A stretch of 64,000 nucleotides of DNA. Source: Anaerolineae bacterium (GTDB taxonomy: Bacteria; Chloroflexota; Anaerolineae; UBA7937). The notes beneath the pieces are model-generated. The model was not told the DNA's origin. It searched no databases and was given only the letters and a program-made list of their open reading frames with translations. Both the position numbers and the translations under genes were made by a program. Numbering within the stretch: the first letter of the stretch is position 1; each line of letters starts with the position of its first letter. The stretch is from positions 1,024-65,023 of the forward strand of contig DAOULQ010000005.1 of assembly GCA_034419095.1 (NCBI GenBank). Reading direction: 5' to 3'. Positions 1 to 64,000 of the stretch are shown piece after piece.

Positions 1-2
1 AA

Positions 3-479
3 CAGTTGGCCCCGGCTATGGAAAAAGCCTTCCAGTGGGACACCACCTGCCTGGTGGAGGAGCTACTTAAGGGCACGGAAATCACCTGCGGAGTGATAGG
101 CAACGAAAACCCCATCGCCTTTCTCCCCACCGAGACACCCCCGCGCGGCGATTTCCTCACCGTGGAGGAGAAGTTCCTGCCCGGCGAGGGAGAGAATATC
201 ACCCCCGCTCGCCTCCCCCAGGAGATGACAAAGAAGGTACAGGAGGTAATGGTTGAGGCATACAAAGCCTTGGGAACGAAAGTCTACGCCCGCATCGACG
301 GCTTCATAGTCGATGGGGAGGTGATAATCACTGAGACCAACACCCTCCCCGGCATGACCCCCTCCACCTGTATCTTCCACCAGGCCGCCGAAGAGGGGAT
401 GAGCCCCATGGACCTGGTTACCAAAGTGATCGAGTTATCCTTGGAAGCCCATAGCCGAAAGAAAGGGCCGCTGGCCTGA
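3..479 (+). CDS. ddl: D-alanine--D-alanine ligase, C-terminal fragment (5' end outside window)
   Basis: ORF open to window edge. ATP-grasp C-terminal region ...IITETNTLPGMTPSTCIFHQAAEEGMS... is typical of Ddl. Confidence 0.85.
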   Translation, partial: QLAPAMEKAFQWDTTCLVEELLKGTEITCGVIGNENPIAFLPTETPPRGDFLTVEEKFLPGEGENITPARLPQEMTKKVQEVMVEAYKALGTKVYARIDGFIVDGEVIITETNTLPGMTPSTCIFHQAAEEGMSPMDLVTKVIELSLEAHSRKKGPLA

Positions 480-535
480 ATGATTACATGGCTTAGGTAG
501 CAAGCGAAAGAGTGTCACAGGGCAAGCATATAAGT

Positions 536-561
536 GGCGTCAGATGTTACCATCTGACGCC
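536..561. repeat. REP-like perfect hairpin GGCGTCAGATG-TTAC-CATCTGACGCC
   Basis: 11-bp perfect stem read directly. The same words (GGCGTCAG ... GATGTTACCATCTGACGC) recur at 1749-1799. Confidence 0.75.
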
Positions 562-630
562 CTTGGACTAATGCCTCATCCGACTGTTAGGAGGTAGTCC
601 CCGACAGCCCCGTAAATTTTCACGCTTCAC

Positions 631-661
631 GCTTGTCCTGGATTTGAAATCCAGGACAAGC
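631..661. repeat. 31-nt perfect palindrome GCTTGTCCTGGATTT-G-AAATCCAGGACAAGC
   Basis: Perfect 15+1+15 palindrome between convergent ddl and rph. Sister copy with the same core and different outer arms at 9604-9634. Confidence 0.8.
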
Positions 662-674
662 GATATCCATAGCC

Positions 675-1391
675 TCATCGCCCCTTAGATAGGGCCTCCT
701 TCTGAGCCACCAGCAACTCCTCTATACCCTTCTGGGCCAGGTCCAAGAGCCTCTCCATCATCTGGCGAGAGAAAGGTCCCCCTTCTCCCGTCCCCTGCAC
801 CTCCACATACTCCCCTTCCGCGGTCATCACCACATTGAAATCCACCTGCGCTTGCCAATCTTCCTCATAGGTGAGATCCAGGAGAGGCTCGTCCTGTAAC
901 ACCCCCACGCTGACAGCAGCCACTTGGGTCCTGAGGATACCAGGCGGGAGGAGTCCGCCTTGAATCAGTTTACGCAGGGCTATGGCCAAGGCCACATAAC
1001 CCCCAGTGATGGCAGCGGTGCGCGTCCCCCCATCGGCCTGGAGGACATCACAATCTATGATCACCGTCCGCTCTCCCAAGAGGCGTAGATCCACCGCCAC
1101 ACGCAAGGCTCGGCCGATGAGACGGCGGATCTCAAGGGTGCGGCCGCCTAAGCCCCGGGTCTCCCGGGGGGTGCGCTGGCGGGTGGAGCGGGGCAACATA
1201 GCGTACTCACCGGTGACCCACCCCTGCGCCTGTTCCCTCAACCAACGGGGTACCATCTCCTCCACGCTAGCGGTGCAGATAACGCGGGTCTCCCCCACCT
1301 CTATGAGCGCCGACCCCTCCGGATAATCCAGATACCCTGGGGTGATCTTCACCGGCCGCATCTCATCGTGTTTCCGGCCATCGAAACGCAT
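675..1391 (-). CDS. rph: ribonuclease PH
   Basis: 238 aa. MRFDGRKHDEMRPVKIT..., GETRVICTASVEE and QADGGTRTAAITG motifs are characteristic of RNase PH. Confidence 0.92.
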   Translation of the reverse strand: MRFDGRKHDEMRPVKITPGYLDYPEGSALIEVGETRVICTASVEEMVPRWLREQAQGWVTGEYAMLPRSTRQRTPRETRGLGGRTLEIRRLIGRALRVAVDLRLLGERTVIIDCDVLQADGGTRTAAITGGYVALAIALRKLIQGGLLPPGILRTQVAAVSVGVLQDEPLLDLTYEEDWQAQVDFNVVMTAEGEYVEVQGTGEGGPFSRQMMERLLDLAQKGIEELLVAQKEALSKGR

Positions 1392-1879
1392 CCTCGCTCC
1401 CTTCTAGACGAAGACATAACTTATTTTTGGTGGCGTCAGCCTGCCCCTGGCCCGCCCGTGCTGTACGTAAAGTACAGGGTGCGAAGCATTGATGCTAGGA
1501 CGGGCTGGCGATGACAGGCCAGGTGAGGTAACTCCTGCCAACACAAGCACCTGTTTGTAGGGGCGGGGTTTATCCCCGCCCGCTTCACCCCCCACGACGC
1601 AGATATCGTTATCTGATGCTATAGATAGTGGGAGGCCACAAGGGCCTCCCCTACTTTGCCCTTGGGTAATGACTCAACCGGCTGTCCCTCGGGATCCCGT
1701 AGGGAAAGCCTCGATCCCCCATTCCCATCAGGAATGGGTCATTCTGGTGGCGTCAGCCCGCCCTGGCATCGTCGGGCCAGGGATGTTACCATCTGACGCT
1801 TCTGGCTAGCACTGGAATAGGGTCAAGCAGGGGGAGAGCGCACAGGTCACACTCTTCCCCCAATCACTCGTCGAGCATT
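1392..1879. repeat. ~490-bp intergenic block packed with serial and nested REP-like hairpins
   Basis: Hairpins read directly: CTGTAC-GTAA-AGTACAG, GGGCGGGG-TTTA-TCCCCGCCC, GGGAGGCC-ACAA-GGGCCTCCC, CATTCCC-ATCA-GGAATG, and nested GGCGTCAG...CCCTGGC...GCCAGGG...CTGACGC. Also contains GTCCCTCGGGATCCCGTAGGGAAAG (1684-1708), the same word as the 45.4-kb repeats. Confidence 0.65.
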
Positions 1880-2917
1880 CTACCCTATCTTCGTTCCGCA
1901 GTTGGGACAGAACTTGGAGCCCGCGGGGACATCGGCTTTGCAGTTGGGGCAGATCATCTCCTCCCCGATCTTGGCCCCGCATTGAGGGCAGAACTTGGAA
2001 CCGGCTGGGATCTGGGCCGAGCAACTGGGACAGAGCATAGTGGGCGGCTGGGCTCCGGCCTGCATGGCCTGGGTCATCATCCCAGCCATCATGGCTCCCA
2101 TCCCCACGCCAGCCCCCAAGCCCATACCCGCCTGGGCCAGACCGCCTCCTTCGCCTGCGGGGGCACCTGCCGCCTCCTCCAAGGCCCGCGCGGCCTTGAA
2201 CTGGAGGTAAGCCTGCATGTTGCCGATGGCTCCCATGGCCGCCCGCTCGTCGATAGCCTTGGCCGTCTCCTCCGTGGGCGAGATATTGCTCACGTAGAGG
2301 GCCTTCAGGTCGATCCCCAGGGCCTCGAAGTCATCTTGGGCCTTGACCTTGGTCCCCGCCCCTACCTCGTCGTACATACTTGGCAACTCGAAGAGGGACT
2401 TCTGCGTCTCCCCCAAGAGGTCAGTGAGGTTGGAGATGAGGATACTGCGTAAGAAATTGCCTATATCCGCCGTCTCATAGAGACCCTGAGTCCCTACGAT
2501 CTTGGTGACGAAGAGTTGAGGCTCTTTTATCTGCATAGAATAGGTGCCGAAAGCCCGCAACCGCACCATCCCTAAGTCAGTGTCCCGCAGAGCGATCGCT
2601 TCCGGGGTTCCCCACTTCTGATCCAAGAACTCCCGCATGTTGACGAAGTAGACTTCGGCCTTGAAGGGGGTCTCGCCGCTGAACGCCTTGCCGATGAGGT
2701 TCACCAAGAGCGGTATGTTGGCCGTGGCTATGGTATGTCTCCCGGGCTCAAGGGTATCCAGCGCCTTCCCATCACGGTAGAAGACCGCCGCCTGGGCCTC
2801 CCGCACGATCAACTGAGAGCCGATGCGGAAATCCCCAGAGCCCTGTTCCGGGATCCGATGGACCATCTCCCTCCCCGAGGGGTCGAACCATTCGATTATG
2901 TCAAATATCCTAGGCAT
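1880..2917 (-). CDS. SPFH (band-7)-type protein, YdjI-like, with Gly/Ala/Met-rich linker and two C-terminal CxxC...CxxC zinc-ribbon motifs
   Basis: 345 aa. The N-terminal ~270 aa resemble the COG4260 'virion core protein-like' SPFH family. C-terminus has CPSCSAQIPAGSKFCPQCG and CPNCKADVPAGSKFCPNCG. GGAGG-type RBS upstream. Confidence 0.75.
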   Translation of the reverse strand: MPRIFDIIEWFDPSGREMVHRIPEQGSGDFRIGSQLIVREAQAAVFYRDGKALDTLEPGRHTIATANIPLLVNLIGKAFSGETPFKAEVYFVNMREFLDQKWGTPEAIALRDTDLGMVRLRAFGTYSMQIKEPQLFVTKIVGTQGLYETADIGNFLRSILISNLTDLLGETQKSLFELPSMYDEVGAGTKVKAQDDFEALGIDLKALYVSNISPTEETAKAIDERAAMGAIGNMQAYLQFKAARALEEAAGAPAGEGGGLAQAGMGLGAGVGMGAMMAGMMTQAMQAGAQPPTMLCPSCSAQIPAGSKFCPQCGAKIGEEMICPNCKADVPAGSKFCPNCGTKIG

Positions 2918-2957
2918 CTTTCCCTCCTCCCTTATCTGATTTGGTGCTCTGTCTCAA

Positions 2958-3497
2958 TTAGCCCTCCTCGCTCGCTGCGGTCTCCACCAGACCGAGTATC
3001 ACATCCATCCTCTTGCTGAAGGTGGTATTGATCTCCTCCAGAAGGGAGACCAGATCCTCGCCGGCGGCGGCTATCACCTCCGCCGCGGTGGCGGCAGCCA
3101 AACTATCTAACTTTTCCGACAACCGATCCACCCCCGCAGCCAGGACGTAGTCATAATCATAGAGGGCATCCAACTCCTCCTGTTTTACCTTCACCGCGTC
3201 AAAGAGACCAGCATGGCCATAAGCGGCCGTCCTAAGACGGTCGATAAGGAGTTGTAGTCTCATCATGGCCCGCTCCAAGGCCACCACTGCCTTAAGTTCT
3301 CCCGCCTCGACGAGTCGAGACTGAACACCAGTGAGCCTTCCCCGCTGCTCCTCGAACCGGCGCACCAGGTGCATCCGCAGGAGTTTGTCCGCTTCCCGTC
3401 GCAACTCCTTCTCTTTGTACCCCTTGTAGCCCGGGATGACCCCGGCAAGCCTCTCCAACGCTTCCCGGGCGCCGGCTACCCTTTTCCTCAGATCCAT
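2958..3497 (-). CDS. coiled-coil hypothetical protein (SPFH operon member)
   Basis: Start moved to MDLRKRV..., which is preceded by AAGGAGGGAGG. Helical heptad-rich sequence. Tightly packed between neighbouring genes. Confidence 0.55.
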   Translation of the reverse strand: MDLRKRVAGAREALERLAGVIPGYKGYKEKELRREADKLLRMHLVRRFEEQRGRLTGVQSRLVEAGELKAVVALERAMMRLQLLIDRLRTAAYGHAGLFDAVKVKQEELDALYDYDYVLAAGVDRLSEKLDSLAAATAAEVIAAAGEDLVSLLEEINTTFSKRMDVILGLVETAASEEG

Positions 3498-3507
3498 ACC
3501 TCCCTCC

Positions 3508-4026
3508 TTATAAGAAGAGTTCCGCGCCGCAATATTCACACTTGACTATGCCCTTGCCCACGAACTCCCTGGTGGCACCACAATTAGGGCACTTGTTGGT
3601 CTCCATCTCGGCCGCTTCCTTGGCGTAGAGTACCCCCTCCTTCCAGTCGATATAGCCGGTGAAGAGCCCCTTCCCCACCAAATCGTAGATGTAACCTTTC
3701 ACCTGGTCGCGACTCACGTTCAGTTCTAAGGCCACATCCGAGACCCGCGCCCTTCCCTGGGTCTGAACCATGTTTAGGACCCTCTTCTCCTTCTCCACCT
3801 GGGCGAACTCCCGGGTCTCCTCCCGGCCTCGGATGAGCAAGAAGCCGCCAGCGCCCAGGGTGGGAGCCACCAGAACTATGAGCACCAGGGCCAGCCCCAA
3901 GATGAAACCTGTTATCTGCAACTGGCCGCTGGCCACGTTGGAGAGGAGCCAGAGGCCTGCTACCACTCCCAGTGCTAGACCAACGAGGATGAGGATCACC
4001 CCAGTGAGCCTTCCTTGTCCAACCAC
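3508..4026 (-). CDS. membrane protein (2 TM) with wHTH-like segment and C-terminal zinc ribbon
   Basis: 172 aa, GTG start with AGGAGG 8 nt upstream. Two hydrophobic helices. C-terminus CPNCGATREF...CEYCGAELF. Confidence 0.6.
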   Translation of the reverse strand: MVGQGRLTGVILILVGLALGVVAGLWLLSNVASGQLQITGFILGLALVLIVLVAPTLGAGGFLLIRGREETREFAQVEKEKRVLNMVQTQGRARVSDVALELNVSRDQVKGYIYDLVGKGLFTGYIDWKEGVLYAKEAAEMETNKCPNCGATREFVGKGIVKCEYCGAELFL

Positions 4027-4092
4027 GATAACGCCTCCTAGGTATCAATCTGGCTCTATTATACAGAGGAAAGCAAAGGTCAACAAGAGCGG

Positions 4093-5958
4093 CTAGCCAG
4101 CGCCACCCCCGCCACCTCCGCCACCGCCTCCGCCTCCGCCACCACCGCCACCACCGCCTCCGCTCCAGCCGCCACCACCGCCCGAACTGCTAGGAGCACT
4201 GGAAAAGGTGGAGCCAGCGGAATTGAGAAGCGAGACCAGCCCATCGCTCATCGACTGGAGCGAGGTGGCCATGCCATCGCTCACCCCTTGCAGGGAGGGC
4301 AGCCCTACTCCCCTACCACCACTGATCGGTCCCCCTGCTCTGCCCCCCCCTCCAGTGTAGATCACAGGAGGATAGGAGGTATACCACTCCGGGGCGGGGG
4401 CCCCCGCGGCAGCGAATTTGCGCACCCAACTCTGCTCCAGGCCGAAAGCGATGGCGTAAGGTAGATACCGGTCGAAGATATCCTTGGCTTCCTTGAGGTC
4501 TGTGTAGCGCTCGATATTCTCCAGGTAACGCTTGAAGGCTCGCCATTTCGCAGCCGCCATCGACCCTTCACCGCTTTTGCGAGGCATAAATCGCCCAAAG
4601 ATGATCACACCCAGGAAGGCTAGCCCCACCCCGATGAAGGGGAAGATCGCCAGGGGCGTGATAGCGCTCAAAGGGACCATGGCACAGAAACCCAAGACGC
4701 CAGAGAGGACCATCCCGGCCACACCCAAGCCGGTGTAGATATTGCGCGTCCGCTCCGGGCTCTGGGTGAAGAAGCCCATCTTCACCACTTCCTCATACAA
4801 CTGCTTCTGTAGGGTGGGGATATCCTTGTAGAACTTGTTCTTCAGATCGGACAAATCCTTCCTGCTGCGATGGCCGAAGATCTTCCGAATGAGGGTGCGT
4901 TCATATCCCCTTAAACCCTCTTCCTGGCCGGTTCGCTCGAAGGTGAAATCTCGGTGAGTGCCGATGCCCAAGAAGCCCCTCTCCTCGATCTCCTGCATCC
5001 GTATGACACCTCGTCGAGCCAGATCCACCATGGTGGCCACGATATCTTTCATATCGGCATGCTCATCGAGGAGGGTGCCCACCACACCAGCAGGAAGGTC
5101 GCTGGGCGGCTCAGCCAAGTAGTCGGCGGGCATCCGGATGGGGCGATCCCGCCCTCTAGTATACCAGAGGGTATAGAGCCCCAGGAAAGCGGCTAATGGT
5201 ACGAAGAGGCCCAGGCAAAGAGAGCCCAGGTTAGCCAAGGGGCGAATCGAGGCTCTACGCTCCTCCGCTGCAACTCTAAGATCGTCCGCCGCTTGCCAAG
5301 AGGGAGCGCTCCCCTCGACAATGCCATGGGGGAACTGCACCCTCACCTCCAACTCCCGCCCAGGGCTTATATCCTGAGCCACGAAGACCACCGTCCTCGC
5401 GTCGCGGATGTCGTACTGAGCATCCCAGCCGTAGGTAGCCACCTTCTGTACCTCTTCTACCCCCTCTGGCAGATGGACGGTCACCGTCGAGGAGCGGACC
5501 ACGAAATCCCGATCGGAGAAGACCGCCTTCCACCACACCTGGTCGCCGCCTTCGTAGATGCGGAGGCCACCTTGCACTAGGTAACTGATAATATAGGTGC
5601 GAGTGGCATCCTGGGTATAGGGGAAATAGACCTTTATCACGTAGTCGCCATCATCGTAATAGGTCTCATAGGTGTAAGGATCCTCTCGCCCGGGCACCGT
5701 TGCCTTGCCGTCTACCAAGACCTCCACCAGGCTTATATCTTCCAAGCGACCGGTGGGGACACTGCGATAGATGAAGTGGAAACTGCCTTCGGTGAAAGCG
5801 AGTTCCCAGGTCTCGGTAACCAGGATATCGGAGTTCTTCTGCACGGTGATATCCACGTCCAGCCGCTTCCAATAGTACTCCTTGTCCTGGGCCTGGACAC
5901 CCCCTACCAGACCTAAGAACAGGATGACGATCAGCGCTATAGAGACTTTTCTATCCAT
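4093..5958 (-). CDS. DUF2207-like membrane protein with poly-glycine C-terminal tail
   Basis: Start set at MDRKVSIALIVILFLGLVGGVQA (signal-like, GGGAGGAG RBS). Extracellular beta-rich N-half, TM helices, and a tail ...GGGGGWSGGGGGGGGGGGGGGGGGGGGAG. Confidence 0.7.
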   Translation of the reverse strand: MDRKVSIALIVILFLGLVGGVQAQDKEYYWKRLDVDITVQKNSDILVTETWELAFTEGSFHFIYRSVPTGRLEDISLVEVLVDGKATVPGREDPYTYETYYDDGDYVIKVYFPYTQDATRTYIISYLVQGGLRIYEGGDQVWWKAVFSDRDFVVRSSTVTVHLPEGVEEVQKVATYGWDAQYDIRDARTVVFVAQDISPGRELEVRVQFPHGIVEGSAPSWQAADDLRVAAEERRASIRPLANLGSLCLGLFVPLAAFLGLYTLWYTRGRDRPIRMPADYLAEPPSDLPAGVVGTLLDEHADMKDIVATMVDLARRGVIRMQEIEERGFLGIGTHRDFTFERTGQEEGLRGYERTLIRKIFGHRSRKDLSDLKNKFYKDIPTLQKQLYEEVVKMGFFTQSPERTRNIYTGLGVAGMVLSGVLGFCAMVPLSAITPLAIFPFIGVGLAFLGVIIFGRFMPRKSGEGSMAAAKWRAFKRYLENIERYTDLKEAKDIFDRYLPYAIAFGLEQSWVRKFAAAGAPAPEWYTSYPPVIYTGGGGRAGGPISGGRGVGLPSLQGVSDGMATSLQSMSDGLVSLLNSAGSTFSSAPSSSGGGGGWSGGGGGGGGGGGGGGGGGGGGAG

Positions 5959-6031
5959 CGTCTCTCTCCTCCCAGGTAGGCTAAAAACATTATACCCCAA
6001 TTGGCGACTCAAGGGAAGGGGGCAAGAAGTC

Positions 6032-6601
6032 CTAACCTGGTTGGGCTTCTGCCTCTCTTAGCGAATAGAAGCAAAGCAGGGTACTCCCATATCTTCTACG
6101 CTCTTGGAGTCCCAAGGTTTCAAGCCTCAACTCCTCATATTCCTTGGGGTGCATCTGGGCGATAACCAACCCCTCTAGTTTAAGAACTCCCTGATGGCTG
6201 TCCAAAGCCCGCAAGGTCTCGGCCCAAAGCCCTCGATACTGGGGTGGTGCTAGATATACGATATCGAAGGGGGCCACTGCCCCCTTCCGGATAAAGCGAA
6301 AGACGTCCCCTCGTATGACCTGGGCTCTATCCGTCAAGCCGGTGAGAGTCAGGTTCTCCTTGATCAACTCAACCGCCTTTCGACCCTGCTCCACGAAGAC
6401 GGCCCTTTCCGATCCTCTACTGAGGGCCTCTATGCCCACGCTCCCCGTGCCGGCGAAAAGGTCGAGGAAGTGTGCCCCCTCCAGCCTAGGCCCCAGGATG
6501 TCGAAAAGGGCCTCCTTCACCCGGTCGGTGATGGGGCGCGTAGCAGAGCCCGGCAGGGACTTTAACCGTCTCCCCTTGGCTATTCCGGCGATAACCCGCA
6601 C
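6032..6601 (-). CDS. rsmD: 16S rRNA (guanine966-N2)-methyltransferase RsmD
   Basis: 189 aa. MRVIAGIAKGRRLKSLPG..TRPITDRVKEALFDIL and DLFAGTGSVGIEALSRG motifs. GTG start directly abuts the valS stop. Confidence 0.85.
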   Translation of the reverse strand: MRVIAGIAKGRRLKSLPGSATRPITDRVKEALFDILGPRLEGAHFLDLFAGTGSVGIEALSRGSERAVFVEQGRKAVELIKENLTLTGLTDRAQVIRGDVFRFIRKGAVAPFDIVYLAPPQYRGLWAETLRALDSHQGVLKLEGLVIAQMHPKEYEELRLETLGLQERRRYGSTLLCFYSLREAEAQPG

Positions 6602-9277
6602 TTAGGACAGTTCCTCCAACTTCTCCAAGAGCCTCTCCTTCTCCTCCTCAAACCTGGCCAGTTTCTCCCGCTCCCGTTCTTGCACATCTAGAGGAGCCTT
6701 GGCTCTGAAGTTCTCATTGTCTAGCAGGGCTTTCGCCCTGGCGATTTCCCCATCCAGTCGCAAAATCTGTTTGTTCAGACGCTCTCGTTCTTCCTCTTTA
6801 TCTATTTCGATCTCTAAAATGGTAGAAAAGGTGCCGGTTACGATGGGAACGCCGTCAAGGGGCTTTGCTAGCGAGGGTACCCAATCTTGCTCCTCCACTC
6901 CGGCTAGCCTCTCGAAGGTCGCTCCCTCCCCCATCAACAACTGGTGAAGATCACCCATCTCCGTGTGCGCCAAAGGCACAACTCCGGGCTCCAATCTCTC
7001 CTCCGCCTTCCAGTTGCGGATGGCCCGGATATGCTCCCAGAGGGTCTCTTGGACCTGTTCCGCCTCCTCGTCTACCGGCCCCGCTTCCGGCCAAGGAGCG
7101 ATAATGAGGCTCCCCCCCTCATGAGGAAGATGCTGCCATATCTCCTCGGTGACGAAGGGCATGAAGGGGTGCAAGAGCCGCAAAGCCCGCTCTAACACAT
7201 AGACCAGAACGTGGCGCGTCCTCTCCTTCGCCTTCTCGTCATTGCCGTAGAGGGCCACCTTGCTGGCCTCGATGTACCAGTCGCAATACTCCCCCCAAAG
7301 GAACTCATATATCTGACGCCCCGCCTCGCCAAACTGATACCCTTCCATGAGGCGATTCACCTCACCCATGAGCCGGTTATGCCGGCTGAGGATCCAACGA
7401 TCAGGTGGGGTAAGGTCATACTCCCAGGGATCGAGTAAGTCGTACTCCTCAGATAGATTGCTGGTCACGAAGCGAGCGGCGTTCCATATCTTGTTGGCGA
7501 AGTTGCGGCTAGCCTCCACCTGCTGCAGAGAGAGCCTCATATCGTTACCGGGAGTGCTGCCGGTCATGAGGGTGAAGCGCAAGGCGTCGGTGCCGTACTC
7601 GTCCATCACCTCCAAGGGGTCGATAACGTTGCCTTTGGAGCGGCTCATCTTCTCACCATGTTCATCCCTGACTAAGCCGTGCAGATAGACGATATGGAAG
7701 GGGACATCGCCCGCGCACTCCAACCCCATCATGATCATCCGCGCCACCCAGAAGAAGAGGATATCATAGGCCGTCTCCATCACCGTCGTGGGGTAGAAAT
7801 AGCGCAGATCCTCGGTATCATCAGGCCAGCCCAAGGTGGAGAAAGGCCATAGCGCCGAGGAGAACCAAGTGTCCAGGATATCGGGGTCCTGGCGAAGGTT
7901 CGTCCCCTTGCAACTCATACACTCACGGGGTTCATCGATAGAGACGATGACCCCTCGGCAATCGTCACAGTACCAGACAGGGATGCGGTGCCCCCACCAG
8001 AGTTGCCGGGAGATACACCAGTCGCGGATATTCTCTAGCCAGTTGTAATAGACCTTGGTGAACCGCTCCGGGATGATCTCGATCCGCCCTTTGCGCACCA
8101 CATCCAAGGCTCGCTCGGCCAAGGGCTTTATCTTGACGAACCACTGCTCGGAGATGAGGGGCTCGATCATAGTATGGCAGCGCTGGCACCGCCCCGGCGC
8201 GTGGAGGTGATCCTCGACCTTGATCAACAGCCCTTCCTCCTCCAAATCAACCAGCAACCGTTCCCTAGCCTCATAACGATCCAACCCAGCATAAGGACCT
8301 GCCTCCTCGCTCATGGTGCCATCGGGGTTCATGGCGTTAACGATAGGCAGGTTATGGCGCTGGCCGATTTCGTAGTCGTTGGCATCGTGGCCTGGGGTGA
8401 CCTTCACGGCTCCAGTACCGAACCCCATATCCACCGCTCGGTCAGCGATGATGGGGATCCGACGACCCAAGATGGGTAAGATAGCCCTCTTACCCACTAA
8501 CCCCTTGTACCGCTCATCATGGGGATTGACGGCCACCGCCGTATCCCCCAGGATCGTCTCCGGCCGGGTCGTAGCCACCTCGATATATCCGCCCTTGACC
8601 AAGAGGTAACGCACCCAGTAGAGTTTACCCCGCTCCTCCTCGTGCTCCACCTCCAAGTCCGAGATAGCCGTCCCACAGCGAGGACACCAGTTGACCAGAT
8701 ACTCGCCCCGATAGATGAGACCCCTCTCATAGAGGCGGACGAAGGCCGTCCGGACCGCTTGCGAAAGGCCTTCGTCCATGGTGAACCTTTCCCGCTCCCA
8801 GTCGCAGGAGGCCCCCAGCCGCCGGAGTTGCCGGTTTATGTAACCGCCGTATCTCTCCTTCCAAGCCCAGCCTAGCCTGACAAACCACTCCCTGCCCAAA
8901 TCATGGCGGGCCAGCGGCCGACTATCTGAGGGCACCGGATACCCTATCTCCCCCAGAAGATCATCCAGTTCCCTCTTTCCCAACGCCTTTTCGATCACAT
9001 TATGAGTAGCGATGCTAGCATGGTCGTTGCCGGGCAGCCAGAGGGTGGGCTCGCCCCGCATCCGGTGCCAACGAATCATGATGTCTTGGACGGTCATGGT
9101 GAGAGCATGGCCGATATGCAATTCCCCAGTGATATTGGAGGGGGGCATGGAGATGACGAAAGGCTCATACTCTGGGTCGACCTGGGGGGTGAAATAACCC
9201 CTGCCTTCCCAAAACTCGTAGAGCCGTCCCTCAGTCGTTTTAGGATCGTAGGTCTTGGACATCTTCTGCTTACCCAT
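6602..9277 (-). CDS. valS: valine--tRNA ligase
   Basis: Class I aaRS with PPSNITGELHIGHA (HIGH) and KMSRSKGN (KMSKS) motifs and a C-terminal coiled coil. Start set at MGKQKMSKTYDPK with GGGGAGG 5 nt upstream. The longer track ORF runs into the leader. Confidence 0.95.
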   Translation of the reverse strand: MGKQKMSKTYDPKTTEGRLYEFWEGRGYFTPQVDPEYEPFVISMPPSNITGELHIGHALTMTVQDIMIRWHRMRGEPTLWLPGNDHASIATHNVIEKALGKRELDDLLGEIGYPVPSDSRPLARHDLGREWFVRLGWAWKERYGGYINRQLRRLGASCDWERERFTMDEGLSQAVRTAFVRLYERGLIYRGEYLVNWCPRCGTAISDLEVEHEEERGKLYWVRYLLVKGGYIEVATTRPETILGDTAVAVNPHDERYKGLVGKRAILPILGRRIPIIADRAVDMGFGTGAVKVTPGHDANDYEIGQRHNLPIVNAMNPDGTMSEEAGPYAGLDRYEARERLLVDLEEEGLLIKVEDHLHAPGRCQRCHTMIEPLISEQWFVKIKPLAERALDVVRKGRIEIIPERFTKVYYNWLENIRDWCISRQLWWGHRIPVWYCDDCRGVIVSIDEPRECMSCKGTNLRQDPDILDTWFSSALWPFSTLGWPDDTEDLRYFYPTTVMETAYDILFFWVARMIMMGLECAGDVPFHIVYLHGLVRDEHGEKMSRSKGNVIDPLEVMDEYGTDALRFTLMTGSTPGNDMRLSLQQVEASRNFANKIWNAARFVTSNLSEEYDLLDPWEYDLTPPDRWILSRHNRLMGEVNRLMEGYQFGEAGRQIYEFLWGEYCDWYIEASKVALYGNDEKAKERTRHVLVYVLERALRLLHPFMPFVTEEIWQHLPHEGGSLIIAPWPEAGPVDEEAEQVQETLWEHIRAIRNWKAEERLEPGVVPLAHTEMGDLHQLLMGEGATFERLAGVEEQDWVPSLAKPLDGVPIVTGTFSTILEIEIDKEEERERLNKQILRLDGEIARAKALLDNENFRAKAPLDVQEREREKLARFEEEKERLLEKLEELS

Positions 9278-9321
9278 TTGAACCTCCCCAGCATAGGTTG
9301 GGCGAGGGCACCATCGGCCCC

Positions 9322-9560
9322 TCATTAAAAACCCCTTCCATCTCCAGGACGGAAGGGGCCGCGGTACCACCTCGATTCCGGCTTAAACCGGCACTCTTCG
9401 CTATAACGGGCTCACCCGAGAGAACTTACTTATCGTTCACTCCTCTGGCTCCCAGGCGACCTTCAGCGGCTTTCGTTGCGGGGGCTTTCAGCCACTGGCC
9501 TCCCTTCTCTACCAACCCCGGTCCGCTTACTCCTCCTGTTCATCGCCTTTGCAGGGTTTG
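9322..9560 (-). promoter_or_regulatory. T-box riboswitch leader of valS (candidate Val specifier GUC)
   Basis: The minus strand carries the conserved T-box sequence GGUGGUACCGCGG (plus coordinates 9359-9371), which overlaps a terminator. Upstream are an AGAGA-type GA motif (GGUAGAGAAGGGA) and GAAGGUCGCC containing GUC (plus 9458-9460). Confidence 0.8.
9327..9360 (-). terminator. intrinsic terminator of the T-box leader
   Basis: Minus strand reads CCCCUUCC-GUCCUGGAGAU-GGAAGGGG followed by UUUUU. Confidence 0.8.
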
Positions 9561-9603
9561 AGGTTATTCTAACATGTTTTAGGGCCCGCGTCAAGACACC
9601 CAT

Positions 9604-9763
9604 GCTGGTGCTGGATTTTAAATCCAGCACCAGCGAAATCCAATGTAGGTCGGGTTTCCATACCCGACCTACTACGGACAGGGCAGGTATGGAGACCTGC
9701 CCTACTTACTAACCCGTCAAGGTCAAGAAGAACGCAAAATGGACACAATTTCCTGTGTCCATT
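9604..9763. repeat. array of four consecutive perfect hairpins (REP-like)
   Basis: 9604-9634 is GCTGGTGCTGGATTT-T-AAATCCAGCACCAGC. 9646-9671 is TAGGTCGGGT-TTCCAT-ACCCGACCTA. 9680-9703 is AGGGCAGGT-ATGGAG-ACCTGCCCT. 9738-9763 is AATGGACACA-ATTTCC-TGTGTCCATT. Confidence 0.8.
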
Positions 9764-9784
9764 CCGGCGATTATAGTATTTAGA

Positions 9785-9857
<73 letters not shown>

Positions 9858-9969
9858 AAATCACCCCAAGTCTTTCAATATTTTATAGCACCTTTTTACC
9901 CCTGTCAAGATCAACATTCTTTCCTTGATATGGGCTCTAGTCGATGGTAGAATCCTCTAGGGGTGCAGT

Positions 9970-11325
9970 ATGGGCATCACTATCATCGGATTGGGTCCCG
10001 GCGATCCCTCCCTCATGACTTGTGAGGCGCGAGAACTGTTGGAGAAGGCCAAGGAGGTCTACCTCCGCACAGAACGCCACCCTACGGTAGATTCCTTGCC
10101 CCACCATCTTCAACTCCACTCCTTCGACCATCTCTATGAAAAAGCCGAGACCTTCGAGGAGATCTACGAAGGGATCGCTCAAGAGATCTTACACCTAGGA
10201 AAACGGCCAGAGGGGGTCCTCTACGCCGTCCCCGGCCATCCCCTGGTGGGAGAGGCATCGGTGCATCGCATATTGGCCTTGGCCCAGGAGAAAGGGGTAC
10301 CGGTAACTATCGTGGCGGGGATGAGCTTCCTGGAGCCGGTCTTCTCCCTGTTAAAAGTCGATCCCCTCGCCGGCCTCCAGGTCGGCGATGCGGCGACCTT
10401 AGCCTCTCGTGCTCATCCCGGCCTCAACCCCGATACCCCAGCCCTTATCGGACAACTCTACAGCCGGACGATAGCCTCCGACTTGAAACTCACTTTGATG
10501 AACCTCTACCCCGACGATCATCCGGTGACCCTGATTCAGGGAGCTGGCACCCCCGAGATGAAGACGCGCACCATCCCCCTCTACGAACTGGATCACGAGG
10601 AAGGGATCGATCCGTTGTCTCACCTCACCTCTCTCTTCATCCCTCCCCTTTCCGCTCCCAGTTCTTTCGCCTCCCTGCAAGATATAGTGGCCCGGCTGCG
10701 GGCTCCCGATGGGTGCCCCTGGGATAGGGAACAGACCCTCCAAAGCCTGCGCCCCTTCCTCTTAGAGGAGACCTACGAGGCGTTAGAGGCCTTGGATTTA
10801 GAAGATATGGAGCGGCTTCGTGAGGAACTTGGCGATCTCCTCCTGGAGGTCCTGATGCAGGTTCAGATAGCGGCCGAGGGCGGGGAGTTCAAGATACCCG
10901 ACGTGCTAAGAGGCATCATCGCCAAAATGATACGCAGACACCCCCATGTCTTCGGAGAAGGAGAGGCCACTACACCTGATGAAGTGATCTCCCACTGGCA
11001 GGAGATCAAGAGGGAAGAAGGGCAACTTGCCGAGGGCCCCTTCGCCGACCTGCCCCTTACCATGCCCGCCTTGGCCCGAGCCAGAAGGATACAGGAGGTG
11101 GCACCGGGCAGGGGCTTCACCGCCGAGCAAGACGAGGCGGAACTCCTGACCAGGGTGAAAAAAGGATTCCAAGAGGTCTCGCAGTTAGCGGGGGAAAAGG
11201 CCGAAGAAGCCTGGGGCAGGCTCCTCTTCGACCTGGTAGCCTTGGCCAGCCTGAAAGGGGTGGATGCCGAAAGCGCCTTGCGCAAGGCCGTGCGGGACCT
11301 GGAAAAAGGGGCTCAACAAACGTAG
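9970..11325 (+). CDS. YabN-like fusion: tetrapyrrole-methylase-fold domain + MazG nucleoside-triphosphate pyrophosphohydrolase domain
   Basis: 451 aa. N-terminus MGITIIGLGPGDP... is a TP-methylase-like fold. The C-terminal half has CPWDREQT...LEETYEALEA and a second EExGDLL-type MazG repeat. Confidence 0.85.
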   Translation: MGITIIGLGPGDPSLMTCEARELLEKAKEVYLRTERHPTVDSLPHHLQLHSFDHLYEKAETFEEIYEGIAQEILHLGKRPEGVLYAVPGHPLVGEASVHRILALAQEKGVPVTIVAGMSFLEPVFSLLKVDPLAGLQVGDAATLASRAHPGLNPDTPALIGQLYSRTIASDLKLTLMNLYPDDHPVTLIQGAGTPEMKTRTIPLYELDHEEGIDPLSHLTSLFIPPLSAPSSFASLQDIVARLRAPDGCPWDREQTLQSLRPFLLEETYEALEALDLEDMERLREELGDLLLEVLMQVQIAAEGGEFKIPDVLRGIIAKMIRRHPHVFGEGEATTPDEVISHWQEIKREEGQLAEGPFADLPLTMPALARARRIQEVAPGRGFTAEQDEAELLTRVKKGFQEVSQLAGEKAEEAWGRLLFDLVALASLKGVDAESALRKAVRDLEKGAQQT

Positions 11326-11442
11326 CGTCGCCTGTCCTAGCTGTAGTGGGCCAGGGGCCTGTCCTGGCATCGTTAGCCAGGGGCTTCAGCCCGACGACGA
11401 AAACGTCGCCCTAAAGGACGATGCTACAACGAGAGAGTTATG

Positions 11443-11519
<77 letters not shown>

Positions 11520-11561
11520 TACCTTTACAATACCTCAAGAATTGGCTATAATTTCTAAAGA

Positions 11562-11636
11562 GCCCCTATAGCTCAGTCCGGATAGAGCAGTGGTTTCCTA
11601 AACCATGTGTCGCAGGTTCGAATCCTGCTAGGGGCA
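11562..11636 (+). tRNA. tRNA-Arg (anticodon CCU)
   Basis: GCCCCTATAGCTCAGTCCGGATAGAGCAGTGGTTTCCTAAACCATGTGTCGCAGGTTCGAATCCTGCTAGGGGCA. The cloverleaf pairs and the anticodon loop is TTCCTAA. Confidence 0.92.
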
Positions 11637-13150
11637 CCTTCCGTTCCACCGTCCTCGAGCGGGAAGGAGTAGGTCAGCACTCCGTAGTCTCGATACACCT
11701 CGATCCGCTGCACCATCCTCCTGAGATACTTGCGCCCCTCCATGCCTCCTTGCGACAGCGCCTCATGCAACCCTTCTAAGTATGCCACGATTTGATCTTT
11801 TGTCAAGTTCGGTACCTCAGGTTGGCCAGCCTCCAGCTGCGCTAAGCGACTGAGAACCTGAGCCTTCTCGTGCTGGCGCTCTTCTATCCTCTTGCTGATC
11901 TCCTCCCTGAGCCCTCCCACTTCCAGACCCTCGATGAGGTTCTGAATCTTCCTCTCCAGGGACCGCAGCTCCTTCTTCAGCCCCTTGATCGTCTTTTCGG
12001 CATCATCCGTCTCTTGGGAGAGGGCCGCGTTGGCCTCCTCCACCAACCGGGTGACGTGCTCGTCGGTCATCGACTCCTTCAGCTTCTCGATGATCGCGCT
12101 CTCCAACGCACGGGCCCCGGTCTTCTTCGCCTTGGCACAGGCTTCCGCTCCTCTACGCTCCTTAGTGGAGCAGCGATAGAAGACCCAGCCCACCCTGCGA
12201 CCCTGGTGCCTATCCACGCCGCCATTCATGGGGGCTTTGCAGTACCCGCAGTAGACCAGACCTGAGAGCAGATAGGGACTGGCCCTCCGGCGGGGATGAT
12301 CGTGAGGATCCTTCGCTTTTGGACTCACTTTGCGCCTCCTAGATTGAACTATGTCCCAGGTCTCCTGGTCGATCCTCGCAGTGTGGGCATCGGGCACCTC
12401 CAGCTCTCCACACTTCCGGATGCCGAGATACGTCTTGTTAGTCCACATGCTGCAGTAGCAGCCCATGTTCTTGAAGATCCGCGTCTTTCTGTGGATCTCC
12501 CTGTCGCTGTGGCCTTCACGCTTCATCTGCCAGGCCAGGCCTACCCGGTCCCAGTATTCGGGATCGGGAACCCAGCGGCGGACCTTTCTCTTCCCGTCTC
12601 CCAGTTGGATCTCCATTTCTTCGGCCTTGTACCCACGAGGAGGGAAACCACCTGGGGCGTAGCCAAGTTTGGCGATGGTGTGAAGGCCCCGCTTGATGGC
12701 CTTGGCTTGGTCTTTCAACCGCTGGGCGTCTTTCCAGTGGATCAGGGACTCTATGATGTACCTCATCCCCCGGTCTTCGACGGGCACATCGTCGGTGGCG
12801 GAGATAACCTCGATACCTAGCCTGCGGAGATCCGCCTTGAAAAAGTGGGCATCGTCCTCGTCTCTGGCGAAACGAGACCAGGAGAAGAGGATGATGGCGG
12901 CAGGCTTCGGCTCCACCTGGTGTGCCTGGTAGATCATCTGGTTAAAGTCGTCTCTCTTCACCACGTCGCTGCCGGGCTTCGCCTCGTCGACAAACCAGCG
13001 GGTGATGACCAGGCCGTGGTCTCGACCCCAGTTCTCCATGAACTCGCGCTGACTGACGATGGTGCCTCTCTCTTGCTGCTCCGGGCCCGAGACGCGGAGA
13101 TAGGCCCAGACGGAGGAACCGCGAGGTAGTGGGGAACCTTGATTAGTCAT
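11573..13150 (-). CDS. large serine recombinase (resolvase domain + recombinase domain + zinc ribbon + coiled coil); 3' end overlaps tRNA-Arg antisense
   Basis: 525 aa. N-terminal resolvase motif AYLRVSGPEQ (catalytic Ser). CGYCKAPMNG...YRCSTKERRGAEAC zinc ribbon, then a long coiled coil. The last ~21 codons (GAPSRIRTCDTWFRKPLLYPD) are the reverse complement of the tRNA. Confidence 0.88.
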   Translation of the reverse strand: MTNQGSPLPRGSSVWAYLRVSGPEQQERGTIVSQREFMENWGRDHGLVITRWFVDEAKPGSDVVKRDDFNQMIYQAHQVEPKPAAIILFSWSRFARDEDDAHFFKADLRRLGIEVISATDDVPVEDRGMRYIIESLIHWKDAQRLKDQAKAIKRGLHTIAKLGYAPGGFPPRGYKAEEMEIQLGDGKRKVRRWVPDPEYWDRVGLAWQMKREGHSDREIHRKTRIFKNMGCYCSMWTNKTYLGIRKCGELEVPDAHTARIDQETWDIVQSRRRKVSPKAKDPHDHPRRRASPYLLSGLVYCGYCKAPMNGGVDRHQGRRVGWVFYRCSTKERRGAEACAKAKKTGARALESAIIEKLKESMTDEHVTRLVEEANAALSQETDDAEKTIKGLKKELRSLERKIQNLIEGLEVGGLREEISKRIEERQHEKAQVLSRLAQLEAGQPEVPNLTKDQIVAYLEGLHEALSQGGMEGRKYLRRMVQRIEVYRDYGVLTYSFPLEDGGTEGAPSRIRTCDTWFRKPLLYPD

Positions 13151-13222
13151 CGTTTGCTGTCCAGATTCTTGCTGTGCTCTGTTCCTTGGTTGAGACGCCG
13201 GCCCAGATGACGGTACGAACGG

Positions 13223-13885
13223 TTATTGTGGAAGCTGTGACCGTTCCGGTAGATATATGTTGAGAACCCTTATTGCTTCATCCAATCGCTTCACAAGGAA
13301 CCCGCATTGCCATTTCATGACCTCACATATCCTTTCGCGGTTTTTCTTCGCCGTGCTGAGGCTTTGAGAAATCCCCACAGAGAGATCTATTAGCAAAGGT
13401 AAGAGCACATTGATGTCCTCGATTGTGGTATACACGTGAAGCAATGGAAAGAGCAACTCAGCGGGGATATTATCTAATAGCGGGCCCGAACTGACGGATC
13501 TCCAGCCACCCGTTGGGAGGGGGTTGGTGGGGATCCATCCTTCTTCCAGGCCTGTCTCCAGCCATTCGGTGACTTGCGACTGCGTTTTGTGGAGCTCGGA
13601 ACGCAGTAGTTCTAGGACTTTTCTTGCCTTCTCGGCCTTCTCTTCAGCTCTAGCTCTGCGCTCCAACCATCCTACGACCAAGACACCGATGGCAATAGCC
13701 ACCAGGAGGTCAGACAACAGGTTGGCAGAGAACTGTTGTGCCCAGTTTGGGCTCCTTCGAACCCCGATAGTCCACAGCAGTATCATGGCCAAAGCCACCA
13801 TAGTTAACCAAAACCACCATTGAGCCCAGAATCGATTCCGTGGCCTCACGCTCACACCCTCACATTCCTTCTTCCACTCTGCCAC
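13223..13885 (-). CDS. hypothetical 2-TM membrane protein with cytoplasmic helical domain
   Basis: 220 aa. Two N-terminal hydrophobic helices followed by a coiled-coil segment. The GTG start lies inside repeat R1a, so the start is uncertain. Confidence 0.5.
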   Translation of the reverse strand: MAEWKKECEGVSVRPRNRFWAQWWFWLTMVALAMILLWTIGVRRSPNWAQQFSANLLSDLLVAIAIGVLVVGWLERRARAEEKAEKARKVLELLRSELHKTQSQVTEWLETGLEEGWIPTNPLPTGGWRSVSSGPLLDNIPAELLFPLLHVYTTIEDINVLLPLLIDLSVGISQSLSTAKKNRERICEVMKWQCGFLVKRLDEAIRVLNIYLPERSQLPQ

Positions 13886-13922
13886 CAGATGGTGAATACC
13901 CCTGGTGGGTGATTGAAGTGCT
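13853..13922 (-). repeat. R1a conserved intergenic element
   Basis: Plus strand reads CACACCCTCACATTCCTTCTTCCACTCTGCCACCAGATGGTGAATACCCCTGGTGGGTGATTGAAGTGCT. Near-identical blocks at 16085-16154 and 20331-20400. Confidence 0.85.
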
Positions 13923-14425
13923 CAGCCTCGGTGATTGTTGTTCTTCTCCGCCCTTGCTCTAGCACGAGAAATATATCCCCCCTCGAAGCTAGCAACGTAC
14001 TGATCGAACGGCGTATTGGGATCTATCTTGTCTTTGTCATGGTAGAGCCTACGAAAGCGACGGCATCTATTGATCATGTTCTTCGAGATCCCTAAGTCCC
14101 GTGTTAGATGTTTGACCATTCCGTCCAGGAAGAACATGCCATCCTCGTATTTACGCTCATATTGAAAGATCCTATCACCCAGCTCCCAGTACAAGAACAC
14201 TCTCGGTTGGCCGCCATTCTGATTTGCGAGCGAGGCGAGTATTCCTCTCAAGTCATCTATCAAGTCCCAATATCCCTTCTCAAGAGATTCGAGAAGTGCT
14301 TCGACGTCGTCGTTCGTGACTTCTTCTTGGAATATCGAGGCAACCGGTATGGTTGCCCTAACGGTTTCCTTGCCGTCCGGCGATCTGATCTTCTGGACCT
14401 TGAAGCCGATTCTTATTTGTGTCAT
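13922..14425 (-). CDS. YhcG/DUF1016 N-terminal-like helical protein (no nuclease domain), partner of the GHKL ATPase
   Basis: Start set at MTQIRIG. Its ATG overlaps the upstream TGA (ATGA coupling). The segment LYWELGDRIFQYERKY...MVKHLTRDLGISKNMINRCRRFRRLY resembles the DUF1016 N-terminal module. Confidence 0.6.
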   Translation of the reverse strand: MTQIRIGFKVQKIRSPDGKETVRATIPVASIFQEEVTNDDVEALLESLEKGYWDLIDDLRGILASLANQNGGQPRVFLYWELGDRIFQYERKYEDGMFFLDGMVKHLTRDLGISKNMINRCRRFRRLYHDKDKIDPNTPFDQYVASFEGGYISRARARAEKNNNHRG

Positions 14426-15957
14426 TGCTGCTCTCCCCAAAGAGTGAAAACCTGGCCCATGAGATCGAAGGCCTTTTGACATGATGGTTCGGGATCGTGG
14501 TCCATCGAGAACCTTGTAAGTTCTACAGCGGTGGTCTTCAGGACATGGTAGTTTGCTGCTTCTCGTGCTCTAGAAGATCTGACATATGCAGGATGGGCCG
14601 TGTTGATGACAATCGTCTCGCCATCGAACCACCCTTCATTTGAGAGATCGGCTCTCTCCTCAAAACCCAAACGAATGCCCCCACGAATGACGCGCCGATG
14701 TACCTCGGCTCGTCTTCCCTCCCCAGGTTCGACTGTCGGTGCAACCCCTTCTTCTGGCCCTGGGTAGACATCAATTCCTTCTCCGGTTCCCGGTCCTCCT
14801 TCTGTTCCGGGAGCCTTTTGTGTTCCGCTACCGAGGCTTCGCTCCTCCCCACTCTCGTCAGGGATTGCAGCACGCGCTACTCTGCGTGCTCCGAAGAAGG
14901 TCAATGATGGGATTTGCTTGAGTATCCGGTTGATTTCCCGTTCCAGCTCAGGGAATACAAGGGGTCGTGGTTCTCTCTTTTCTAGGAGCCCTGCGCCCTC
15001 CAGCCATATTGCGAATTCCTTCTGTGCCCGGCGAAAGAAACCCTCCCAATTCTTGTTTCCCCTCTGGAATCGGCATTTGTCCGTTGTGACAGCTTTGATA
15101 AGATATGGAGCCTCAATCCATCCGAAGATTCTATCCTTATGGCGTGGCTCCTTCTTGAACCACGTCCGCTCTATGACCTTCCCATAGGTCGTTACGGCCA
15201 CCCCCTGAAGATGTTCGGGGAGCACCTCTTCTGCTAGCCCAAAGAATCCCCATCCCTGCGGTTTCTTGTAGCGAAGGATGGAGAACTCTTTCCGATGATT
15301 CAATGTCGTTTCGATCGGGCCACTAGTGATGACTGAGGCGTTCACCACGAACTTCAGGCCTTTCCGGTACTGCTCACGATACACTTCAAGCCTGCCCCTG
15401 CCGCCCTTTAGCAGGGGACGGTCTCCGGTATAGACCTGGACTAATTGCGGATCAAGTAGTGGGAAATAATGGTCTTCGAGAATTTGCTTTACTAGAGTAG
15501 GTGTATAGAATGACTTGCGATCCTTTTCCAGATATAGAGAGACTCGCGTTCCCGTCCCCGACAGTGTTCTCTCGTCAATGTAACGATATGGTGCATCATC
15601 ACCCTCCAATCTCCATATCGTTGCATCATGATAGTTCTTGCTGCGAGTCTCACTGATGATTCTATCGCAGAAGTTCAGTGCCAGTTTGGCGCCCTGCCCT
15701 GCAAAGCCGATTCCGGCACCTCTTTCCTTAGTGGTGGTTGCGAAATCGTGGTACTCCTTGAACTGCTTTCGCGTCATTCCAACACCGTCGTCGGTTACTC
15801 GGAGGATTGCATCTGAAATCTGGATGTCGATTACACGAGCTTTGGCGTCAAGTGCATTCGCTACTAGTTCGATCAGGGTAGCGACCTCGGGTTCGAAAGG
15901 ATATTGGTCCGCAATGTTTTGAGCCAGTCTTCGGATATTTACACCACTCTTCGGCAT
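14422..15957 (-). CDS. GHKL-superfamily ATPase (HATPase_c_3 / MORC-like)
   Basis: Start set at MPKSGVN with GGAGGAGG 8 nt upstream. Bergerat-fold motifs ELVANALDA (N box), DDGVGM (G1) and GIGFAGQGAKLA (G2). Long C-terminal region of unknown function with a Gly/Pro/Glu-rich linker. Confidence 0.8.
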   Translation of the reverse strand: MPKSGVNIRRLAQNIADQYPFEPEVATLIELVANALDAKARVIDIQISDAILRVTDDGVGMTRKQFKEYHDFATTTKERGAGIGFAGQGAKLALNFCDRIISETRSKNYHDATIWRLEGDDAPYRYIDERTLSGTGTRVSLYLEKDRKSFYTPTLVKQILEDHYFPLLDPQLVQVYTGDRPLLKGGRGRLEVYREQYRKGLKFVVNASVITSGPIETTLNHRKEFSILRYKKPQGWGFFGLAEEVLPEHLQGVAVTTYGKVIERTWFKKEPRHKDRIFGWIEAPYLIKAVTTDKCRFQRGNKNWEGFFRRAQKEFAIWLEGAGLLEKREPRPLVFPELEREINRILKQIPSLTFFGARRVARAAIPDESGEERSLGSGTQKAPGTEGGPGTGEGIDVYPGPEEGVAPTVEPGEGRRAEVHRRVIRGGIRLGFEERADLSNEGWFDGETIVINTAHPAYVRSSRAREAANYHVLKTTAVELTRFSMDHDPEPSCQKAFDLMGQVFTLWGEQQ

Positions 15958-16084
15958 TGCTCGTCCTCCTCCACGCTCCGAGTTCTGCATGTCTTCCGGC
16001 AGGGGTGAAGCTAGTTCCGCTAATCTTCGTTTGTCCGGCCTTTTCCTTCAGGCGTCAGCATTGCATCCCCACTTGGTGGGTGCC

Positions 16085-16154
16085 CACACCCTCACATTCC
16101 TTCTCCCACTCTGCCACCAGATGGTGAACGCCCCTAGGCAGATGATTGAAGTCC
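16085..16154 (-). repeat. R1b conserved intergenic element
   Basis: Plus strand reads CACACCCTCACATTCCTTCTCCCACTCTGCCACCAGATGGTGAACGCCCCTAGGCAGATGATTGAAGTCC. Lies between the MTase stop (16181) and the GHKL start. Confidence 0.85.
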
Positions 16155-16180
16155 AGCTCGTTGTATCCTGACTGAACATC

Positions 16181-19100
16181 CTAACTCAACTCCTCAAGCG
16201 AACGTTTGATCTCTGCTAGTTCCTTATCGGTGAAGCCCCAGAGTTCTGCGGCTTTGCGGTCTATCTCCTCCTCGACCTGCTTTAGGGCTTCCTTCTCCCC
16301 CTTGGCGGCCAACTCATGAGCACCCTGGGAGAGGGCGGAGAGTTCCTGGTGGAGAGGGTTCTGGGGATCGAATTTGGGGATGTCAGCATATTCCAACAGG
16401 TGGGCAGAGGCGAAGCTCTTGCCGACGGAATAAGACCTTGCTATGAAATCGACAATGGAGGAATTCAGCACCGTAGATAAAAAGTGAGCTTCCTTGTGAT
16501 CACTTGCTTCCACGAACAGTACTGTGTTTTTGTGAATGGGCACCTTTTCGCCGACGAAATGATCAGCAAATGGCGTCACAACGGCGGCCTCTAGGCTTGG
16601 GCCCATAGACTTCCAAATGACCTTGCTAGTCGCGAAGGTGTATGGCCCAACGTTATAGATAGAATAGAACGGGTCTGACTGGGGATCAAAGTACTTCTTG
16701 TATCCGCTTCTCTCCCTCAAAATGTGCTCAAATTGCTTGAGGTAAGAATAAGTGTTTGGCAGTTCCACCTTCAGCCATCTTTCGTCATAGCCCACCCTGC
16801 GGTCCGGGTCTTGCACCATGAGAATATAGAAGGAAGGCTTTGCGGAAAAGGGACTAACGTTCTTCCATGGGATGAATGGGTAGACCAGCGTGGGCTCTAA
16901 TACAGCCTGCACCTGCTTAATATCTTTCTTGCCAAGCTCTGGCAAATTCTCAACAACCAAGAGTCCATCTGAACGCTTTTCAATAATCCGAAGCCAATAG
17001 ATACCATCGGCCCATGTAGTTGCCCCTGCCCTCGCTTGGTATTCAGATGAGCCAAAAGCCCTACGGATGGCGCTAATGGCCTTTGCCCTTGCGGTGAACC
17101 AGGGAGCTGTGGGCTGAGCCGCGCGGACCGGTTCTGCTTGGAAGTGGCTTGTGGTGGTAAGTTGCTTCACTTCCTCAAGAGAGTTATCCACTCCCAGGCT
17201 AACCCTTTTTCTCTTGCGCCAGAGTGTGTAGGGAACTGGATATGACGTGGAATGGCCCTTCTGTAGCACGATCACGCTGGTCCAATTTGAAGCCCCCTCA
17301 AAAGGCTGCAAGGCCACCATGTCGTCCACATGAAGCACCCGTAAATCGGCCCCTTCCTCACCCAACTTGAAGCGCCGAAAGCCATCCCCGGCCCCTTTGG
17401 TCTTGAACAGCGTTTGCGTAATGACAAAGCCCAATTTACCCTTATCCTTCAAGTAATGGTCTATGCAGGCATAGGCAAAGAGCGCCGCTAAATCTTTCTT
17501 TCCGCCGCCAAGCCTAGCGCGCCAGCCTTTGAGGCTAAAGAGACCATAATCCACCCAGAGGGGCTTGGTGGCATCCCTGTACTCGTCAGACAGGCTCTCC
17601 CAGTTGACCCAAGGAGGATTGCCCACGACGTAGTCAAAGGGCTCCTGGAAGATAGGAGCAAAGGCGTTCTTGAGAATACGAGCCCAGATGCGGTTGCGTC
17701 CCTCCTTTTCAAGTTGCAGAAGCGTTTGGTATAGTGAAGATAGACCAGTGCTCGTGGCTCCCTCCTTGAAAGCGAGTTCACGCTCTGCTCGCTCCAGGAA
17801 CTCCTTCTCCTCGTACTGGCTTTTCACGCATTCCTCTAGTAATTGACTGAGTGCATCCATTTGCCTATTAACAATGATCTCCCTAGGCATCATAAATTTG
17901 CCTGCAACAGTGGTAATCACTGGGCCTTGCTCAAATAGGCCTGGTTTCAACGGCTCCGAAGGCGTGAGGATGGAGTCGCACATGTAAACAGGGATAGTGA
18001 TGGGGGAGATGGCCCGGCGGAGATTACCGAGAGCCAGAAGATAGGTAGTCCGGGCGGCGATGACCGCTATAGGGTTGAGATCGAAGCCCACCACATTTTT
18101 CAACACCTTTTGAGCCACATCTGCGTACTCCAGCAGTTTCTCGTCGGCGTATTCGCGGATACGCTTGATAGCCAGAGCCAGGAAAGTGCCGGAGCCGCAA
18201 GCGGGGTCTAAGAGGCGGAGATCAGGGTTGCCGTCGTAGCCAACTTGATTTAGAAGGCGTTCAGCAAGCCAATCGGGAGTATAGTATTCGCCTAAGTCAT
18301 GGCGAAGTTTCTTAGGGACCAGATATTGATAGAGTTTCTTCAAGAGGTCACGAGTGGCTTCCGGGTCTATCTCAGCGGTGGCGGGCTCAAAGTCGGATAG
18401 ACGACGGGCCATGCGGCGAATGGCCGCGCTAACATCTCCATTCCAGTCGGCGAGATACCAACCGAAGAAGTCGCCTTCCAGAAAGTTCAGGATGCCGAAG
18501 GCCTGAAAGTGCCCGCCATCCTCAAGGTTGCTAAGCTGGCTTTGCAACTCAGCATCCGAAAGTGCAGCCAGTTGAGTGACGAAGGAGGGAACATACGACT
18601 CAGGCTGAAGGGAGAGGAGTTCAGCGACGAGAAGTTTCATCAGAAGAGCGTAGTAAGTGTGGACGGCGAAGAGCAAGGGCTTCAATTCTACCCGCATGTC
18701 TACGCCGTACCTCTTTGCCAATTGAGCGGCGTCCTTCTCGGCTTTGCTTATATCTTGCCCGTAGACAATGCCAAAGATGCGGTCCCACTCTTTGAAAAAG
18801 GTATCGACCTTGGGGCTCTTGGAAGCCAAAAGCGTCTGGTAGAAGGTATTCACGGCTTGGCGAGCAGTTTCAGCGTCGGGCCCGAATTCCTTGGTTAGTT
18901 CCTCTGGGGTGAGAGGATAGCGGTGGAGGGCGCGGATATAGGTAAGGAATAGTGAGATGGTCTGGGCATTAACCGGATTAGGTCCATCGAGGTCAAAACC
19001 GCCGGGGAGGATTGCTTCAGGCAAGAGAGGGAGTTGAGCACTGGGTTTCCTCTTGGGAAAAGGTACTTTTGCCCTGGCCTTGGTGCCAGTGTATCGCACG

Positions 19101-19477
19101 AAGAGTATCTGAAATCCGTCGAGGGAGACGCCGACCATCCTCTTCAAAGCGGCCTCTTTCTGCTTCTCTCCATGGCGCGAGGCCTCGGCGTCGAGATATT
19201 TGACGAGTTGCTCAATCGTCTCCTCTTGTCCCCTCTTGCTCTTGAGTTTGCCTGGACGCTCGTATTCGAGAATTAGGTGGCCGTGGATGGCATCATAGAA
19301 AGAGGTACTGGTGGCTTTCTCATATCGAGGCTCGGTAGTGATGTCGAGGGCTTTCAGCACGGGATCGAGGGCTTTTTCCACGCCGATGCGAAGGTCCTCC
19401 TCTGTATCGGCTCGCTTAGCTACTGTGAGGATGTCTTTCGCCAATTGCTCTGCCAAGGGTTGTCGCTTGTTGATCAC
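16181..19477 (-). CDS. large gamma-class N6-adenine DNA methyltransferase (Type IIG/IIL- or PglX-like architecture)
   Basis: 1098 aa. Motif I LDPACGSGTFL, motif IV VVGNPPWVNWESL, and a long C-terminal TRD-like region. The N-terminal segment FYDAIHGHLILEYERPGKLKS resembles an MmeI-type D-x(8-9)-E-x-K nuclease motif but reads E-Y-E. Confidence 0.85.
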   Translation of the reverse strand: MINKRQPLAEQLAKDILTVAKRADTEEDLRIGVEKALDPVLKALDITTEPRYEKATSTSFYDAIHGHLILEYERPGKLKSKRGQEETIEQLVKYLDAEASRHGEKQKEAALKRMVGVSLDGFQILFVRYTGTKARAKVPFPKRKPSAQLPLLPEAILPGGFDLDGPNPVNAQTISLFLTYIRALHRYPLTPEELTKEFGPDAETARQAVNTFYQTLLASKSPKVDTFFKEWDRIFGIVYGQDISKAEKDAAQLAKRYGVDMRVELKPLLFAVHTYYALLMKLLVAELLSLQPESYVPSFVTQLAALSDAELQSQLSNLEDGGHFQAFGILNFLEGDFFGWYLADWNGDVSAAIRRMARRLSDFEPATAEIDPEATRDLLKKLYQYLVPKKLRHDLGEYYTPDWLAERLLNQVGYDGNPDLRLLDPACGSGTFLALAIKRIREYADEKLLEYADVAQKVLKNVVGFDLNPIAVIAARTTYLLALGNLRRAISPITIPVYMCDSILTPSEPLKPGLFEQGPVITTVAGKFMMPREIIVNRQMDALSQLLEECVKSQYEEKEFLERAERELAFKEGATSTGLSSLYQTLLQLEKEGRNRIWARILKNAFAPIFQEPFDYVVGNPPWVNWESLSDEYRDATKPLWVDYGLFSLKGWRARLGGGKKDLAALFAYACIDHYLKDKGKLGFVITQTLFKTKGAGDGFRRFKLGEEGADLRVLHVDDMVALQPFEGASNWTSVIVLQKGHSTSYPVPYTLWRKRKRVSLGVDNSLEEVKQLTTTSHFQAEPVRAAQPTAPWFTARAKAISAIRRAFGSSEYQARAGATTWADGIYWLRIIEKRSDGLLVVENLPELGKKDIKQVQAVLEPTLVYPFIPWKNVSPFSAKPSFYILMVQDPDRRVGYDERWLKVELPNTYSYLKQFEHILRERSGYKKYFDPQSDPFYSIYNVGPYTFATSKVIWKSMGPSLEAAVVTPFADHFVGEKVPIHKNTVLFVEASDHKEAHFLSTVLNSSIVDFIARSYSVGKSFASAHLLEYADIPKFDPQNPLHQELSALSQGAHELAAKGEKEALKQVEEEIDRKAAELWGFTDKELAEIKRSLEELS

Positions 19478-19554
19478 CGGTTGCTCCTTCTCCCCCTGTC
19501 ACCCTCCCGCAGAAGATCTGACCATCAGGCACACCAGAATATCAAATGTTTTGT

Positions 19555-20217
19555 CTATGTAACGGTGCCAATCTCCAGCACGTGCCCAATGTACTCTCGG
19601 AGCACTTTGACATCTTTGTTCCTCAGGTAGTCCTTGTCAGGCCAGAAGGGATTTAGGCGCGATACGTATCTTAGGTCAGGCAACTCGTCGCCGATCTTCA
19701 AATGTGGTTGTTGATGATCATCCACTTGAACTTCAACGAGTTGGAGGTCTGGTGGCGTGCCGTTAGCCAGGAGAGCAGCAAACAACACCGGCAATTTGGT
19801 CTCCTGTACGAGGTTGCGTGTCTCACGAAGGCGTCTTACTATCTCCTCTTCATTGAGCTGAGCACTATAGCAGTGCCAAAGACACACCCGATCGAAACCG
19901 AATCTAAGCAAACCTATTGCTTGCTCAAGACCGAGGTAGGTCGGGAATCTCCCGCTAGCCACGGGGATGAATTTCAGCTCTATTGCAATCCAGAAGTTGT
20001 CTCGGATAACCAGTAGGTCAATATCCGGCTGGACCGGCGGGGGAATACCCTCATACTGACTGTTCCAATAGTCAATGAACTTCTTTGACGTCAATCTCCG
20101 GCGGCAGAAGATCAACTTGTAGTCGCCAGTCTCTTCGAGGCGTTTGGCAACTTCGTGTGCGATGACACTCTCCGTCAACTCCTGTCTGGCCACGGACCCT
20201 GTTTCAGCTTCCATCAT
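19555..20217 (-). CDS. PD-(D/E)xK nuclease-fold protein (candidate restriction partner)
   Basis: 220 aa. PDIDLLVIRDNFWIAIELKF gives a D...E-x-K signature. Lies immediately upstream of, and co-oriented with, the MTase (78-nt gap). Confidence 0.6.
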   Translation of the reverse strand: MMEAETGSVARQELTESVIAHEVAKRLEETGDYKLIFCRRRLTSKKFIDYWNSQYEGIPPPVQPDIDLLVIRDNFWIAIELKFIPVASGRFPTYLGLEQAIGLLRFGFDRVCLWHCYSAQLNEEEIVRRLRETRNLVQETKLPVLFAALLANGTPPDLQLVEVQVDDHQQPHLKIGDELPDLRYVSRLNPFWPDKDYLRNKDVKVLREYIGHVLEIGTVT

Positions 20218-20226
20218 CCTCTATCT

Positions 20227-20280
20227 CTACTTGCCGTTGTTTACTGCCTCCAACCCTCCCTACTTCCCGAAGACGATTCC
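20227..20280 (-). repeat. R2-1 conserved upstream element (diverged copy)
   Basis: Plus strand reads CTACTTGCCGTTGTTTACTGCCTCCAACCCTCCCTACTTCCCGAAGACGATTCC. It aligns with R2 at 24305-24362. Ends ~10 nt upstream of the PD-(D/E)xK start. Confidence 0.65.
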
Positions 20281-20330
20281 GCTCCGTGTTCATTGCTCTC
20301 ACCCTGCCGCAGAAGAGGCGGGGCCTCGGC

Positions 20331-20400
20331 CACACCCTCACATTCTTTGCCCATTCTGCCACCAGATGCCCAGCCCCTAGCAGTAGGATGATTCCAATCC
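20331..20400 (-). repeat. R1c conserved intergenic element
   Basis: Plus strand reads CACACCCTCACATTCTTTGCCCATTCTGCCACCAGATGCCCAGCCCCTAGCAGTAGGATGATTCCAATCC. Lies just after the stop (20418) of the 1264-aa gene. Confidence 0.8.
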
Positions 20401-20417
20401 CCTTCTGGGCTAAGGGG

Positions 20418-23400
20418 CTAAAAGTCACGTCTTTCTTCTTCAATTCTTGCCCGTTCAATCTGTTGATCCAATGAAGACACGTACTCATCAATCCAGCCCT
20501 TCACACTTTCGTTGTCTTCTCCTTTTTTGAAATCAAGCAATCGTTGTTTTTTCCCTTGATAGTGCAAGCTTCGCGGCCCTGTCCAGCCTTCTGTTGAGAA
20601 GTTTGCCATTAGATTCCGTCGCACATCTTCTCTTGATCCATATCTCGCAAGAACTTCTCTTGCTATACAGATTCTTCCCTCCTCTCGAAAAAGCACTTTA
20701 GGAGCAAAACTGGCTAGGTACCAAGCGCGATTCTCCACATCCTCATCAACCCATTCCCAGATTCTCTCCAAAGGAATCATAGCCAGTGCTCCTTCACTTC
20801 CCGTTTCAAAGAATTGGCCACCTCTTAGCCATTCCTTTATGCCAAACGCTCGTGAATCTATCGGCGGCCCCAGGTATCTTGTCGTCAGAGCCCAGACTTC
20901 TTTTGGGTATCGTCGGGTAATTTCGTTAAGTACAGCTTGAGTGCGCGAGTGGAAACCCTCGACAATTGTGCCCTCTTCTCCGAAATGCTCGAGGATTCTT
21001 TCTCCAAGGTGCAAACCTTTTTCCGGATAGAGTTGGACAAACGCCTTCCCGATTTCCACCCAATTGTAGTCATCCATTTGATCGCGTCTGCCTGCTTCAG
21101 GCTTTTGAAACAATGCTGTGTGCGTCAGAAGTTTCAGGGTTAGTTCTTCTGGCAAAGTGTGCTTGGACTCCTTGGCAAGATAGTGGGAGCGGTACAAATC
21201 CAGTGCAATAGAAGCAGCGTGAGCGTCGGAATCACCAAGTAAGAACTCAATGCAGTTCTTGAAGACATCCTCAGATAGGTCTCGAATAGCACCCCCTAAA
21301 ACAAGCATCCGGAACTGACCAATGCCAATGATACCTTTTTCTGCAAGACCCAGGATACGCAGAGCCGCTTGATCAGAAATTCCCGACCGCCAGGTCAATT
21401 CAGGAACCCAACCGTTCAAGTTTTCATCTTCGGTGAGAGCGTCCAATTGGTCTTCCCATTTCTGTTGATCCTTCTCAAAGAGCGCGCGAAAATACCCCCC
21501 GAGGAAATAGACGCTTGCGCTCTTGCCTGCCCTTCGCTGCGCTTCGAGAAGTATCGGCAAGAGCGAGAAATCCATATCTCTCTTTCCCAGTTCATATCCA
21601 AACCGGTAGCCGTTCTGCGCTTCCGTTGTCAGAAGCCAGTCTAACTCTGGCCGCAGTAGGTCGCTCTTTTCAATTGCTTGTGTGGCCAACTCTTCAATTC
21701 TTGGTTGCGTTTGGTCTACATAGTTGCCTTCCTGGTCAAATCTGTCTTCCAAGAGATCCATGGCCACATAGCGCTCCATAAGCGAGGAAAAATCGCTGCC
21801 GGTAAGGTCGTCTCTGAGTTCTTCCCAACGCTGACGTACTTCTGGCGGCATCTCTTGGCCGTCATAACGTAGAATCTGAACGACCTTAGCGAGTACCTTC
21901 TTGCCATCTACATAGGGTTTTCCTCTTAGTTCGTCCACGGTTTCAATGACCATGTCGGTTAAGTTCAGAATCCTGGCTAACCCTCTCGCGCGCTGGAGAA
22001 GGATGTTGACTGCTTGTTGTTGCTCATCTTCTGGCAGACTATCTAACCGCTTGCATAGCAATTGCCATACTCGCCGGTACCCATCAAATAACTCCCTGTA
22101 TGTTTGTGGCGTCCAAAGCTGAGGCTCCTGTCGCAGTCCTTGCCGTTCAGCACCAATCATCCGGGTGAAAAACTGTGACTCCAATGCCCGATCACAAGCA
22201 CGCAAGGCAAGAAGCCTCCTGTCTTTTGAACTCGACTCAAAGGCTTCCTTGAGAACAGGAAAGCGTTCCTGCGGAGAAGCCTCTGTTGGGGCAACCCGTC
22301 CAGGGCCTAGAGAAAACAGTTCTGCAAAAACGCCACTGGCATTGTTTGACCAGGTTTCGTTTTCTGCCTCTCCGAGGGCTAGAAGCAGCCTTGCTGCATC
22401 CGCAAACAAGTCCCGCCACATTGCGATCTTCTCAAGGGCCCATACTACCTCCCTCCGACCCGTTGTGAATTTCAGAAGATCCTCTTTGCTCCAGGTTCCA
22501 ATTGTGTTCTTCAGACATTCCAATGCTGACCCCGGATCGGCTTCTGAAAGAGCCTGAAAGAACTGTGCGCCCGGGCTTGATCTCAAGTAGTTGCCAGTTC
22601 TGAAAGGGCCCCTTTTGTCCAGAAGCTCTCGACCGATACCAGACGCAACCTCAGACTCAGCCGCATACTTAAACATCTCGTAGAACCACTCAAGCAGTTT
22701 CGGCCGCCAACCTCCGGAGAAATCCTCTAGATCGAATGTGTCGCCGTAGGTATTCCACCACCTAGTCCACAAGTAGATATGGAGTGCTTTGGGTGTGATG
22801 TAGAGCGTATTCTCACCTTGAAGAATCCGCTTCGCCTTCAAATCATGGATGATCTCCTGAAACCTTGGCCAAGTGATCTGAGGGTCCGCCTGTTCAACCA
22901 TCTTGGCTATCGCTTGTGCCTCAGCGACAACTGGCCGTCCATAACCGAACCGCTTGAAAAGCGCAATGTGTTGGAGCACCAGTCGCCTTTGTCGCACCTG
23001 TTGGCTATCTGGATCATCTCCGGCCACAATGTAGCGATTCCATACATCGACAGTAGCGGGAGCTCTTAGCAGATCCTCTGGGTGGTTTTTCAAGTTCCAC
23101 CCGATGACATGGGCAACTCTGGGAGAACCACTGCACAAATCCGCCCACCGGTCTGCCTTGTCTTTGGGAATGCCATACTCTTGAATGATGCTACTTATCT
23201 GTTCTTCTTGTAGCGGCGCCGCATCAAGGTAGGTTATATCGCCAGCAGTCCGATCGTACTCGCTATAGATCGAGACAAGTTTGATCCTCGGACTATGATA
23301 TTGGAGTTTGTTCCAGATATAGGATCTGCTATCTAGATCGCATTCATCGATAACCAGAATAGCGAAGAAAGGATTGTCATCTCTCAGGATCTCATACATT

Positions 23401-24212
23401 AGGTTGCTATCTCTGAACCGGCTCGCGCTGTCACAATAAACAACCAGTGGCTGTAGGTCCTCTGCGCGCGTTGCCTCCAGTACGAGTCTCGTCTTGCCGA
23501 TTCCAGGCTCACCCCATACGTGTATATGAACGGGCGCGCCGTTCTTGCGCAATTCGCTTTGAATACTCAATATGCGGTCTTCTTGTGTCTGACCGATCTT
23601 CAATGGCCTTCTCATCTCGGATTCCCGAGACCAACTTCGATGTGTCTGAAACCCTAGTCCTGTCCGTCCCGTCAATTGCAGCGCCAATGATGGAAATGGC
23701 TTGAGGAACCCAATGAGGGTGTTCTGCCGCCATATCTCGATCTTTGCATCCTTGTACCTACGATCTATATCGGCCAGTTTCCTCTTGAACTTGTCTTTGC
23801 AATAGTCGTCCGTCACGTCTGGATTGTCCCAACCGAACAGTACCACAACCAATGTTCCGTTCTTCTCTAGACATGACTTCACCCTCGGTCTAAGTTCGTC
23901 GGAGCCCTCTCTAAACAAGATGCTTCTGATATCACTCTCTCTGGTCGGAGAGAGGTCACCAGTCTTGATTTGGTAACAAGTTAGGCCTTGTCTAATGATT
24001 CCCTGTCCACCACTAATCTGAACATCTTGTACTTTCCCATCTACGCCACCGTCCGCAACAGTAATTGCACTCGGTACCTCTATGAGATTCTTTCCGATTC
24101 CAAGAGCCGTCCCTTCTGCCCAAAGCAACTCACGGAAAAAGTTCACAGCCTCTTGAGGGCTCAAGCGCTCCAAGTCTTGATTCCTTACTGAGAAAATCGT
24201 GTCCATGCTCAC
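20418..24212 (-). CDS. Avs-like STAND NTPase: Mrr-like PD-(D/E)xK N-terminal domain + P-loop NTPase + long helical-repeat C-terminus
   Basis: 1264 aa. N-terminus FFRELLWAEGTALGIGKNLIEVPSAITVADGGVDGKV...CYQIKTG matches the Mrr-cat pattern (DGGxD ... QxK). Walker A VWGEPGIGKTRLVLE, Walker B ILVIDECD, and ~900 aa of helical repeats. Confidence 0.7.
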   Translation of the reverse strand: MSMDTIFSVRNQDLERLSPQEAVNFFRELLWAEGTALGIGKNLIEVPSAITVADGGVDGKVQDVQISGGQGIIRQGLTCYQIKTGDLSPTRESDIRSILFREGSDELRPRVKSCLEKNGTLVVVLFGWDNPDVTDDYCKDKFKRKLADIDRRYKDAKIEIWRQNTLIGFLKPFPSLALQLTGRTGLGFQTHRSWSRESEMRRPLKIGQTQEDRILSIQSELRKNGAPVHIHVWGEPGIGKTRLVLEATRAEDLQPLVVYCDSASRFRDSNLMYEILRDDNPFFAILVIDECDLDSRSYIWNKLQYHSPRIKLVSIYSEYDRTAGDITYLDAAPLQEEQISSIIQEYGIPKDKADRWADLCSGSPRVAHVIGWNLKNHPEDLLRAPATVDVWNRYIVAGDDPDSQQVRQRRLVLQHIALFKRFGYGRPVVAEAQAIAKMVEQADPQITWPRFQEIIHDLKAKRILQGENTLYITPKALHIYLWTRWWNTYGDTFDLEDFSGGWRPKLLEWFYEMFKYAAESEVASGIGRELLDKRGPFRTGNYLRSSPGAQFFQALSEADPGSALECLKNTIGTWSKEDLLKFTTGRREVVWALEKIAMWRDLFADAARLLLALGEAENETWSNNASGVFAELFSLGPGRVAPTEASPQERFPVLKEAFESSSKDRRLLALRACDRALESQFFTRMIGAERQGLRQEPQLWTPQTYRELFDGYRRVWQLLCKRLDSLPEDEQQQAVNILLQRARGLARILNLTDMVIETVDELRGKPYVDGKKVLAKVVQILRYDGQEMPPEVRQRWEELRDDLTGSDFSSLMERYVAMDLLEDRFDQEGNYVDQTQPRIEELATQAIEKSDLLRPELDWLLTTEAQNGYRFGYELGKRDMDFSLLPILLEAQRRAGKSASVYFLGGYFRALFEKDQQKWEDQLDALTEDENLNGWVPELTWRSGISDQAALRILGLAEKGIIGIGQFRMLVLGGAIRDLSEDVFKNCIEFLLGDSDAHAASIALDLYRSHYLAKESKHTLPEELTLKLLTHTALFQKPEAGRRDQMDDYNWVEIGKAFVQLYPEKGLHLGERILEHFGEEGTIVEGFHSRTQAVLNEITRRYPKEVWALTTRYLGPPIDSRAFGIKEWLRGGQFFETGSEGALAMIPLERIWEWVDEDVENRAWYLASFAPKVLFREEGRICIAREVLARYGSREDVRRNLMANFSTEGWTGPRSLHYQGKKQRLLDFKKGEDNESVKGWIDEYVSSLDQQIERARIEEERRDF

Positions 24213-24304
24213 GTCATCTCCTAGCCTCTTCTCATCGTCCTCGACTCTGCGCTAACACAGAACACGGACCGATGACTCCACCCAAACATGCCACGCGCCA
24301 CCTG

Positions 24305-24362
24305 CCAAACCACTTACTGAGTACTGCCTCCTATGCTCCCTTCCCGAATAGACCACTACCCC
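24305..24362 (-). repeat. R2-2 conserved upstream element
   Basis: Plus strand reads CCAAACCACTTACTGAGTACTGCCTCCTATGCTCCCTTCCCGAATAGACCACTACCCC. Lies ~93 nt upstream of the Avs-like start and overlaps the stop codon of the CI-like repressor gene. Confidence 0.8.
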
Positions 24363-25051
24363 TTCATCTTCGCTCTATACGATCCCACTGCGACACCCAG
24401 CACCCGCGCATCTTTCAATCGGAGGATGGGATAACCCTGATTGCCGGCCTGCAAGTGGGGCCCCTTCGCATCCTCTTTGTATATCCTCAACACCACGTCC
24501 TCGTCCTTTCGCGCCACGACTACATCACCAGGCTGAGCCTGACGTTTGGCGTCAACGAAGATCACATCCCCATCCAAGATCCGGCGTTCGATCATCGAGT
24601 CTCCCTTGACGCGGAGAGCGTAGGCACCATCTCGCTTCTTGATCTGTTCAACTGAGCAGGGATAGAACTCCTCGGCTTCGTGTTCTTCTTGCCATTCGGG
24701 GTAGGTGGCGGGGACCGTGCCGATCAGCGGCAGGAAGATCCACTTTCCTGAGTAGGGAAAGACCTCCTGAAGGCGCTTCCGTGTTTCTTCAAGCACCTTC
24801 GTTGCCTTGCGAATTTCAGCCTGGATCTGATTGTCGTAGCTTTCGCGGCCAAGCAAATAGTTAATTGACACAGCATAATGATCGGCGATTTTTTCAAGAT
24901 CCTCAACACCGATCCTTCGGCGGCCAGCTTCATATCCGGCTACGGTTGCTTGGCTGTGGCCAAGATGGGCGGCCAGTTCCTGCTGAGTCTCACCGTACCG
25001 TTCTCTAATGTCCCTGATTCGGCTGCCGATAACTTTGAATCTATCCATCAT
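24356..25051 (-). CDS. CI/LexA-like repressor (XRE HTH + S24 self-cleaving peptidase domain)
   Basis: 231 aa. HTH region TQQELAAHLGHSQATVAGYEAGRR. C-terminal S24 motif LRVKGDSMIERRILDGDVIFV...VVARKDEDVVLRIYK. Confidence 0.85.
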   Translation of the reverse strand: MMDRFKVIGSRIRDIRERYGETQQELAAHLGHSQATVAGYEAGRRRIGVEDLEKIADHYAVSINYLLGRESYDNQIQAEIRKATKVLEETRKRLQEVFPYSGKWIFLPLIGTVPATYPEWQEEHEAEEFYPCSVEQIKKRDGAYALRVKGDSMIERRILDGDVIFVDAKRQAQPGDVVVARKDEDVVLRIYKEDAKGPHLQAGNQGYPILRLKDARVLGVAVGSYRAKMKG

Positions 25052-25078
25052 ACGTGCTCCTCACGGAACGTCATACTC

Positions 25079-25084
25079 ATTATA
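25079..25084 (-). promoter_or_regulatory. candidate -10 box (TATAAT on minus strand) for the repressor gene
   Basis: Plus ATTATA is TATAAT on the minus strand, ~25 nt upstream of the ATG. The -35 region is weak (TGTCAA). Confidence 0.35.
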
Positions 25085-25116
25085 GCACAAACTACCAGAT
25101 TTTGACACTAACCCTC

Positions 25117-25145
25117 TTGACAGTTCAATGACATGGTGTTATAAT
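25117..25145 (+). promoter_or_regulatory. consensus sigma-70-type promoter facing rightward (TTGACA-17 nt-TATAAT)
   Basis: TTGACA at 25117-25122, a 17-nt spacer, TATAAT at 25140-25145. Divergent from the repressor gene. Three TGACA(C/G/T) half-site-like words at ~25103, 25118 and 25129. Confidence 0.65.
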
Positions 25146-25194
25146 CTTTATAGCGCTCAGCACTAGCATTTCTTTTGTCTCCAATTAGGACAGT

Positions 25195-25386
25195 ATGTCA
25201 TGCAAATTAGAGCGCAAGGGAATAATGGAGAGTGAAGCTCGCAGGTCCACGGTGGCTTGCATCGTGACCGAGCATGATCAGGCAGTCATTGAAGCGCTGG
25301 GCTTTCTGAGGAGGAGCACCATCAGCGACGTGGTCTATGCCTGGACCAAACTGTTGATTGACGAGGCGGAGAAGGCACGGAAGTGA
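25195..25386 (+). CDS. small ribbon-helix-helix-like protein (Cro/regulator analogue); start may be M11 at 25225
   Basis: 63 aa. The STVACIVTEHDQAVIEALGFLRRSTISDVVYAWTKLLI pattern is strand-helix-helix. First gene downstream of the consensus promoter. Confidence 0.45.
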   Translation: MSCKLERKGIMESEARRSTVACIVTEHDQAVIEALGFLRRSTISDVVYAWTKLLIDEAEKARK

Positions 25387-25694
25387 CCCCGGCTAGACAC
25401 AAGAAAGGCCCTGGCCCAAAGCGTGCCAGGACAGGCGAGCCCTTTCCCCTTGTGGTCCACGGTGGGGACAGGTACCAGTCCCTGGACGAGGCCATGGCTG
25501 CTGGCCTTCCGATCCTGGGGAAGATCATCGCCGACTTGGCACGCAGGGACTGGCGCCCTGCCCCGGTACTTGCCAACCCGGGGAGCCAGGCGAAGGGCAT
25601 AGACGATGGGCAGGAGAAGGAAGGAGTTGGAATCCTTTCTGGAGGTGATGGAAGGTCAGTACCTATAATCCCTGGAGGGGATGGAGAGCTTTGA
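25383..25694 (+). CDS. hypothetical protein (weak call)
   Basis: 103 aa. GTG overlaps the previous stop (GTGA). Gly/Pro-rich with no recognisable motif. Confidence 0.25.
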   Translation: MTPARHKKGPGPKRARTGEPFPLVVHGGDRYQSLDEAMAAGLPILGKIIADLARRDWRPAPVLANPGSQAKGIDDGQEKEGVGILSGGDGRSVPIIPGGDGEL

Positions 25695-26132
25695 GTGCCT
25701 AGTCAGGAGTGGCCGAGTGACTATCGTGAGTGGCTCATCAAGCTACGCAGTAGGTTATTGATCCCCTCGACGGTTCAGGGACAGGTGAGCTAACCGGAAA
25801 GAAGATGAGGATCTGGTCAGCCAACGATCTCACCATCCTGTAGGAGAATATCTCATCTATCCAAGGCGAAGAGATACCCGATACCAACCTAATGGCCATC
25901 GCCTAAACCGGCCAAAGGGCGACGGCAAGAGCTAGGGAGACCTTCTCAGCGTTCATGGTCGGACCCTGCCTTGAGGAGGAAGAGCTTTCAGAAAGCGAGA
26001 GGCCCAGCCGGATCAGGGCCGAGCCTCTCACAGAAACCGGGTACAGTTTGGGCTCTGGCTTAGCACTAGAGGGGGAGATCGGCAAGTGATAGCGGATCGG
26101 ATGGTAGCGCCGGCTTTTGAAGGGGGATTTTT

Positions 26133-27185
26133 GTGTCCAAGCAAGGCAAGGCGACGAAGATGTTCCCCGGCTTCCGCAAGCCGACCTACACGATGGTCCC
26201 AGATGAGCTATTCGACGAGCTCCTCGCTGACCTGACAGGATCGGAGCTCAAGGTCTTGCTCTACATCACCCGCCGTACCTTCGGCTTCAAAAAAGAAAGC
26301 GACAACATCTCCCTTAACCAGATGCTCTCGGGCATCCGCACCAAAGACGGCCGGATCCTGGACCGGGGAACGGGTCTTGCCAAGTCCACTCTGGTTTCCG
26401 CCCTCAAGAGCCTGGCAGCCAAGAACATCGTCATGGCTGAGAGGCGCAAGAGCGCTAGGCGCGGCTACGAGCCCACCAACTACCGCCTCAACGTCATCAC
26501 CCCTAGTTCGAAAATCGATCAACCCTTGTCCGAAAGCCCTACCAAGCCCTTGGGTAAGAAAGCGGACATACAACAAACAGTTATACAAGATACAGATGAC
26601 AACAATAGTGTTGTTGCTCTTTTGATGAATAGGGGAATAACCAAGCGCACCGCTGCCAGGCTGGCAAGAGAATACCCTGAAGCTCTGATCAGACAGAAGA
26701 TCGAACTTCTTGACTACTTGCAGGAGACCCAAAGCCCGTTGGTGAGAAAAAACCCAGCTGGCTACCTCAGGCGCGCGATCGAGGAAGACTACAAGCTCCC
26801 TAGAGGCTTCAAGACCAAAGCTGAGAGGGAAGCCGAGGCCCGAGAATGGGAAAAGGCCCAAGGCCGGGCTGAACGCGCCCGGAAGGCCCATCGCGAGAAG
26901 ACTGACCGACGAGGTCAGGCGTTCAAGAGATACGGCACTAGCGAGAGGCTGATCTCTTTGTGGCGGGAAGCCCAACAGAGCCTCCAGGCCAGGCTCACCA
27001 AGGCCACCTATGAGACCTACCTCAAAGATGCCGCCCTGCTTAGCCTTGACAACAGCGTGGCGGTTTTAGGCGTCTCTAACCAGTTTGCCCAGGAATGGAT
27101 TGAGGGCCGGCTTGCCAAGATAATCACGCGGGTGCTGGAGGATATCCTCAAAGAACCCCTTGAGCTGAGGGTGGAAGTCTACTGA
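26133..27185 (+). CDS. replication initiator-like protein (N-terminal wHTH replication-protein module + C-terminal DnaA-domain-I-like module)
   Basis: 350 aa. N-terminus TMVPDELFDELLADLTGSELKVLLYITRRTFGFKKESDNISLNQM is typical of phage/plasmid replication organisers. C-terminus ATYETYLKDAALLSLDNSVAVLGVSNQFAQEWIEGRL resembles DnaA_N. Confidence 0.7.
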   Translation: MSKQGKATKMFPGFRKPTYTMVPDELFDELLADLTGSELKVLLYITRRTFGFKKESDNISLNQMLSGIRTKDGRILDRGTGLAKSTLVSALKSLAAKNIVMAERRKSARRGYEPTNYRLNVITPSSKIDQPLSESPTKPLGKKADIQQTVIQDTDDNNSVVALLMNRGITKRTAARLAREYPEALIRQKIELLDYLQETQSPLVRKNPAGYLRRAIEEDYKLPRGFKTKAEREAEAREWEKAQGRAERARKAHREKTDRRGQAFKRYGTSERLISLWREAQQSLQARLTKATYETYLKDAALLSLDNSVAVLGVSNQFAQEWIEGRLAKIITRVLEDILKEPLELRVEVY

Positions 27186-27836
27186 CAACTCTGCATACTG
27201 GGGTGACCATCCCTTCGGGAAAACATCATCTTGAAAACCGGAAAAGGCCCCTCTTGGAAGGAAGGTGGAAAGTGACCAGTTAGGAGAAGAAGGGCGAGGG
27301 AGGTAGGGTTTTCAAGTAGAAGTGTGAAGGCTGAATAGCGGCTACTGATAGGCTAGAAGGCCGCCTTATCGAAGCGGGTCAAAGCACTGTCACCTTTGCG
27401 ACCCAGGTACTAGACTTCTCGAGTATTCGGGGGAGGAGCGGAGGTTTGCTCCGGAGATGATTGGGAGGGGAGACCAAGAGGCCGAGAGGACTACTATCTT
27501 CTTGCTGGCTATGCAGATGAAGTGGCAGGCAAGTGGCGTTGGATTACGCTCGGGGTGGCGGTCGCAACCCTCCTTGTGCCTATTGTCTCTCCAATTCTCT
27601 CTCGCTAATCAAGTGAGGAGGGTCTTTGGGGTGGTGAGGCCTGCGAAAGCAGCTCTCTTTTCTGGTTCCTTTTACCTTTCGCATGGCTCCTGTTCATTGA
27701 AAAGTGAGAGCGTGACCCAGTCCTGACGAGGAAGCAGACGGCAATTTACACCACGTGACAAGACGCCAACCTTCCCCGGGGCTTATCACTGTTTGGTCCG
27801 CTATCGAGAGTCACCCCTATGCTCAGCAATTCTGCT

Positions 27837-28733
27837 TCACGACGGCAGGCTCAAGCCTTTCCGGATGGCTTCAAAGAGATCTTTCCGTCGTTGATACGGA
27901 TCCCTTGCCAACCTTACTTCATCGGGCGATAGATCACGGAGAAAGCGATAGCCCTCCATACACCGTGCAATGACAGTTTCACTCTCAGGTCGACGATCCC
28001 TGCGAATCAACCGTGTCAGGTCACCCCATTCGTAACGGCCCGACCGGATGTTGGCGAAGAACCGATCAGGGTCGAAGGGGTCTCCCACTAACCAGCATTT
28101 GAGGACAGCCACAGTCCGTACTAGGTTGCGATCGAAGGGCATCTGCTGAAACTGGAACAGATCGTAGACATCTCGCGCCGTGGTCCGTTGATACGAAGCC
28201 CTGATCTTCTCGGCAACGATTTCCTCGAAGTGCAAGGTGGTGACCGACGGCGGCTCGATCTCCAACTGCTTGAAATAGGCGTCAACGATCAGGGGCAAGG
28301 TCTGTATTCCTAGGACGGGCTCCTCTCGCAGGCTGACATCAAAGGCAAACTGTGCCGATGGGTTCCACGCGTGGAAGTAGCTCACCCTTGCCCCACAGGC
28401 CTGGCGATCCTCGCGGACGTAGAAGTCTTCGGTCCTAACCGAAAAGGTGATGCCGTAATACGCCTTTCCATCGAAGAGGCCGGCGATGGCCAGGATCAGA
28501 TCTTCGGGGTCGGAGATCTCCGGGGCGGTGAAGTCCAGATCCTCGGAGAACCGCCCAGCCCGCCCCAAGAAAACCTTGCGCATGCAGGTTCCCCCTTTGA
28601 AGATCAACCGCTGCAGCAACCCTCCATCGGCCAGGATGCGCAGAACGTAGGTCAGAACCACATCCCGCTCGGCCACAGGAAGGATCACGCCAGAGCCCCT
28701 GGCGAATAGATCGGCGAACTTCTGCTCCAGCAC
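27837..28733 (-). CDS. AbiEii/AbiGii-family nucleotidyltransferase toxin
   Basis: 298 aa. LIFKGGTCMRKVF...RFSEDLDFT nucleotidyltransferase motifs. GTG start 1 nt after the AbiEi stop. Confidence 0.85.
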   Translation of the reverse strand: MLEQKFADLFARGSGVILPVAERDVVLTYVLRILADGGLLQRLIFKGGTCMRKVFLGRAGRFSEDLDFTAPEISDPEDLILAIAGLFDGKAYYGITFSVRTEDFYVREDRQACGARVSYFHAWNPSAQFAFDVSLREEPVLGIQTLPLIVDAYFKQLEIEPPSVTTLHFEEIVAEKIRASYQRTTARDVYDLFQFQQMPFDRNLVRTVAVLKCWLVGDPFDPDRFFANIRSGRYEWGDLTRLIRRDRRPESETVIARCMEGYRFLRDLSPDEVRLARDPYQRRKDLFEAIRKGLSLPS

Positions 28734-28734
28734 C

Positions 28735-29556
28735 CTAAACGATCCTTATCTCACTCCAAAGCTGCTGCGCCGGGACGTTCACCACTATCTGCCATTTGGA
28801 CTCATAGTCCCCGCCGGTTCCCCACCGGCTGATCGGCCCCAGGTAGGTCTTGGACTTGCCGATGGCCACCAGTAGCTTCGCCGCAAGCTCCTGTGGCAGG
28901 GGGTCGGTCAGGGTCTCCAGCAGGTACCCCAGCCGCTGTGTGAGGGCATGGGACCCCATCCGCAGGGCGTAATCGGCCAGTTTCTCCAAGTCAACCTTGC
29001 TCCGGGCGGAGTGCACCACACGAGCAACCTCTACGATCCCTCCAGCATAGCTCATCTTATCCAGGGAATCCACCACTGCCTTCTCTGGCTCGGCCATCAT
29101 CACCTCGGTGGTATAGACCTTGGTCTCATGGTAGCCGAAGAACTTGGAGGGTGAAAGAGCAACGAACCGGTATTCCACACCTCGGATCTCCATGGGGCGC
29201 TTCGAATGGGTGGTGGCGATGTAGACCGTGGCCGGCACTTGAGGGGTGAAACCATAGAAGTGGTTGGCCGTGGCGTAGGAGTAGTAATAGGGGGCGACGA
29301 GCACACTCCCTGCCAGGAGGGGGTTCATATCCGGGACTGCCTCGCTGCCTCGACTGGCGGGGATAAACTGGTACTTCCCCGGCTCCAGCCGGTCTAGCCA
29401 CCGCTTCTTCTCCAACTGGTGAGCCAGCTTGCGGGCGTGGACATAGGAGCAGCCCAGGATGTCCATCACATCCTGCAGGGTGACCAGCTTCTGCTCCCTC
29501 CACTCGAGCTCCATGACCAGCTTGGACTCCAAATTGGACAGCGTTCGGGACACCAT
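28735..29556 (-). CDS. AbiEi-family antitoxin / transcriptional regulator
   Basis: Start set at MVSRTLSNLESKLVMELEWREQKLVTLQDVMDIL... with AAAGGTGG upstream, giving 273 aa. wHTH N-terminus. The track's 410-aa ORF extends into the REP cluster. Confidence 0.8.
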   Translation of the reverse strand: MVSRTLSNLESKLVMELEWREQKLVTLQDVMDILGCSYVHARKLAHQLEKKRWLDRLEPGKYQFIPASRGSEAVPDMNPLLAGSVLVAPYYYSYATANHFYGFTPQVPATVYIATTHSKRPMEIRGVEYRFVALSPSKFFGYHETKVYTTEVMMAEPEKAVVDSLDKMSYAGGIVEVARVVHSARSKVDLEKLADYALRMGSHALTQRLGYLLETLTDPLPQELAAKLLVAIGKSKTYLGPISRWGTGGDYESKWQIVVNVPAQQLWSEIRIV

Positions 29557-29679
29557 TTTTGAACCACCTTTGTTGTTTGTCTTAAATCGAGTTACTATTT
29601 CAGTAACATCATGCAATATGCTTAACCAATTATATCGCCACCTCCCTCTGTTTGCAAGCCCGCAAGGCAAGGGGTTGTG

Positions 29680-29900
29680 CTCACCAGTCAACGCCTGGCT
29701 CACCTTGCGTAAGTGTTGCTCCCCAGGCTGCCCTCCCCTGCCCTGCCTGTCCTGGCGCTTGACAGGCCAGGGGCACGTGGCAGGCCAGGGACCCTGTCGG
29801 CCTGTCCCGGTACTTGTCAGGCCGGGGGTTCGGCCCAGTCCTGGCGGAAGTGGGCCAGGGGACAGGGCGTGGCAGAGCAGGCAGGACAGGCAGAGAGGAG
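29680..29900. repeat. REP-like cluster (GCCAGGGG / TGTCCTGGC word family)
   Basis: Read directly: ...CCTGTCCTGGCGCTTGACAGGCCAGGGGCACGTGGCAGGCCAGGGACCCTGTCGGCCTGTCCCGG...GGGCCAGGGGACAGGGCG... The same words occur at 11330-11380 and 1428-1790. Confidence 0.7.
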
Positions 29901-30573
29901 AGAACACTCTTCCATAGCTCCTTCGCGAACCGCCGCACCTCCTGGAGAGGAATCTCCTCCAGATCATTCATATTCAACCCATCTCGTGGCAAACTTATCT
30001 TGAGGGTCTTTTCTCCTCCCAGGATCCTGTTAAGGAGACTCCCAGCATTTAGGCCCACCTCCATTTCTAGTGGTGATCTGTACAGAGTGAGCCCATTGCT
30101 TTTTCCCTCTCTGTCAAGTGCCAAAAGTGGCACGCATCCGAAAGCCTAGGGAGGAAGCTTGCCCATCTGAAGAGGCTTCAAGCCTTGTCGACGTGCTAAG
30201 ATTCTAGGGACAAGGAAAGCCCTCCATGTAGAGGGCTTGCACACAGCTCAGATGCATATGTGGTTTTTTGTATCCCCACCCAATTTTCGCGCCTTTAGGG
30301 GCTTCAGAGAGGCTCAAGCGTGGTCAGGAAAGCGTCCTATCACCCCTATCAGCTTGCTTAGGGTTTTGCTGCCCCACCGGTTCGCTCAGGGGCTGCTCAG
30401 AACAACCCTGCCACCTCTGGCAGGCAACTCCCCCCTTCTGGGCAGAGATGACGGATGGTCTCATCTTGGCGCGCTCCCAACGGGCCCATCGTTGGGGAAG
30501 CCGCGAAAGGCGTATTAGGCACTGTGTCCCTGCTCTCTTATCGCGCTGTGCATGGGTGCGGCCAGCTGAGACA

Positions 30574-31533
30574 TCATCTTTTTAAGACTCGATAAACGAT
30601 CGATCTTACGACTGCAACAGCACTACCCGATGTAGGGCCTGTGAAAATTGAAGCGTCCCTAGTTATTGCCAACTCACCGCTCCGTTCCCAATAGGGTTGA
30701 TAGCTCTCCTTCAGCTTTAACCCGCGATAAGCCATGTAGTCCTCAAGTGTGTTGGAGGTATAGATGTGCTTGTAGATTGTGTCCACTTTCTCGCAGAGTG
30801 TAGTTGCTCTGGTTTCTGAGGCATCCAAGATTGTGACCAGCGGACCGCCTTGATCGGCGTATGATTTCAGGTCAAATCTGGTCAGGATGTCCCCGATGCG
30901 GAAGTCTTGCTGAATGAAGATAGTGCCTTTCTGAGCATCCACCAAGGTCGGAACATAGCTGTAGTGTGTAGCATGGTGACGGATATCCAGTAGCTTGTCA
31001 CACTCGTCCAACATTGTCTCTAAGGTGGGATAGTCCGGGTGGCTATTATTCTTAAGCCAACCCTTCACATCTGAGGGATTCAGGCCAGTCAGCACCTTCT
31101 GCTTGCGCTTTACTACTGGCTTATAGTGTTTGCGATTCAGCAGGGTAAAGAGTTGATTCGCGAGTGCGCATACAGCCTGGTACAGGTCAGCGTGGAGCGC
31201 GTCGAAAGCTTCTTTGGCTTCGAACATCCGTAGTTCAAAGGTATGGCTCGGGGGTGAGGCAGGATCAAGGAGTTCCCGCATTTGCTCTAGTTGATGATAC
31301 GCGCCTGCCAACTTCACATATACCGTATAGAGTAGAGTCTGCAGATAAGCGAACTCCTTCTGCTGCTCCCTACTAGGGGGGGCTCCAGAGACGGTTGCCA
31401 AATTGTCTACATTGAAAGCTGCCGCCAATTCTCGGAGTCCCCACCAGTAGTCGATGACAGCAATATCTTTGTATTTCTCCTCTTCATCTTGCCCATGGCA
31501 CAGATCGCGATCGATAGTTGCCGGTTTTGACAT
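30574..31533 (-). CDS. hypothetical protein with HEPN-like Rx4H motif (Cthe_2314-type HEPN candidate)
   Basis: Start set at MSKPATIDRDL with AGGAG 8 nt upstream (319 aa). Helical. LLDIRHHATHYSY fits R-x4-H. Confidence 0.55.
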   Translation of the reverse strand: MSKPATIDRDLCHGQDEEEKYKDIAVIDYWWGLRELAAAFNVDNLATVSGAPPSREQQKEFAYLQTLLYTVYVKLAGAYHQLEQMRELLDPASPPSHTFELRMFEAKEAFDALHADLYQAVCALANQLFTLLNRKHYKPVVKRKQKVLTGLNPSDVKGWLKNNSHPDYPTLETMLDECDKLLDIRHHATHYSYVPTLVDAQKGTIFIQQDFRIGDILTRFDLKSYADQGGPLVTILDASETRATTLCEKVDTIYKHIYTSNTLEDYMAYRGLKLKESYQPYWERSGELAITRDASIFTGPTSGSAVAVVRSIVYRVLKR

Positions 31534-32415
31534 TAGATTTCTCCTATTAGGATTCGATTGACGATAATAACCGCCGAAATGGAATCTAACCGCGCCACAT
31601 GCGGACTCACCCGAATGATGCCAGAAGAGATTGCGCGTGTCAACCGTTACCACTGGCCGGTTGTTTGTCAAACCACCATTAGGCGAAGAAAACGCCCGCG
31701 CGCGGCGACTTTTCCTACCACTAAAGATCGTCAAATTGGTAGTTTGACGAGCGTATTCTCGCCATACTACAAGAGGCTGCCGCCCGAAATCCAGCCCTAG
31801 CTCATCACGAGCGATCTTTTCCTCAAAGACACCTTGGAGTCTTGCAAATCAATATACATGACCACCGAGGGGATGCCAGAAGAGAAGAGGAAATGCTGAG
31901 ATTGACAAGGTAGATGGATATGTATAGCCATGATCGATATGTCCTACCAATAGAGCATCATCATGAGCTTTACCGTGCACTGGACTTCGAAAACCTGATG
32001 CTGGGTTCTTTAGCTAGTGGAAGATGGAGAGGATCACCAGGCGAAGGGACGGCTATCGGTCGAGGAAAGGAGGGGTGTAGTGGGTGTGAGTGGTAATTAG
32101 ATACTATGAGTCTCACCCCTGCTGGGGCTTCTGATTACCCATTTCCTGCAAGGGAGGCATCGCATCTCGCCCCCTCCCGAAGCATCATACGAAATTTACG
32201 CCGCAAAACCCGTTCACAGCGTTGGAGTACCAGAGAGCAACCTATGACCCTGTGGATTCCATAAGAAGAGGTGAGGTGTTTGGGTTGACAAGGGAAATGG
32301 GTATCTATACCCATCATGGATGTATCTTCCCAGGAAAGAATCATTGGAGGTCTTGTAAGGCACTGGGCTTCCACGGTCCAACGTTGTGTTCTGGGGTGAA
32401 TACAGGACGGAGAGC

Positions 32416-32772
32416 CTGGCTGTGCATTCCGCAGAAAGATGGGTTACCTTTCGAGCTGGAACTGTGCCTGGCGTGATCTCTCCAACGCAGTGTGATTGAG
32501 AAGCAAAGGGACAAGGATTCAGGGCGAGAAGATCGAATCTTGTGTTGGCGAAATCTATGCTGAGGCTGTGCGCAAGAAGCTTGTAAGGGTGACCCCGAAG
32601 GTCGCGTTCTGCCTGTTACTTGTGTGAACACCGAACGGACCTAAAAACGATAGGTGTTTGACCTTTACAATCGACACCAGTCTACCACGTGGCCGCAAGA
32701 CTCGCAAGAAGCAAGGCGTAGAAGCAGGAGCCAAGAGTCGCTCCTCTTTCATATGTCAGGAAATGAGCGCAG
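32416..32772 (+). repeat. conserved non-coding leader, copy 1 (paralogue of 46371-46798)
   Basis: The first ~150 nt (CTGGCTGTGCATTCCGCAGAAAGATGG...GGCGAAATCTAT) are ~90+% identical by eye to 46371-46515. More similar blocks follow (CTAAAAACGATAGG..TTGACCTT.ACAATCGA...GTCTACCA.GTG, and a GGAGCC...GCTCC hairpin before the start codon). Confidence 0.8.
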
Positions 32773-33253
32773 ATGAGTGAGGAAGACCTGAAGGTAGTTG
32801 GGGAACTCTTCGACAAGGCAAAGGAGAAGTCTGAGCGGGACGGCTACCTGACACCAGTTCTCTTCGCCTGGGCACCCTGTGGGCGCCTGACAATCAGCTT
32901 CATTGAGGGCAATCTGCGCAACATCTTGCCAAGTACGTGCCACACGCTACGGCTCTCGGGCTATGATAGGTTCGCCCTGATAATCGAGGGGTGGATCGTT
33001 CTGGGAGAAGAGAACCTCCAAAGACATCGAAAGCTGGGTAGGAAGGATGCAAGAGCAGCCAAAGGTACAAACCTCTATCCAGATCATCTTTGTTAGCCCA
33101 GAAGAGACCTTTGGCAAGTTTGCCATCTATGATGAGACCCAGGGCGGTTGGGTTCTGCTCAAAGAAGTAGAAAGCACGCCAGATTGGAGCCTCGCTGGTG
33201 TCTTGATAGATGCCACAAAGGGAGGCGTAGATCGAGAACACAAAGAGGAATAA
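32773..33253 (+). pseudogene. frameshifted paralogue of the 159-aa protein at 48059-48538
   Basis: ORFs 32773-33096 and 33047-33253 together align to the whole 159-aa protein. There is one extra C at ~33018-33019 (AACCTCCAAAGAC versus AACCTCAAAGAC). Confidence 0.8.
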
Positions 33254-33289
33254 GGGATCTTTCAGAAGCAGAACCCAACAAGGCAGAGC

Positions 33290-33500
33290 GTGAGAACAGG
33301 AAAAGGCTAACGAACCCCCTCCGTCCTCACTCGAACCCATAAACCAGCCTTATCACCGTATCAGAGCCTCTCTCACCCGTTCTCTCAGGCGATTCTTGGG
33401 GGTAGACAGGAGCCATGGGGCCAGGTGTGATCTCAAGGGTCTAAGCGGGTCTTCATATGATCTTATGCCTAGAAAGAACGTGGCAATGGGAGGGCAGACG
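33290..33500 (+). repeat. R3 dispersed repeat, copy 1 (intact, shows the empty IS110 target)
   Basis: ...CCGTCCTCACTCGAACCCATAAACC...CTCTCTCACCCGTTCTCTCAGGCGATTCTTGGGGGTAG...GTGATCTCAAGGGTCTAAGCGGGTCTT... aligns with 60840-60914 + 62596-62775 and with 59830-60085. Confidence 0.75.
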
Positions 33501-33722
33501 GACTGGGAGAATAGTCATAGTAGGCCACCATCAAGATGGCAGTTCTGCTCCGGGAGCAGGGTTTGCTGGCGCAATCAGCACAATCCGGATACGAGAGGAG
33601 GCAGTTCCTGCCACAAGTAGCAATCGGGAGCCCTGTTATCAATGTGTCTGACGCATGAACTCATGGTACTAAGAGAGAACGGGAGGCCGAAGTCCATTGG
33701 CGGATACCACAAGCATTCCGGC

Positions 33723-36700
33723 TCATGATCGTTTGGCTTCAGGGAAGACGACATACGTGCCATCCTCGACTATCCTTCCATCATTGAGTAGCTCCATGAC
33801 AATATGGTCTACAACAGCGTTCATGTCACTCGTAGTACGCTTGAACCCAAATAGTTTGCATACTTCATTCGGAATCATTTCGCGCTGTATCCCATAAGAG
33901 GCTCCGACAACCTTCGATATCGCTAATTCAATCTCTTCTGGCGCTATCAAGCGAATATGTCGTGATGCATTGGGCAGGCCTGATCTTGAACGAAGCTTCG
34001 GCTGCTTCATACCCGGTCGCCAGAGGAACGGTCCCCTTCCAATTACGAAACCCTCATCAATAGCAGCTCTCAAACCCAGCTCAAAGGTTGTCCGAATTCG
34101 CCTTCCAATTCGCTTAACCCCTGCGCAGTTCGCAATCCGTCTGGCCACTTCGTCCTGGTGAACAGGGCTTTCAGTATCAACCACGTCTTTGATCCAAGCG
34201 GCCATTCGGCGCCGCGAAACTTCATGCAACTGCTCTCTGTAGTATAAGGTAATGTTCGGCTTCGCTGTCTTGTATGGCTCAGAATCAAGGGCAGGTCTTT
34301 TGGCCATTCCTGGCTTGTGCCTCTCGATTGGTGGTGCTCGTTGAACGTGACTGTGTGGCGAACTCATTTCGGACTGCGCCTCAGATGCGCGGTGTCCCTT
34401 GGCTGCCTCAATGCCTTTTTCTAGTCGCTGCATCTCTCGTCCAGGATTGCGAAACCAATCCGTGCTCCAAATTCGATGAATCTGCCAGCCTAAGTTTTCT
34501 AGCACTTCTTGTCGTAGACGATCTCGATCTCGGGCTGACCTTGCGCTGTGGTAGGTTGCGCCATCGCATTCAATGCCAAGCAAGTACCTTCCCGGTTGGT
34601 CCTCATCAACAATCGCGAGATCAATGAAGAACCCTCCGGTTCCAACCTGATGTTCCACTCGATGGCCCAATTGCCTTAGTCTGGCTGAGACAGCTTCTTC
34701 AAACGGGGATTCGACCTCTCCTCCAGAAGGTATAGGAATATCAAGATAACCTGTGTCGGCGTATTTCAGGAATCTCTTCAAGACTTCAACACCTCTAGCT
34801 CTTGTCTTACCTAGGTCTATGTCGTCGGCCTTTAGATTCGTGAATACTTCGCATCGCTTTCGAGCCCTTGTGATTAGGACGTTTAGTCGACGTTCTCCCC
34901 CCTCATGATTCAGCGGACCGAAATTCATGCTCACTCGACCGTCGCTAGTTCGTCCATAGCCCACACTTATGAAAATCACGTCACGCTCATCACCCTGAAC
35001 GTTTTCTAGATTCTTGACGAAGAACGGCTCTTCCGGATGGCTACGGAAGAATTCCTCGCAGGATACATCCTGGCGCCGACCTATCTCAAGTTGGTCCCGA
35101 ATAGCCTCTGTTTGGCTAATACTAAAAGCAGCTACTCCTAACGTAAGGTCAGGGGAGGTTTTTGCGTGGCGCATGATCGCCTCGGCAACCTTCTTGGCTT
35201 CTCCTAGATTTTTGCGACTCTTTCCTCGGTCATACTCCGTATTAGGCAGATAATGATAGAAAAGCCCCACTTCTCTCTTGCCCTTGTCAGGACTAGGGAA
35301 TACAACTAACTTGTTGTGATAAAACTCGTAGTTGGAAACGGTAATCAAGGATTCATGTTGGCTCCTGTAGTGCCAACGAAGCATTCTTTGAGGGATTCCT
35401 TGAGCGACAGATAGACCCAATATGCTCTCAAGGTTGACTGGTTCGCTCTCAGAGTAATCCTCATCCACATCGATCACAGTTTCAAAAAAAGGTGTCGGAG
35501 GGAGTTGGCGATCATCTCCAACAACCACCACCTGCGTTCCTCTCAAGATCGCGCCAAACGCATCAACAGGTTTCACCTGACTCGCCTCGTCAAAGATGAC
35601 CATATCGAAATCTACTGTGTCGGGGGGCAAGAACTTGGCAATCGAAAGTGGGCTCATCATAAAGACCGGCTTCACGACTTGGATGACGTTCCCGGCCTCC
35701 TGCATCAGTTTCCTGATCGGTCTATGACGCCGTTTCTTTGCGAACTCATAATACAGGACACCAAGCTGACCACTAGCTCGATGTTTGGGTAAGGTCTTCC
35801 AATGGTCATAGGCTAGTTGAACACGATTCTGGTCTAGTAATCTCGTATCCAATTCGCAAAACTTCCTCATGGAGAGTTCATGGATTTCACCATCGAAATC
35901 CCGCAATATCGGACGCTCTACCCATGCTCTTTCAAGCAACATGCTTAACCATGTATGTTGGAGGAGATCAACAAGGTGGCGGTGTGCAAGCGGCCATGAA
36001 AGTGAGGTTTCTACAACGCTCTCAAGACCTGTCTCATCTAATTGGCGTGCTAGGCCCCTCAGCGCTATGATTTCTTGTAAACGGTCTAGCTCATTTAGCC
36101 AGTTCTTGAGATGGTTGTCCTGCTCCTTCAAAGGAAGGTCGATGAGCGTCTTGCCCTCTCCAAATCTCATCGACTGATCAAGTTCAAGGCTTTCGATTGC
36201 TTCTTGAGTTGCATTCTCGTGCCCTGCAAGCTTGCTTCTCAATTGAGCGTTCTCTTGTTCAAGGACCGATGAGCCGGCCAAGGTGGCGACGAAGTCTACA
36301 ATCTGAGTTGGCAGTTCGCCTTCATTGATCTTCCTGTGCAATCCTGCAAGCCAACTCGAAATGCCAATTAACTCTTCCCAGTTTGATTGGACGCCTCGCC
36401 ATCTTGCACCAAAGAGATCGCTTGCTTCTTCATTGAAATCTTCTACAGTAGGGGTTAACCTATTGACTTCGAGGATTGCATCAAGAATCTCAAGCTGGCG
36501 GTCGCTGGACTTCGGCAGATCCTTCGTGCAAAGATCGGCCAGTCTTGTCTTAGCTTCCCGGTAACTCCTCGATAGTGTGCGCCACCACTTTGGCCCATAA
36601 TGAGCAATCAAGCCACGGAGCTCCAGGACGTCCTCATCCCATGACTCATCTCTTACGATCTTGTCGTACACGTCGTGCAGGCACTTGATCCTGTGGCCAG

Positions 36701-38510
36701 CTTCTAGGGTCCTCTCAATTTCACTCGCTTTTGCTCCCCAGACTTCTGAATCAACTTTCACCCTCTCCAAATTCGGGGCACTCAAGACAAAATGCGACGT
36801 CTCTAGCATAGTCTTGATCTCAGCTGTTGATGCTGCCTCAGGCAGAAGCAGGAGTTCAGAGACTTCTCTCGAATTGTATCGAAGATCATCAAGTGATTGT
36901 ACTGCATTTGATAACTGCTCTCGAATATGATCCTTCTTGGCCGGAAGGAGGATAGAAACTTGACTTCCCCAAAAAGGGTGGTCAACAGGTCGTCCGATTT
37001 TGTTTATGAAAAGCTGAAGCTCCTCGACCAAGGACAGATTCTCATGGACTTCTTCACTTGTCCAAGTATCCACCGCGCTTATCTCGAGCTTAGGGAGTTC
37101 TATCCCGGAAAGAATCTCTTTGATTTGGATTAGACGACCATATACTTCATAGGGTGTTAATCTACTATCGCCAATCTCTGCATTTACCGCTTTGCTATAG
37201 CCATTCAACCTGGCCTGATGCCGTATCAACTGCTTTGTGTCAACAGGCGCGCCAAGCTTGGGTTGACCCAGTTCTAAGGATCGCTTCAGTTCATCTAGCA
37301 CGATTCTTTTCTTTGTCTTTTGGCTATGCAGTTCTAGGCATGCGTCTCCGAGGCCTACTTGATCCAACCGACGCTTGACTACTTCAAGTGCTGCCATTTT
37401 CTCTGACACAAACAGGACGGTTTTCTCATGACCAATCGCTTCCGCGATTAGGTTGGTTATCGTCTGCGATTTTCCTGTGCCTGGCGGGCCTTGGATGACC
37501 AAATTCCGCCCCTTATTGACTTCGAGAATGGCCAGTATCTGCGAGCTATCCGCATCGACAACATGATGGATTTCTTCTGGAGAGACGTGCGTATCGATCT
37601 CGATTTCATCATTGAATTCCAGCCTGGATCCATCGAACCCATCAAGTGATAGTAGGCTGCGTAGAATTGGATGTCTTTCTGGCCTTGATTCCTCTGACCA
37701 ATTGTTCGAATCAAGATCGTTGAACATCAAGAACTTGCCAAAGGAGAAGAAGCCCAGGGCAACCGCCTTCGTATCCACTTCCCATCTTGGATAATCCCCA
37801 ATCGCCTTTGATATCTCTTGAAAATATGAATTGATGTCGATGTCCTCCGCCTCAGGGAATTCCGGGAGCTTGATCCCAAAATCCGATTGGAGTTTCGCTC
37901 GTAGCGATAGATTCTCGTCAATATCGTCCCCCGAATACCGAACGCGAAATCTCGACCGCACGTTCGATCGGCTAGGCTCAACAGGGACAAGGATAAGCGG
38001 GGCCTTGCGGACATCATCGCTTGATGGAGACTCATACCAATGAAGCATGCCAAGAGCCAGGAATAGTATGTTCACACCCTGCTCTTCTATATAAGTGCGC
38101 GCGGCGTAGTACGTATTCAGTAGACGTCTTTGAAGTGCTTGCGATATATACGGGCTTTGTAGCTTATTATCCATGTGTCGAAGGGCAATTCCGTTCTCAT
38201 CTTCCTCCGGCTGTCCCAAACCTTCGATGATGATGTCTTGCTCCTCTCGAAACAGGGCCTGTTGATTACCCTTCTCTTGTTCTTCCTCAGGGATCGACAA
38301 GAAGGACATTGAACGTCCTTCATTCACCAGAATCCGAAATACTTCGGTGGGAAGCTCATCGATAATTTCAACACCTTTCGTCTTCAGCGGCCTATAGTTC
38401 AGGAGCTTGTTCCGAAGGCTGAGATCGAGAAGGTCTTTGCGTGCGTCATCGAGCGTTGCTCTAACAGGATCTTCGGTTTCCTCGATTGTGGGTATCTCTT
38501 GCTTCTGCAT
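33723..38510 (-). CDS. Hhe-type giant: DUF4011 + Upf1-like SF1 helicase + Vsr/DUF559 endonuclease + DUF3320-like C-terminus
   Basis: 1595 aa. Helicase motifs VIQGPPGTGKSQTITNLI and MVIFDEASQV, then VGDDRQLPP. Vsr-like fold GIECDGATYHS...RDRDRLRQEVLENLGWQIHRIWSTDW. Confidence 0.85.
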   Translation of the reverse strand: MQKQEIPTIEETEDPVRATLDDARKDLLDLSLRNKLLNYRPLKTKGVEIIDELPTEVFRILVNEGRSMSFLSIPEEEQEKGNQQALFREEQDIIIEGLGQPEEDENGIALRHMDNKLQSPYISQALQRRLLNTYYAARTYIEEQGVNILFLALGMLHWYESPSSDDVRKAPLILVPVEPSRSNVRSRFRVRYSGDDIDENLSLRAKLQSDFGIKLPEFPEAEDIDINSYFQEISKAIGDYPRWEVDTKAVALGFFSFGKFLMFNDLDSNNWSEESRPERHPILRSLLSLDGFDGSRLEFNDEIEIDTHVSPEEIHHVVDADSSQILAILEVNKGRNLVIQGPPGTGKSQTITNLIAEAIGHEKTVLFVSEKMAALEVVKRRLDQVGLGDACLELHSQKTKKRIVLDELKRSLELGQPKLGAPVDTKQLIRHQARLNGYSKAVNAEIGDSRLTPYEVYGRLIQIKEILSGIELPKLEISAVDTWTSEEVHENLSLVEELQLFINKIGRPVDHPFWGSQVSILLPAKKDHIREQLSNAVQSLDDLRYNSREVSELLLLPEAASTAEIKTMLETSHFVLSAPNLERVKVDSEVWGAKASEIERTLEAGHRIKCLHDVYDKIVRDESWDEDVLELRGLIAHYGPKWWRTLSRSYREAKTRLADLCTKDLPKSSDRQLEILDAILEVNRLTPTVEDFNEEASDLFGARWRGVQSNWEELIGISSWLAGLHRKINEGELPTQIVDFVATLAGSSVLEQENAQLRSKLAGHENATQEAIESLELDQSMRFGEGKTLIDLPLKEQDNHLKNWLNELDRLQEIIALRGLARQLDETGLESVVETSLSWPLAHRHLVDLLQHTWLSMLLERAWVERPILRDFDGEIHELSMRKFCELDTRLLDQNRVQLAYDHWKTLPKHRASGQLGVLYYEFAKKRRHRPIRKLMQEAGNVIQVVKPVFMMSPLSIAKFLPPDTVDFDMVIFDEASQVKPVDAFGAILRGTQVVVVGDDRQLPPTPFFETVIDVDEDYSESEPVNLESILGLSVAQGIPQRMLRWHYRSQHESLITVSNYEFYHNKLVVFPSPDKGKREVGLFYHYLPNTEYDRGKSRKNLGEAKKVAEAIMRHAKTSPDLTLGVAAFSISQTEAIRDQLEIGRRQDVSCEEFFRSHPEEPFFVKNLENVQGDERDVIFISVGYGRTSDGRVSMNFGPLNHEGGERRLNVLITRARKRCEVFTNLKADDIDLGKTRARGVEVLKRFLKYADTGYLDIPIPSGGEVESPFEEAVSARLRQLGHRVEHQVGTGGFFIDLAIVDEDQPGRYLLGIECDGATYHSARSARDRDRLRQEVLENLGWQIHRIWSTDWFRNPGREMQRLEKGIEAAKGHRASEAQSEMSSPHSHVQRAPPIERHKPGMAKRPALDSEPYKTAKPNITLYYREQLHEVSRRRMAAWIKDVVDTESPVHQDEVARRIANCAGVKRIGRRIRTTFELGLRAAIDEGFVIGRGPFLWRPGMKQPKLRSRSGLPNASRHIRLIAPEEIELAISKVVGASYGIQREMIPNEVCKLFGFKRTTSDMNAVVDHIVMELLNDGRIVEDGTYVVFPEAKRS

Positions 38511-39023
38511 TGGCTTGGTCCCTGTTGTTACGTTCTCACTATTGCACCCATCTTTGAGCCTGCAACCATGACAGCATACCGAGTAGTTGAGTGCACTCGA
38601 TAAGCCATAGATACAATGCGAAGCGAATGCCGCCTAACTATTCGTGCTGCCGAACCCTTTCGGCCTGGCCGCTCAGTCTTGGTAGATGGAAGAGTTCCAG
38701 CACAGCACCCTCACCGGGGTGCATTGTTTCCACATTTTGCTCATAGAAGCCAAACTCTGAACTCAAACACAAGGCCGACCCCCTCCTAGCATTGGCCAGG
38801 CAGACAGTCGGCTTCACATTCACGCTATCACCTCCCACAACGCTCTATTGCGATGATCCTGCGATGTGAGTGCTTGCCAGGTCTTCTCTTCCCATTCTAC
38901 CATAGCCGCAGGGGCAAATCAATGGGCATAGAACGGTAAGACGCCCTTCCATCCCCTCTGGAACGCGTGAGCGACCAGCCACACCACGCCGCGCCCTCTC
39001 CACACCCTACCGCTCGCCTCTCA

Positions 39024-39081
39024 CCAAACCACTTACTGTCTATTGACGCCTATGCTCCCTTCCCGACTCAACTACGACCCC
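39024..39081 (-). repeat. R2-3 conserved element
   Basis: Plus strand reads CCAAACCACTTACTGTCTATTGACGCCTATGCTCCCTTCCCGACTCAACTACGACCCC. Lies 70 nt downstream of the PIN stop and ~510 nt upstream of the Hhe start. Confidence 0.8.
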
Positions 39082-39151
39082 AAGGATGCACACTGATCGC
39101 AATCGCTTGATTTCAGAAGATCCTCATGTGTTCTGTGTTCTTGTCCAGTTG

Positions 39152-40246
39152 TTACTCGAGCTTCTTGCCGATGGATACGAAGTCAACCGACGTTACTTCG
39201 CTCGTAGCCGGGTCAAAGGTCATCTCTACTTCCATGTCGAGCCATCTTGAGGTACGCACTTCAACATGGTAGCGATCCCAATCATGATCTGGGACCTCAG
39301 GAGCGTCCCGGCCCCTCATTGCATAGTAGTCCGCTCTTGAAACAAGAACGGAGAACTCACATTCTACAGGCACCAGAACATAAAGTAGGAACTCGCCGGA
39401 ATGAAGCTCGCGGACATCCAATACATGGGGGGGCTCTGAGTCTGAAACGCCTGCTAGACGCAATCTCTCGAATGTCGAAGGAAATCCCAGTTTAGCGGGG
39501 TCCCAGCGGGCATCACTCATAGCGTAAGGCAAGCGGCTAACGACGACAGCCACTTCTTTCCACAGATCAAGTCCAGGATATCGGCCGCCCGCAATCCGCT
39601 GGCGTATGTCCTCCAGAGCCTCCATCGTAGGTTTGATATGTTCGTCCACGAATTCCCTTAGGCTGCCAAACAGAACAATTCGACCAGATTGGATGCCTCT
39701 CACCTCCATGTCGGCAACCAAGTCGGGATGGAGATTGCCCTCGTCATCGCAGAAGTCCTGCCTGTTTGCGGAAATGAACCCGATGTCCTGGCCCGGCCTG
39801 GCACCGAGATCGATGACATTTTCCCAGATTAGAGCGTCTCGATAGCCCGCGTCGCCTCGTGAGAAGGGCTTCCTTCGATTTAGTGCGCGCTTAACAATCT
39901 CTTCGTGGGGGATACTGGGGTAGTCCATAATAGTCGCTCCAGCCTGTGCAAATCGAGACGGCAACATTTGGCTGTAGTCTTCGACCAGACTATCAATGTC
40001 GGCATCGGTGAGAGGGGATTCGATCTCCGTACCGCTGAGTCTTCGAGCCTTGTCGAGCGACCCTTCGATTCTGCGCTGGCAATCACGTAGCCTCTCTGCG
40101 TACTTGTTCGTAGTCTCATCGATGACAAGTTTTGGGATGTGGAGCGAGTGATCGGCCCGAGGCAGGCCATCGAACAACACCCGAAATGGGCTACCAGACA
40201 TTGGGAAGTCTTGGCATATAATATTGGTGTCGAGGACTATTCGCAT
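39152..40246 (-). CDS. PIN-like nuclease domain protein (DUF4935-like) with C-terminal unknown domain
   Basis: 364 aa. MRIVLDTNIICQDF (first PIN acidic residue), with later YRDALIWENVI and FISANRQDFCDDEG acidic motifs. Confidence 0.65.
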   Translation of the reverse strand: MRIVLDTNIICQDFPMSGSPFRVLFDGLPRADHSLHIPKLVIDETTNKYAERLRDCQRRIEGSLDKARRLSGTEIESPLTDADIDSLVEDYSQMLPSRFAQAGATIMDYPSIPHEEIVKRALNRRKPFSRGDAGYRDALIWENVIDLGARPGQDIGFISANRQDFCDDEGNLHPDLVADMEVRGIQSGRIVLFGSLREFVDEHIKPTMEALEDIRQRIAGGRYPGLDLWKEVAVVVSRLPYAMSDARWDPAKLGFPSTFERLRLAGVSDSEPPHVLDVRELHSGEFLLYVLVPVECEFSVLVSRADYYAMRGRDAPEVPDHDWDRYHVEVRTSRWLDMEVEMTFDPATSEVTSVDFVSIGKKLE

Positions 40247-40276
40247 GATCTCCTCTTGAGCTACCCTGGCCTATAC

Positions 40277-40316
40277 CTTCTCACCTATGGTCCCTTCCCG
40301 AATAGAGTACCACTCC
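40277..40316 (-). repeat. R2-4 conserved upstream element
   Basis: Plus strand reads CTTCTCACCTATGGTCCCTTCCCGAATAGAGTACCACTCC. Lies ~30 nt upstream of the PIN start. Confidence 0.75.
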
Positions 40317-40616
40317 TATCATCAACACAACGGGCTCGCCCGCCAGGTGGGCAGACAAGCCCATGTATCCGTTGCGATTGCCAGGTATCTGCTGCAACCC
40401 CTGGCCTTGGCCTCGAAGGCTAGGTGCAAGCCACGAGGCTTTTTCTATTCTTTTCCGCAACCATTCTAGCGTGGCTTTCAAGCGATGTCAACAGTGCAGC
40501 AGCGCCGAATGACCAACGGAAGGGCTACCACTCTCACCACCCGCGAGGCCGTTTTCGCCGTCCAGAGGCGGCCCTTACCTCAACGAAGTTCTGCCGCCAA
40601 CGAAGAACCCAATCCC

Positions 40617-42833
40617 TCAGACAGTTCTGATGTTGGAGCTCTTTTCCGTAGATGATCGGCTAGCTACCTTCTGCCTCAGATAAGTATACCTACGTTGAAC
40701 CTCATTGTTCCTCACCGCAATGGCGATGGCCTTCTTCGTCCCCACGAGCACCGCCAGCTTCTTTGCTCTGGTTATGGCCGTATACAGTAGGTTCCTCTGC
40801 AGCATCACGTAGTGCTGAGTCAGAATGGGGACCACCACGGCTGGATACTCGTTGCCCTGGGATTTGTGGATGGAGATAGCGTAGGCCAACACCAGGTCAT
40901 CGAACTCGCTCCAATCGTAGCCGATCCGCCTGCCATCGAACTCCACCCACATCTGTTGGACTTCCAGATCAACTTGGGCTATTCTACCGATCTCGCCGTT
41001 GAAGACCTCCTTCTCATAATTGTTGCGTATCTGCATCACCTTGTCTCCGAGCCTGAACCTTCTCCCTCCTCTGACCATCTCCTCCCCAGCCGGATTGAGC
41101 AGGTTCTGAAGCTCCCTGTTCAGATTGCCCACGCCAACCACCCCTCTGTGCATGGGAGTGATCACCTGGATCTCATCCAGAGGGTTTAGGCCGAAAGCCT
41201 CAGGTATCCTCTCGGCGCAGAGTTGTTTGATGGTTTTCAAGGCCATCTCTGGATCTTCCCTCTCGATGAAGTAGAAGTCCGATAGCCCTTCACCTGCACG
41301 ATCGGTTCGTGGGAACTCTCCTCTGTTGACCCGGTGGGCGTTGACGACCAGCAGGCTCTTTTGAGCTTGCCTGAAGATCTCGGTCAGCCTAACCGTCTCC
41401 ACGGTGCCCGACTCGATGATATCCCTGAGGACGTTGCCCGGCCCCACCGAGGGAAGCTGATCCACGTCGCCCACCAACACCAGCGTCGCTGAGGGTGGTA
41501 TCGCCTTCAGCAGGTGGTTCATGAGCAGGATATCCACCATGGAGGCCTCATCGATGACCACCAGGTCCGCCTGCAGGGGCTTCTTGTCGTTCCTCTTGAA
41601 CTCGGCTTCGCGAGGGCTGTATTCCAATAGGCGGTGGATGGTCTTGGCCTCCCTACCCGTAACCTCCGCCAGCCTCTTGGCTGCCCTGGCGGTGGGAGAA
41701 GCCAGAACTATGCGTTGCCCCTTCTTCTCCAGTATCCGGATCAGGCTGTCCACCAGAGTCGTCTTGCCCGTGCCAGGCCCCCCGGTCAATACCAAGACCT
41801 TCCCCTCTATCGCCTTCCTGATCGCTTCCTTCTGCATCTCAGCCAGCTCGACCTCAGTCTGCTCCTGGACCCACTCGATGGAGGCTTCAACATCGATCTG
41901 CAAGAGCTGCTTTGGCCATCTAAGGAGGTCCCGTAGTCTGCTCGCTGTGTTCTCTTCTGCCACACGCAAGGGCGTGAGATACACAACCTTGGCACCCTTC
42001 CACTCCTCGATCGTCACCTTCTCCTGGCGGGCGAGAGAGTCCAACGCACCTTCCAAGATCCCCCTCTCTATCTCCAAGGTCCTCGTTGTCTTCTCCAGCA
42101 ACTGATCCTGGGGGTAGCAAACGTGCCCTTCGTCGACCAACTGACTCAGGGAGTAGAGCAGGCCAGCCTCAGCCCTGATCCGGGAGTGGGGATCGATCCC
42201 CATGTTCTGAGCGATCCTGTCGGCGGTCTTGAACCCTATGCCAGATATCTCCGTTGCCAGGCGGTATGGGTTCTCCTTGACGACGACAATCGCCTGGTTA
42301 CTGTAGCGCTTGTAGATCTTCACCGCATACGAGGTGTTCACCCCACAGCCCTGGAGGAAGATCAAAACTTGCCTGATCTCCTTCTGCTCCTCCCAGGCCC
42401 TGGTGATGCGCTCGCTCCTGATTGGGCCGATGCCGTCCACCTCCAGCAGCCGCTCAGGCTCCCCTTCGATGACGTCTAGAGTCTCTAGCCCAAAGCACTC
42501 CACCAGCCTCTTAGCCATGATGGGTCCGATGCCCCGGATCAGCCCTGAGCTGAGATACTTTTGGATCCCGGTGAGTGTGGCAGGCTGCATGGATAGCCAG
42601 CTCTCTACCCTGAACTGCTCCCCGAACTTCTTGTCGACCACCCACCTGCCTTCCAACCTCAAGCTCTCGCCAGGGTTGACCCCCGGCATGTGGCCCACCA
42701 CTGTCACCAGATCCTTCTGTCCCTCCACCTGAAGTCTGGCCACGGTGAAGCCGTCTTCCTCGTTGAGGTACACTATCCTCTCCAGGACCCCTTGTACAGT
42801 TGATTGGTCTCTAGCTTGTGCCATATCTTGCAT
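40617..42833 (-). CDS. recD2: RecD2-type SF1B ATP-dependent DNA helicase
   Basis: 738 aa. N-terminal OB/HhH region, LTGGPGTGKTT (Walker A), VIDEASMVD, and the C-terminal SH3-like/2B region typical of RecD-like helicases. Confidence 0.88.
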   Translation of the reverse strand: MQDMAQARDQSTVQGVLERIVYLNEEDGFTVARLQVEGQKDLVTVVGHMPGVNPGESLRLEGRWVVDKKFGEQFRVESWLSMQPATLTGIQKYLSSGLIRGIGPIMAKRLVECFGLETLDVIEGEPERLLEVDGIGPIRSERITRAWEEQKEIRQVLIFLQGCGVNTSYAVKIYKRYSNQAIVVVKENPYRLATEISGIGFKTADRIAQNMGIDPHSRIRAEAGLLYSLSQLVDEGHVCYPQDQLLEKTTRTLEIERGILEGALDSLARQEKVTIEEWKGAKVVYLTPLRVAEENTASRLRDLLRWPKQLLQIDVEASIEWVQEQTEVELAEMQKEAIRKAIEGKVLVLTGGPGTGKTTLVDSLIRILEKKGQRIVLASPTARAAKRLAEVTGREAKTIHRLLEYSPREAEFKRNDKKPLQADLVVIDEASMVDILLMNHLLKAIPPSATLVLVGDVDQLPSVGPGNVLRDIIESGTVETVRLTEIFRQAQKSLLVVNAHRVNRGEFPRTDRAGEGLSDFYFIEREDPEMALKTIKQLCAERIPEAFGLNPLDEIQVITPMHRGVVGVGNLNRELQNLLNPAGEEMVRGGRRFRLGDKVMQIRNNYEKEVFNGEIGRIAQVDLEVQQMWVEFDGRRIGYDWSEFDDLVLAYAISIHKSQGNEYPAVVVPILTQHYVMLQRNLLYTAITRAKKLAVLVGTKKAIAIAVRNNEVQRRYTYLRQKVASRSSTEKSSNIRTV

Positions 42834-42962
42834 CTAGACGCTCTTGCCTCTTCCTTAGGACTTCACGCCTCACACCTACTGCTGGAGCTAGTACGAAAGC
42901 GAGTCCGATCTCCGTCTCCCTAGAAGCTCTTGGCCATTCACGCCGGAAACGATCGATCCCTC

Positions 42963-43715
42963 CTAAGACAGGTGCCACCTCTTCTCCTCTTCCTCCCGCT
43001 CGACATCGTCATCTACCCAGACCATCCAAGGTTTTCGCCCCGGAACCCTTCGCGCCCTGCCAGCACGATAACGAGGACAATCCCTTGGCCCATAGCAATG
43101 GGTCTCAAAGCGCCACCTCTTCTTGCCGGGGTTCCAAGGATCGAGGATGATCTCGGTGGCCATCACCAATCCAAAGGGACACTTTTGGCAAGAGGCCTTA
43201 TAGGTCCTGGGATCAAGCCGGATATGTCCCCGCTTTCGATACTCCGGCAGCGGCGGCGCGATCCCTCCCTCCGGATGGGCTTCGGTCTCCTGCTCTGCTG
43301 GGCCGCGAGAGAGGAGTCGCAAACCGCTGACCTTGTAGTGGGTAGCCCACTCTTGCTTCGGATCTGGGACTGGAACCGCCCCGCCTTCGACACGGTCCCC
43401 GACGCGAAAGAGGTGCTTTCGGTAGATCTTGGGCCCGATGCCAACCCGCAACTCTGAACAGGGCAAATCCTCGACACTACCATCCAAGACCAAGGTGTAT
43501 CCCAGATAGGCGTGGCTCACCTCATCGAAGGAGCGGATCAGGCGGATGCGAGCCTTCACCGCCAGGACTCTCCCCTCAAAGTGGACCTTCTCACTGCTAC
43601 GGGTTCGCGTCACAGCTCCCTCTCTCCCAGCGCAGCCGTCTTGCCCGATGGCTCCATCTGATCTATGATCCGAGAATAGCACCCTACGCGGTGCTTGGCC
43701 GCTTCTGCCATGCAC
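42963..43715 (-). CDS. hypothetical protein (Cys-containing C-terminus); start uncertain
   Basis: 250-aa ORF between yhaM-like and recD2 on the same strand. C-terminus CQKCPFG...HCYGPRDCPRY. No family recognised. Confidence 0.45.
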   Translation of the reverse strand: MHGRSGQAPRRVLFSDHRSDGAIGQDGCAGREGAVTRTRSSEKVHFEGRVLAVKARIRLIRSFDEVSHAYLGYTLVLDGSVEDLPCSELRVGIGPKIYRKHLFRVGDRVEGGAVPVPDPKQEWATHYKVSGLRLLSRGPAEQETEAHPEGGIAPPLPEYRKRGHIRLDPRTYKASCQKCPFGLVMATEIILDPWNPGKKRWRFETHCYGPRDCPRYRAGRARRVPGRKPWMVWVDDDVEREEEEKRWHLS

Positions 43716-43784
43716 CGAAAGGTCGGAGGCCTCAGCCCCTCTCCATCCGCCGCACTATGGACACCACACAGGCACGGGTGCTGT

Positions 43785-44786
43785 TCAGAAAGGAATCTCC
43801 TCCTCCGGGACTTCGTCTTCTTCACGGGTCAAGAACCCCCGGTACAGCTCCGTCCTGAACATCCTGCTGTAGCGCGTCCACTCACTCTCGGTCACGGGCT
43901 CCGTCTGTACATGGTCCATGAATCCACGCAAATCGCCGTCTAACCAATCCGCGTGGTGCAGGGCTAAGGCCTCCAGAGTCTTGGGAGTCACTGGGGAGCC
44001 TCTTTCCTGCGCCCCATGGTGAGCCAGAATGGCGTGCAACAGAGCCACTCTTAGACCTGAGGGGAAGGTTTCTACTCTCACAACAGCCTGGTTGACGATC
44101 AGGGCTCCCTGAACCACATGGCCTACTAGTCTCCCCTCGTCAGTGAGATTGAACCCAGGGGTTGATTCGTAGGCAGACACCTTCCCTACGTCGTGGAGCA
44201 GAGCTGCTGTCAGGAGCAGATCGCGATTCAGCTCGGGATGCCGACCGTAGAGGTATCGGCAGAGATTGGCCACCGCCAATGAGTGCTCCAGTAGGCCACC
44301 TATGCACGCATGGTGATACATTTTGGCCGCAGGCCCTTTGAAGAAGATGTCTCGGAAGGATTGCTCGGACAAGAGAATATCCAGAAGGGCCAAGAGATGA
44401 GGATCCTTGATCTCTCCCACTAAGTGGCCGAGCTCTTCGACCATGTCACTCAGGGATCGCTTCGCGTGGGGCAGGAACTCCTGCAGATCTTCCAACGCGA
44501 TGGGAGTGATCCTGTCGATGTGTATCTGCAATTCGCCTGATTCTGGCGGATAGCTGGTCACAGTTCCATCTACCTGAACGCCAGTGCCTACTTCCAGCAA
44601 GGAGTATAACTGGGTTGGCACATCCCAATACCGTACTTCCACTCGCCCGGTCCTGTCACCCAGCACGGCCTTGAGATAAAGGGAGCCCTCCCTGGTCTGA
44701 GCAAGCTGTTTCTCCAAAAGAACGAAGACCTCGCCCCGCAACCTGGTGCCGTCGCGGAGATCCCTCACGAAGAGACTCTTTGCCAT
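43785..44786 (-). CDS. yhaM: YhaM-like 3'-5' exoribonuclease (OB fold + HD domain)
   Basis: Start set at MAKSLFVRDL. OB-fold N-terminus. HD domain HHACIGGLLEHSLAV...LLHDVGKV. Confidence 0.8.
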   Translation of the reverse strand: MAKSLFVRDLRDGTRLRGEVFVLLEKQLAQTREGSLYLKAVLGDRTGRVEVRYWDVPTQLYSLLEVGTGVQVDGTVTSYPPESGELQIHIDRITPIALEDLQEFLPHAKRSLSDMVEELGHLVGEIKDPHLLALLDILLSEQSFRDIFFKGPAAKMYHHACIGGLLEHSLAVANLCRYLYGRHPELNRDLLLTAALLHDVGKVSAYESTPGFNLTDEGRLVGHVVQGALIVNQAVVRVETFPSGLRVALLHAILAHHGAQERGSPVTPKTLEALALHHADWLDGDLRGFMDHVQTEPVTESEWTRYSRMFRTELYRGFLTREEDEVPEEEIPF

Positions 44787-45367
44787 GGTAGATTCGTAGC
44801 ACCTCCCGATAGGCTCAACAACGACTTCGAACTGTAGGAGTGACAACCCCATCATAGCGTATCCTCACAAAGGATTCAAGGACTCTAGAGGTGGGCCTCA
44901 CCAGTCAAGTGCACGTGTCAACTGCAATCGAATTCTACTACTCGCAAAGGCGTGAAGAGAGGCGGCACCTCCTACTTCATAGATGTTGTCCAGAGAAGGC
45001 AGCCCAGACCTGCTCTTGTGTCACTGCCGAGGTCTGCTTCCTACCCACGAGCACCTCTGCGTTGAGGCTGGCCGCGACACCAGCCGTCCTTTGTCTTGTG
45101 CGAGTACCAGACTTGGCCGTTCTTCTCTCGACGCTTCATCCTCATACCCCCCCTTTTTTCCTGTGGATGGGGGCACCAAGAGAGGTCTACGGGCTTCTCC
45201 CTGGCCCTAGTAACGCCAGGACGGGCTGAGGGCTCGTGGGACGCCTTCTGGGAGTTGTGGTCGATAAGAAGTTGTCAGTTGCCCCGCTAACTCGCTGTAA
45301 GGGCTCTTCTGTGCGTCCCTCGGGTCCTCTTTCTCATTTCTGCCCATGCCTCGCCAGTGGGGATGTT

Positions 45368-45392
45368 GTCCCTCGGGATCCCTGTGGGAAAG
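45368..45392 (+). repeat. REP-like word GTCCCTCGGGATCCCTGTGGGAAAG (copy A)
   Basis: Related copies at 45443-45467, 45652-45677, 45825-45848 and 46165-46182, and outside the region at 1684-1708. Confidence 0.7.
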
Positions 45393-45442
45393 GCGATGTT
45401 GCTTACCTGGCTATCGCTGTTGGCAGCCTCGATAGCCTCGCG

Positions 45443-45467
45443 GTCCGTCAAGGATCCCTGTGGGAAA
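45443..45467 (+). repeat. REP-like word GTCCGTCAAGGATCCCTGTGGGAAA (copy B)
   Basis: See copy A. Confidence 0.7.
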
Positions 45468-45651
45468 TGTGCATTCTCTGGCGTCGTAAGTGCCAAGGTC
45501 TGGGAAGTCGAAGCCCTGGTATGGAAAGAGGAGAGGAGAGCTTTATCAAGCCCGGAGGCCATCTAGGCAGCCGTGCAAGCCCGCTACCAGGCCCTCAATG
45601 CAGACCAGCTTCACAGTGAACTTGAAGCATCTAAGACGGAGATAGATCGTC

Positions 45652-45677
45652 TTCCGTCAAGGATCCCTGCGGGAAAA
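45652..45677 (+). repeat. REP-like word TTCCGTCAAGGATCCCTGCGGGAAAA (copy C)
   Basis: See copy A. Confidence 0.7.
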
Positions 45678-45824
45678 GAAGCAAGAGGCCGACCTTGATA
45701 TACCTTCATCGGGTTGGGGAGTACGCTGAGGAACTGCTACCTGCGGAGGTTTGGAGATTGAAAGAAAGCCAGAGGAGGACCACAAGCAGGCATCACGAGC
45801 TCAAGCGTCAACTACTCGTAATCT

Positions 45825-45848
45825 CTTCCCGTAGGGATCCTGTAAGGA
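45825..45848 (+). repeat. REP-like word CTTCCCGTAGGGATCCTGTAAGGA (copy D, diverged)
   Basis: See copy A. Confidence 0.55.
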
Positions 45849-46370
45849 CAAGCGGCTGAGCGAATGCAGAGCCTCGAGACTACTGCGTGCGGCCAAGCCG
45901 AAACCTGGAGAGCCTGGATTTTGATTAGAAGCGCCTTGTGTTGGAAGCCCTAGACGTTCAAGCTATCGTGGACGGCAAGAAGGTTATGATTAGAGGGTTT
46001 TTGCCTATTGGAAGCCCTTCGTTCATCCCTGCGTCCTTTACACCAACATGTAGCCATTCCAGGGAAAAACACCCCACCATTGCCTTTGAGTTGGCGGCAA
46101 TGCTGGCCTAAAGATCGCAGTAACTAGGACATGAAGACAGAGGAGCTTATCGAGTACGCCTATACGGAGATCCCTGCGAGGCCCAAGCCCTTTTGCTGGG
46201 AGAGAGGGTCGCTCTGTTGGAGGGTGAACTAGGGTGCGCGGTGCGGCGGTACTGGTGCGCGCGTTCGAATCCCCGGAGGAATTCAGAATAAAGGCGCGCA
46301 CCCTAGAACTGGTCTTCGCCTAAGCCTGCTGGCGTAGTGTGAGTGAGAAGCATGGGAAGGGGGATTGAGA

Positions 46371-46798
46371 CTGGCTGTGCATTCCGCAGAAAGATGGATT
46401 AGCCTTCGAGCTGGAACTGTGCCTGGCGTGATCTCTCCAATGCAGTGTGAGTGAGAAGCAAAGGGAGAAGGATTCAGGGCGAGAAGATTGAATCTTGCGT
46501 TGGCGAAATCTATCTGTTGTCTGCGTGAAGACCGAACCAATCTAAAAACGATAGGCTTTTGACCTTCACAATCGAGATTAGTCTACCATGTGACTGAAGG
46601 ACTCGCAAGAATCGAAGCAAATAGCGAATAGATATAAAGCATGTGAGGTCGAGATTGCACCCACAACATCCTGGTGTTATAGATGCAATATTAGGTTACC
46701 TTTCGAGGTGCAACTCGAATTAGAACCCGGGGGTACAGGGGTGGGACGCAGAGGAGCCAAGAGTGGCTCCTCTCTCATATCTCACGAAAGGAGGACCC
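46371..46798 (+). repeat. conserved non-coding leader, copy 2 (paralogue of 32416-32772)
   Basis: Homology with copy 1 starts sharply at CTGGCTGTGC. It carries an extra ~125-nt insert and ends with the perfect hairpin GAGGAGCCA-AGAG-TGGCTCCTC just before the RBS. Upstream, 46330-46370 partly duplicates an internal block (GTGTGAGTGAGAAGCA.GGGA). Confidence 0.8.
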
Positions 46799-48034
46799 AT
46801 GAAAGATGAAACAGTAGGGGCAAGTCAAAGCCAAGACGTTGCTGATCAATTCGAGGTTGTAGGGATAGACGCTGCCTTGCTACTGGAGGAGAAATCCCTT
46901 GGCCGAGTGCTGAGGGCGGTTGAGAATCTCGGCAAGGACAGGAAGTACCTCATCCTCACCCTCGAAGGCGATAGCACTGAAGAGGCAGCCAAAGCTTTTG
47001 TGAAGGACTTCGGGCTAGCTGCCAGCGAGATTAGGCAACTATCTCGAAGGATCGATGAAGCCCCAGTCCTCATTGGCAGCGTCCTGGGTCGAGACGGAGA
47101 CTGGACTCTGGCAGAGAAGATCGTGGCTGGAAAGAAGATCCTCCACCTGGCAAAGCGAAGAAGTCCCTTCATCAGTGTATTCAAACCTCCCCGGGGGGTA
47201 GTCTGTCACAGGTTCCACAAACTAGTCCTGGGAACCGAATGCCCCTATGACTGCTCCTATTGCTACCTCCAACTTACATTCCGGATGGCTCCATACACCA
47301 GGCAGTACCTCAACCTGGAGGACCTGTGGCAAGAAATGGAAAGGCTCAACAGGAAGATAAACAAGCCCATACTCCTGAATACGGGCGAGCTGGCGGATCC
47401 ATTGGCGACGGATCACATCACAGGTATCGTGAATGAAGTGGTCTCTCAGATGTGGAAATATGAGAGGCTGCAATTGCTCCTCCCAACCAAGAGTGCAAAC
47501 GTTGACCATCTACAACCGGTGGATAATGGACGAGTGGTCTTTAGCGTGAGCCTGACAACCCCAGAGAATGCCAAGGAGTTCGAACATGGGGCTGCAGAAC
47601 CCTACGATCGGATTGAGGCTCTGAGTATGGCTGAAATGAAGGGTTACAGGACGCGATGCAGGATTGACCCTATCATCTGCGGGAATGAGGATTGGGAAAC
47701 AGACTATAGAAGATTGATAGAGGCCCTCTTTGAAAAGGGCAAGGTTGAGATGATAACGTTAGGCCAGCCAAGGTTCCATCCTCCCCTTCTGAACTTGGTT
47801 CGTAAGCGCTATCCAGAGGCTGGTCAGGTCCTGTCCAGGCTTCCACCTTGGCCTGGCATGGAGACATCCCTGGCTGGTAACCCAAGTGACAGGATTGACG
47901 TCTATCGGAAGATATTGAGCATGATCGATGAGCATAGCCGGGGAAATCGTCCTCTCATGATGATGTGCAAGGAAGACCCTGCCACTGTGCGAGCCCTCAA
48001 CTTTAAGTATCGGAGATGCAATTGTCTGGCGTAG
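46799..48034 (+). CDS. radical SAM enzyme of the spore-photoproduct-lyase-like (SplB/COG1533-type) family with ~150-aa N-terminal extension
   Basis: Start at MKDETVG with AGGAGG upstream (411 aa). CxxxCxxC cluster motif in LGTECPYDCSYCYLQL. The downstream TIM-barrel-like region resembles SPL-family proteins. Confidence 0.7.
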   Translation: MKDETVGASQSQDVADQFEVVGIDAALLLEEKSLGRVLRAVENLGKDRKYLILTLEGDSTEEAAKAFVKDFGLAASEIRQLSRRIDEAPVLIGSVLGRDGDWTLAEKIVAGKKILHLAKRRSPFISVFKPPRGVVCHRFHKLVLGTECPYDCSYCYLQLTFRMAPYTRQYLNLEDLWQEMERLNRKINKPILLNTGELADPLATDHITGIVNEVVSQMWKYERLQLLLPTKSANVDHLQPVDNGRVVFSVSLTTPENAKEFEHGAAEPYDRIEALSMAEMKGYRTRCRIDPIICGNEDWETDYRRLIEALFEKGKVEMITLGQPRFHPPLLNLVRKRYPEAGQVLSRLPPWPGMETSLAGNPSDRIDVYRKILSMIDEHSRGNRPLMMMCKEDPATVRALNFKYRRCNCLA

Positions 48035-48058
48035 GCCGCTAACAAGAAAGGAGGCCAA

Positions 48059-48538
48059 ATGAATGAGCAAGACCTAAAGATTGTTAGGGAACTCTTCAAC
48101 AGGGCAAAGGAGAACTTTGAGCGGGATGGCTACCTAGCACCAGTCCTCTTTGCCTGGGCAATGGGTCGGCCCCCGACGATCAGCTTCATTAAGGGCAATC
48201 TCCACAACATCTTGCCAGGTATGTGCGACACTCTACGGCTCTTGGGCTATGACAGGTTCGCCCTCATAATCGAAGGATGGATCGTTATGGGTGAAGAGAA
48301 CCTCAAAGACATCGAGCGTTGGGTGGGAAGGATGGGAGAGCATCCAAAGGCACAAACCTCTATCCAGATCGTCTTCGTTAGCCCAGAAGAGACCTATGGC
48401 AAGTTTGCCGTCTATGACGAGACCGAGGCCGATTGGGTCTTAGTCAAAGAGGTAGAAGCAGCGCCAGATTGGACCCTAGCTGGTCTTCTGATAGAGGCGA
48501 TGAAGGGGAGTGTAGATGGAGAAGACACAGAGTGGTAG
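48059..48538 (+). CDS. hypothetical 159-aa protein (paralogous pseudogene at 32773-33253)
   Basis: AAAGGAGG RBS, 24 nt after the radical SAM stop. No recognisable motif. Confidence 0.7.
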   Translation: MNEQDLKIVRELFNRAKENFERDGYLAPVLFAWAMGRPPTISFIKGNLHNILPGMCDTLRLLGYDRFALIIEGWIVMGEENLKDIERWVGRMGEHPKAQTSIQIVFVSPEETYGKFAVYDETEADWVLVKEVEAAPDWTLAGLLIEAMKGSVDGEDTEW

Positions 48539-48574
48539 GGGATTCGCGCAAATGAGTGTCATGTAGGTAGAGCA

Positions 48575-48700
48575 TGAGAGAACGAAAAGGCAATGAGCCC
48601 CTTCCATCCTCGCCCGGTCCGGGCTGCTGTAGCCCGCACGGACTCCTCGCACCCACGGGTAGGAAAGGATAGCCACGCCCTCAAGTATCTTCGCCCACCA
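48575..48700 (+). repeat. R3 left-part-like sequence (diverged, truncated)
   Basis: GAGAACGAAAAGGCAATGAGCCCCTTCCATCCTCGC...TCGCACCCACGG parallels GAGAACAGGAAAAGGCTAACGAACCCCCTCCGTCCTCACTCGAACCCA at 33290-33340. Confidence 0.45.
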
Positions 48701-48707
48701 TCCCTGC

Positions 48708-49223
48708 TCAGGCTGAAGGCGCCAGGTGGCAACAGCGCATGCTCATACGAACCATCAGCATGATCAAAGCCTCATCCCTTGGTCTATTTCCTTTCTGAAC
48801 CGCCCGAACTAGAGCATATTGTTCTCTTCTGGTCAGCCACTTCGGGGCGGTCCGCACCTCAGGAACTATACCGATCTCATCACAGGGATTGCCATCGGCA
48901 AGCCCCTGCTCCTGTGCCCACTCGCAGAAGGCGGATATGCTGGCAACTCTTCTGTTGACTGTGGCTGGCTTGAACCCCCGATCCTCCAAGAGGTAACGCT
49001 CATACTCTCTGAGATCGATCGGGGTTCTGGATTGTGGGGTTAGCTCTTCCTTATTGGTTTCGTAGAACCACTTGGCAAGGAGCTTGAGGTCACTAGAATA
49101 GGATTTGATGGTACGTTCCCTTCTGTCGTGTGAGGGCAGATGGTCGATGAATCGTCGGAGGAGTTCTGAGATCCGTTCAACCTGTCCCCTCCCCCGCAGC
49201 CTTTCCTGTTGACTACGTGACAT
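48708..49223 (-). pseudogene. truncated tyrosine recombinase (XerC/D-like N-terminal SAM-like domain only)
   Basis: 171 aa. The core-binding domain (TIKSYSSDLKLLAKWF...ATVNRRVASISAFCEWAQEQGL) runs into the start of the catalytic domain (RPRDEALIMLM), then gives way to unrelated residues and a stop. Confidence 0.7.
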
Positions 49224-49531
49224 TATCTTAGGCGTTTTTCTCGCCTTATCTAGTACATTGTAGCAGCGGTGTCAATACAGTCAACGCCATTTTCCTAAGA
49301 TGAGCATACTTATATGAGGAGATGTTCGATCGGGGGGCTGGGCCCGCAAAAGGCCACGGTGGGTGATAGGTTTTAGGGGTCATCGTGGCTACAGGAAAGA
49401 CAATCCTAACCGGCAACTTGGGCGACAGGCATGCTACACTGTCATATCGTAAAAAGCAGCCCCATCTGGCCTCAACATGCAGATGTCTCCACTGTCGAGC
49501 TTGTCGCATTTGACTAAGACATACCGGAATC

Positions 49532-49560
49532 TTGACAAGGCGATAGAGACATGGTATACT
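49532..49560 (+). promoter_or_regulatory. sigma-70-type promoter (TTGACA-17 nt-TATACT) for the regulator/catabolic cluster
   Basis: TTGACA at 49532-49537 and TATACT at 49555-49560, ~38 nt upstream of the regulator start. Confidence 0.55.
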
Positions 49561-49597
49561 TACTACTAAAGGCTAGAAAGGTTACTCAACACAAAGC

Positions 49598-50392
49598 ATG
49601 TTTTGGCGAATCAGCGAGGTGGCCGAAGCCATTGGTGTCAGTCCCAGTGTCTTGCGGTACTGGGAGAGCAGAGGGCTCATTGCCTCACGTCGTTCCTCGA
49701 AGGGATACAGGTTGTATTCGGAGAACGACATTACGCTTCTCAGGAAGGCCAAATATCTTCGAGAGGTCATGAAGATGAGCCTGACAAGTATAGCTCGTGT
49801 GCTTCACGAGCAAGCTAATGGCGAGCCACACGATTCCGAATCATCCTCGTCTTCAGCGGAGATTGGCAGGCGGCTGCGGGCAATCCGCAGGCGGAAACGT
49901 ATCTCTCTACGCGAGATTGCCGAGCAAAGTGGCCTCTCGACTTCCTTCATCAGTTTGTTTGAGCGAGGCCTTTCTAACATCGCGGTCGACAAGTTGCGTG
50001 GACTGGCAAGTGCATATGGAACGACCGTTGGCGAGCTGTTGGCATCCGAAGGCGAGAGTCCGCGAAGACGGGTGAAGCCCGCAGAAAGGCGCTACCTCGA
50101 AACAGGTGGTGTGAGGGTCGAAAACTTGTCACTTGGACCGTTGCGGTTAATGGAGCCACAACTATTCACTGTTGAACCGGGCGCGGGTAGTGAAGAAGCC
50201 TATGCACACGATGGAGAAGAATTCCTATTTGTGATGGAAGGTCGCTTCGACGTGTGGCTCGACGAGAAGGAGCACTATGAGCTTGAGGCTGGCGACAGTC
50301 TATACTTCCCTAGTTCTGTTCTGCATAGATGGAGCAATCCTGGTGAAAAGCCTGCCAGAATTCTGTGGGTGAACAGTCCACCTACGTTCTAG
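49598..50392 (+). CDS. three-module regulator: MerR-type HTH + XRE-type HTH + cupin sensor domain
   Basis: 264 aa. ISEVAEAIGVSPSVLRYWESRGLI (MerR HTH), ISLREIAEQSGLSTSFISLFERG (XRE HTH), and C-terminal cupin GEEFLFVMEGRFDVWL...GDSLYFPSSVLHRWSN. Confidence 0.8.
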   Translation: MFWRISEVAEAIGVSPSVLRYWESRGLIASRRSSKGYRLYSENDITLLRKAKYLREVMKMSLTSIARVLHEQANGEPHDSESSSSSAEIGRRLRAIRRRKRISLREIAEQSGLSTSFISLFERGLSNIAVDKLRGLASAYGTTVGELLASEGESPRRRVKPAERRYLETGGVRVENLSLGPLRLMEPQLFTVEPGAGSEEAYAHDGEEFLFVMEGRFDVWLDEKEHYELEAGDSLYFPSSVLHRWSNPGEKPARILWVNSPPTF

Positions 50393-50454
50393 CGACCGGT
50401 TACCTTATGAGAGACCTAGAGAAAGGAACACCAACCAAGTCGGCCGGCTCAGAG

Positions 50455-51825
50455 ATGGGTGATCGAAGAATCTCTTGTACCAGTGGCGGATGCATCGCGG
50501 TTTCGGACTGGGCCTTGGGAGAGCAAGCTGAAGATCTCATGCGCAGGCGCCTTGCCAATGTGCCGAGGGGAGTGTATTGGGCGCTTCCCATCTTTGCAGG
50601 TCATGCCCATGGCAGTAGTCTAACGGATATTGATGGAAGAGAGTATCTCGACTTTACTGGGGGCATCGGAGCGCTTAATGTAGGCCACTCAAATCCGGTT
50701 GTGATAGACGCGATCAAGCAGCAACTGGAGCGGTTTACACACACTTGCTTCCATGTGGCGATGTACGAGTCGTACATTGCGTTGGCCGAAACATTGAACC
50801 GGCTACTTTCCGGGCATGGCCCGCGCAAGACGATGTTTGCCAATAGCGGTGCTGAAGGTGTAGAGAATGCGGTAAAGATCGCCCGACACTTCACGTCGCG
50901 CTCGGCAATTATTTGTTTCGAACATGCATTTCACGGCCGCACTCTATTGACGATGAGCCTAACGGGAAGAGTCAGTCCTTTCAAGAAAGCCTTTGGCCCA
51001 TTCGCCCCAGAGATATACAGGGTATCATTCCCCTATTGCTACCGCTGCCCTAATAACCTTGCGTATCCGGAGTGTGACACACGTTGCTTTGATGACCTGG
51101 AGAAAGCGCTCGGCACCCGAGTTCCTGGGGACGAAGTGGCAGCGGTCATTCTCGAGCCCGTTCTGGGGGAGGGAGGATTCGTCGTGGTGCCAGCAGAGTA
51201 CATGGCGAAGTTAGAACGGCTGTGTCGAGCGAATGACATCTTGTTGATACTTGATGAGGTTCAGACGGGTTTTGGACGCACAGGCCGAATGTTTGCCTTT
51301 GAGCACTTCGGAGTTGAACCAGATATTGTGGTTGCGGGCAAATCGCTGGCCAGTGGGTTGCCCCTGAGTGGGATAACCGGACGGTCCGAAGTAATGGACT
51401 CGCCACAAGTGGGGGGACTAGGGGGGACATATGGAGGCAATCCTCTGGCCTGTGCGGCGGCTCTAGCCGTCATTGACGTGCTTGAAAAAGAACGGCTTGT
51501 GGATCGAGCGGGAGAGCTCGGTAGCAGAATCAAGAAGAGGTTTTTGGACCTCCGCGAGCGCTATCCCATCGTAGGAGATGTCAGAGGCCTTGGTGCAATG
51601 ATGGCAATAGAATTTGTTACGGACCGCGAAAGCAAGGTGCCGGCGAGTGAGGAAACACAACGGGTGGTGGCGAAGTGCTTCGAGAAGAAGTTGATGATCC
51701 TTACTTGTGGAACGTATGGGAACGTGATTCGACTTCTAGTTCCGCTCGTGGTGTCAGACAGTGATTTAGAGAGAGGACTGGATGTCTTGGAGCAATCGAT
51801 CGCTCAGGTGTCCCGGTCTGGCTAG
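50455..51825 (+). CDS. class-III PLP aminotransferase (GabT / diaminobutyrate transaminase DoeD-like); start uncertain (50365-50539)
   Basis: Region LMRRRLANVPRGV...DIDGREYLDFTGGIGALNVGH, DEVQTGFGRTG, and the Lys motif region VVAGKSLASG. Confidence 0.85.
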   Translation: MGDRRISCTSGGCIAVSDWALGEQAEDLMRRRLANVPRGVYWALPIFAGHAHGSSLTDIDGREYLDFTGGIGALNVGHSNPVVIDAIKQQLERFTHTCFHVAMYESYIALAETLNRLLSGHGPRKTMFANSGAEGVENAVKIARHFTSRSAIICFEHAFHGRTLLTMSLTGRVSPFKKAFGPFAPEIYRVSFPYCYRCPNNLAYPECDTRCFDDLEKALGTRVPGDEVAAVILEPVLGEGGFVVVPAEYMAKLERLCRANDILLILDEVQTGFGRTGRMFAFEHFGVEPDIVVAGKSLASGLPLSGITGRSEVMDSPQVGGLGGTYGGNPLACAAALAVIDVLEKERLVDRAGELGSRIKKRFLDLRERYPIVGDVRGLGAMMAIEFVTDRESKVPASEETQRVVAKCFEKKLMILTCGTYGNVIRLLVPLVVSDSDLERGLDVLEQSIAQVSRSG

Positions 51826-51923
51826 TGTTATAGCACCGCTTCCATGCACTTGTGCGAGGGGTCCACGGCCATGCGAAATCGCCCACGGACGGTTGGTGGC
51901 TCGCGTACAAGGGGGATTCTTAC

Positions 51924-53432
51924 ATGTATGACTATAGTAGAATGTTTATCAACGGCGACTGGGTTCCGGCGTCCGGCGAGCGTACGCGTGAGATCGTGAA
52001 TCCGGCCAATGGTGAGGCTGTCGCGGTTGTGGCAGAAGGCGGGTTGGAAGATGTGGACGAAGCAATCTCGGCTGCCAAGTCAGCGTTCGGAGATGGTCGC
52101 TGGTCAGGGCTGACTCCTAGCGACAGAGCGCGCTTTATCCACCGGGTTGCCGATCTTGCCGAAGAGCGAACCAAGGAGCTAGCAGAGTTGGAGTGCCTGA
52201 ACGTGGGCAAGCCTATTAAGTTAGCCAGGGACTCGGATATCCCACTCTCGGTAGACAATATCCGTTTCTTTGCGGCGGCAGCGCGCAACCTCGAGGGCAA
52301 GGCCGCGGGAGAGTACATGGATGGCTACACGAGCGCAATACGGCGTGAACCAATTGGCGTCGTCGGATCGATTGCTCCGTGGAACTACCCATTCATGATG
52401 GCGGTCTGGAAGATCATGCCGGCACTGGCCGCGGGCAACACGGTGGTGATCAAGCCAGCCAGTCTCACCCCATTGAGCACCTTGGCCTTGGCTCACATTT
52501 GTGAAGAAAGTGGGCTCCCGGCCGGCGTCCTCAACGTGGTGACTGGTCCGGGTGCTATTGTCGGTAGGCGGCTGTGTGAGCACAGAAGCGTTGCCATGGT
52601 CTCCGTCACAGGAGATACGGAGACAGGCAAGGCAGTGATGGCTACTGCCTCTGGCACGGTCAAGCGGGTACATCTGGAACTGGGAGGCAAGGCTCCGTTC
52701 ATCGTGTATGCGGATGCCGATATTGAAGCGGCAGCCAATGGCGCAGTGGTAGGGGGCTACATGAATTCGGGTCAGGACTGCACGGCCGCCGCTAGGGTCT
52801 ATGTTGAACGGCCGGCCTATGGCCAGTTCATGGAGTTGTTCATTGACAAGGCCAAGCAGATAAGGGTTGGTGATCCTCAGCTGGAGTCCACGGATATGGG
52901 CCCCCTCATCTCGGCCGAACACCGCGAAAGAGTGGAAAGTTACATCGACAAGGGAAACAAGTCAGGTGGCCGAATAGTAGTGGGCGGCGGACGCCCTGCA
53001 GGAAGACAATTCGCCAACGGATACTTCTTGGAGCCAACGGTCATCAGCGATCTTCAACAGGATTCCGAGATAGTCCAGGAGGAGATATTTGGGCCAGTCG
53101 TAGTAGTCTTGCCGTTTCGCACCGAGGAGGAGGTGTTGGCGAAGGCCAATGATGTTGTGTATGGGCTCGCTGCCTCTGTCTGGACCAAGGATATTCACAA
53201 GGCCATGAGGGCAGCTCGCAGCTTAGAGTTCGGCACCGTGTGGATCAACGACCACATTCCTTTGGCGTCGGAGATGCCTCATGGTGGGTTCAAAGAGAGC
53301 GGCTTCGGCAAGGATATGTCAGCGTATGCCGTAGAGGAATATACGAAGATAAAGCATGTCATGTTTGACTTGACTGGTGAAAAACGCAAGCCCTGGCACT
53401 ACACGGTATTTGGGGATAGGCTGCGAGATTGA
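51924..53432 (+). CDS. NAD(P)-dependent aldehyde dehydrogenase (DoeC-like position)
   Basis: Start at MYDYSRMFINGDWV with AAGGGGG upstream. ALDH motifs ELGGKAP and the catalytic Cys region NSGQDCTAA. Confidence 0.88.
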   Translation: MYDYSRMFINGDWVPASGERTREIVNPANGEAVAVVAEGGLEDVDEAISAAKSAFGDGRWSGLTPSDRARFIHRVADLAEERTKELAELECLNVGKPIKLARDSDIPLSVDNIRFFAAAARNLEGKAAGEYMDGYTSAIRREPIGVVGSIAPWNYPFMMAVWKIMPALAAGNTVVIKPASLTPLSTLALAHICEESGLPAGVLNVVTGPGAIVGRRLCEHRSVAMVSVTGDTETGKAVMATASGTVKRVHLELGGKAPFIVYADADIEAAANGAVVGGYMNSGQDCTAAARVYVERPAYGQFMELFIDKAKQIRVGDPQLESTDMGPLISAEHRERVESYIDKGNKSGGRIVVGGGRPAGRQFANGYFLEPTVISDLQQDSEIVQEEIFGPVVVVLPFRTEEEVLAKANDVVYGLAASVWTKDIHKAMRAARSLEFGTVWINDHIPLASEMPHGGFKESGFGKDMSAYAVEEYTKIKHVMFDLTGEKRKPWHYTVFGDRLRD

Positions 53433-53511
53433 GCTGGGGTGTCAACGCTGCCAGGAAGGCTAGCAATCAGCAGCTGATCGGTGAGCTTCAAACGAGGAAA
53501 GGAGCGAAAAA

Positions 53512-54666
53512 ATGCCCGTCGGAAACAAGTCGATGCGGATACTAGATTCATATCCAGGCTCTGGTGGGCCCTTACGTGAGGAGCGATATCGCAGAGCTAA
53601 GAAAGCCATGACCGAGGAAGGGTTGGAAGCGCTGGTCGTATTCTCTGGCGCTGCCATATCCGTCAGGGGGGACCTCCGTTTCTTCACGAACTACCACTCC
53701 CCTGATCTCTACAGTTGTGCGGTATTCCCCTTAGCGACTGATCCCATTCTACTCGTCCCCTACTCGGTCGAGCCCGAGTGGGCTCGGGATATGTCTTGGG
53801 TCACAGACATCAGGTATGTGCCCGACTACTCGGCAGGCATAGCGGAGGCGATTGTTGACTTGCCGGACCGTCCCACCAAGATTGGCCTCGTTGGCGAAGC
53901 GGTCGTGCCTCCTCATATCATCTCGGAGCTGCGGGGCCGCTTGCCTAGTGTGAATCTGGTTCCAGCGGACTCTCTTGTTTGGAGGCTCAGAATTGTTCTG
54001 ACCCCGATCGAAATCGAGCTATGCAGGGAATCAGCACGGATCGCCGACACTATACTCGCCCAGGTACAGAGTGTCCTGGAACCGGGTATGAATGAGAGGG
54101 AGATATTGGCGCATGCAGAATACGTTCGCACAATTGAAGGCGGCGAGGGAAGCTTACTACTAGTCGCTTCGACGCCGAGACTCATGCACTGGATTGCGCT
54201 AGACAGGACGATACAGGCCGGTGATCTCATTCAGTTGTCGGTAGAGCCGGTCGCGCCGGGGGGCTATTGGACACAAACCATTCGGATGTTCTCCCTTGGC
54301 GAACCGACGGAGGAAGCGACCAAAGCCTTCCAAGTCATAGCAGACGCAGAACAGCGGATCGCCCAGACTCTTGCCCCGGGCAAGCGATTGGGCGATGTGG
54401 CCAAGATGTGGAACGACATAGCAGGGAAGCACAGGTATCTCGGCGTTGCCAATGTTCCACTTGGCCACGGCATGGGATTGGATCTTGCCTATGGCTTTGG
54501 CCTCACACCTAACAACGACCTATTGGCAGAACCCGGGATGCTCGTAGTATTGCATCCGAACCTCTTCACTGAGCGATACGCGCTCATCTCTGGAAACACA
54601 TATCTAGTGACGGAGACGGGTGCTGAATGCCTGTCCAGCACACGAAAAGAACTGCTCGTAGTGTGA
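53512..54666 (+). CDS. M24-family metallopeptidase-fold hydrolase (creatinase/Xaa-Pro peptidase/ectoine hydrolase DoeA-like)
   Basis: 384 aa. GGAAAGGAG RBS. Pita-bread-fold C-terminal region with ...PLGHGMGLDL... and VLHPNLF. Confidence 0.8.
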   Translation: MPVGNKSMRILDSYPGSGGPLREERYRRAKKAMTEEGLEALVVFSGAAISVRGDLRFFTNYHSPDLYSCAVFPLATDPILLVPYSVEPEWARDMSWVTDIRYVPDYSAGIAEAIVDLPDRPTKIGLVGEAVVPPHIISELRGRLPSVNLVPADSLVWRLRIVLTPIEIELCRESARIADTILAQVQSVLEPGMNEREILAHAEYVRTIEGGEGSLLLVASTPRLMHWIALDRTIQAGDLIQLSVEPVAPGGYWTQTIRMFSLGEPTEEATKAFQVIADAEQRIAQTLAPGKRLGDVAKMWNDIAGKHRYLGVANVPLGHGMGLDLAYGFGLTPNNDLLAEPGMLVVLHPNLFTERYALISGNTYLVTETGAECLSSTRKELLVV

Positions 54667-54694
54667 CTCCCGTCAACGGGGAAAGGCGGCTGAA

Positions 54695-62817: not shown

Positions 62818-64000
62818 CTATCGCACCTTGCCTCTTGCAAGTGACGCAAATATACCACCGAAACAACAGGCAGCAAAAATGATGAGGGCTGTTCTTATGG
62901 AAGCCAAGAAAAGTGGATGGTATTCAGGTGTAATTTGGACCTTGCCAATGTATATGGAGAATATCAACATTGCGATGCCTAAGCTAAGCATCTGTCCAGT
63001 CAGTCGCATGGTTCCCAGCGTTGCTGAGGCTACTCCGTAAAGCCTCTTTTCAACAGAACTCATGACTGCATTTGTATTTGGAGAAGAGAAAAGGGCAAAG
63101 CCAAAACCAAGGAGAACTAGACTGGCTACAATGAACTCTAGAGTCGTTCCTTCATTCAAGAAAGTGAAAAGGGAAAGTCCTACGACGGTCAACGCCATCC
63201 CCATTGAAGCTACTATTCTTGGTTCAATTCTGTCTGACAGCCTGCCGGCAAGTGGTGAAAAAATAGCCATCACAATAGGTTGGGATACTAAGATCACCCC
63301 CGCCTCTTGGGGGCTGAGCACTTTCACATACTGCAGGTAAAGGCTTAAGAGAAAACCCACGGCAGAGGTTGCGCTATAGTTAATCAACGCTGCTAGGTTA
63401 GAGAAAGCGAAGACTGTGTTATCTCTGAACAGGCTCATATTCAAAACGGGACTTTCTACCCTTATTTCCCACCTAACGAATGACGACACCCCCAAGGCAC
63501 CCACTAGAATCAACCATACGCCCGAAATCTCCGGTAACACAGAAAAGCCGTACATAATTGCCACAAGCGAGAGACCGTAGATTATGGACCCGGTAAGATC
63601 GAATTTCTCCCCCTCTGCTTCAGCCCATTCTCCCTTCAATTTCCAGGAAACAAGGGCAACTACTATCAGGCCAAGAGGTACATTCACAAGGAAAATGCTT
63701 CTCCAGCCAGAATGCTGCGTAAGAAACCCTCCTAGAAATGGGCCGAGAGATAGTCCTGAATAGACCGCGGCGACATTTATTCCCAAGACCTTGCCCCTTT
63801 CGCCTACGGGAAATACTGAAGTTAGAATCGCTACGCCTGTGCCGAATATCATTGCACTTCCGATTCCCTGTAGAACTCGGAAGCAGATAAGCAAGGTGGC
63901 CGATGTTGAGATTGCACAGAGAAAAGACGAAAGAGTATAGATCAACATACCGTATGCAAAGATTCTCTTCCTTCCACGTATGTCCGCTATCTTTCCAAAT
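62818..64000 (-). CDS. MFS transporter (DHA2/EmrB-like drug:H+ antiporter type), N-terminus outside window
   Basis: Multi-TM. The reading frame stays open to the window edge (upstream in-frame FGKIADIRGRKRIFAYG is the MFS motif-A loop). Confidence 0.85.
   Translation of the reverse strand, partial: FGKIADIRGRKRIFAYGMLIYTLSSFLCAISTSATLLICFRVLQGIGSAMIFGTGVAILTSVFPVGERGKVLGINVAAVYSGLSLGPFLGGFLTQHSGWRSIFLVNVPLGLIVVALVSWKLKGEWAEAEGEKFDLTGSIIYGLSLVAIMYGFSVLPEISGVWLILVGALGVSSFVRWEIRVESPVLNMSLFRDNTVFAFSNLAALINYSATSAVGFLLSLYLQYVKVLSPQEAGVILVSQPIVMAIFSPLAGRLSDRIEPRIVASMGMALTVVGLSLFTFLNEGTTLEFIVASLVLLGFGFALFSSPNTNAVMSSVEKRLYGVASATLGTMRLTGQMLSLGIAMLIFSIYIGKVQITPEYHPLFLASIRTALIIFAACCFGGIFASLARGKVR

Follow-up and report, generated by a model that had tools for sequence, protein, structure and literature searches.

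Tn6022/AbaR, which is Tn7-like, and Tsy, a tyrosine-recombinase transposon that uses TnsF, both target comM, in a 10-bp region of its Walker B motif, and circular intermediates of Tsy form via the tyrosine recombinase (PMC10293859). The module described here resembles these systems in that comM (yifB), which encodes an Mg-chelatase-like AAA+ ATPase, is split into 5′ and 3′ portions with a conserved ATPase motif as the anchor. It is unlike them in its break point, which directly precedes Walker A instead of falling in Walker B, and in its hosts, which belong to Chloroflexota; beside the module, the gene tables of the loci showed no TnsA/B/C, TnsF, YRec, or HTH genes. Campbell-type elements (prophages, ICEs/IMEs, and genomic islands) offer a second comparison. 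Like them, the module shows four junction types around a short core, a target that is a conserved codon stretch, an element less diverged than its host gene, and decay after immobilisation, and tandem accretion as in such elements could explain attP-type junctions inside chromosomes. Unlike them, it lacks a linked recombinase, has a recognisable conserved unit of only ∼2.3−3 kb with two cargo genes, and carries its att site inside the leader that precedes the cargo genes; no contig shows both attL and attR, and the examples of each come from different contigs and genomes. In our view, two repeats in the Anaerolineae DNA studied here are probably copies, now in decay, of a small mobile module of uncultured Anaerolineales, which pairs a radical SAM gene with an orphan 159-aa gene.

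The stretch of DNA analyzed, referred to as the window, is 64,000 nt long and contains the module twice, at 32412−33328 (copy 1, w1) and 46367−48611 (copy 2, w2), with a common leader, small gene, and ∼75-nt 3′ tail. Its features are as follows, L numbers denoting loci used for comparison.

32412−32558, plus strand: 147-nt block of copy 1, consisting of segment X (32416−32467) and segment b1b (32468−32558)
32559−32607, plus strand: 49-nt leader segment shared by copy 1 and L005 and missing through deletion from copy 2
32608−32717, plus strand: module A of copy 1 (conserved core 32627−32717), a leader module of the P-arm type
32726−32747, plus strand: hairpin H of copy 1, with a weakened stem AGGAGC/GCTCCT, followed by a degraded ribosome-binding site
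32773−33253, plus strand: small-gene pseudogene of copy 1, with a +1-nt frameshift near 33019
33254−33328, plus strand: 3′ tail (D1) of copy 1, ending in the REP-like hairpin half CCCCCTCCGTCCTCAC
33313−33512, plus strand: R3, a separate interspersed repeat of ∼200 nt whose position after copy 1 is fortuitous
46255−46329 and 46330−46371, plus strand: non-coding segments U and C upstream of copy 2, adjacent to each other also in L030
∼46367−46513, plus strand: 147-nt block of copy 2, consisting of X (46371−46422) and b1b (46423−46513)
46514−46618 and 46619−46660, plus strand: module A and linker of copy 2, candidate P arm of an attP-type junction
46661−46673, plus strand: core CCACAACATCCTG, homologous to comM codons (G)HN(I/V)L; putative crossover point
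46674−46749, plus strand: module B of copy 2, beginning GTGTTATAGATGCAATATTAGGTTACCTTTCGAGGTGCAACTCGAATTAG; candidate P′ arm
46750−46798, plus strand: hairpin H and ribosome-binding site GAAAGGAGG of copy 2, upstream of the radical SAM gene
46799−48034, plus strand: SPL-family radical SAM gene, 411 aa (Pfam PF20903 (SPL), 2.9e-24, 86 bits vs 27)
48059−48538, plus strand: intact 159-aa orphan gene of copy 2
48539−48625, plus strand: 3′ tail (D1) of copy 2 (common part to 48611), with a REP-like hairpin half at 48600
48708−49223, minus strand: truncated tyrosine integrase adjoining copy 2, N-terminal SAM-like domain only (XerC/XerD-type)

A sequence-only reading of the window had recognized the repeated module, and much of its layout stands. 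The first ∼150 nt are indeed near-identical (direct repeats 32412−32558 and 46367−46513, 94% over 147 nt), further conserved leader blocks follow (32608−32717 and 46509−46618, 78%; 32726−32784 and 46752−46810, 80%), and the small genes of the two copies share 82−84% nucleotide identity. The hairpin described before the ribosome-binding site is present as AGAGGAGCCA-AGAG-TGGCTCCTCT with a 10-bp stem (46750−46773) and is weaker in copy 1. The radical SAM gene and an extra 133 nt of leader (46619−46751) occur only in copy 2, as that reading had it; for the gene, however, comparative data suggest a deletion from copy 1 and not the insertion into copy 2 that the reading assumed. The exact sequence of copy 2 is also present in sample SRR14802572. 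The 159-aa ORF assigned to both copies is intact in copy 2, whereas in copy 1 a 1-nt insertion splits it into 32773−33096 and 33047−33253, and removal of one C restores the 159-aa frame. This broken gene also has a degraded ribosome-binding site and raised dN (0.144 vs 0.102). R3 does not belong to the module: the full repeat follows copy 1 only, and copy 2 has just its first ∼15 nt, which are the REP-like hairpin half. The decayed third module suspected at 60.69−60.91 kb proved to be an R3 fragment (60842−60914) alone, with neither leader nor gene; other R3 copies lie at 59830−60044 and 62594−62701, and in L003, L020, L022, L030, L034, and L038. Segment C is also found in L005 and is partly duplicated at 46444−46477.

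Both copies in the window sit inside an island at 13−49 kb with defence and phage-like genes and adjoining tRNA genes. Across loci, the genomic contexts of the module are unrelated to each other, and a genome may hold several copies: two in the window, and three of module A in the MAG CAZERB01. The copies in w1, L004, L014, L017−L024, and L034 are frameshifted, truncated, or broken in another way, and nowhere do modules form cassette arrays. Four parts are conserved from genome to genome: module A (∼91 nt; 84−92% identity in 15 loci, gap-free alignment, median K = 0.20), module B (∼90 nt; 80−94% identity in 10 loci), the 3′ tail, and a hairpin with a 10-bp stem that precedes the ribosome-binding site. 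Loci come as A only, B only, or A and B together, and the two modules are unrelated in sequence and interchangeable. The hairpin stem is intact and invariant among loci with intact genes; its loop is variable, and in L007 it is inverted.

The evidence for integration comes from the junctions of these modules with comM. We aligned attB from L045, attL from L003, L010, and L048, attR from L037, and attP-type junctions from copy 2, L007, L011, L019, L022, and L023, and a 12−13-nt core, CCACAAYRTSCT, is common to all of these types. In each attL junction, comM is cut at ...GGHNVL and passes directly into GTGTTATAGATGC..., that is, into module B, the hairpin, and the radical SAM gene. The single known example of attR, L037, has module A and a 110-nt linker that ends in CCACAACATCCT, after which the 3′ half of comM begins at the same codon with TACGAGCGGGCCGCC... 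(Pfam Mg_chelatase positions 23−93, 3.6e-25; frameshifted downstream). The unoccupied site is provided by relatives P0188, P0258, and P0273, in which an uninterrupted comM spans it, and by L045, in which intact comM DNA runs through the site from CCACAACGTGCTC into ATGAGTGGG (surroundings of attB, CCACAACGTGCTCATGAG). In attP-type junctions, A and the linker lead to CCACAACATCCTG, which abuts GTGTTATAG and B; this is found in copy 2 (46514−46749), L007, L011, L019, L022, and L023, and partly in L036. Core and B have further left partners, namely R3 in the case of L030 and, in L013, a flank unrelated to the others, and the P-arm sequence beside the core varies among subfamilies. On the Mg_chelatase profile, the comM break maps to position ∼22/23, shortly before Walker A; comM was searched for in the window and is absent. 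We consider it probable, from these alignments, that the four junction types reflect the attL/attR/attB/attP pattern of site-specific integration. The attP-type junctions all lie within long linear chromosomal contigs, including the window, and none is on a circle, so tandem accretion or secondary insertion is needed to account for them. Of the three readings offered from the sequence alone (functional RNA, regulatory element, or mobile-unit end), the last is the one that the evidence supports; it applies to leader modules A and B with the 13-nt core that lies between them (46661−46673), and not to the 147-nt block specifically.

Divergence on the two sides of the attL junction differs sharply. 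Between L048 and L003, the comM side is 68.8% identical (dS 1.39, dN/dS 0.17), and the element side is 89.2% identical, with B and the hairpin at 92.8% and the radical SAM gene at dS 0.245. A host-gene dS of 1.39 against an element dS of 0.25 across one junction argues for horizontal mobility. The site is also used by other elements. Among the 120 best comM homologues from Chloroflexota, approximately 30 end or lose similarity no more than 4 aa from it, and in L047 and L049 a gene for a large serine recombinase adjoins the comM break; together, these observations mark the site as a recombinase hot spot. The L047/L049 elements resemble the module in breaking comM within ∼3−4 nt of the same position. 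They are unlike it in carrying a 510−523-aa Resolvase+Recombinase gene at the junction (and, in L047, a Prim-Pol/D5 primase gene), in an element side, ATGTATTGGACG..., that is unrelated to module B, and in having no pair of radical SAM and 159-aa genes.

A recombinase belonging to the module itself was not found: there is none within 4−10 kb of it in L003/L028, L007, L013, L030, and L035, and an integrase like that at 48708−49223 is not kept beside the module in L003, L007, L013, L030, or L035. We discarded the idea that copy 2 had inserted into this integrase gene, as no C-terminal integrase part lies upstream. A minimal circle implied by a REP-like hairpin upstream of A was likewise set aside, because the hairpin is dispersed on its own. 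One protein scan and two DNA-pattern scans of 2.9 million viral contigs returned no module copies.

On balance, we favor a model in which the module (leader, optional radical SAM gene, 159-aa gene, and ∼75-nt tail) is either a small, horizontally mobile unit in its own right or the part of a larger one that lies next to the att site. The module would circulate in an uncultured lineage of Anaerolineales and integrate site-specifically into comM at GGHN(V/I)L, just before Walker A. Module A and the linker would form the P arm, the core CCACAAYRTSCT the crossover region, and module B the P′ arm, which runs into the hairpin and the ribosome-binding site of the operon. Integration would leave the 5′ half of comM joined to B, the hairpin, and the operon (attL) and A and the linker joined to the 3′ half of comM (attR), with the recombinase presumably acting in trans. 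Copy 2 would then be an uncut junction of A, linker, core, and B, either of the attP type or internal to a tandem array, and copy 1 a decayed derivative that lost the core, B, and the radical SAM gene and whose small gene became frameshifted; the radical SAM gene was probably lost by recombination between two GAAAGGAGG ribosome-binding sites. The promoter and 5′ UTR may be contained in modules A and B as well, and the hairpin could be an mRNA 5′ stem-loop or a palindromic operator. A, B, and the hairpin evolve at ∼0.4−0.6 of the synonymous rate, and regulation by any of them is plausible; constraint on A and B is only moderate (K 0.20 vs dS 0.34−0.50). A more specific and rather doubtful version is that the unit is a ∼2.5−3 kb recombinase-less two-gene cassette with attP in its own 5′ leader, which is moved in trans by the recombinases of co-resident comM-targeting elements, and whose integration would swap the upstream control region. 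In such a cassette, A would stand upstream of the operon in the A-core-B state, whereas after integration module B would be entered by the promoter and reading frame of comM.

The radical SAM protein shares with the SplB family a Pfam SPL domain and the CxxxCxxC motif (CPYDCSYC), and it has relatives at 40−51% identity in Clostridia and Desulfotomaculia. It is unlike SplB in scoring 87.3 bits against the equivalog TIGR04070 (spore photoproduct lyase), for which the cutoff is 400, and in having a ∼140-aa N-terminal extension; the enzyme and its distant relatives occur in islands with integrase, methyltransferase, or helicase genes, not in sporulation or repair contexts. The small-gene partner is not kept with the distant relatives. 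The 159-aa protein has no match in Pfam, NCBIfam, PADLOC, or PHROGs, and a PDB fold search was empty; its fold resembles uncharacterised phage proteins. An HMM of the family gave 16 matches among 1.84e9 representatives, comprising fragments and a few weak ∼160-aa relatives without domains. The substitution ratios (dN/dS 0.20 for the radical SAM gene and 0.30 for the 159-aa gene) demonstrate purifying selection on both. In the small-gene tree, copies that lack the radical SAM gene come out as polyphyletic, and relics of its 3′ end remain in L011, L020, and L034. These patterns show recurrent loss of the radical SAM gene and suggest, for the window, its deletion from copy 1 rather than insertion in copy 2.

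The alternative that survives best, although we regard it as unlikely, is a paralogous operon family, in which the copies are segmental duplicates of a chromosomal operon, the leader serves that operon simply as promoter and 5′ UTR, and the junctions with comM arose through incidental rearrangement. The lack of a linked recombinase and the ordinary metabolic neighbours in L007, L013, L030, and L035 are as expected for such a family, as is purifying selection on both genes. The leader parts also sit where a promoter, 5′ UTR, and ribosome-binding site would, and substitutions accumulate in A, B, and the hairpin at a lower rate than at synonymous sites. However, a scan for sigma-70-type promoters gave no match on the gene strand of either leader. 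Two candidate promoters that we had read by hand, TTGCAC-17-TATAGA in B and TTGACC-17-TCTACC in A, fail the −10 criteria. Incidental rearrangement also sits poorly with the same comM break in three loci and two hosts (comM dS 1.39, element dS 0.25), with the reciprocal junction of L037, with seven loci that show the joined junction, and with a core that has several different left partners. Finally, identity between the window copies is not uniform.

This last point concerns the 147-nt block, which the sequence-only reading had singled out as better conserved than the adjacent protein gene and as a possible functional RNA. The block does exceed the remainder of the module in conservation (94% vs 81−85%; 9/147 mismatches vs 101/609, Fisher p = 7e-4). 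That reading had allowed that a recent segmental duplication with uniform identity, or a lack of conservation outside this genome, would speak against its view. The first is at odds with the same test; the second holds for the block, which is missing from ∼20 related loci (all others with upstream sequence), the exception being L005, where its 3′ half is matched at 64% identity. Segment X, the first third of the block, appears to be a diverged copy of module B (GGTTACCTTTCGAG.TG.AACT), as b1 positions 29−53 match module B of w2 and six loci by nhmmer and blastn. The left edge of the block is sharp in copy 1, where CT is followed by GGCTGTGC, and is the boundary seen in the first reading. Placing this edge at a crossover point is only suggestive because the similarity of X to B is solid over ∼26 nt, and L013 has a contiguous GGGGGAT..TGGCTGTGC, which argues against the edge being a junction. 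Segment b1b is 94.5% identical between w1 and w2 (32468−32558 and 46423−46513), and each is ∼64% identical to L005, its sole homologue outside. For the gene and tail, w2 is nearest to L005 (87.5% and 87.9%), not to w1 (83% and 59%). This conflict between the phylogenies is better accounted for by gene conversion within the genome than by selection, and we infer that the near-identity of the block is a local, genome-specific patch homogenised between paralogous leaders and not a conserved RNA. The coding-like relic reported in the block (WLCIPQKDGLPFELELCLA and a stop) is unsupported, the ORFs across the leaders being without a Pfam match.

A structured cis-regulatory RNA or small RNA, formed by the leader or the block, for example a riboswitch-like aptamer whose expression platform would be the hairpin, acting as terminator or anti-SD element, is improbable in our view. 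The leader is long (350−430 nt), TCTTTCATAT stands directly after the hairpin, with a terminator-like flag in copy 1, and the 3′ arm of the hairpin, CUCCUCU, is complementary to the ribosome-binding site AGGAGG. In the predicted long stem of the block, four substitutions retain pairing via G-U, and on its minus strand the block has a fold superior to those of shuffled sequences (z = −2.57); in all other single-sequence folds, neither the block nor R3 surpasses its shuffles, with z = −0.24 for the block plus strand. Rfam gave nothing at the gathering threshold in the whole window and nothing credible at E ≤ 10 in 32000−33700 and 45900−46860. RNAalifold found compensatory changes in 0 of 26 pairs for B with the hairpin (10 sequences) and 1 of 37 for A with the hairpin (8 sequences), a covariation test of low statistical power because the leaders are only ∼10−20% diverged; for R3 (11 sequences), there was essentially no consensus structure (−0.5 kcal/mol). 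Modules A and B are unrelated and yet interchangeable, the block is confined as described above, and the inverted hairpin loop of L007 is easier to reconcile with a palindrome in the DNA than with a specific RNA.

Another non-autonomous transposable unit, of the IS200/IS605-type/PATE or integron-like cassette kind, with the left edge of A (GTTGC...AACACCGAAC) and the REP-like tail hairpin as its ends, would explain why the left boundary of A recurs within ∼15 nt against at least 6 different upstream sequences, why the right boundary recurs at CCATCCTCAC, the hairpins near both ends (AACACC...GGTGTT and GCCCCTTCC...GGAAGGGGC), and the absence of visible target-site duplications and terminal inverted repeats, but there is little chance of it, given that no TnpA, TnpB, or IntI gene is near any copy in the locus tables, the REP-like hairpin occurs alone at many unrelated places and is not module-specific, homology upstream of A fades gradually in several loci with no single-nucleotide stop, and no conserved target motif was recognised.

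With integration into comM as the preferred reading, the apparent new RNA element is better explained as attachment-site arms and a core, and the case of the block illustrates that a sharply bounded, well-conserved non-coding block can reflect recombination history (att arms or gene conversion) and not necessarily RNA function. The cargo pair is under purifying selection yet repeatedly lost, which is typical of conflict or defence-related cargo, and the SPL-like enzyme and the orphan protein, whose only structural relatives are from phages, are candidates for functional study. The Chloroflexota comM codons just before Walker A emerge as a recurrent integration site for at least two unrelated element types. 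The cassette proposal, if true, would add a new kind of hitch-hiking cassette and a second comM hot spot, beside Walker A, in Chloroflexota.

A repeat finder and self-BLAST resolve the two copies in the window (copy 1, 32.4-33.3 kb; copy 2, 46.4-48.6 kb) into four collinear matches, which bears out the sequence-only reading that a leader and a small gene recur at two loci.

32412-32558 vs 46367-46513: the 147-nt leader block singled out by that reading, 94% identical over 147 nt
32608-32717 vs 46509-46618: second leader match, 78% identical
32726-32784 vs 46752-46810: third leader match, 80% identical
32757-33328 vs 48043-48611: gene and 3' tail, 81% identical

Pairwise alignment places a sharp left edge at ...CTGGCTGTGC, also as proposed, and shows a 49-nt segment missing from copy 2. 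The additional leader and radical SAM gene ascribed to copy 2 are likewise present, as 133 nt (46619-46751) and a 411-aa SPL-family gene (Pfam PF20903, 2.9e-24). A recent segmental duplication of uniform identity fails as an explanation, because mismatches number 9/147 in the block vs 101/609 in the other aligned segments (Fisher p=7e-4). The 159-aa ORF expected in both copies is intact only in part: the small genes are homologous, but copy 1 has a 1-nt insertion near 33019 that leaves 107-aa and 68-aa ORFs. With one C removed, the frame again encodes 159 aa, and this protein has a raised dN, 0.144 vs 0.102 in the other copies, at equal dS, with changes at otherwise invariant residues. Downstream of the gene, the copies have in common only a ∼75-nt tail; the ∼200-nt repeat R3, thought to follow both, lies behind copy 1 only, and the suspected decayed third trace at ∼60.69-60.91 kb contains neither leader nor gene, 60842-60914 being an R3 fragment alone.

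We note that R3 is interspersed in the genomes of the lineage, each with several copies, and is not module-specific; it has neither a consensus fold nor an Rfam match. In L034 (L numbers denote compared loci), one R3 copy lies at the break where the leader was lost together with the 5' part of the radical SAM gene. Also dispersed in intergenic DNA is a REP-like GC-rich hairpin, GCCCCTTCC-ATCCTCACC-GGAAGGGGC, whose first half forms the end of the module 3' tail and the beginning of R3.

R3, window: 33313-33512, 59830-60044, 60842-60914, 62594-62701
R3, other loci: L003 8573-8751; L020 7414-7561, 8995-9208; L022 1697-1827, 5839-6015; L030 2983-3181; L034 351-473, 1784-1907; L038 859-975
REP-like hairpin, window: 33317, 48600
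REP-like hairpin, other loci: L003 5882-5907; L007 2048-2073; L011 254-286; L020 9250-9284, 15591-15653; L022 7677-7732, 14040-14077; L023 912-938, 2888-2947; L030 2622-2650; L034 633-688; L037 ∼470-500 (minus strand)

Window segments were mapped onto 26 metagenome loci found via the protein, with further contigs from exact-protein look-up; a module-A pattern found one GTDB representative, the uncultured Anaerolineales MAG CAZERB01, which holds three copies. The conserved units defined in this way are module A (∼91 nt, AACACCGAACCAACCTAAAAACGATAGGTGTTTGACC...), module B (∼90 nt, GTGTTATAGATGCAATATTAGGTTACCTTTCGAGGTGCAACTCGAATTAG...), a hairpin H with the ribosome-binding site, and the 3' tail. 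They occur in every combination of A-H, B-H and A-B-H with and without the radical SAM gene. A and B+H are constrained, though not strongly (K ∼0.20, roughly 0.4-0.6 of dS).

The 147-nt block is not the conserved part of the leader. Its supposed conservation above that of the gene holds between the window copies, which are mutually closest there (94.5%), but not beyond them: the block is absent from every other locus collected except for a ∼64%-identical partial match in L005 to its 3' two-thirds. Its first third corresponds to part of module B in diverged form. In gene and tail, by contrast, copy 2 is nearest L005 (87.5% and 87.9%) and not copy 1 (83% and 59%). Such incongruence is the pattern that intragenomic gene conversion produces, and this probably accounts for the block's apparent edge in conservation over the gene.

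The suggestion that the leader contains the end of a mobile unit finds its support at the A/B junctions instead. In L003 and L010, a 231-aa ChlI/Mg_chelatase ORF (comM/yifB) ends ...EVAAAGGHNVLVL*, and its last codons continue directly into GTGTTATAGATGC, the start of B. The intact comM relatives P0188, P0258 and P0273 read through a 16-residue stretch (letters not shown) with the DNA sequence CCACAACGTGCTC|ATGAGTGGG in L045. In L037, A and a 110-nt linker end in CCACAACATCCT, followed by (A) and 41 residues (not shown); the sequence past the junction matches Mg_chelatase profile positions 23-93 (3.6e-25), and L037, our one such example, is the reciprocal junction at the same comM codon. Finally, A-linker and B are joined by CCACAACATCCTG in copy 2 (46661-46673), L007, L011, L019, L022 and L023, and partially in L036. 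These four arrangements are, respectively, the attL, attB, attR and attP-type junctions seen in Campbell-type recombination, where CCACAAYRTSCT is the core and the crossover falls directly behind CT, and they point to an attachment site in the leader; the left edge of module B is not arbitrary. The left edge of the 147-nt block (CT|GGCTGTGC) may, in a weak alignment, be a B-type crossover point, a placement that L013 partly contradicts.

A second host, L048, has the same junction as L003, with 89% identity on the element side, 92.8% in B+H and a radical SAM dS of 0.245, whereas the two comM genes are 68.8% identical (dS 1.39, dN/dS 0.17). The element is thus far younger than the host split and moved horizontally to the same site. 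Among the loci, attL and attR were never seen together, and no recombinase was linked to the module in the neighborhoods inspected. Where attP-type junctions lie inside chromosomes, tandem accretion or secondary insertion has to be invoked to explain them.

A functional RNA, another reading offered for the leader, fares poorly. Neither leader has an Rfam match, even at E≤10, RNAalifold compensatory pairs number 0/26 for B+H and 1/37 for A+H, and the plus-strand fold of the block equals shuffles (z=-0.24; minus strand, z=-2.57). The predicted hairpin before the ribosome-binding site is real: H, a perfect 10-bp palindrome (AGAGGAGCCA/TGGCTCCTCT), is the sole consistently kept structure, with a stem that is intact where genes are intact and degraded at pseudogene loci, and a loop that varies freely. 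In L007 (1459-1482) the loop is reverse-complemented, ACTCTT for AAGAGT, with the entire palindrome flipped; small hairpin inversions are known from organelle genomes. A specific aptamer would be a poorer fit to this behavior than a DNA palindrome or a generic 5' stem-loop. Nor do we class the element as a new kind of RNA.

The 159-aa protein has no match in Pfam, NCBIfam, PADLOC or PHROG. Its ∼50 close relatives (>73% identity) all come from sediment/groundwater metagenomes and Chloroflexi MAGs, and just 16 profile matches occur among 1.84 billion representatives. The AlphaFold model (48059-48538; pLDDT 72) resembles nothing in the PDB; in BFVD it matches eight uncharacterized phage proteins (TM 0.49-0.64, E 6e-6 to 4e-4), one of them from Mycobacterium phage Catdawg. 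The radical SAM protein is a remote member of the SPL family (87 bits against TIGR04070, cutoff 400). The small-gene partner is absent beside its relatives (40-51% identical; Clostridia, Desulfotomaculia), and two of the three examined sit among integrase/methyltransferase or helicase genes. Purifying selection acts on both genes (small gene, dN/dS 0.30, dS 0.34; radical SAM gene, dN/dS 0.20, dS 0.50).

Copies that lack the radical SAM gene occur scattered over the small-gene tree. In them H is followed by TCAGGAAAGGAGG and then by the spacer usually found ahead of the small gene, which is the junction expected if the operon's two GAAAGGAGG ribosome-binding sites recombined with each other. 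Radical SAM 3'-end relics remain in L011, L020 and L034, and presence/absence is polymorphic at single loci (L035 vs L034; L003 vs L010). Frameshifts or premature stops break copy 1, L004 and L014, small genes are truncated in L017-L024, and the radical SAM gene of L034 is 5'-truncated.

Both window copies lie inside a 13-49 kb stretch that adjoins three tRNA genes and carries restriction-modification, AbiE, Hhe/PDC-S37, PIN, RecD2, CI-like repressor, phage Rep-O and integrase-fragment genes. Since comM was not found in the window, both are best read as immobilized fossils; the genes of copy 2 are still intact. The stretch (∼13200-49300) is a composite defense/mobile island beside tRNA-Phe, tRNA-Pro and tRNA-Arg (9783-11638).

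14422-15990: HATPase protein
16181-19477, minus strand: Eco57I/MmeI-type methylase
24356-25051: CI/LexA-like repressor
26133-27185: phage Rep-O/DnaA_N protein
27837-29967: AbiEii/AbiEi pair
33723-38510: PDC-S37/Hhe-like helicase-nuclease, 1595 aa
39152-40246: PIN_12
40617-42833: RecD2
43785-44855: HD+OB protein, weak Cas3-HD similarity

A short intergenic repeat family (24291-24374, 39010-39093, 40284-40328; 72-78% identical) adjoins the repressor, PIN and RecD2 genes in the island. Just upstream of copy 2, a ∼1.9-kb stretch (44.9-46.8 kb), in which five ORFs gave no Pfam match, includes four copies of a ∼24-nt TCCGTCAAGGATCCCTGYGGGAAA-like motif within 45365-45850 (at about 45365, 45444, 45653 and 45825). 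At 46230-46306, a perfect 12-bp inverted repeat (CTAGGGTGCGCG / CGCGCACCCTAG) surrounds a tRNA T-loop-like GTTCGAATCC; segment U (46255-46329), part of this region, recurs in L030 upstream of the small gene. A 922-aa ORF (6602-9370) that presumably encodes an aminoacyl-tRNA synthetase is preceded by a T-box leader (103 bits; 9342-9552, minus strand); this ordinary housekeeping context marks the contig as chromosomal.

The comM site just before Walker A is a general integration hot spot. Of the 120 best Chloroflexota comM homologues, about 30 (P0189-P0191, P0198, P0200, P0204, P0224 and others) stop or diverge ≤4 residues from GGHN[VIL][LM], just before Walker A, and in L047 (10001-12161) and L049 (5169-7326) a 510-523-aa large serine recombinase gene adjoins the break, with a Prim-Pol/D5 primase gene in L047 as well. 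Tn6022/AbaR and the tyrosine-recombinase transposon Tsy are already known to target comM, according to PMC10293859 at the Walker B motif. The target gene is common to all, but here the site precedes Walker A, the hosts are Chloroflexota, and the conserved unit lacks its own recombinase. We class the module as a site-specific integrative element, and consider it rather unlikely that the two genes themselves form a cassette that has no recombinase and carries attP within its leader. What makes the system of interest is the new comM hot spot, together with the chance that such a cassette exists.

Follow-up and report, generated by a model that had tools for sequence, protein, structure and literature searches.

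Genetic organization of the cassette

The window analysed here is a 64,000-nt stretch of one contig from an Anaerolineae bacterium. It contains, on the forward strand at 46799..48034, a gene for a 411-aa radical-SAM (rSAM) enzyme of the spore photoproduct lyase (SPL) family and, on the same strand at 48059..48538, a gene for a 159-aa acidic (pI 4.6) alpha+beta protein from a rare orphan family. The two ORFs, the CxxxCxxC motif and the 24-nt gap described in the original prediction were confirmed exactly, coordinates included. The rSAM ORF starts at an ATG preceded by the Shine-Dalgarno sequence AAAGGAGG (46787-46794), with an alternative GTG start at 46763 that would give a protein of 423 aa; the small ORF begins exactly 24 nt after rSAM and has its own AAGGAGG.

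Upstream lies a conserved non-coding leader (46367..46798, forward strand), recognized by blastn against the genome itself and related loci and by junction alignment. Its gene-proximal part (~46525-46798, ~270 nt) is 75–91% identical among related loci, a hairpin (GGAGCC-N6-GGCTCC) occupies 46753-46770, and this one leader precedes whichever gene comes first, rSAM or small. The right end of the cassette is a conserved ~73-nt tail (48539..48611, forward strand), common to a second copy of the cassette in the window and to loci L025, L028, L029, L031, L034 and L037. An Rfam scan of 44800-49700 found no structured RNA, and a scan for promoter and terminator consensus sequences returned no more sites than in shuffled sequence, none of them usefully placed for an operon. 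The second copy (32412..33328, forward strand), located by tblastn, blastn and ORF analysis with P0170 as further evidence, has no rSAM gene: its leader (32412-32767) is fused straight to a frameshifted small gene (32773-33253), which the tail follows, and the copy adjoins a gene for a 1595-aa helicase-nuclease.

The flanking repeats and truncated integrase that had been described are present. The repeats, ~24 nt long and both direct and inverted (45368-45849), lie upstream in a gene-poor stretch without assigned strand (44900..46366), given here as context and not claimed as part of the cassette. Downstream, on the reverse strand at 48708..49223, Pfam and NCBIfam models identify a truncated tyrosine recombinase with the N-terminal SAM-like domain and only the start of the catalytic domain. 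Fragments resembling it occur on contigs C22, C52 and C168. A split of the integrase by the cassette was considered and dropped: when the missing half was sought through the C22 homologue, that copy was not intact either. Searches of seven related genomes with the flanking genes, one YhaM-like and one encoding a MerR/XRE-cupin protein, gave nothing at E <= 1e-30, so no empty site can be defined.

Relation of the radical-SAM enzyme to spore photoproduct lyase

The SPL resemblance proposed for the 411-aa protein is borne out by three methods: Pfam PF20903 scores 86.1 bits (gathering threshold 27; E 2.7e-24), SPL is matched in a PDB profile search (E 3e-39), and Foldseek aligns the predicted structure with Geobacillus thermodenitrificans SPL over ~390 columns (E ~1e-19, TMt 0.77–0.79), the next matches being LipA and BioB (E ~5e-5). 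[quoted passage not shown] The cluster motif VLGTECPYDCSYCYLQ (C148/C152/C155) lies within GTECPYDCSYCYLQ, and the three cysteines are invariant across the family alignments. The gene has dN/dS values of 0.15–0.24, which indicate purifying selection, and apparently encodes a functional radical-SAM enzyme. The window copy also has an unusual substitution, L229P, two residues ahead of the SAM-binding Lys231, and judging from this change it could be impaired.

The residue roles established for SplB, including the hydrogen donor Cys140 (Cys141 in Bacillus subtilis) [PMC3467042], allow a position-by-position comparison. The SPL tyrosines Y96/Y98 correspond to Y154/Y156, and the SAM contacts K174, S195 and R273 to K231, S251 and R325, of which K231 and R325 are invariant. 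The donor cysteine, in contrast, is missing: the 4FHC segment RFEAACTSD aligns with LLNTGELAD, placing Glu197 at the position of Cys140, and this glutamate is invariant across 30 family sequences. The lesion-binding Arg193 of SplB is likewise replaced by Ser249. The other lesion- and DNA-binding residues of SplB are Lys309 and, in a beta-hairpin, Arg304/Tyr305; in rSAM no confident beta-hairpin is predicted; residues 347-361, the putative DNA-inserting region, fall outside the sequence alignment and are modelled as coil, with pLDDT <50 at 352-359. In the Anaerolineales clade this putative hairpin region has lost basic residues that are kept by other members of the larger clade. The TIGR04070 equivalog model scores only 87.3 bits against a cut-off of 400, and TIGR03886 scores 27 against 437.

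An alternative, clostridial-type donor is Cys77 of Clostridium acetobutylicum, at the position of Ser76 in G. thermodenitrificans. The invariant C136 of rSAM lies in the same pre-cluster-loop segment, yet in the profile alignment it is eight residues off and inside a six-residue insertion. The N-terminal extension of ~150 aa without a match, as originally described, turned out to be largely the SPL-type alpha/beta domain, enlarged by roughly one beta-alpha unit; given that the first cluster cysteine is residue 148 in rSAM and ~91 in SplB, the region before the cluster is ~57 aa longer than that of SplB. Unlike splB, the rSAM gene is mobile and patchy, its host is non-sporulating, and a Pfam scan found no splA-like neighbour. 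Taken on its sequence, the 411-aa protein is a member of the SPL family and not a spore photoproduct lyase. To our knowledge, SPL is the sole characterized member of this large radical-SAM family.

On Pfam/NCBIfam, profile, fold and tree evidence, rSAM belongs to a separate and horizontally mobile branch within the SPL family, which we name here the CNC clade after the C-terminal CNC (C407, C409); together with conserved C136 and C390 this makes four extra cysteines that mark the clade. In the tree, a branch with 99/96 support separates the CNC clade from true SplB and the generic SPL family, so that rSAM does not group with SplB. Within the CNC clade there is an N-extended clade (100/98), in which the Anaerolineales group is nested (100/100) as sister to methyltransferase-linked members. 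Of the 80 best loci from a GTDB scan, just two belonged to the N-extended clade. Searches with rSAM matched just two unannotated gut phage contigs in the phage collection (~25% identity) and only ordinary splB or SPL-family genes in the plasmid collection (23–30% identity). The analogy with viperins found no support: the PADLOC pVip model matched at E 0.065 and 10.7 bits, in an alignment limited to the cluster motif.

The 159-aa protein

The small protein is rare, with only 16 matches among 1.84 billion representatives, and its family is recognized by the motifs DGYxxP, ExW and GRxxEHP. No match was found for it or its remote relatives in Pfam, NCBIfam, PADLOC or PHROG scans, and a PDB sequence profile search found nothing. 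Its predicted structure is a confident model. Foldseek turned up no credible PDB structure (best E 0.012, TM <0.2), and the only fold matches are uncharacterized phage proteins (E 6e-7 to 3e-4), such as S5Y969 of Mycobacterium phage Catdawg in BFVD. These share the predicted fold (TMq 0.5–0.68) and, at 150–280 aa, are near the small protein in size, with a sequence identity of only 11–17%. A tblastn search of 50,697 phage records found no match, and one remote homologue is located in a prophage-like stretch. On the basis of the structural model, the 159-aa protein is a member of a rare phage-linked family. The gene is under purifying selection (dN/dS 0.21–0.41, small-only loci included). Acidity is not kept across the wider family, and the closer relatives P0171 and P0175, on contigs of ~1 kb, have no rSAM directly upstream.

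Distribution and separability of the two genes

The accessory status that had been proposed proved correct: the rSAM gene is accessory, absent or decayed in same-genus genomes, with flanks that vary among loci. The gene is intact in none of six genomes from the same genus. Relics persist in G001, G006 and G007, and decayed copies, both relics and pseudogenes, are frequent. The pair recurs in at least eight other loci from metagenomes, every one of a single narrow Anaerolineales lineage, and in the nine loci, whose flanks differ, the genes are on the same strand with a conserved spacing of 21–30 nt.

Solo forms exist as well. Behind the common leader we detected seven small-only loci, besides the frameshifted second window copy, and two rSAM-only loci (L051/L052 and L053). 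Purifying selection also acts on each gene in solo loci, and the intact rSAM-only loci have dN/dS values of 0.19–0.21. L034 retains a 29-codon rSAM relic ahead of its small gene, and the rSAM/small junction falls in a repeated CAxGAAAGGAGG..ATG. Among orthologues at 40–50% identity, the small gene is absent from all. Because TcmP or DNA methyltransferases accompany the enzyme's relatives elsewhere, the 159-aa gene is a common companion but not a required one, although the tight 21–30-nt spacing in nine loci still allows a functional link. The dedicated small partner of the original prediction is therefore weakly supported: co-occurrence is confined to one narrow lineage, solo forms are constrained and distant orthologues lack the small gene.

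TcmP, methyltransferases and mobile islands

In four loci, orthologues at 40–50% identity lie beside TcmP, which is PADLOC candidate PDC-M30A/M41A; these are L004/L005/L057, L006/L007, L022 and L136/L137, where TcmP overlaps the rSAM start by 4 nt. DNA methyltransferases adjoin orthologues in two loci (L008 and L023), and clear DNA N6/N4 and Dam-type methyltransferases, restriction or defence genes are found in the orthologue neighbour set. The orthologues occupy islands of the integrative, conjugative or defence type, where their neighbours include integrases, conjugation genes, a MkoC-like protein and KwaB. The genome's own SPL paralogues are similarly placed, one adjoining TcmP (contig C134) and one an integrase and an adenine methyltransferase (contig C81). 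At the window, the truncated integrase, the repeats and the patchy distribution likewise fit a mobile or defence context. Neither the window nor any cassette locus from Anaerolineales, however, was matched by the TcmP HMM, in contrast to L004, L006, L022, L136 and the C134 paralogue, so that rSAM may do something different in Anaerolineales.

Catalogued but uncharacterized modules combine TcmP with a three-Cys or radical-SAM protein (NCBIfam TIGR04474; PADLOC candidates PDC-M30 and PDC-M41, TcmP + DUF5131), and TcmP adjacency is what they have in common with the rSAM orthologues and the own-genome paralogue. Within radical-SAM megacluster 5, the DUF5131 and SPL subgroups are neighbours [PMC9477430]. 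The window differs from PDC-M30/M41 in that its rSAM is SPL-like with a canonical CX3CX2C and not DUF5131, and in that it has no TcmP and is followed by a 159-aa orphan. The PDC-M30B/M41B (DUF5131) models gave no PADLOC match to the window rSAM or to four orthologues, whereas the DUF5131 protein of L008 matches PADLOC models at E 1e-112 to 1e-117. Radical SAM mobile pair A/B (TIGR04471/TIGR04470), a DUF5131-like and SPL-like pairing, is likewise mobile; the window rSAM is weakly similar to B (18.2 bits against a cut-off of 410 for TIGR04470) and has no adjacent pair-A gene.

As for TcmP itself, a PDB profile search found nothing, and hhalign comparisons with two neighbouring methyltransferases were not significant (E 0.33 and 0.15), the best stretch overlapping a DPFG motif; we therefore do not claim a methyltransferase fold for it. 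A literature search found no paper tying SPL-like enzymes to defence, and TcmP only in passing mentions in gene tables.

Possible roles

In the light of these comparisons, the locus represents a TcmP-less version of a mobile SPL-like module that is catalogued as a candidate and whose substrate is probably DNA. The reading we favour, with a probability of roughly 0.55, is that rSAM is an enzyme of the mobile SPL branch that acts on DNA modification in conflicts among mobile elements, phages and hosts, and that the small gene is separate cargo. The role in such conflicts is suggested by the genes that recur beside the clade on integrative, conjugative and defence islands, namely those for TcmP and DNA methyltransferases, and the earlier idea of a defence or DNA-modification function gains indirect support from the same orthologues. 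By homology to SPL and from its neighbour genes, rSAM would bind DNA as SPL does, with a 5'-deoxyadenosyl radical abstracting a hydrogen from a base; the outcome would not be repair of the spore photoproduct and would more likely be a DNA modification made or removed. The Anaerolineales lineage would have lost the adjacent TcmP. Its ~2.2-kb cassette, made up of leader, rSAM, small gene and tail, is patchily distributed and in many cases decaying. The 159-aa gene would be a second, independently functional cargo gene and not an obligate subunit, the two genes presumably coming apart by deletion or insertion between near-identical ribosome-binding-site repeats.

A dedicated two-component system, in which the 159-aa protein serves as regulator, inhibitor, immunity factor or TcmP-replacing targeting subunit in joint DNA modification, repair or defence, seems to us rather unlikely. 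The conserved same-strand adjacency of 21–30 nt in the window and eight loci with different flanks, the purifying selection on both genes and the position of the small gene where TcmP or a methyltransferase sits in orthologous loci would all suit it, and an acidic protein with phage-linked fold relatives would fit an inhibitor or DNA mimic; but the seven small-only and two rSAM-only loci are intact, constrained and behind a common leader, every orthologue at 40–50% identity lacks the small gene, P0171 and P0175 (on their ~1-kb contigs) have no rSAM directly upstream, and the acidity is not conserved in the wider family. Another alternative is a toxin–antitoxin-like pair, with rSAM as the agent of nucleic-acid damage and the small acidic protein as its neutralizer. 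A two-gene operon layout, a small acidic second gene and a mobile context recall such systems, but a type II toxin needs its antitoxin, and rSAM stands alone, intact and under purifying selection, in L051/L052 and L053; clade members elsewhere have no such partner, and known toxin–antitoxin families are unmatched in Pfam, NCBIfam, PADLOC and PHROG. We regard this as the least probable of the alternatives.

Other alternatives concern the substrate. RNA (tRNA or rRNA), protein or a small molecule as the target of the CNC-clade enzyme, with TcmP as an RNA-methyltransferase-like partner, is doubtful. It would agree with the DPFG stretch common to TcmP and the TRM (Trm1-like) methyltransferase of L023, with the degenerate hairpin loop and with Ser249 in place of the lesion-binding Arg193; yet the TcmP–TRM hhalign match is not significant (E 0.15), clear DNA methyltransferases of the N6/N4 and Dam types are among the neighbours, as are restriction or defence genes, and the only characterized SPL-family member works on DNA. 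Housekeeping DNA repair, by a true SPL orthologue or an equivalent enzyme for UV or radical damage, is very improbable. The SPL fold, Tyr154/Tyr156 and the SAM-binding residues are kept, and relatives go by the name 'spore photoproduct lyase' or 'DNA repair photolyase' in some sources; against this stand the equivalog score (87 bits for a 400-bit cut-off), the change from Cys140 to Glu197, a clade other than SplB's, absence from same-genus genomes with frequent decay, the lack of a splA-like neighbour and a host, an Anaerolineales bacterium of sediment metagenomes, that does not sporulate. A more speculative proposal, which we hold to be a long shot, is that a phage-derived 159-aa protein replaced TcmP as inhibitor, on-switch or specificity factor in a new two-component system writing or erasing an undescribed DNA base modification in phage–host conflict, with the four extra cysteines binding an auxiliary iron-sulfur cluster that shifts the chemistry away from lyase-type repair.

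Under the favoured reading, a mobile SPL branch without the donor cysteine, with four extra cysteines and in the company of TcmP or DNA methyltransferases may point to undescribed nucleic-acid radical chemistry, possibly a new DNA modification or defence. The case for a dedicated pair of a new kind is weak, so the chief value of the locus is that of a naturally 'TcmP-less' variant in which the enzyme can be studied by itself. To this branch the window adds an enzyme kept under selection without an adjacent TcmP and, in the same cassette, a rare phage-linked family of small proteins.

Identity and fold of the 411-aa enzyme

The 411-aa radical SAM protein (rSAM; 46799-48034, + strand) starts at an ATG with the Shine-Dalgarno AAAGGAGG in front, includes VLGTECPYDCSYCYLQ and is followed after 24 nt by a gene for a 159-aa small protein (48059-48538, + strand) with its own AAGGAGG; both ORFs and the gap between them agree exactly with the original prediction. 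The resemblance to spore photoproduct lyase (SPL) proposed at that stage is confirmed by the match to Pfam SPL (PF20903; 86 bits, cut-off 27), while the SplB equivalog TIGR04070 gave only 87 bits against a cut-off of 400. A PDB search with a 30-sequence rSAM profile returned the Geobacillus thermodenitrificans SPL as sole match (E 3e-39). The AlphaFold model is confident (pLDDT 90, pTM 0.89), and its strong Foldseek matches were all SPL structures (E ~1e-19, TMt 0.77-0.79 over ~390 columns), the next best being LipA and BioB (E ~5e-5). The first cluster Cys lies at position 148, compared with ~91 in Bacillus velezensis SplB. The N-terminus is thus not the unmatched ~150-aa extension first described: it is an SPL-type alpha/beta domain (described in PMC3467042) enlarged by about one extra beta-alpha unit.

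Residues were mapped by alignment to wild-type 4FHC, with roles taken from PMC3467042. The radical relay Tyr96/Tyr98 is retained as Y154/Y156, and the SAM contacts Lys174, Ser195 and Arg273 as K231, S251 and R325. The hydrogen-atom donor Cys140 is replaced by Glu197, a Glu in 30/30 aligned family members, and the lesion-binding Arg193 by Ser249. The counterpart of the SPL hairpin thought to enter DNA is a low-confidence coil in the model (residues 347-361). Four invariant cysteines are peculiar to the subfamily: C136, in VCHxF right before the cluster loop, C390 in CKE, and C407 and C409 in the C-terminal CNC. We can only hypothesize that they form an auxiliary metal site.

In a maximum-likelihood tree, one half contained true SplB, two plasmid 'SPL family' proteins and generic ~365-aa SPL-family proteins (Binatia, Omnitrophota and others). 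The other half (support 99/96) contained the proteins ending in CKE..CNC, comprising short forms, two SPL paralogues from contigs C81 and C134 of the same genome, and an N-extended clade (100/98). Within the latter, the Anaerolineales rSAMs form a tight group (100/100), whose sister consists of two members adjoining DNA methyltransferases. The enzyme resembles SPL without being one.

An accessory locus in variable surroundings

The locus is real and, as had been proposed, accessory. A close rSAM copy occurs in only 1 of 60 related genomes (same family, different genus), where a contig end truncates it and its identity is 86%; that genome also carries a pseudogene bearing stop codons. None of the six same-genus genomes has an intact rSAM, and two of them hold short relics. 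The N-extended clade accounts for 2 of the best 80 loci in GTDB (one genome per species). With close copies nearly absent from related genomes and so rare among GTDB loci, rSAM is not a core, syntenic gene of its relatives. Close relatives carry the labels Chloroflexi or uncultured Anaerolineales.

The window corresponds to C5:1024-65023 in an assembly of 3.09 Mb and 252 contigs. Upstream of rSAM, the interval 44.9-46.4 kb is without long ORFs and contains ~24-nt direct and inverted repeats. Downstream, a tyrosine recombinase fragment (48708-49223, - strand) is reduced to the N-terminal SAM-like domain plus the beginning of the catalytic domain. This integrase remnant is part of a multi-copy element (48780-49320), with similar fragments on C22 (C22:4282-4826), C52 and C168 of the same genome, and the C22 copy likewise lacks an intact ORF. 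The flanking genes, YhaM-like (OB-fold+HD; 43785-44855) and a MerR+XRE+cupin regulator (49598-50392), were without any match at E <= 1e-30 when the seven nearest genomes (same-genus or same-family) were searched, so the wider neighbourhood is also variable; no empty site of the cassette was definable from these seven genomes.

Separability of rSAM and the small gene

A word-indexed search with the small protein yielded ~50 relatives; identity was 73-88% for nearly all of them, and many share contigs with rSAM relatives. A metagenome scan with the same query yielded 26 loci. Using tblastn of both proteins on the metagenome loci and leader comparisons, we found the same ~270-nt leader heading three locus forms. 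Leader, rSAM and small gene occur together in the window, L026 (= L001), L036 (= L003), L025, L027, L031, L035, L037 (rSAM frameshifted) and L039. The leader is joined to the small gene only in L028, L029, L030, L032, L033, L038 and L034, the last still containing a 29-codon relic of the rSAM C-terminus, and in a second copy in the window (32412-33328), where its fusion partner is a small gene split by a frameshift into 107-aa and 68-aa ORFs, right next to a 1595-aa helicase-nuclease gene (33723-38510). In L051/L052 and L053, the leader precedes rSAM without any trace of the small gene. The small-only junction falls in a repeated ribosome-binding-site and start region (CACGAAAGGAGGACCCATGA before rSAM, CAAGAAAGGAGGCCAAATGA before the small gene), which offers a simple route to precise loss or gain of rSAM. 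Pair loci have different flanks, L001 with glycoside hydrolases and a ComM/ChlI fragment and L003 with sugar dehydrogenases, and the moving unit is the cassette itself. Immediately 5' of the rSAM Shine-Dalgarno lies a hairpin, GGAGCC-N6-GGCTCC (46753-46770), whose stems are kept in all leader copies, with a different loop in L030; possible identities are an operator, a recombination site or what remains of a terminator.

Pairwise dN/dS was 0.15-0.24 for rSAM and 0.21-0.41 for the small gene, two small-gene comparisons with stop codons or frame problems being left out. As these values, typical of purifying selection, hold in solo loci of either kind, both genes appear functional and either can persist in the absence of the other.

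The small protein defines a rare orphan family. It had no match in four family libraries, and an exhaustive profile search of 1.84 billion representatives gave 16 matches, a few of them remote relatives of 150-177 aa with the common motifs DGYxxP, E-x-W and GRxxEHP. With remote relatives in the alignment, AlphaFold gave a confident alpha+beta model (pLDDT 86.5, pTM 0.81). The model had no real match in the PDB; in BFVD it matched nine phage proteins, all of them uncharacterised (E 6e-7 to 3e-4, TMq 0.5-0.68). One remote homologue is found in prophage-like surroundings that include SNF2 and HNH genes. P0171 and P0175, which are closer relatives, come from ~1-kb contigs and have no rSAM directly upstream. 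With a pI of 4.6 and a net charge of -12, the protein is acidic, a property not kept in all distant relatives.

TcmP and methyltransferases beside related enzymes

Orthologues at 40-50% identity align over their full length, N-domain included, and the small gene is absent from all of their loci. In four independent loci, the orthologue is directly adjacent to TcmP (TIGR04474, E 1e-37 to 1e-65; PADLOC PDC-M30A/M41A). The two genes are convergent in a Bacillota MAG (L004/L005/L057, TcmP split in two ORFs), in Desulfohalotomaculum tongense (L006/L007) and in L022, near conjugation genes, MazE and a Schlafen-like gene; in L136/L137, TcmP lies upstream with a 4-nt overlap with the rSAM start. In the D. 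tongense region (L006 7219-13141), the pair adjoins a 1326-aa helicase-PLD protein matching PADLOC MkoC (Mokosh; E 6e-144) and a 148-aa protein with a weak Pfam KwaB match.

Two further orthologues neighbour DNA methyltransferases. In L008, a 573-aa N6/N4-type methyltransferase lies 41 nt downstream, with flanking integrases on either side and, 4 kb upstream, a TcmP+DUF5131 pair. L023 (1-7356, freshwater metagenome) is a six-gene operon of a Dam-type methyltransferase, a BrnA-like protein (143 aa), a TRM-like methyltransferase (502 aa), an SMC/LmuB-like protein (794 aa), a 383-aa protein and the SPL-like rSAM, which overlaps the preceding gene by 8 nt; the arrangement suggests a multi-gene system for modification or defence that has yet to be described.

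The paralogues have similar company. On C134 (15296-17505; L054 4296-6505), beside serS, a 379-aa TcmP lies 20 nt upstream of a 349-aa SPL-family protein ending in CKE..CNC, and TcmP is also near the SPL paralogues of the same-genus genomes G001 and G005 (L012, L013). The C81 paralogue (321 aa, ending RCNCV; C81:12573-16794, L055 3574-7794) has a full-length tyrosine recombinase on one side and a 534-aa adenine-DNA-methyltransferase-like gene on the other. Since orthologues and paralogues alike adjoin them, TcmP or a methyltransferase is the usual partner of this clade. No TcmP was found near generic SPL-family genes in 78 other GTDB loci, nor in the window or any Anaerolineales cassette locus. 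The PADLOC candidates PDC-M30 and PDC-M41 correspond to TcmP + DUF5131, and DUF5131 and SPL are neighbouring subgroups of megacluster 5 in RadicalSAM.org (PMC9477430). The window holds a mobile radical SAM module of a kind already catalogued as a candidate, but in a variant that lacks TcmP and has another neighbour.

Possible role and alternative explanations

We propose that rSAM would bind DNA, flip a base or lesion out and begin radical chemistry via a 5'-deoxyadenosyl radical. Without Cys140, SplB-style completion would be impossible unless C136 takes the role of the clostridial Cys77, and because this donor is missing the product is probably not repaired thymine. A more likely role, in restriction, anti-restriction or defence, would be to add, elaborate or remove a mark on DNA. 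In the Anaerolineales lineage, the enzyme would act either alone or with the C134 TcmP in trans, and the small gene is probably co-resident cargo, possibly phage-derived.

The original prediction of a dedicated pair holds as far as co-occurrence, which recurs in the window and eight further loci. A dedicated partnership is unlikely, since small-only and rSAM-only loci exist under low dN/dS; the tight spacing kept in the nine loci leaves it some probability. That the two form a toxin-antitoxin system is very unlikely, given that rSAM-only loci are intact and under selection. Nor does a true SP lyase or housekeeping repair enzyme seem at all probable, considering the missing Cys140, the separate clade and the patchy distribution. 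A substrate of RNA or another kind rather than DNA is rather improbable; it draws on a similarity of TcmP to Trm1 that is weak and non-significant. The invariant stretches YxDxxAGxG and FxDPF of TcmP look like methyltransferase motifs I and IV, and in hhalign of TcmP against the TRM-like enzyme (L023 941-2449) the best stretch spans DIDPFGS, at a non-significant E of 0.15.

Among columns with conservation of 90% or more, the window copy differs at one position only, L229P (codon 229, 47483-47485), on a core strand two residues ahead of the SAM-binding Lys231. A slight impairment of the window enzyme is possible, as is an error in the assembly; other rSAM copies show 0-2 departures of this kind.
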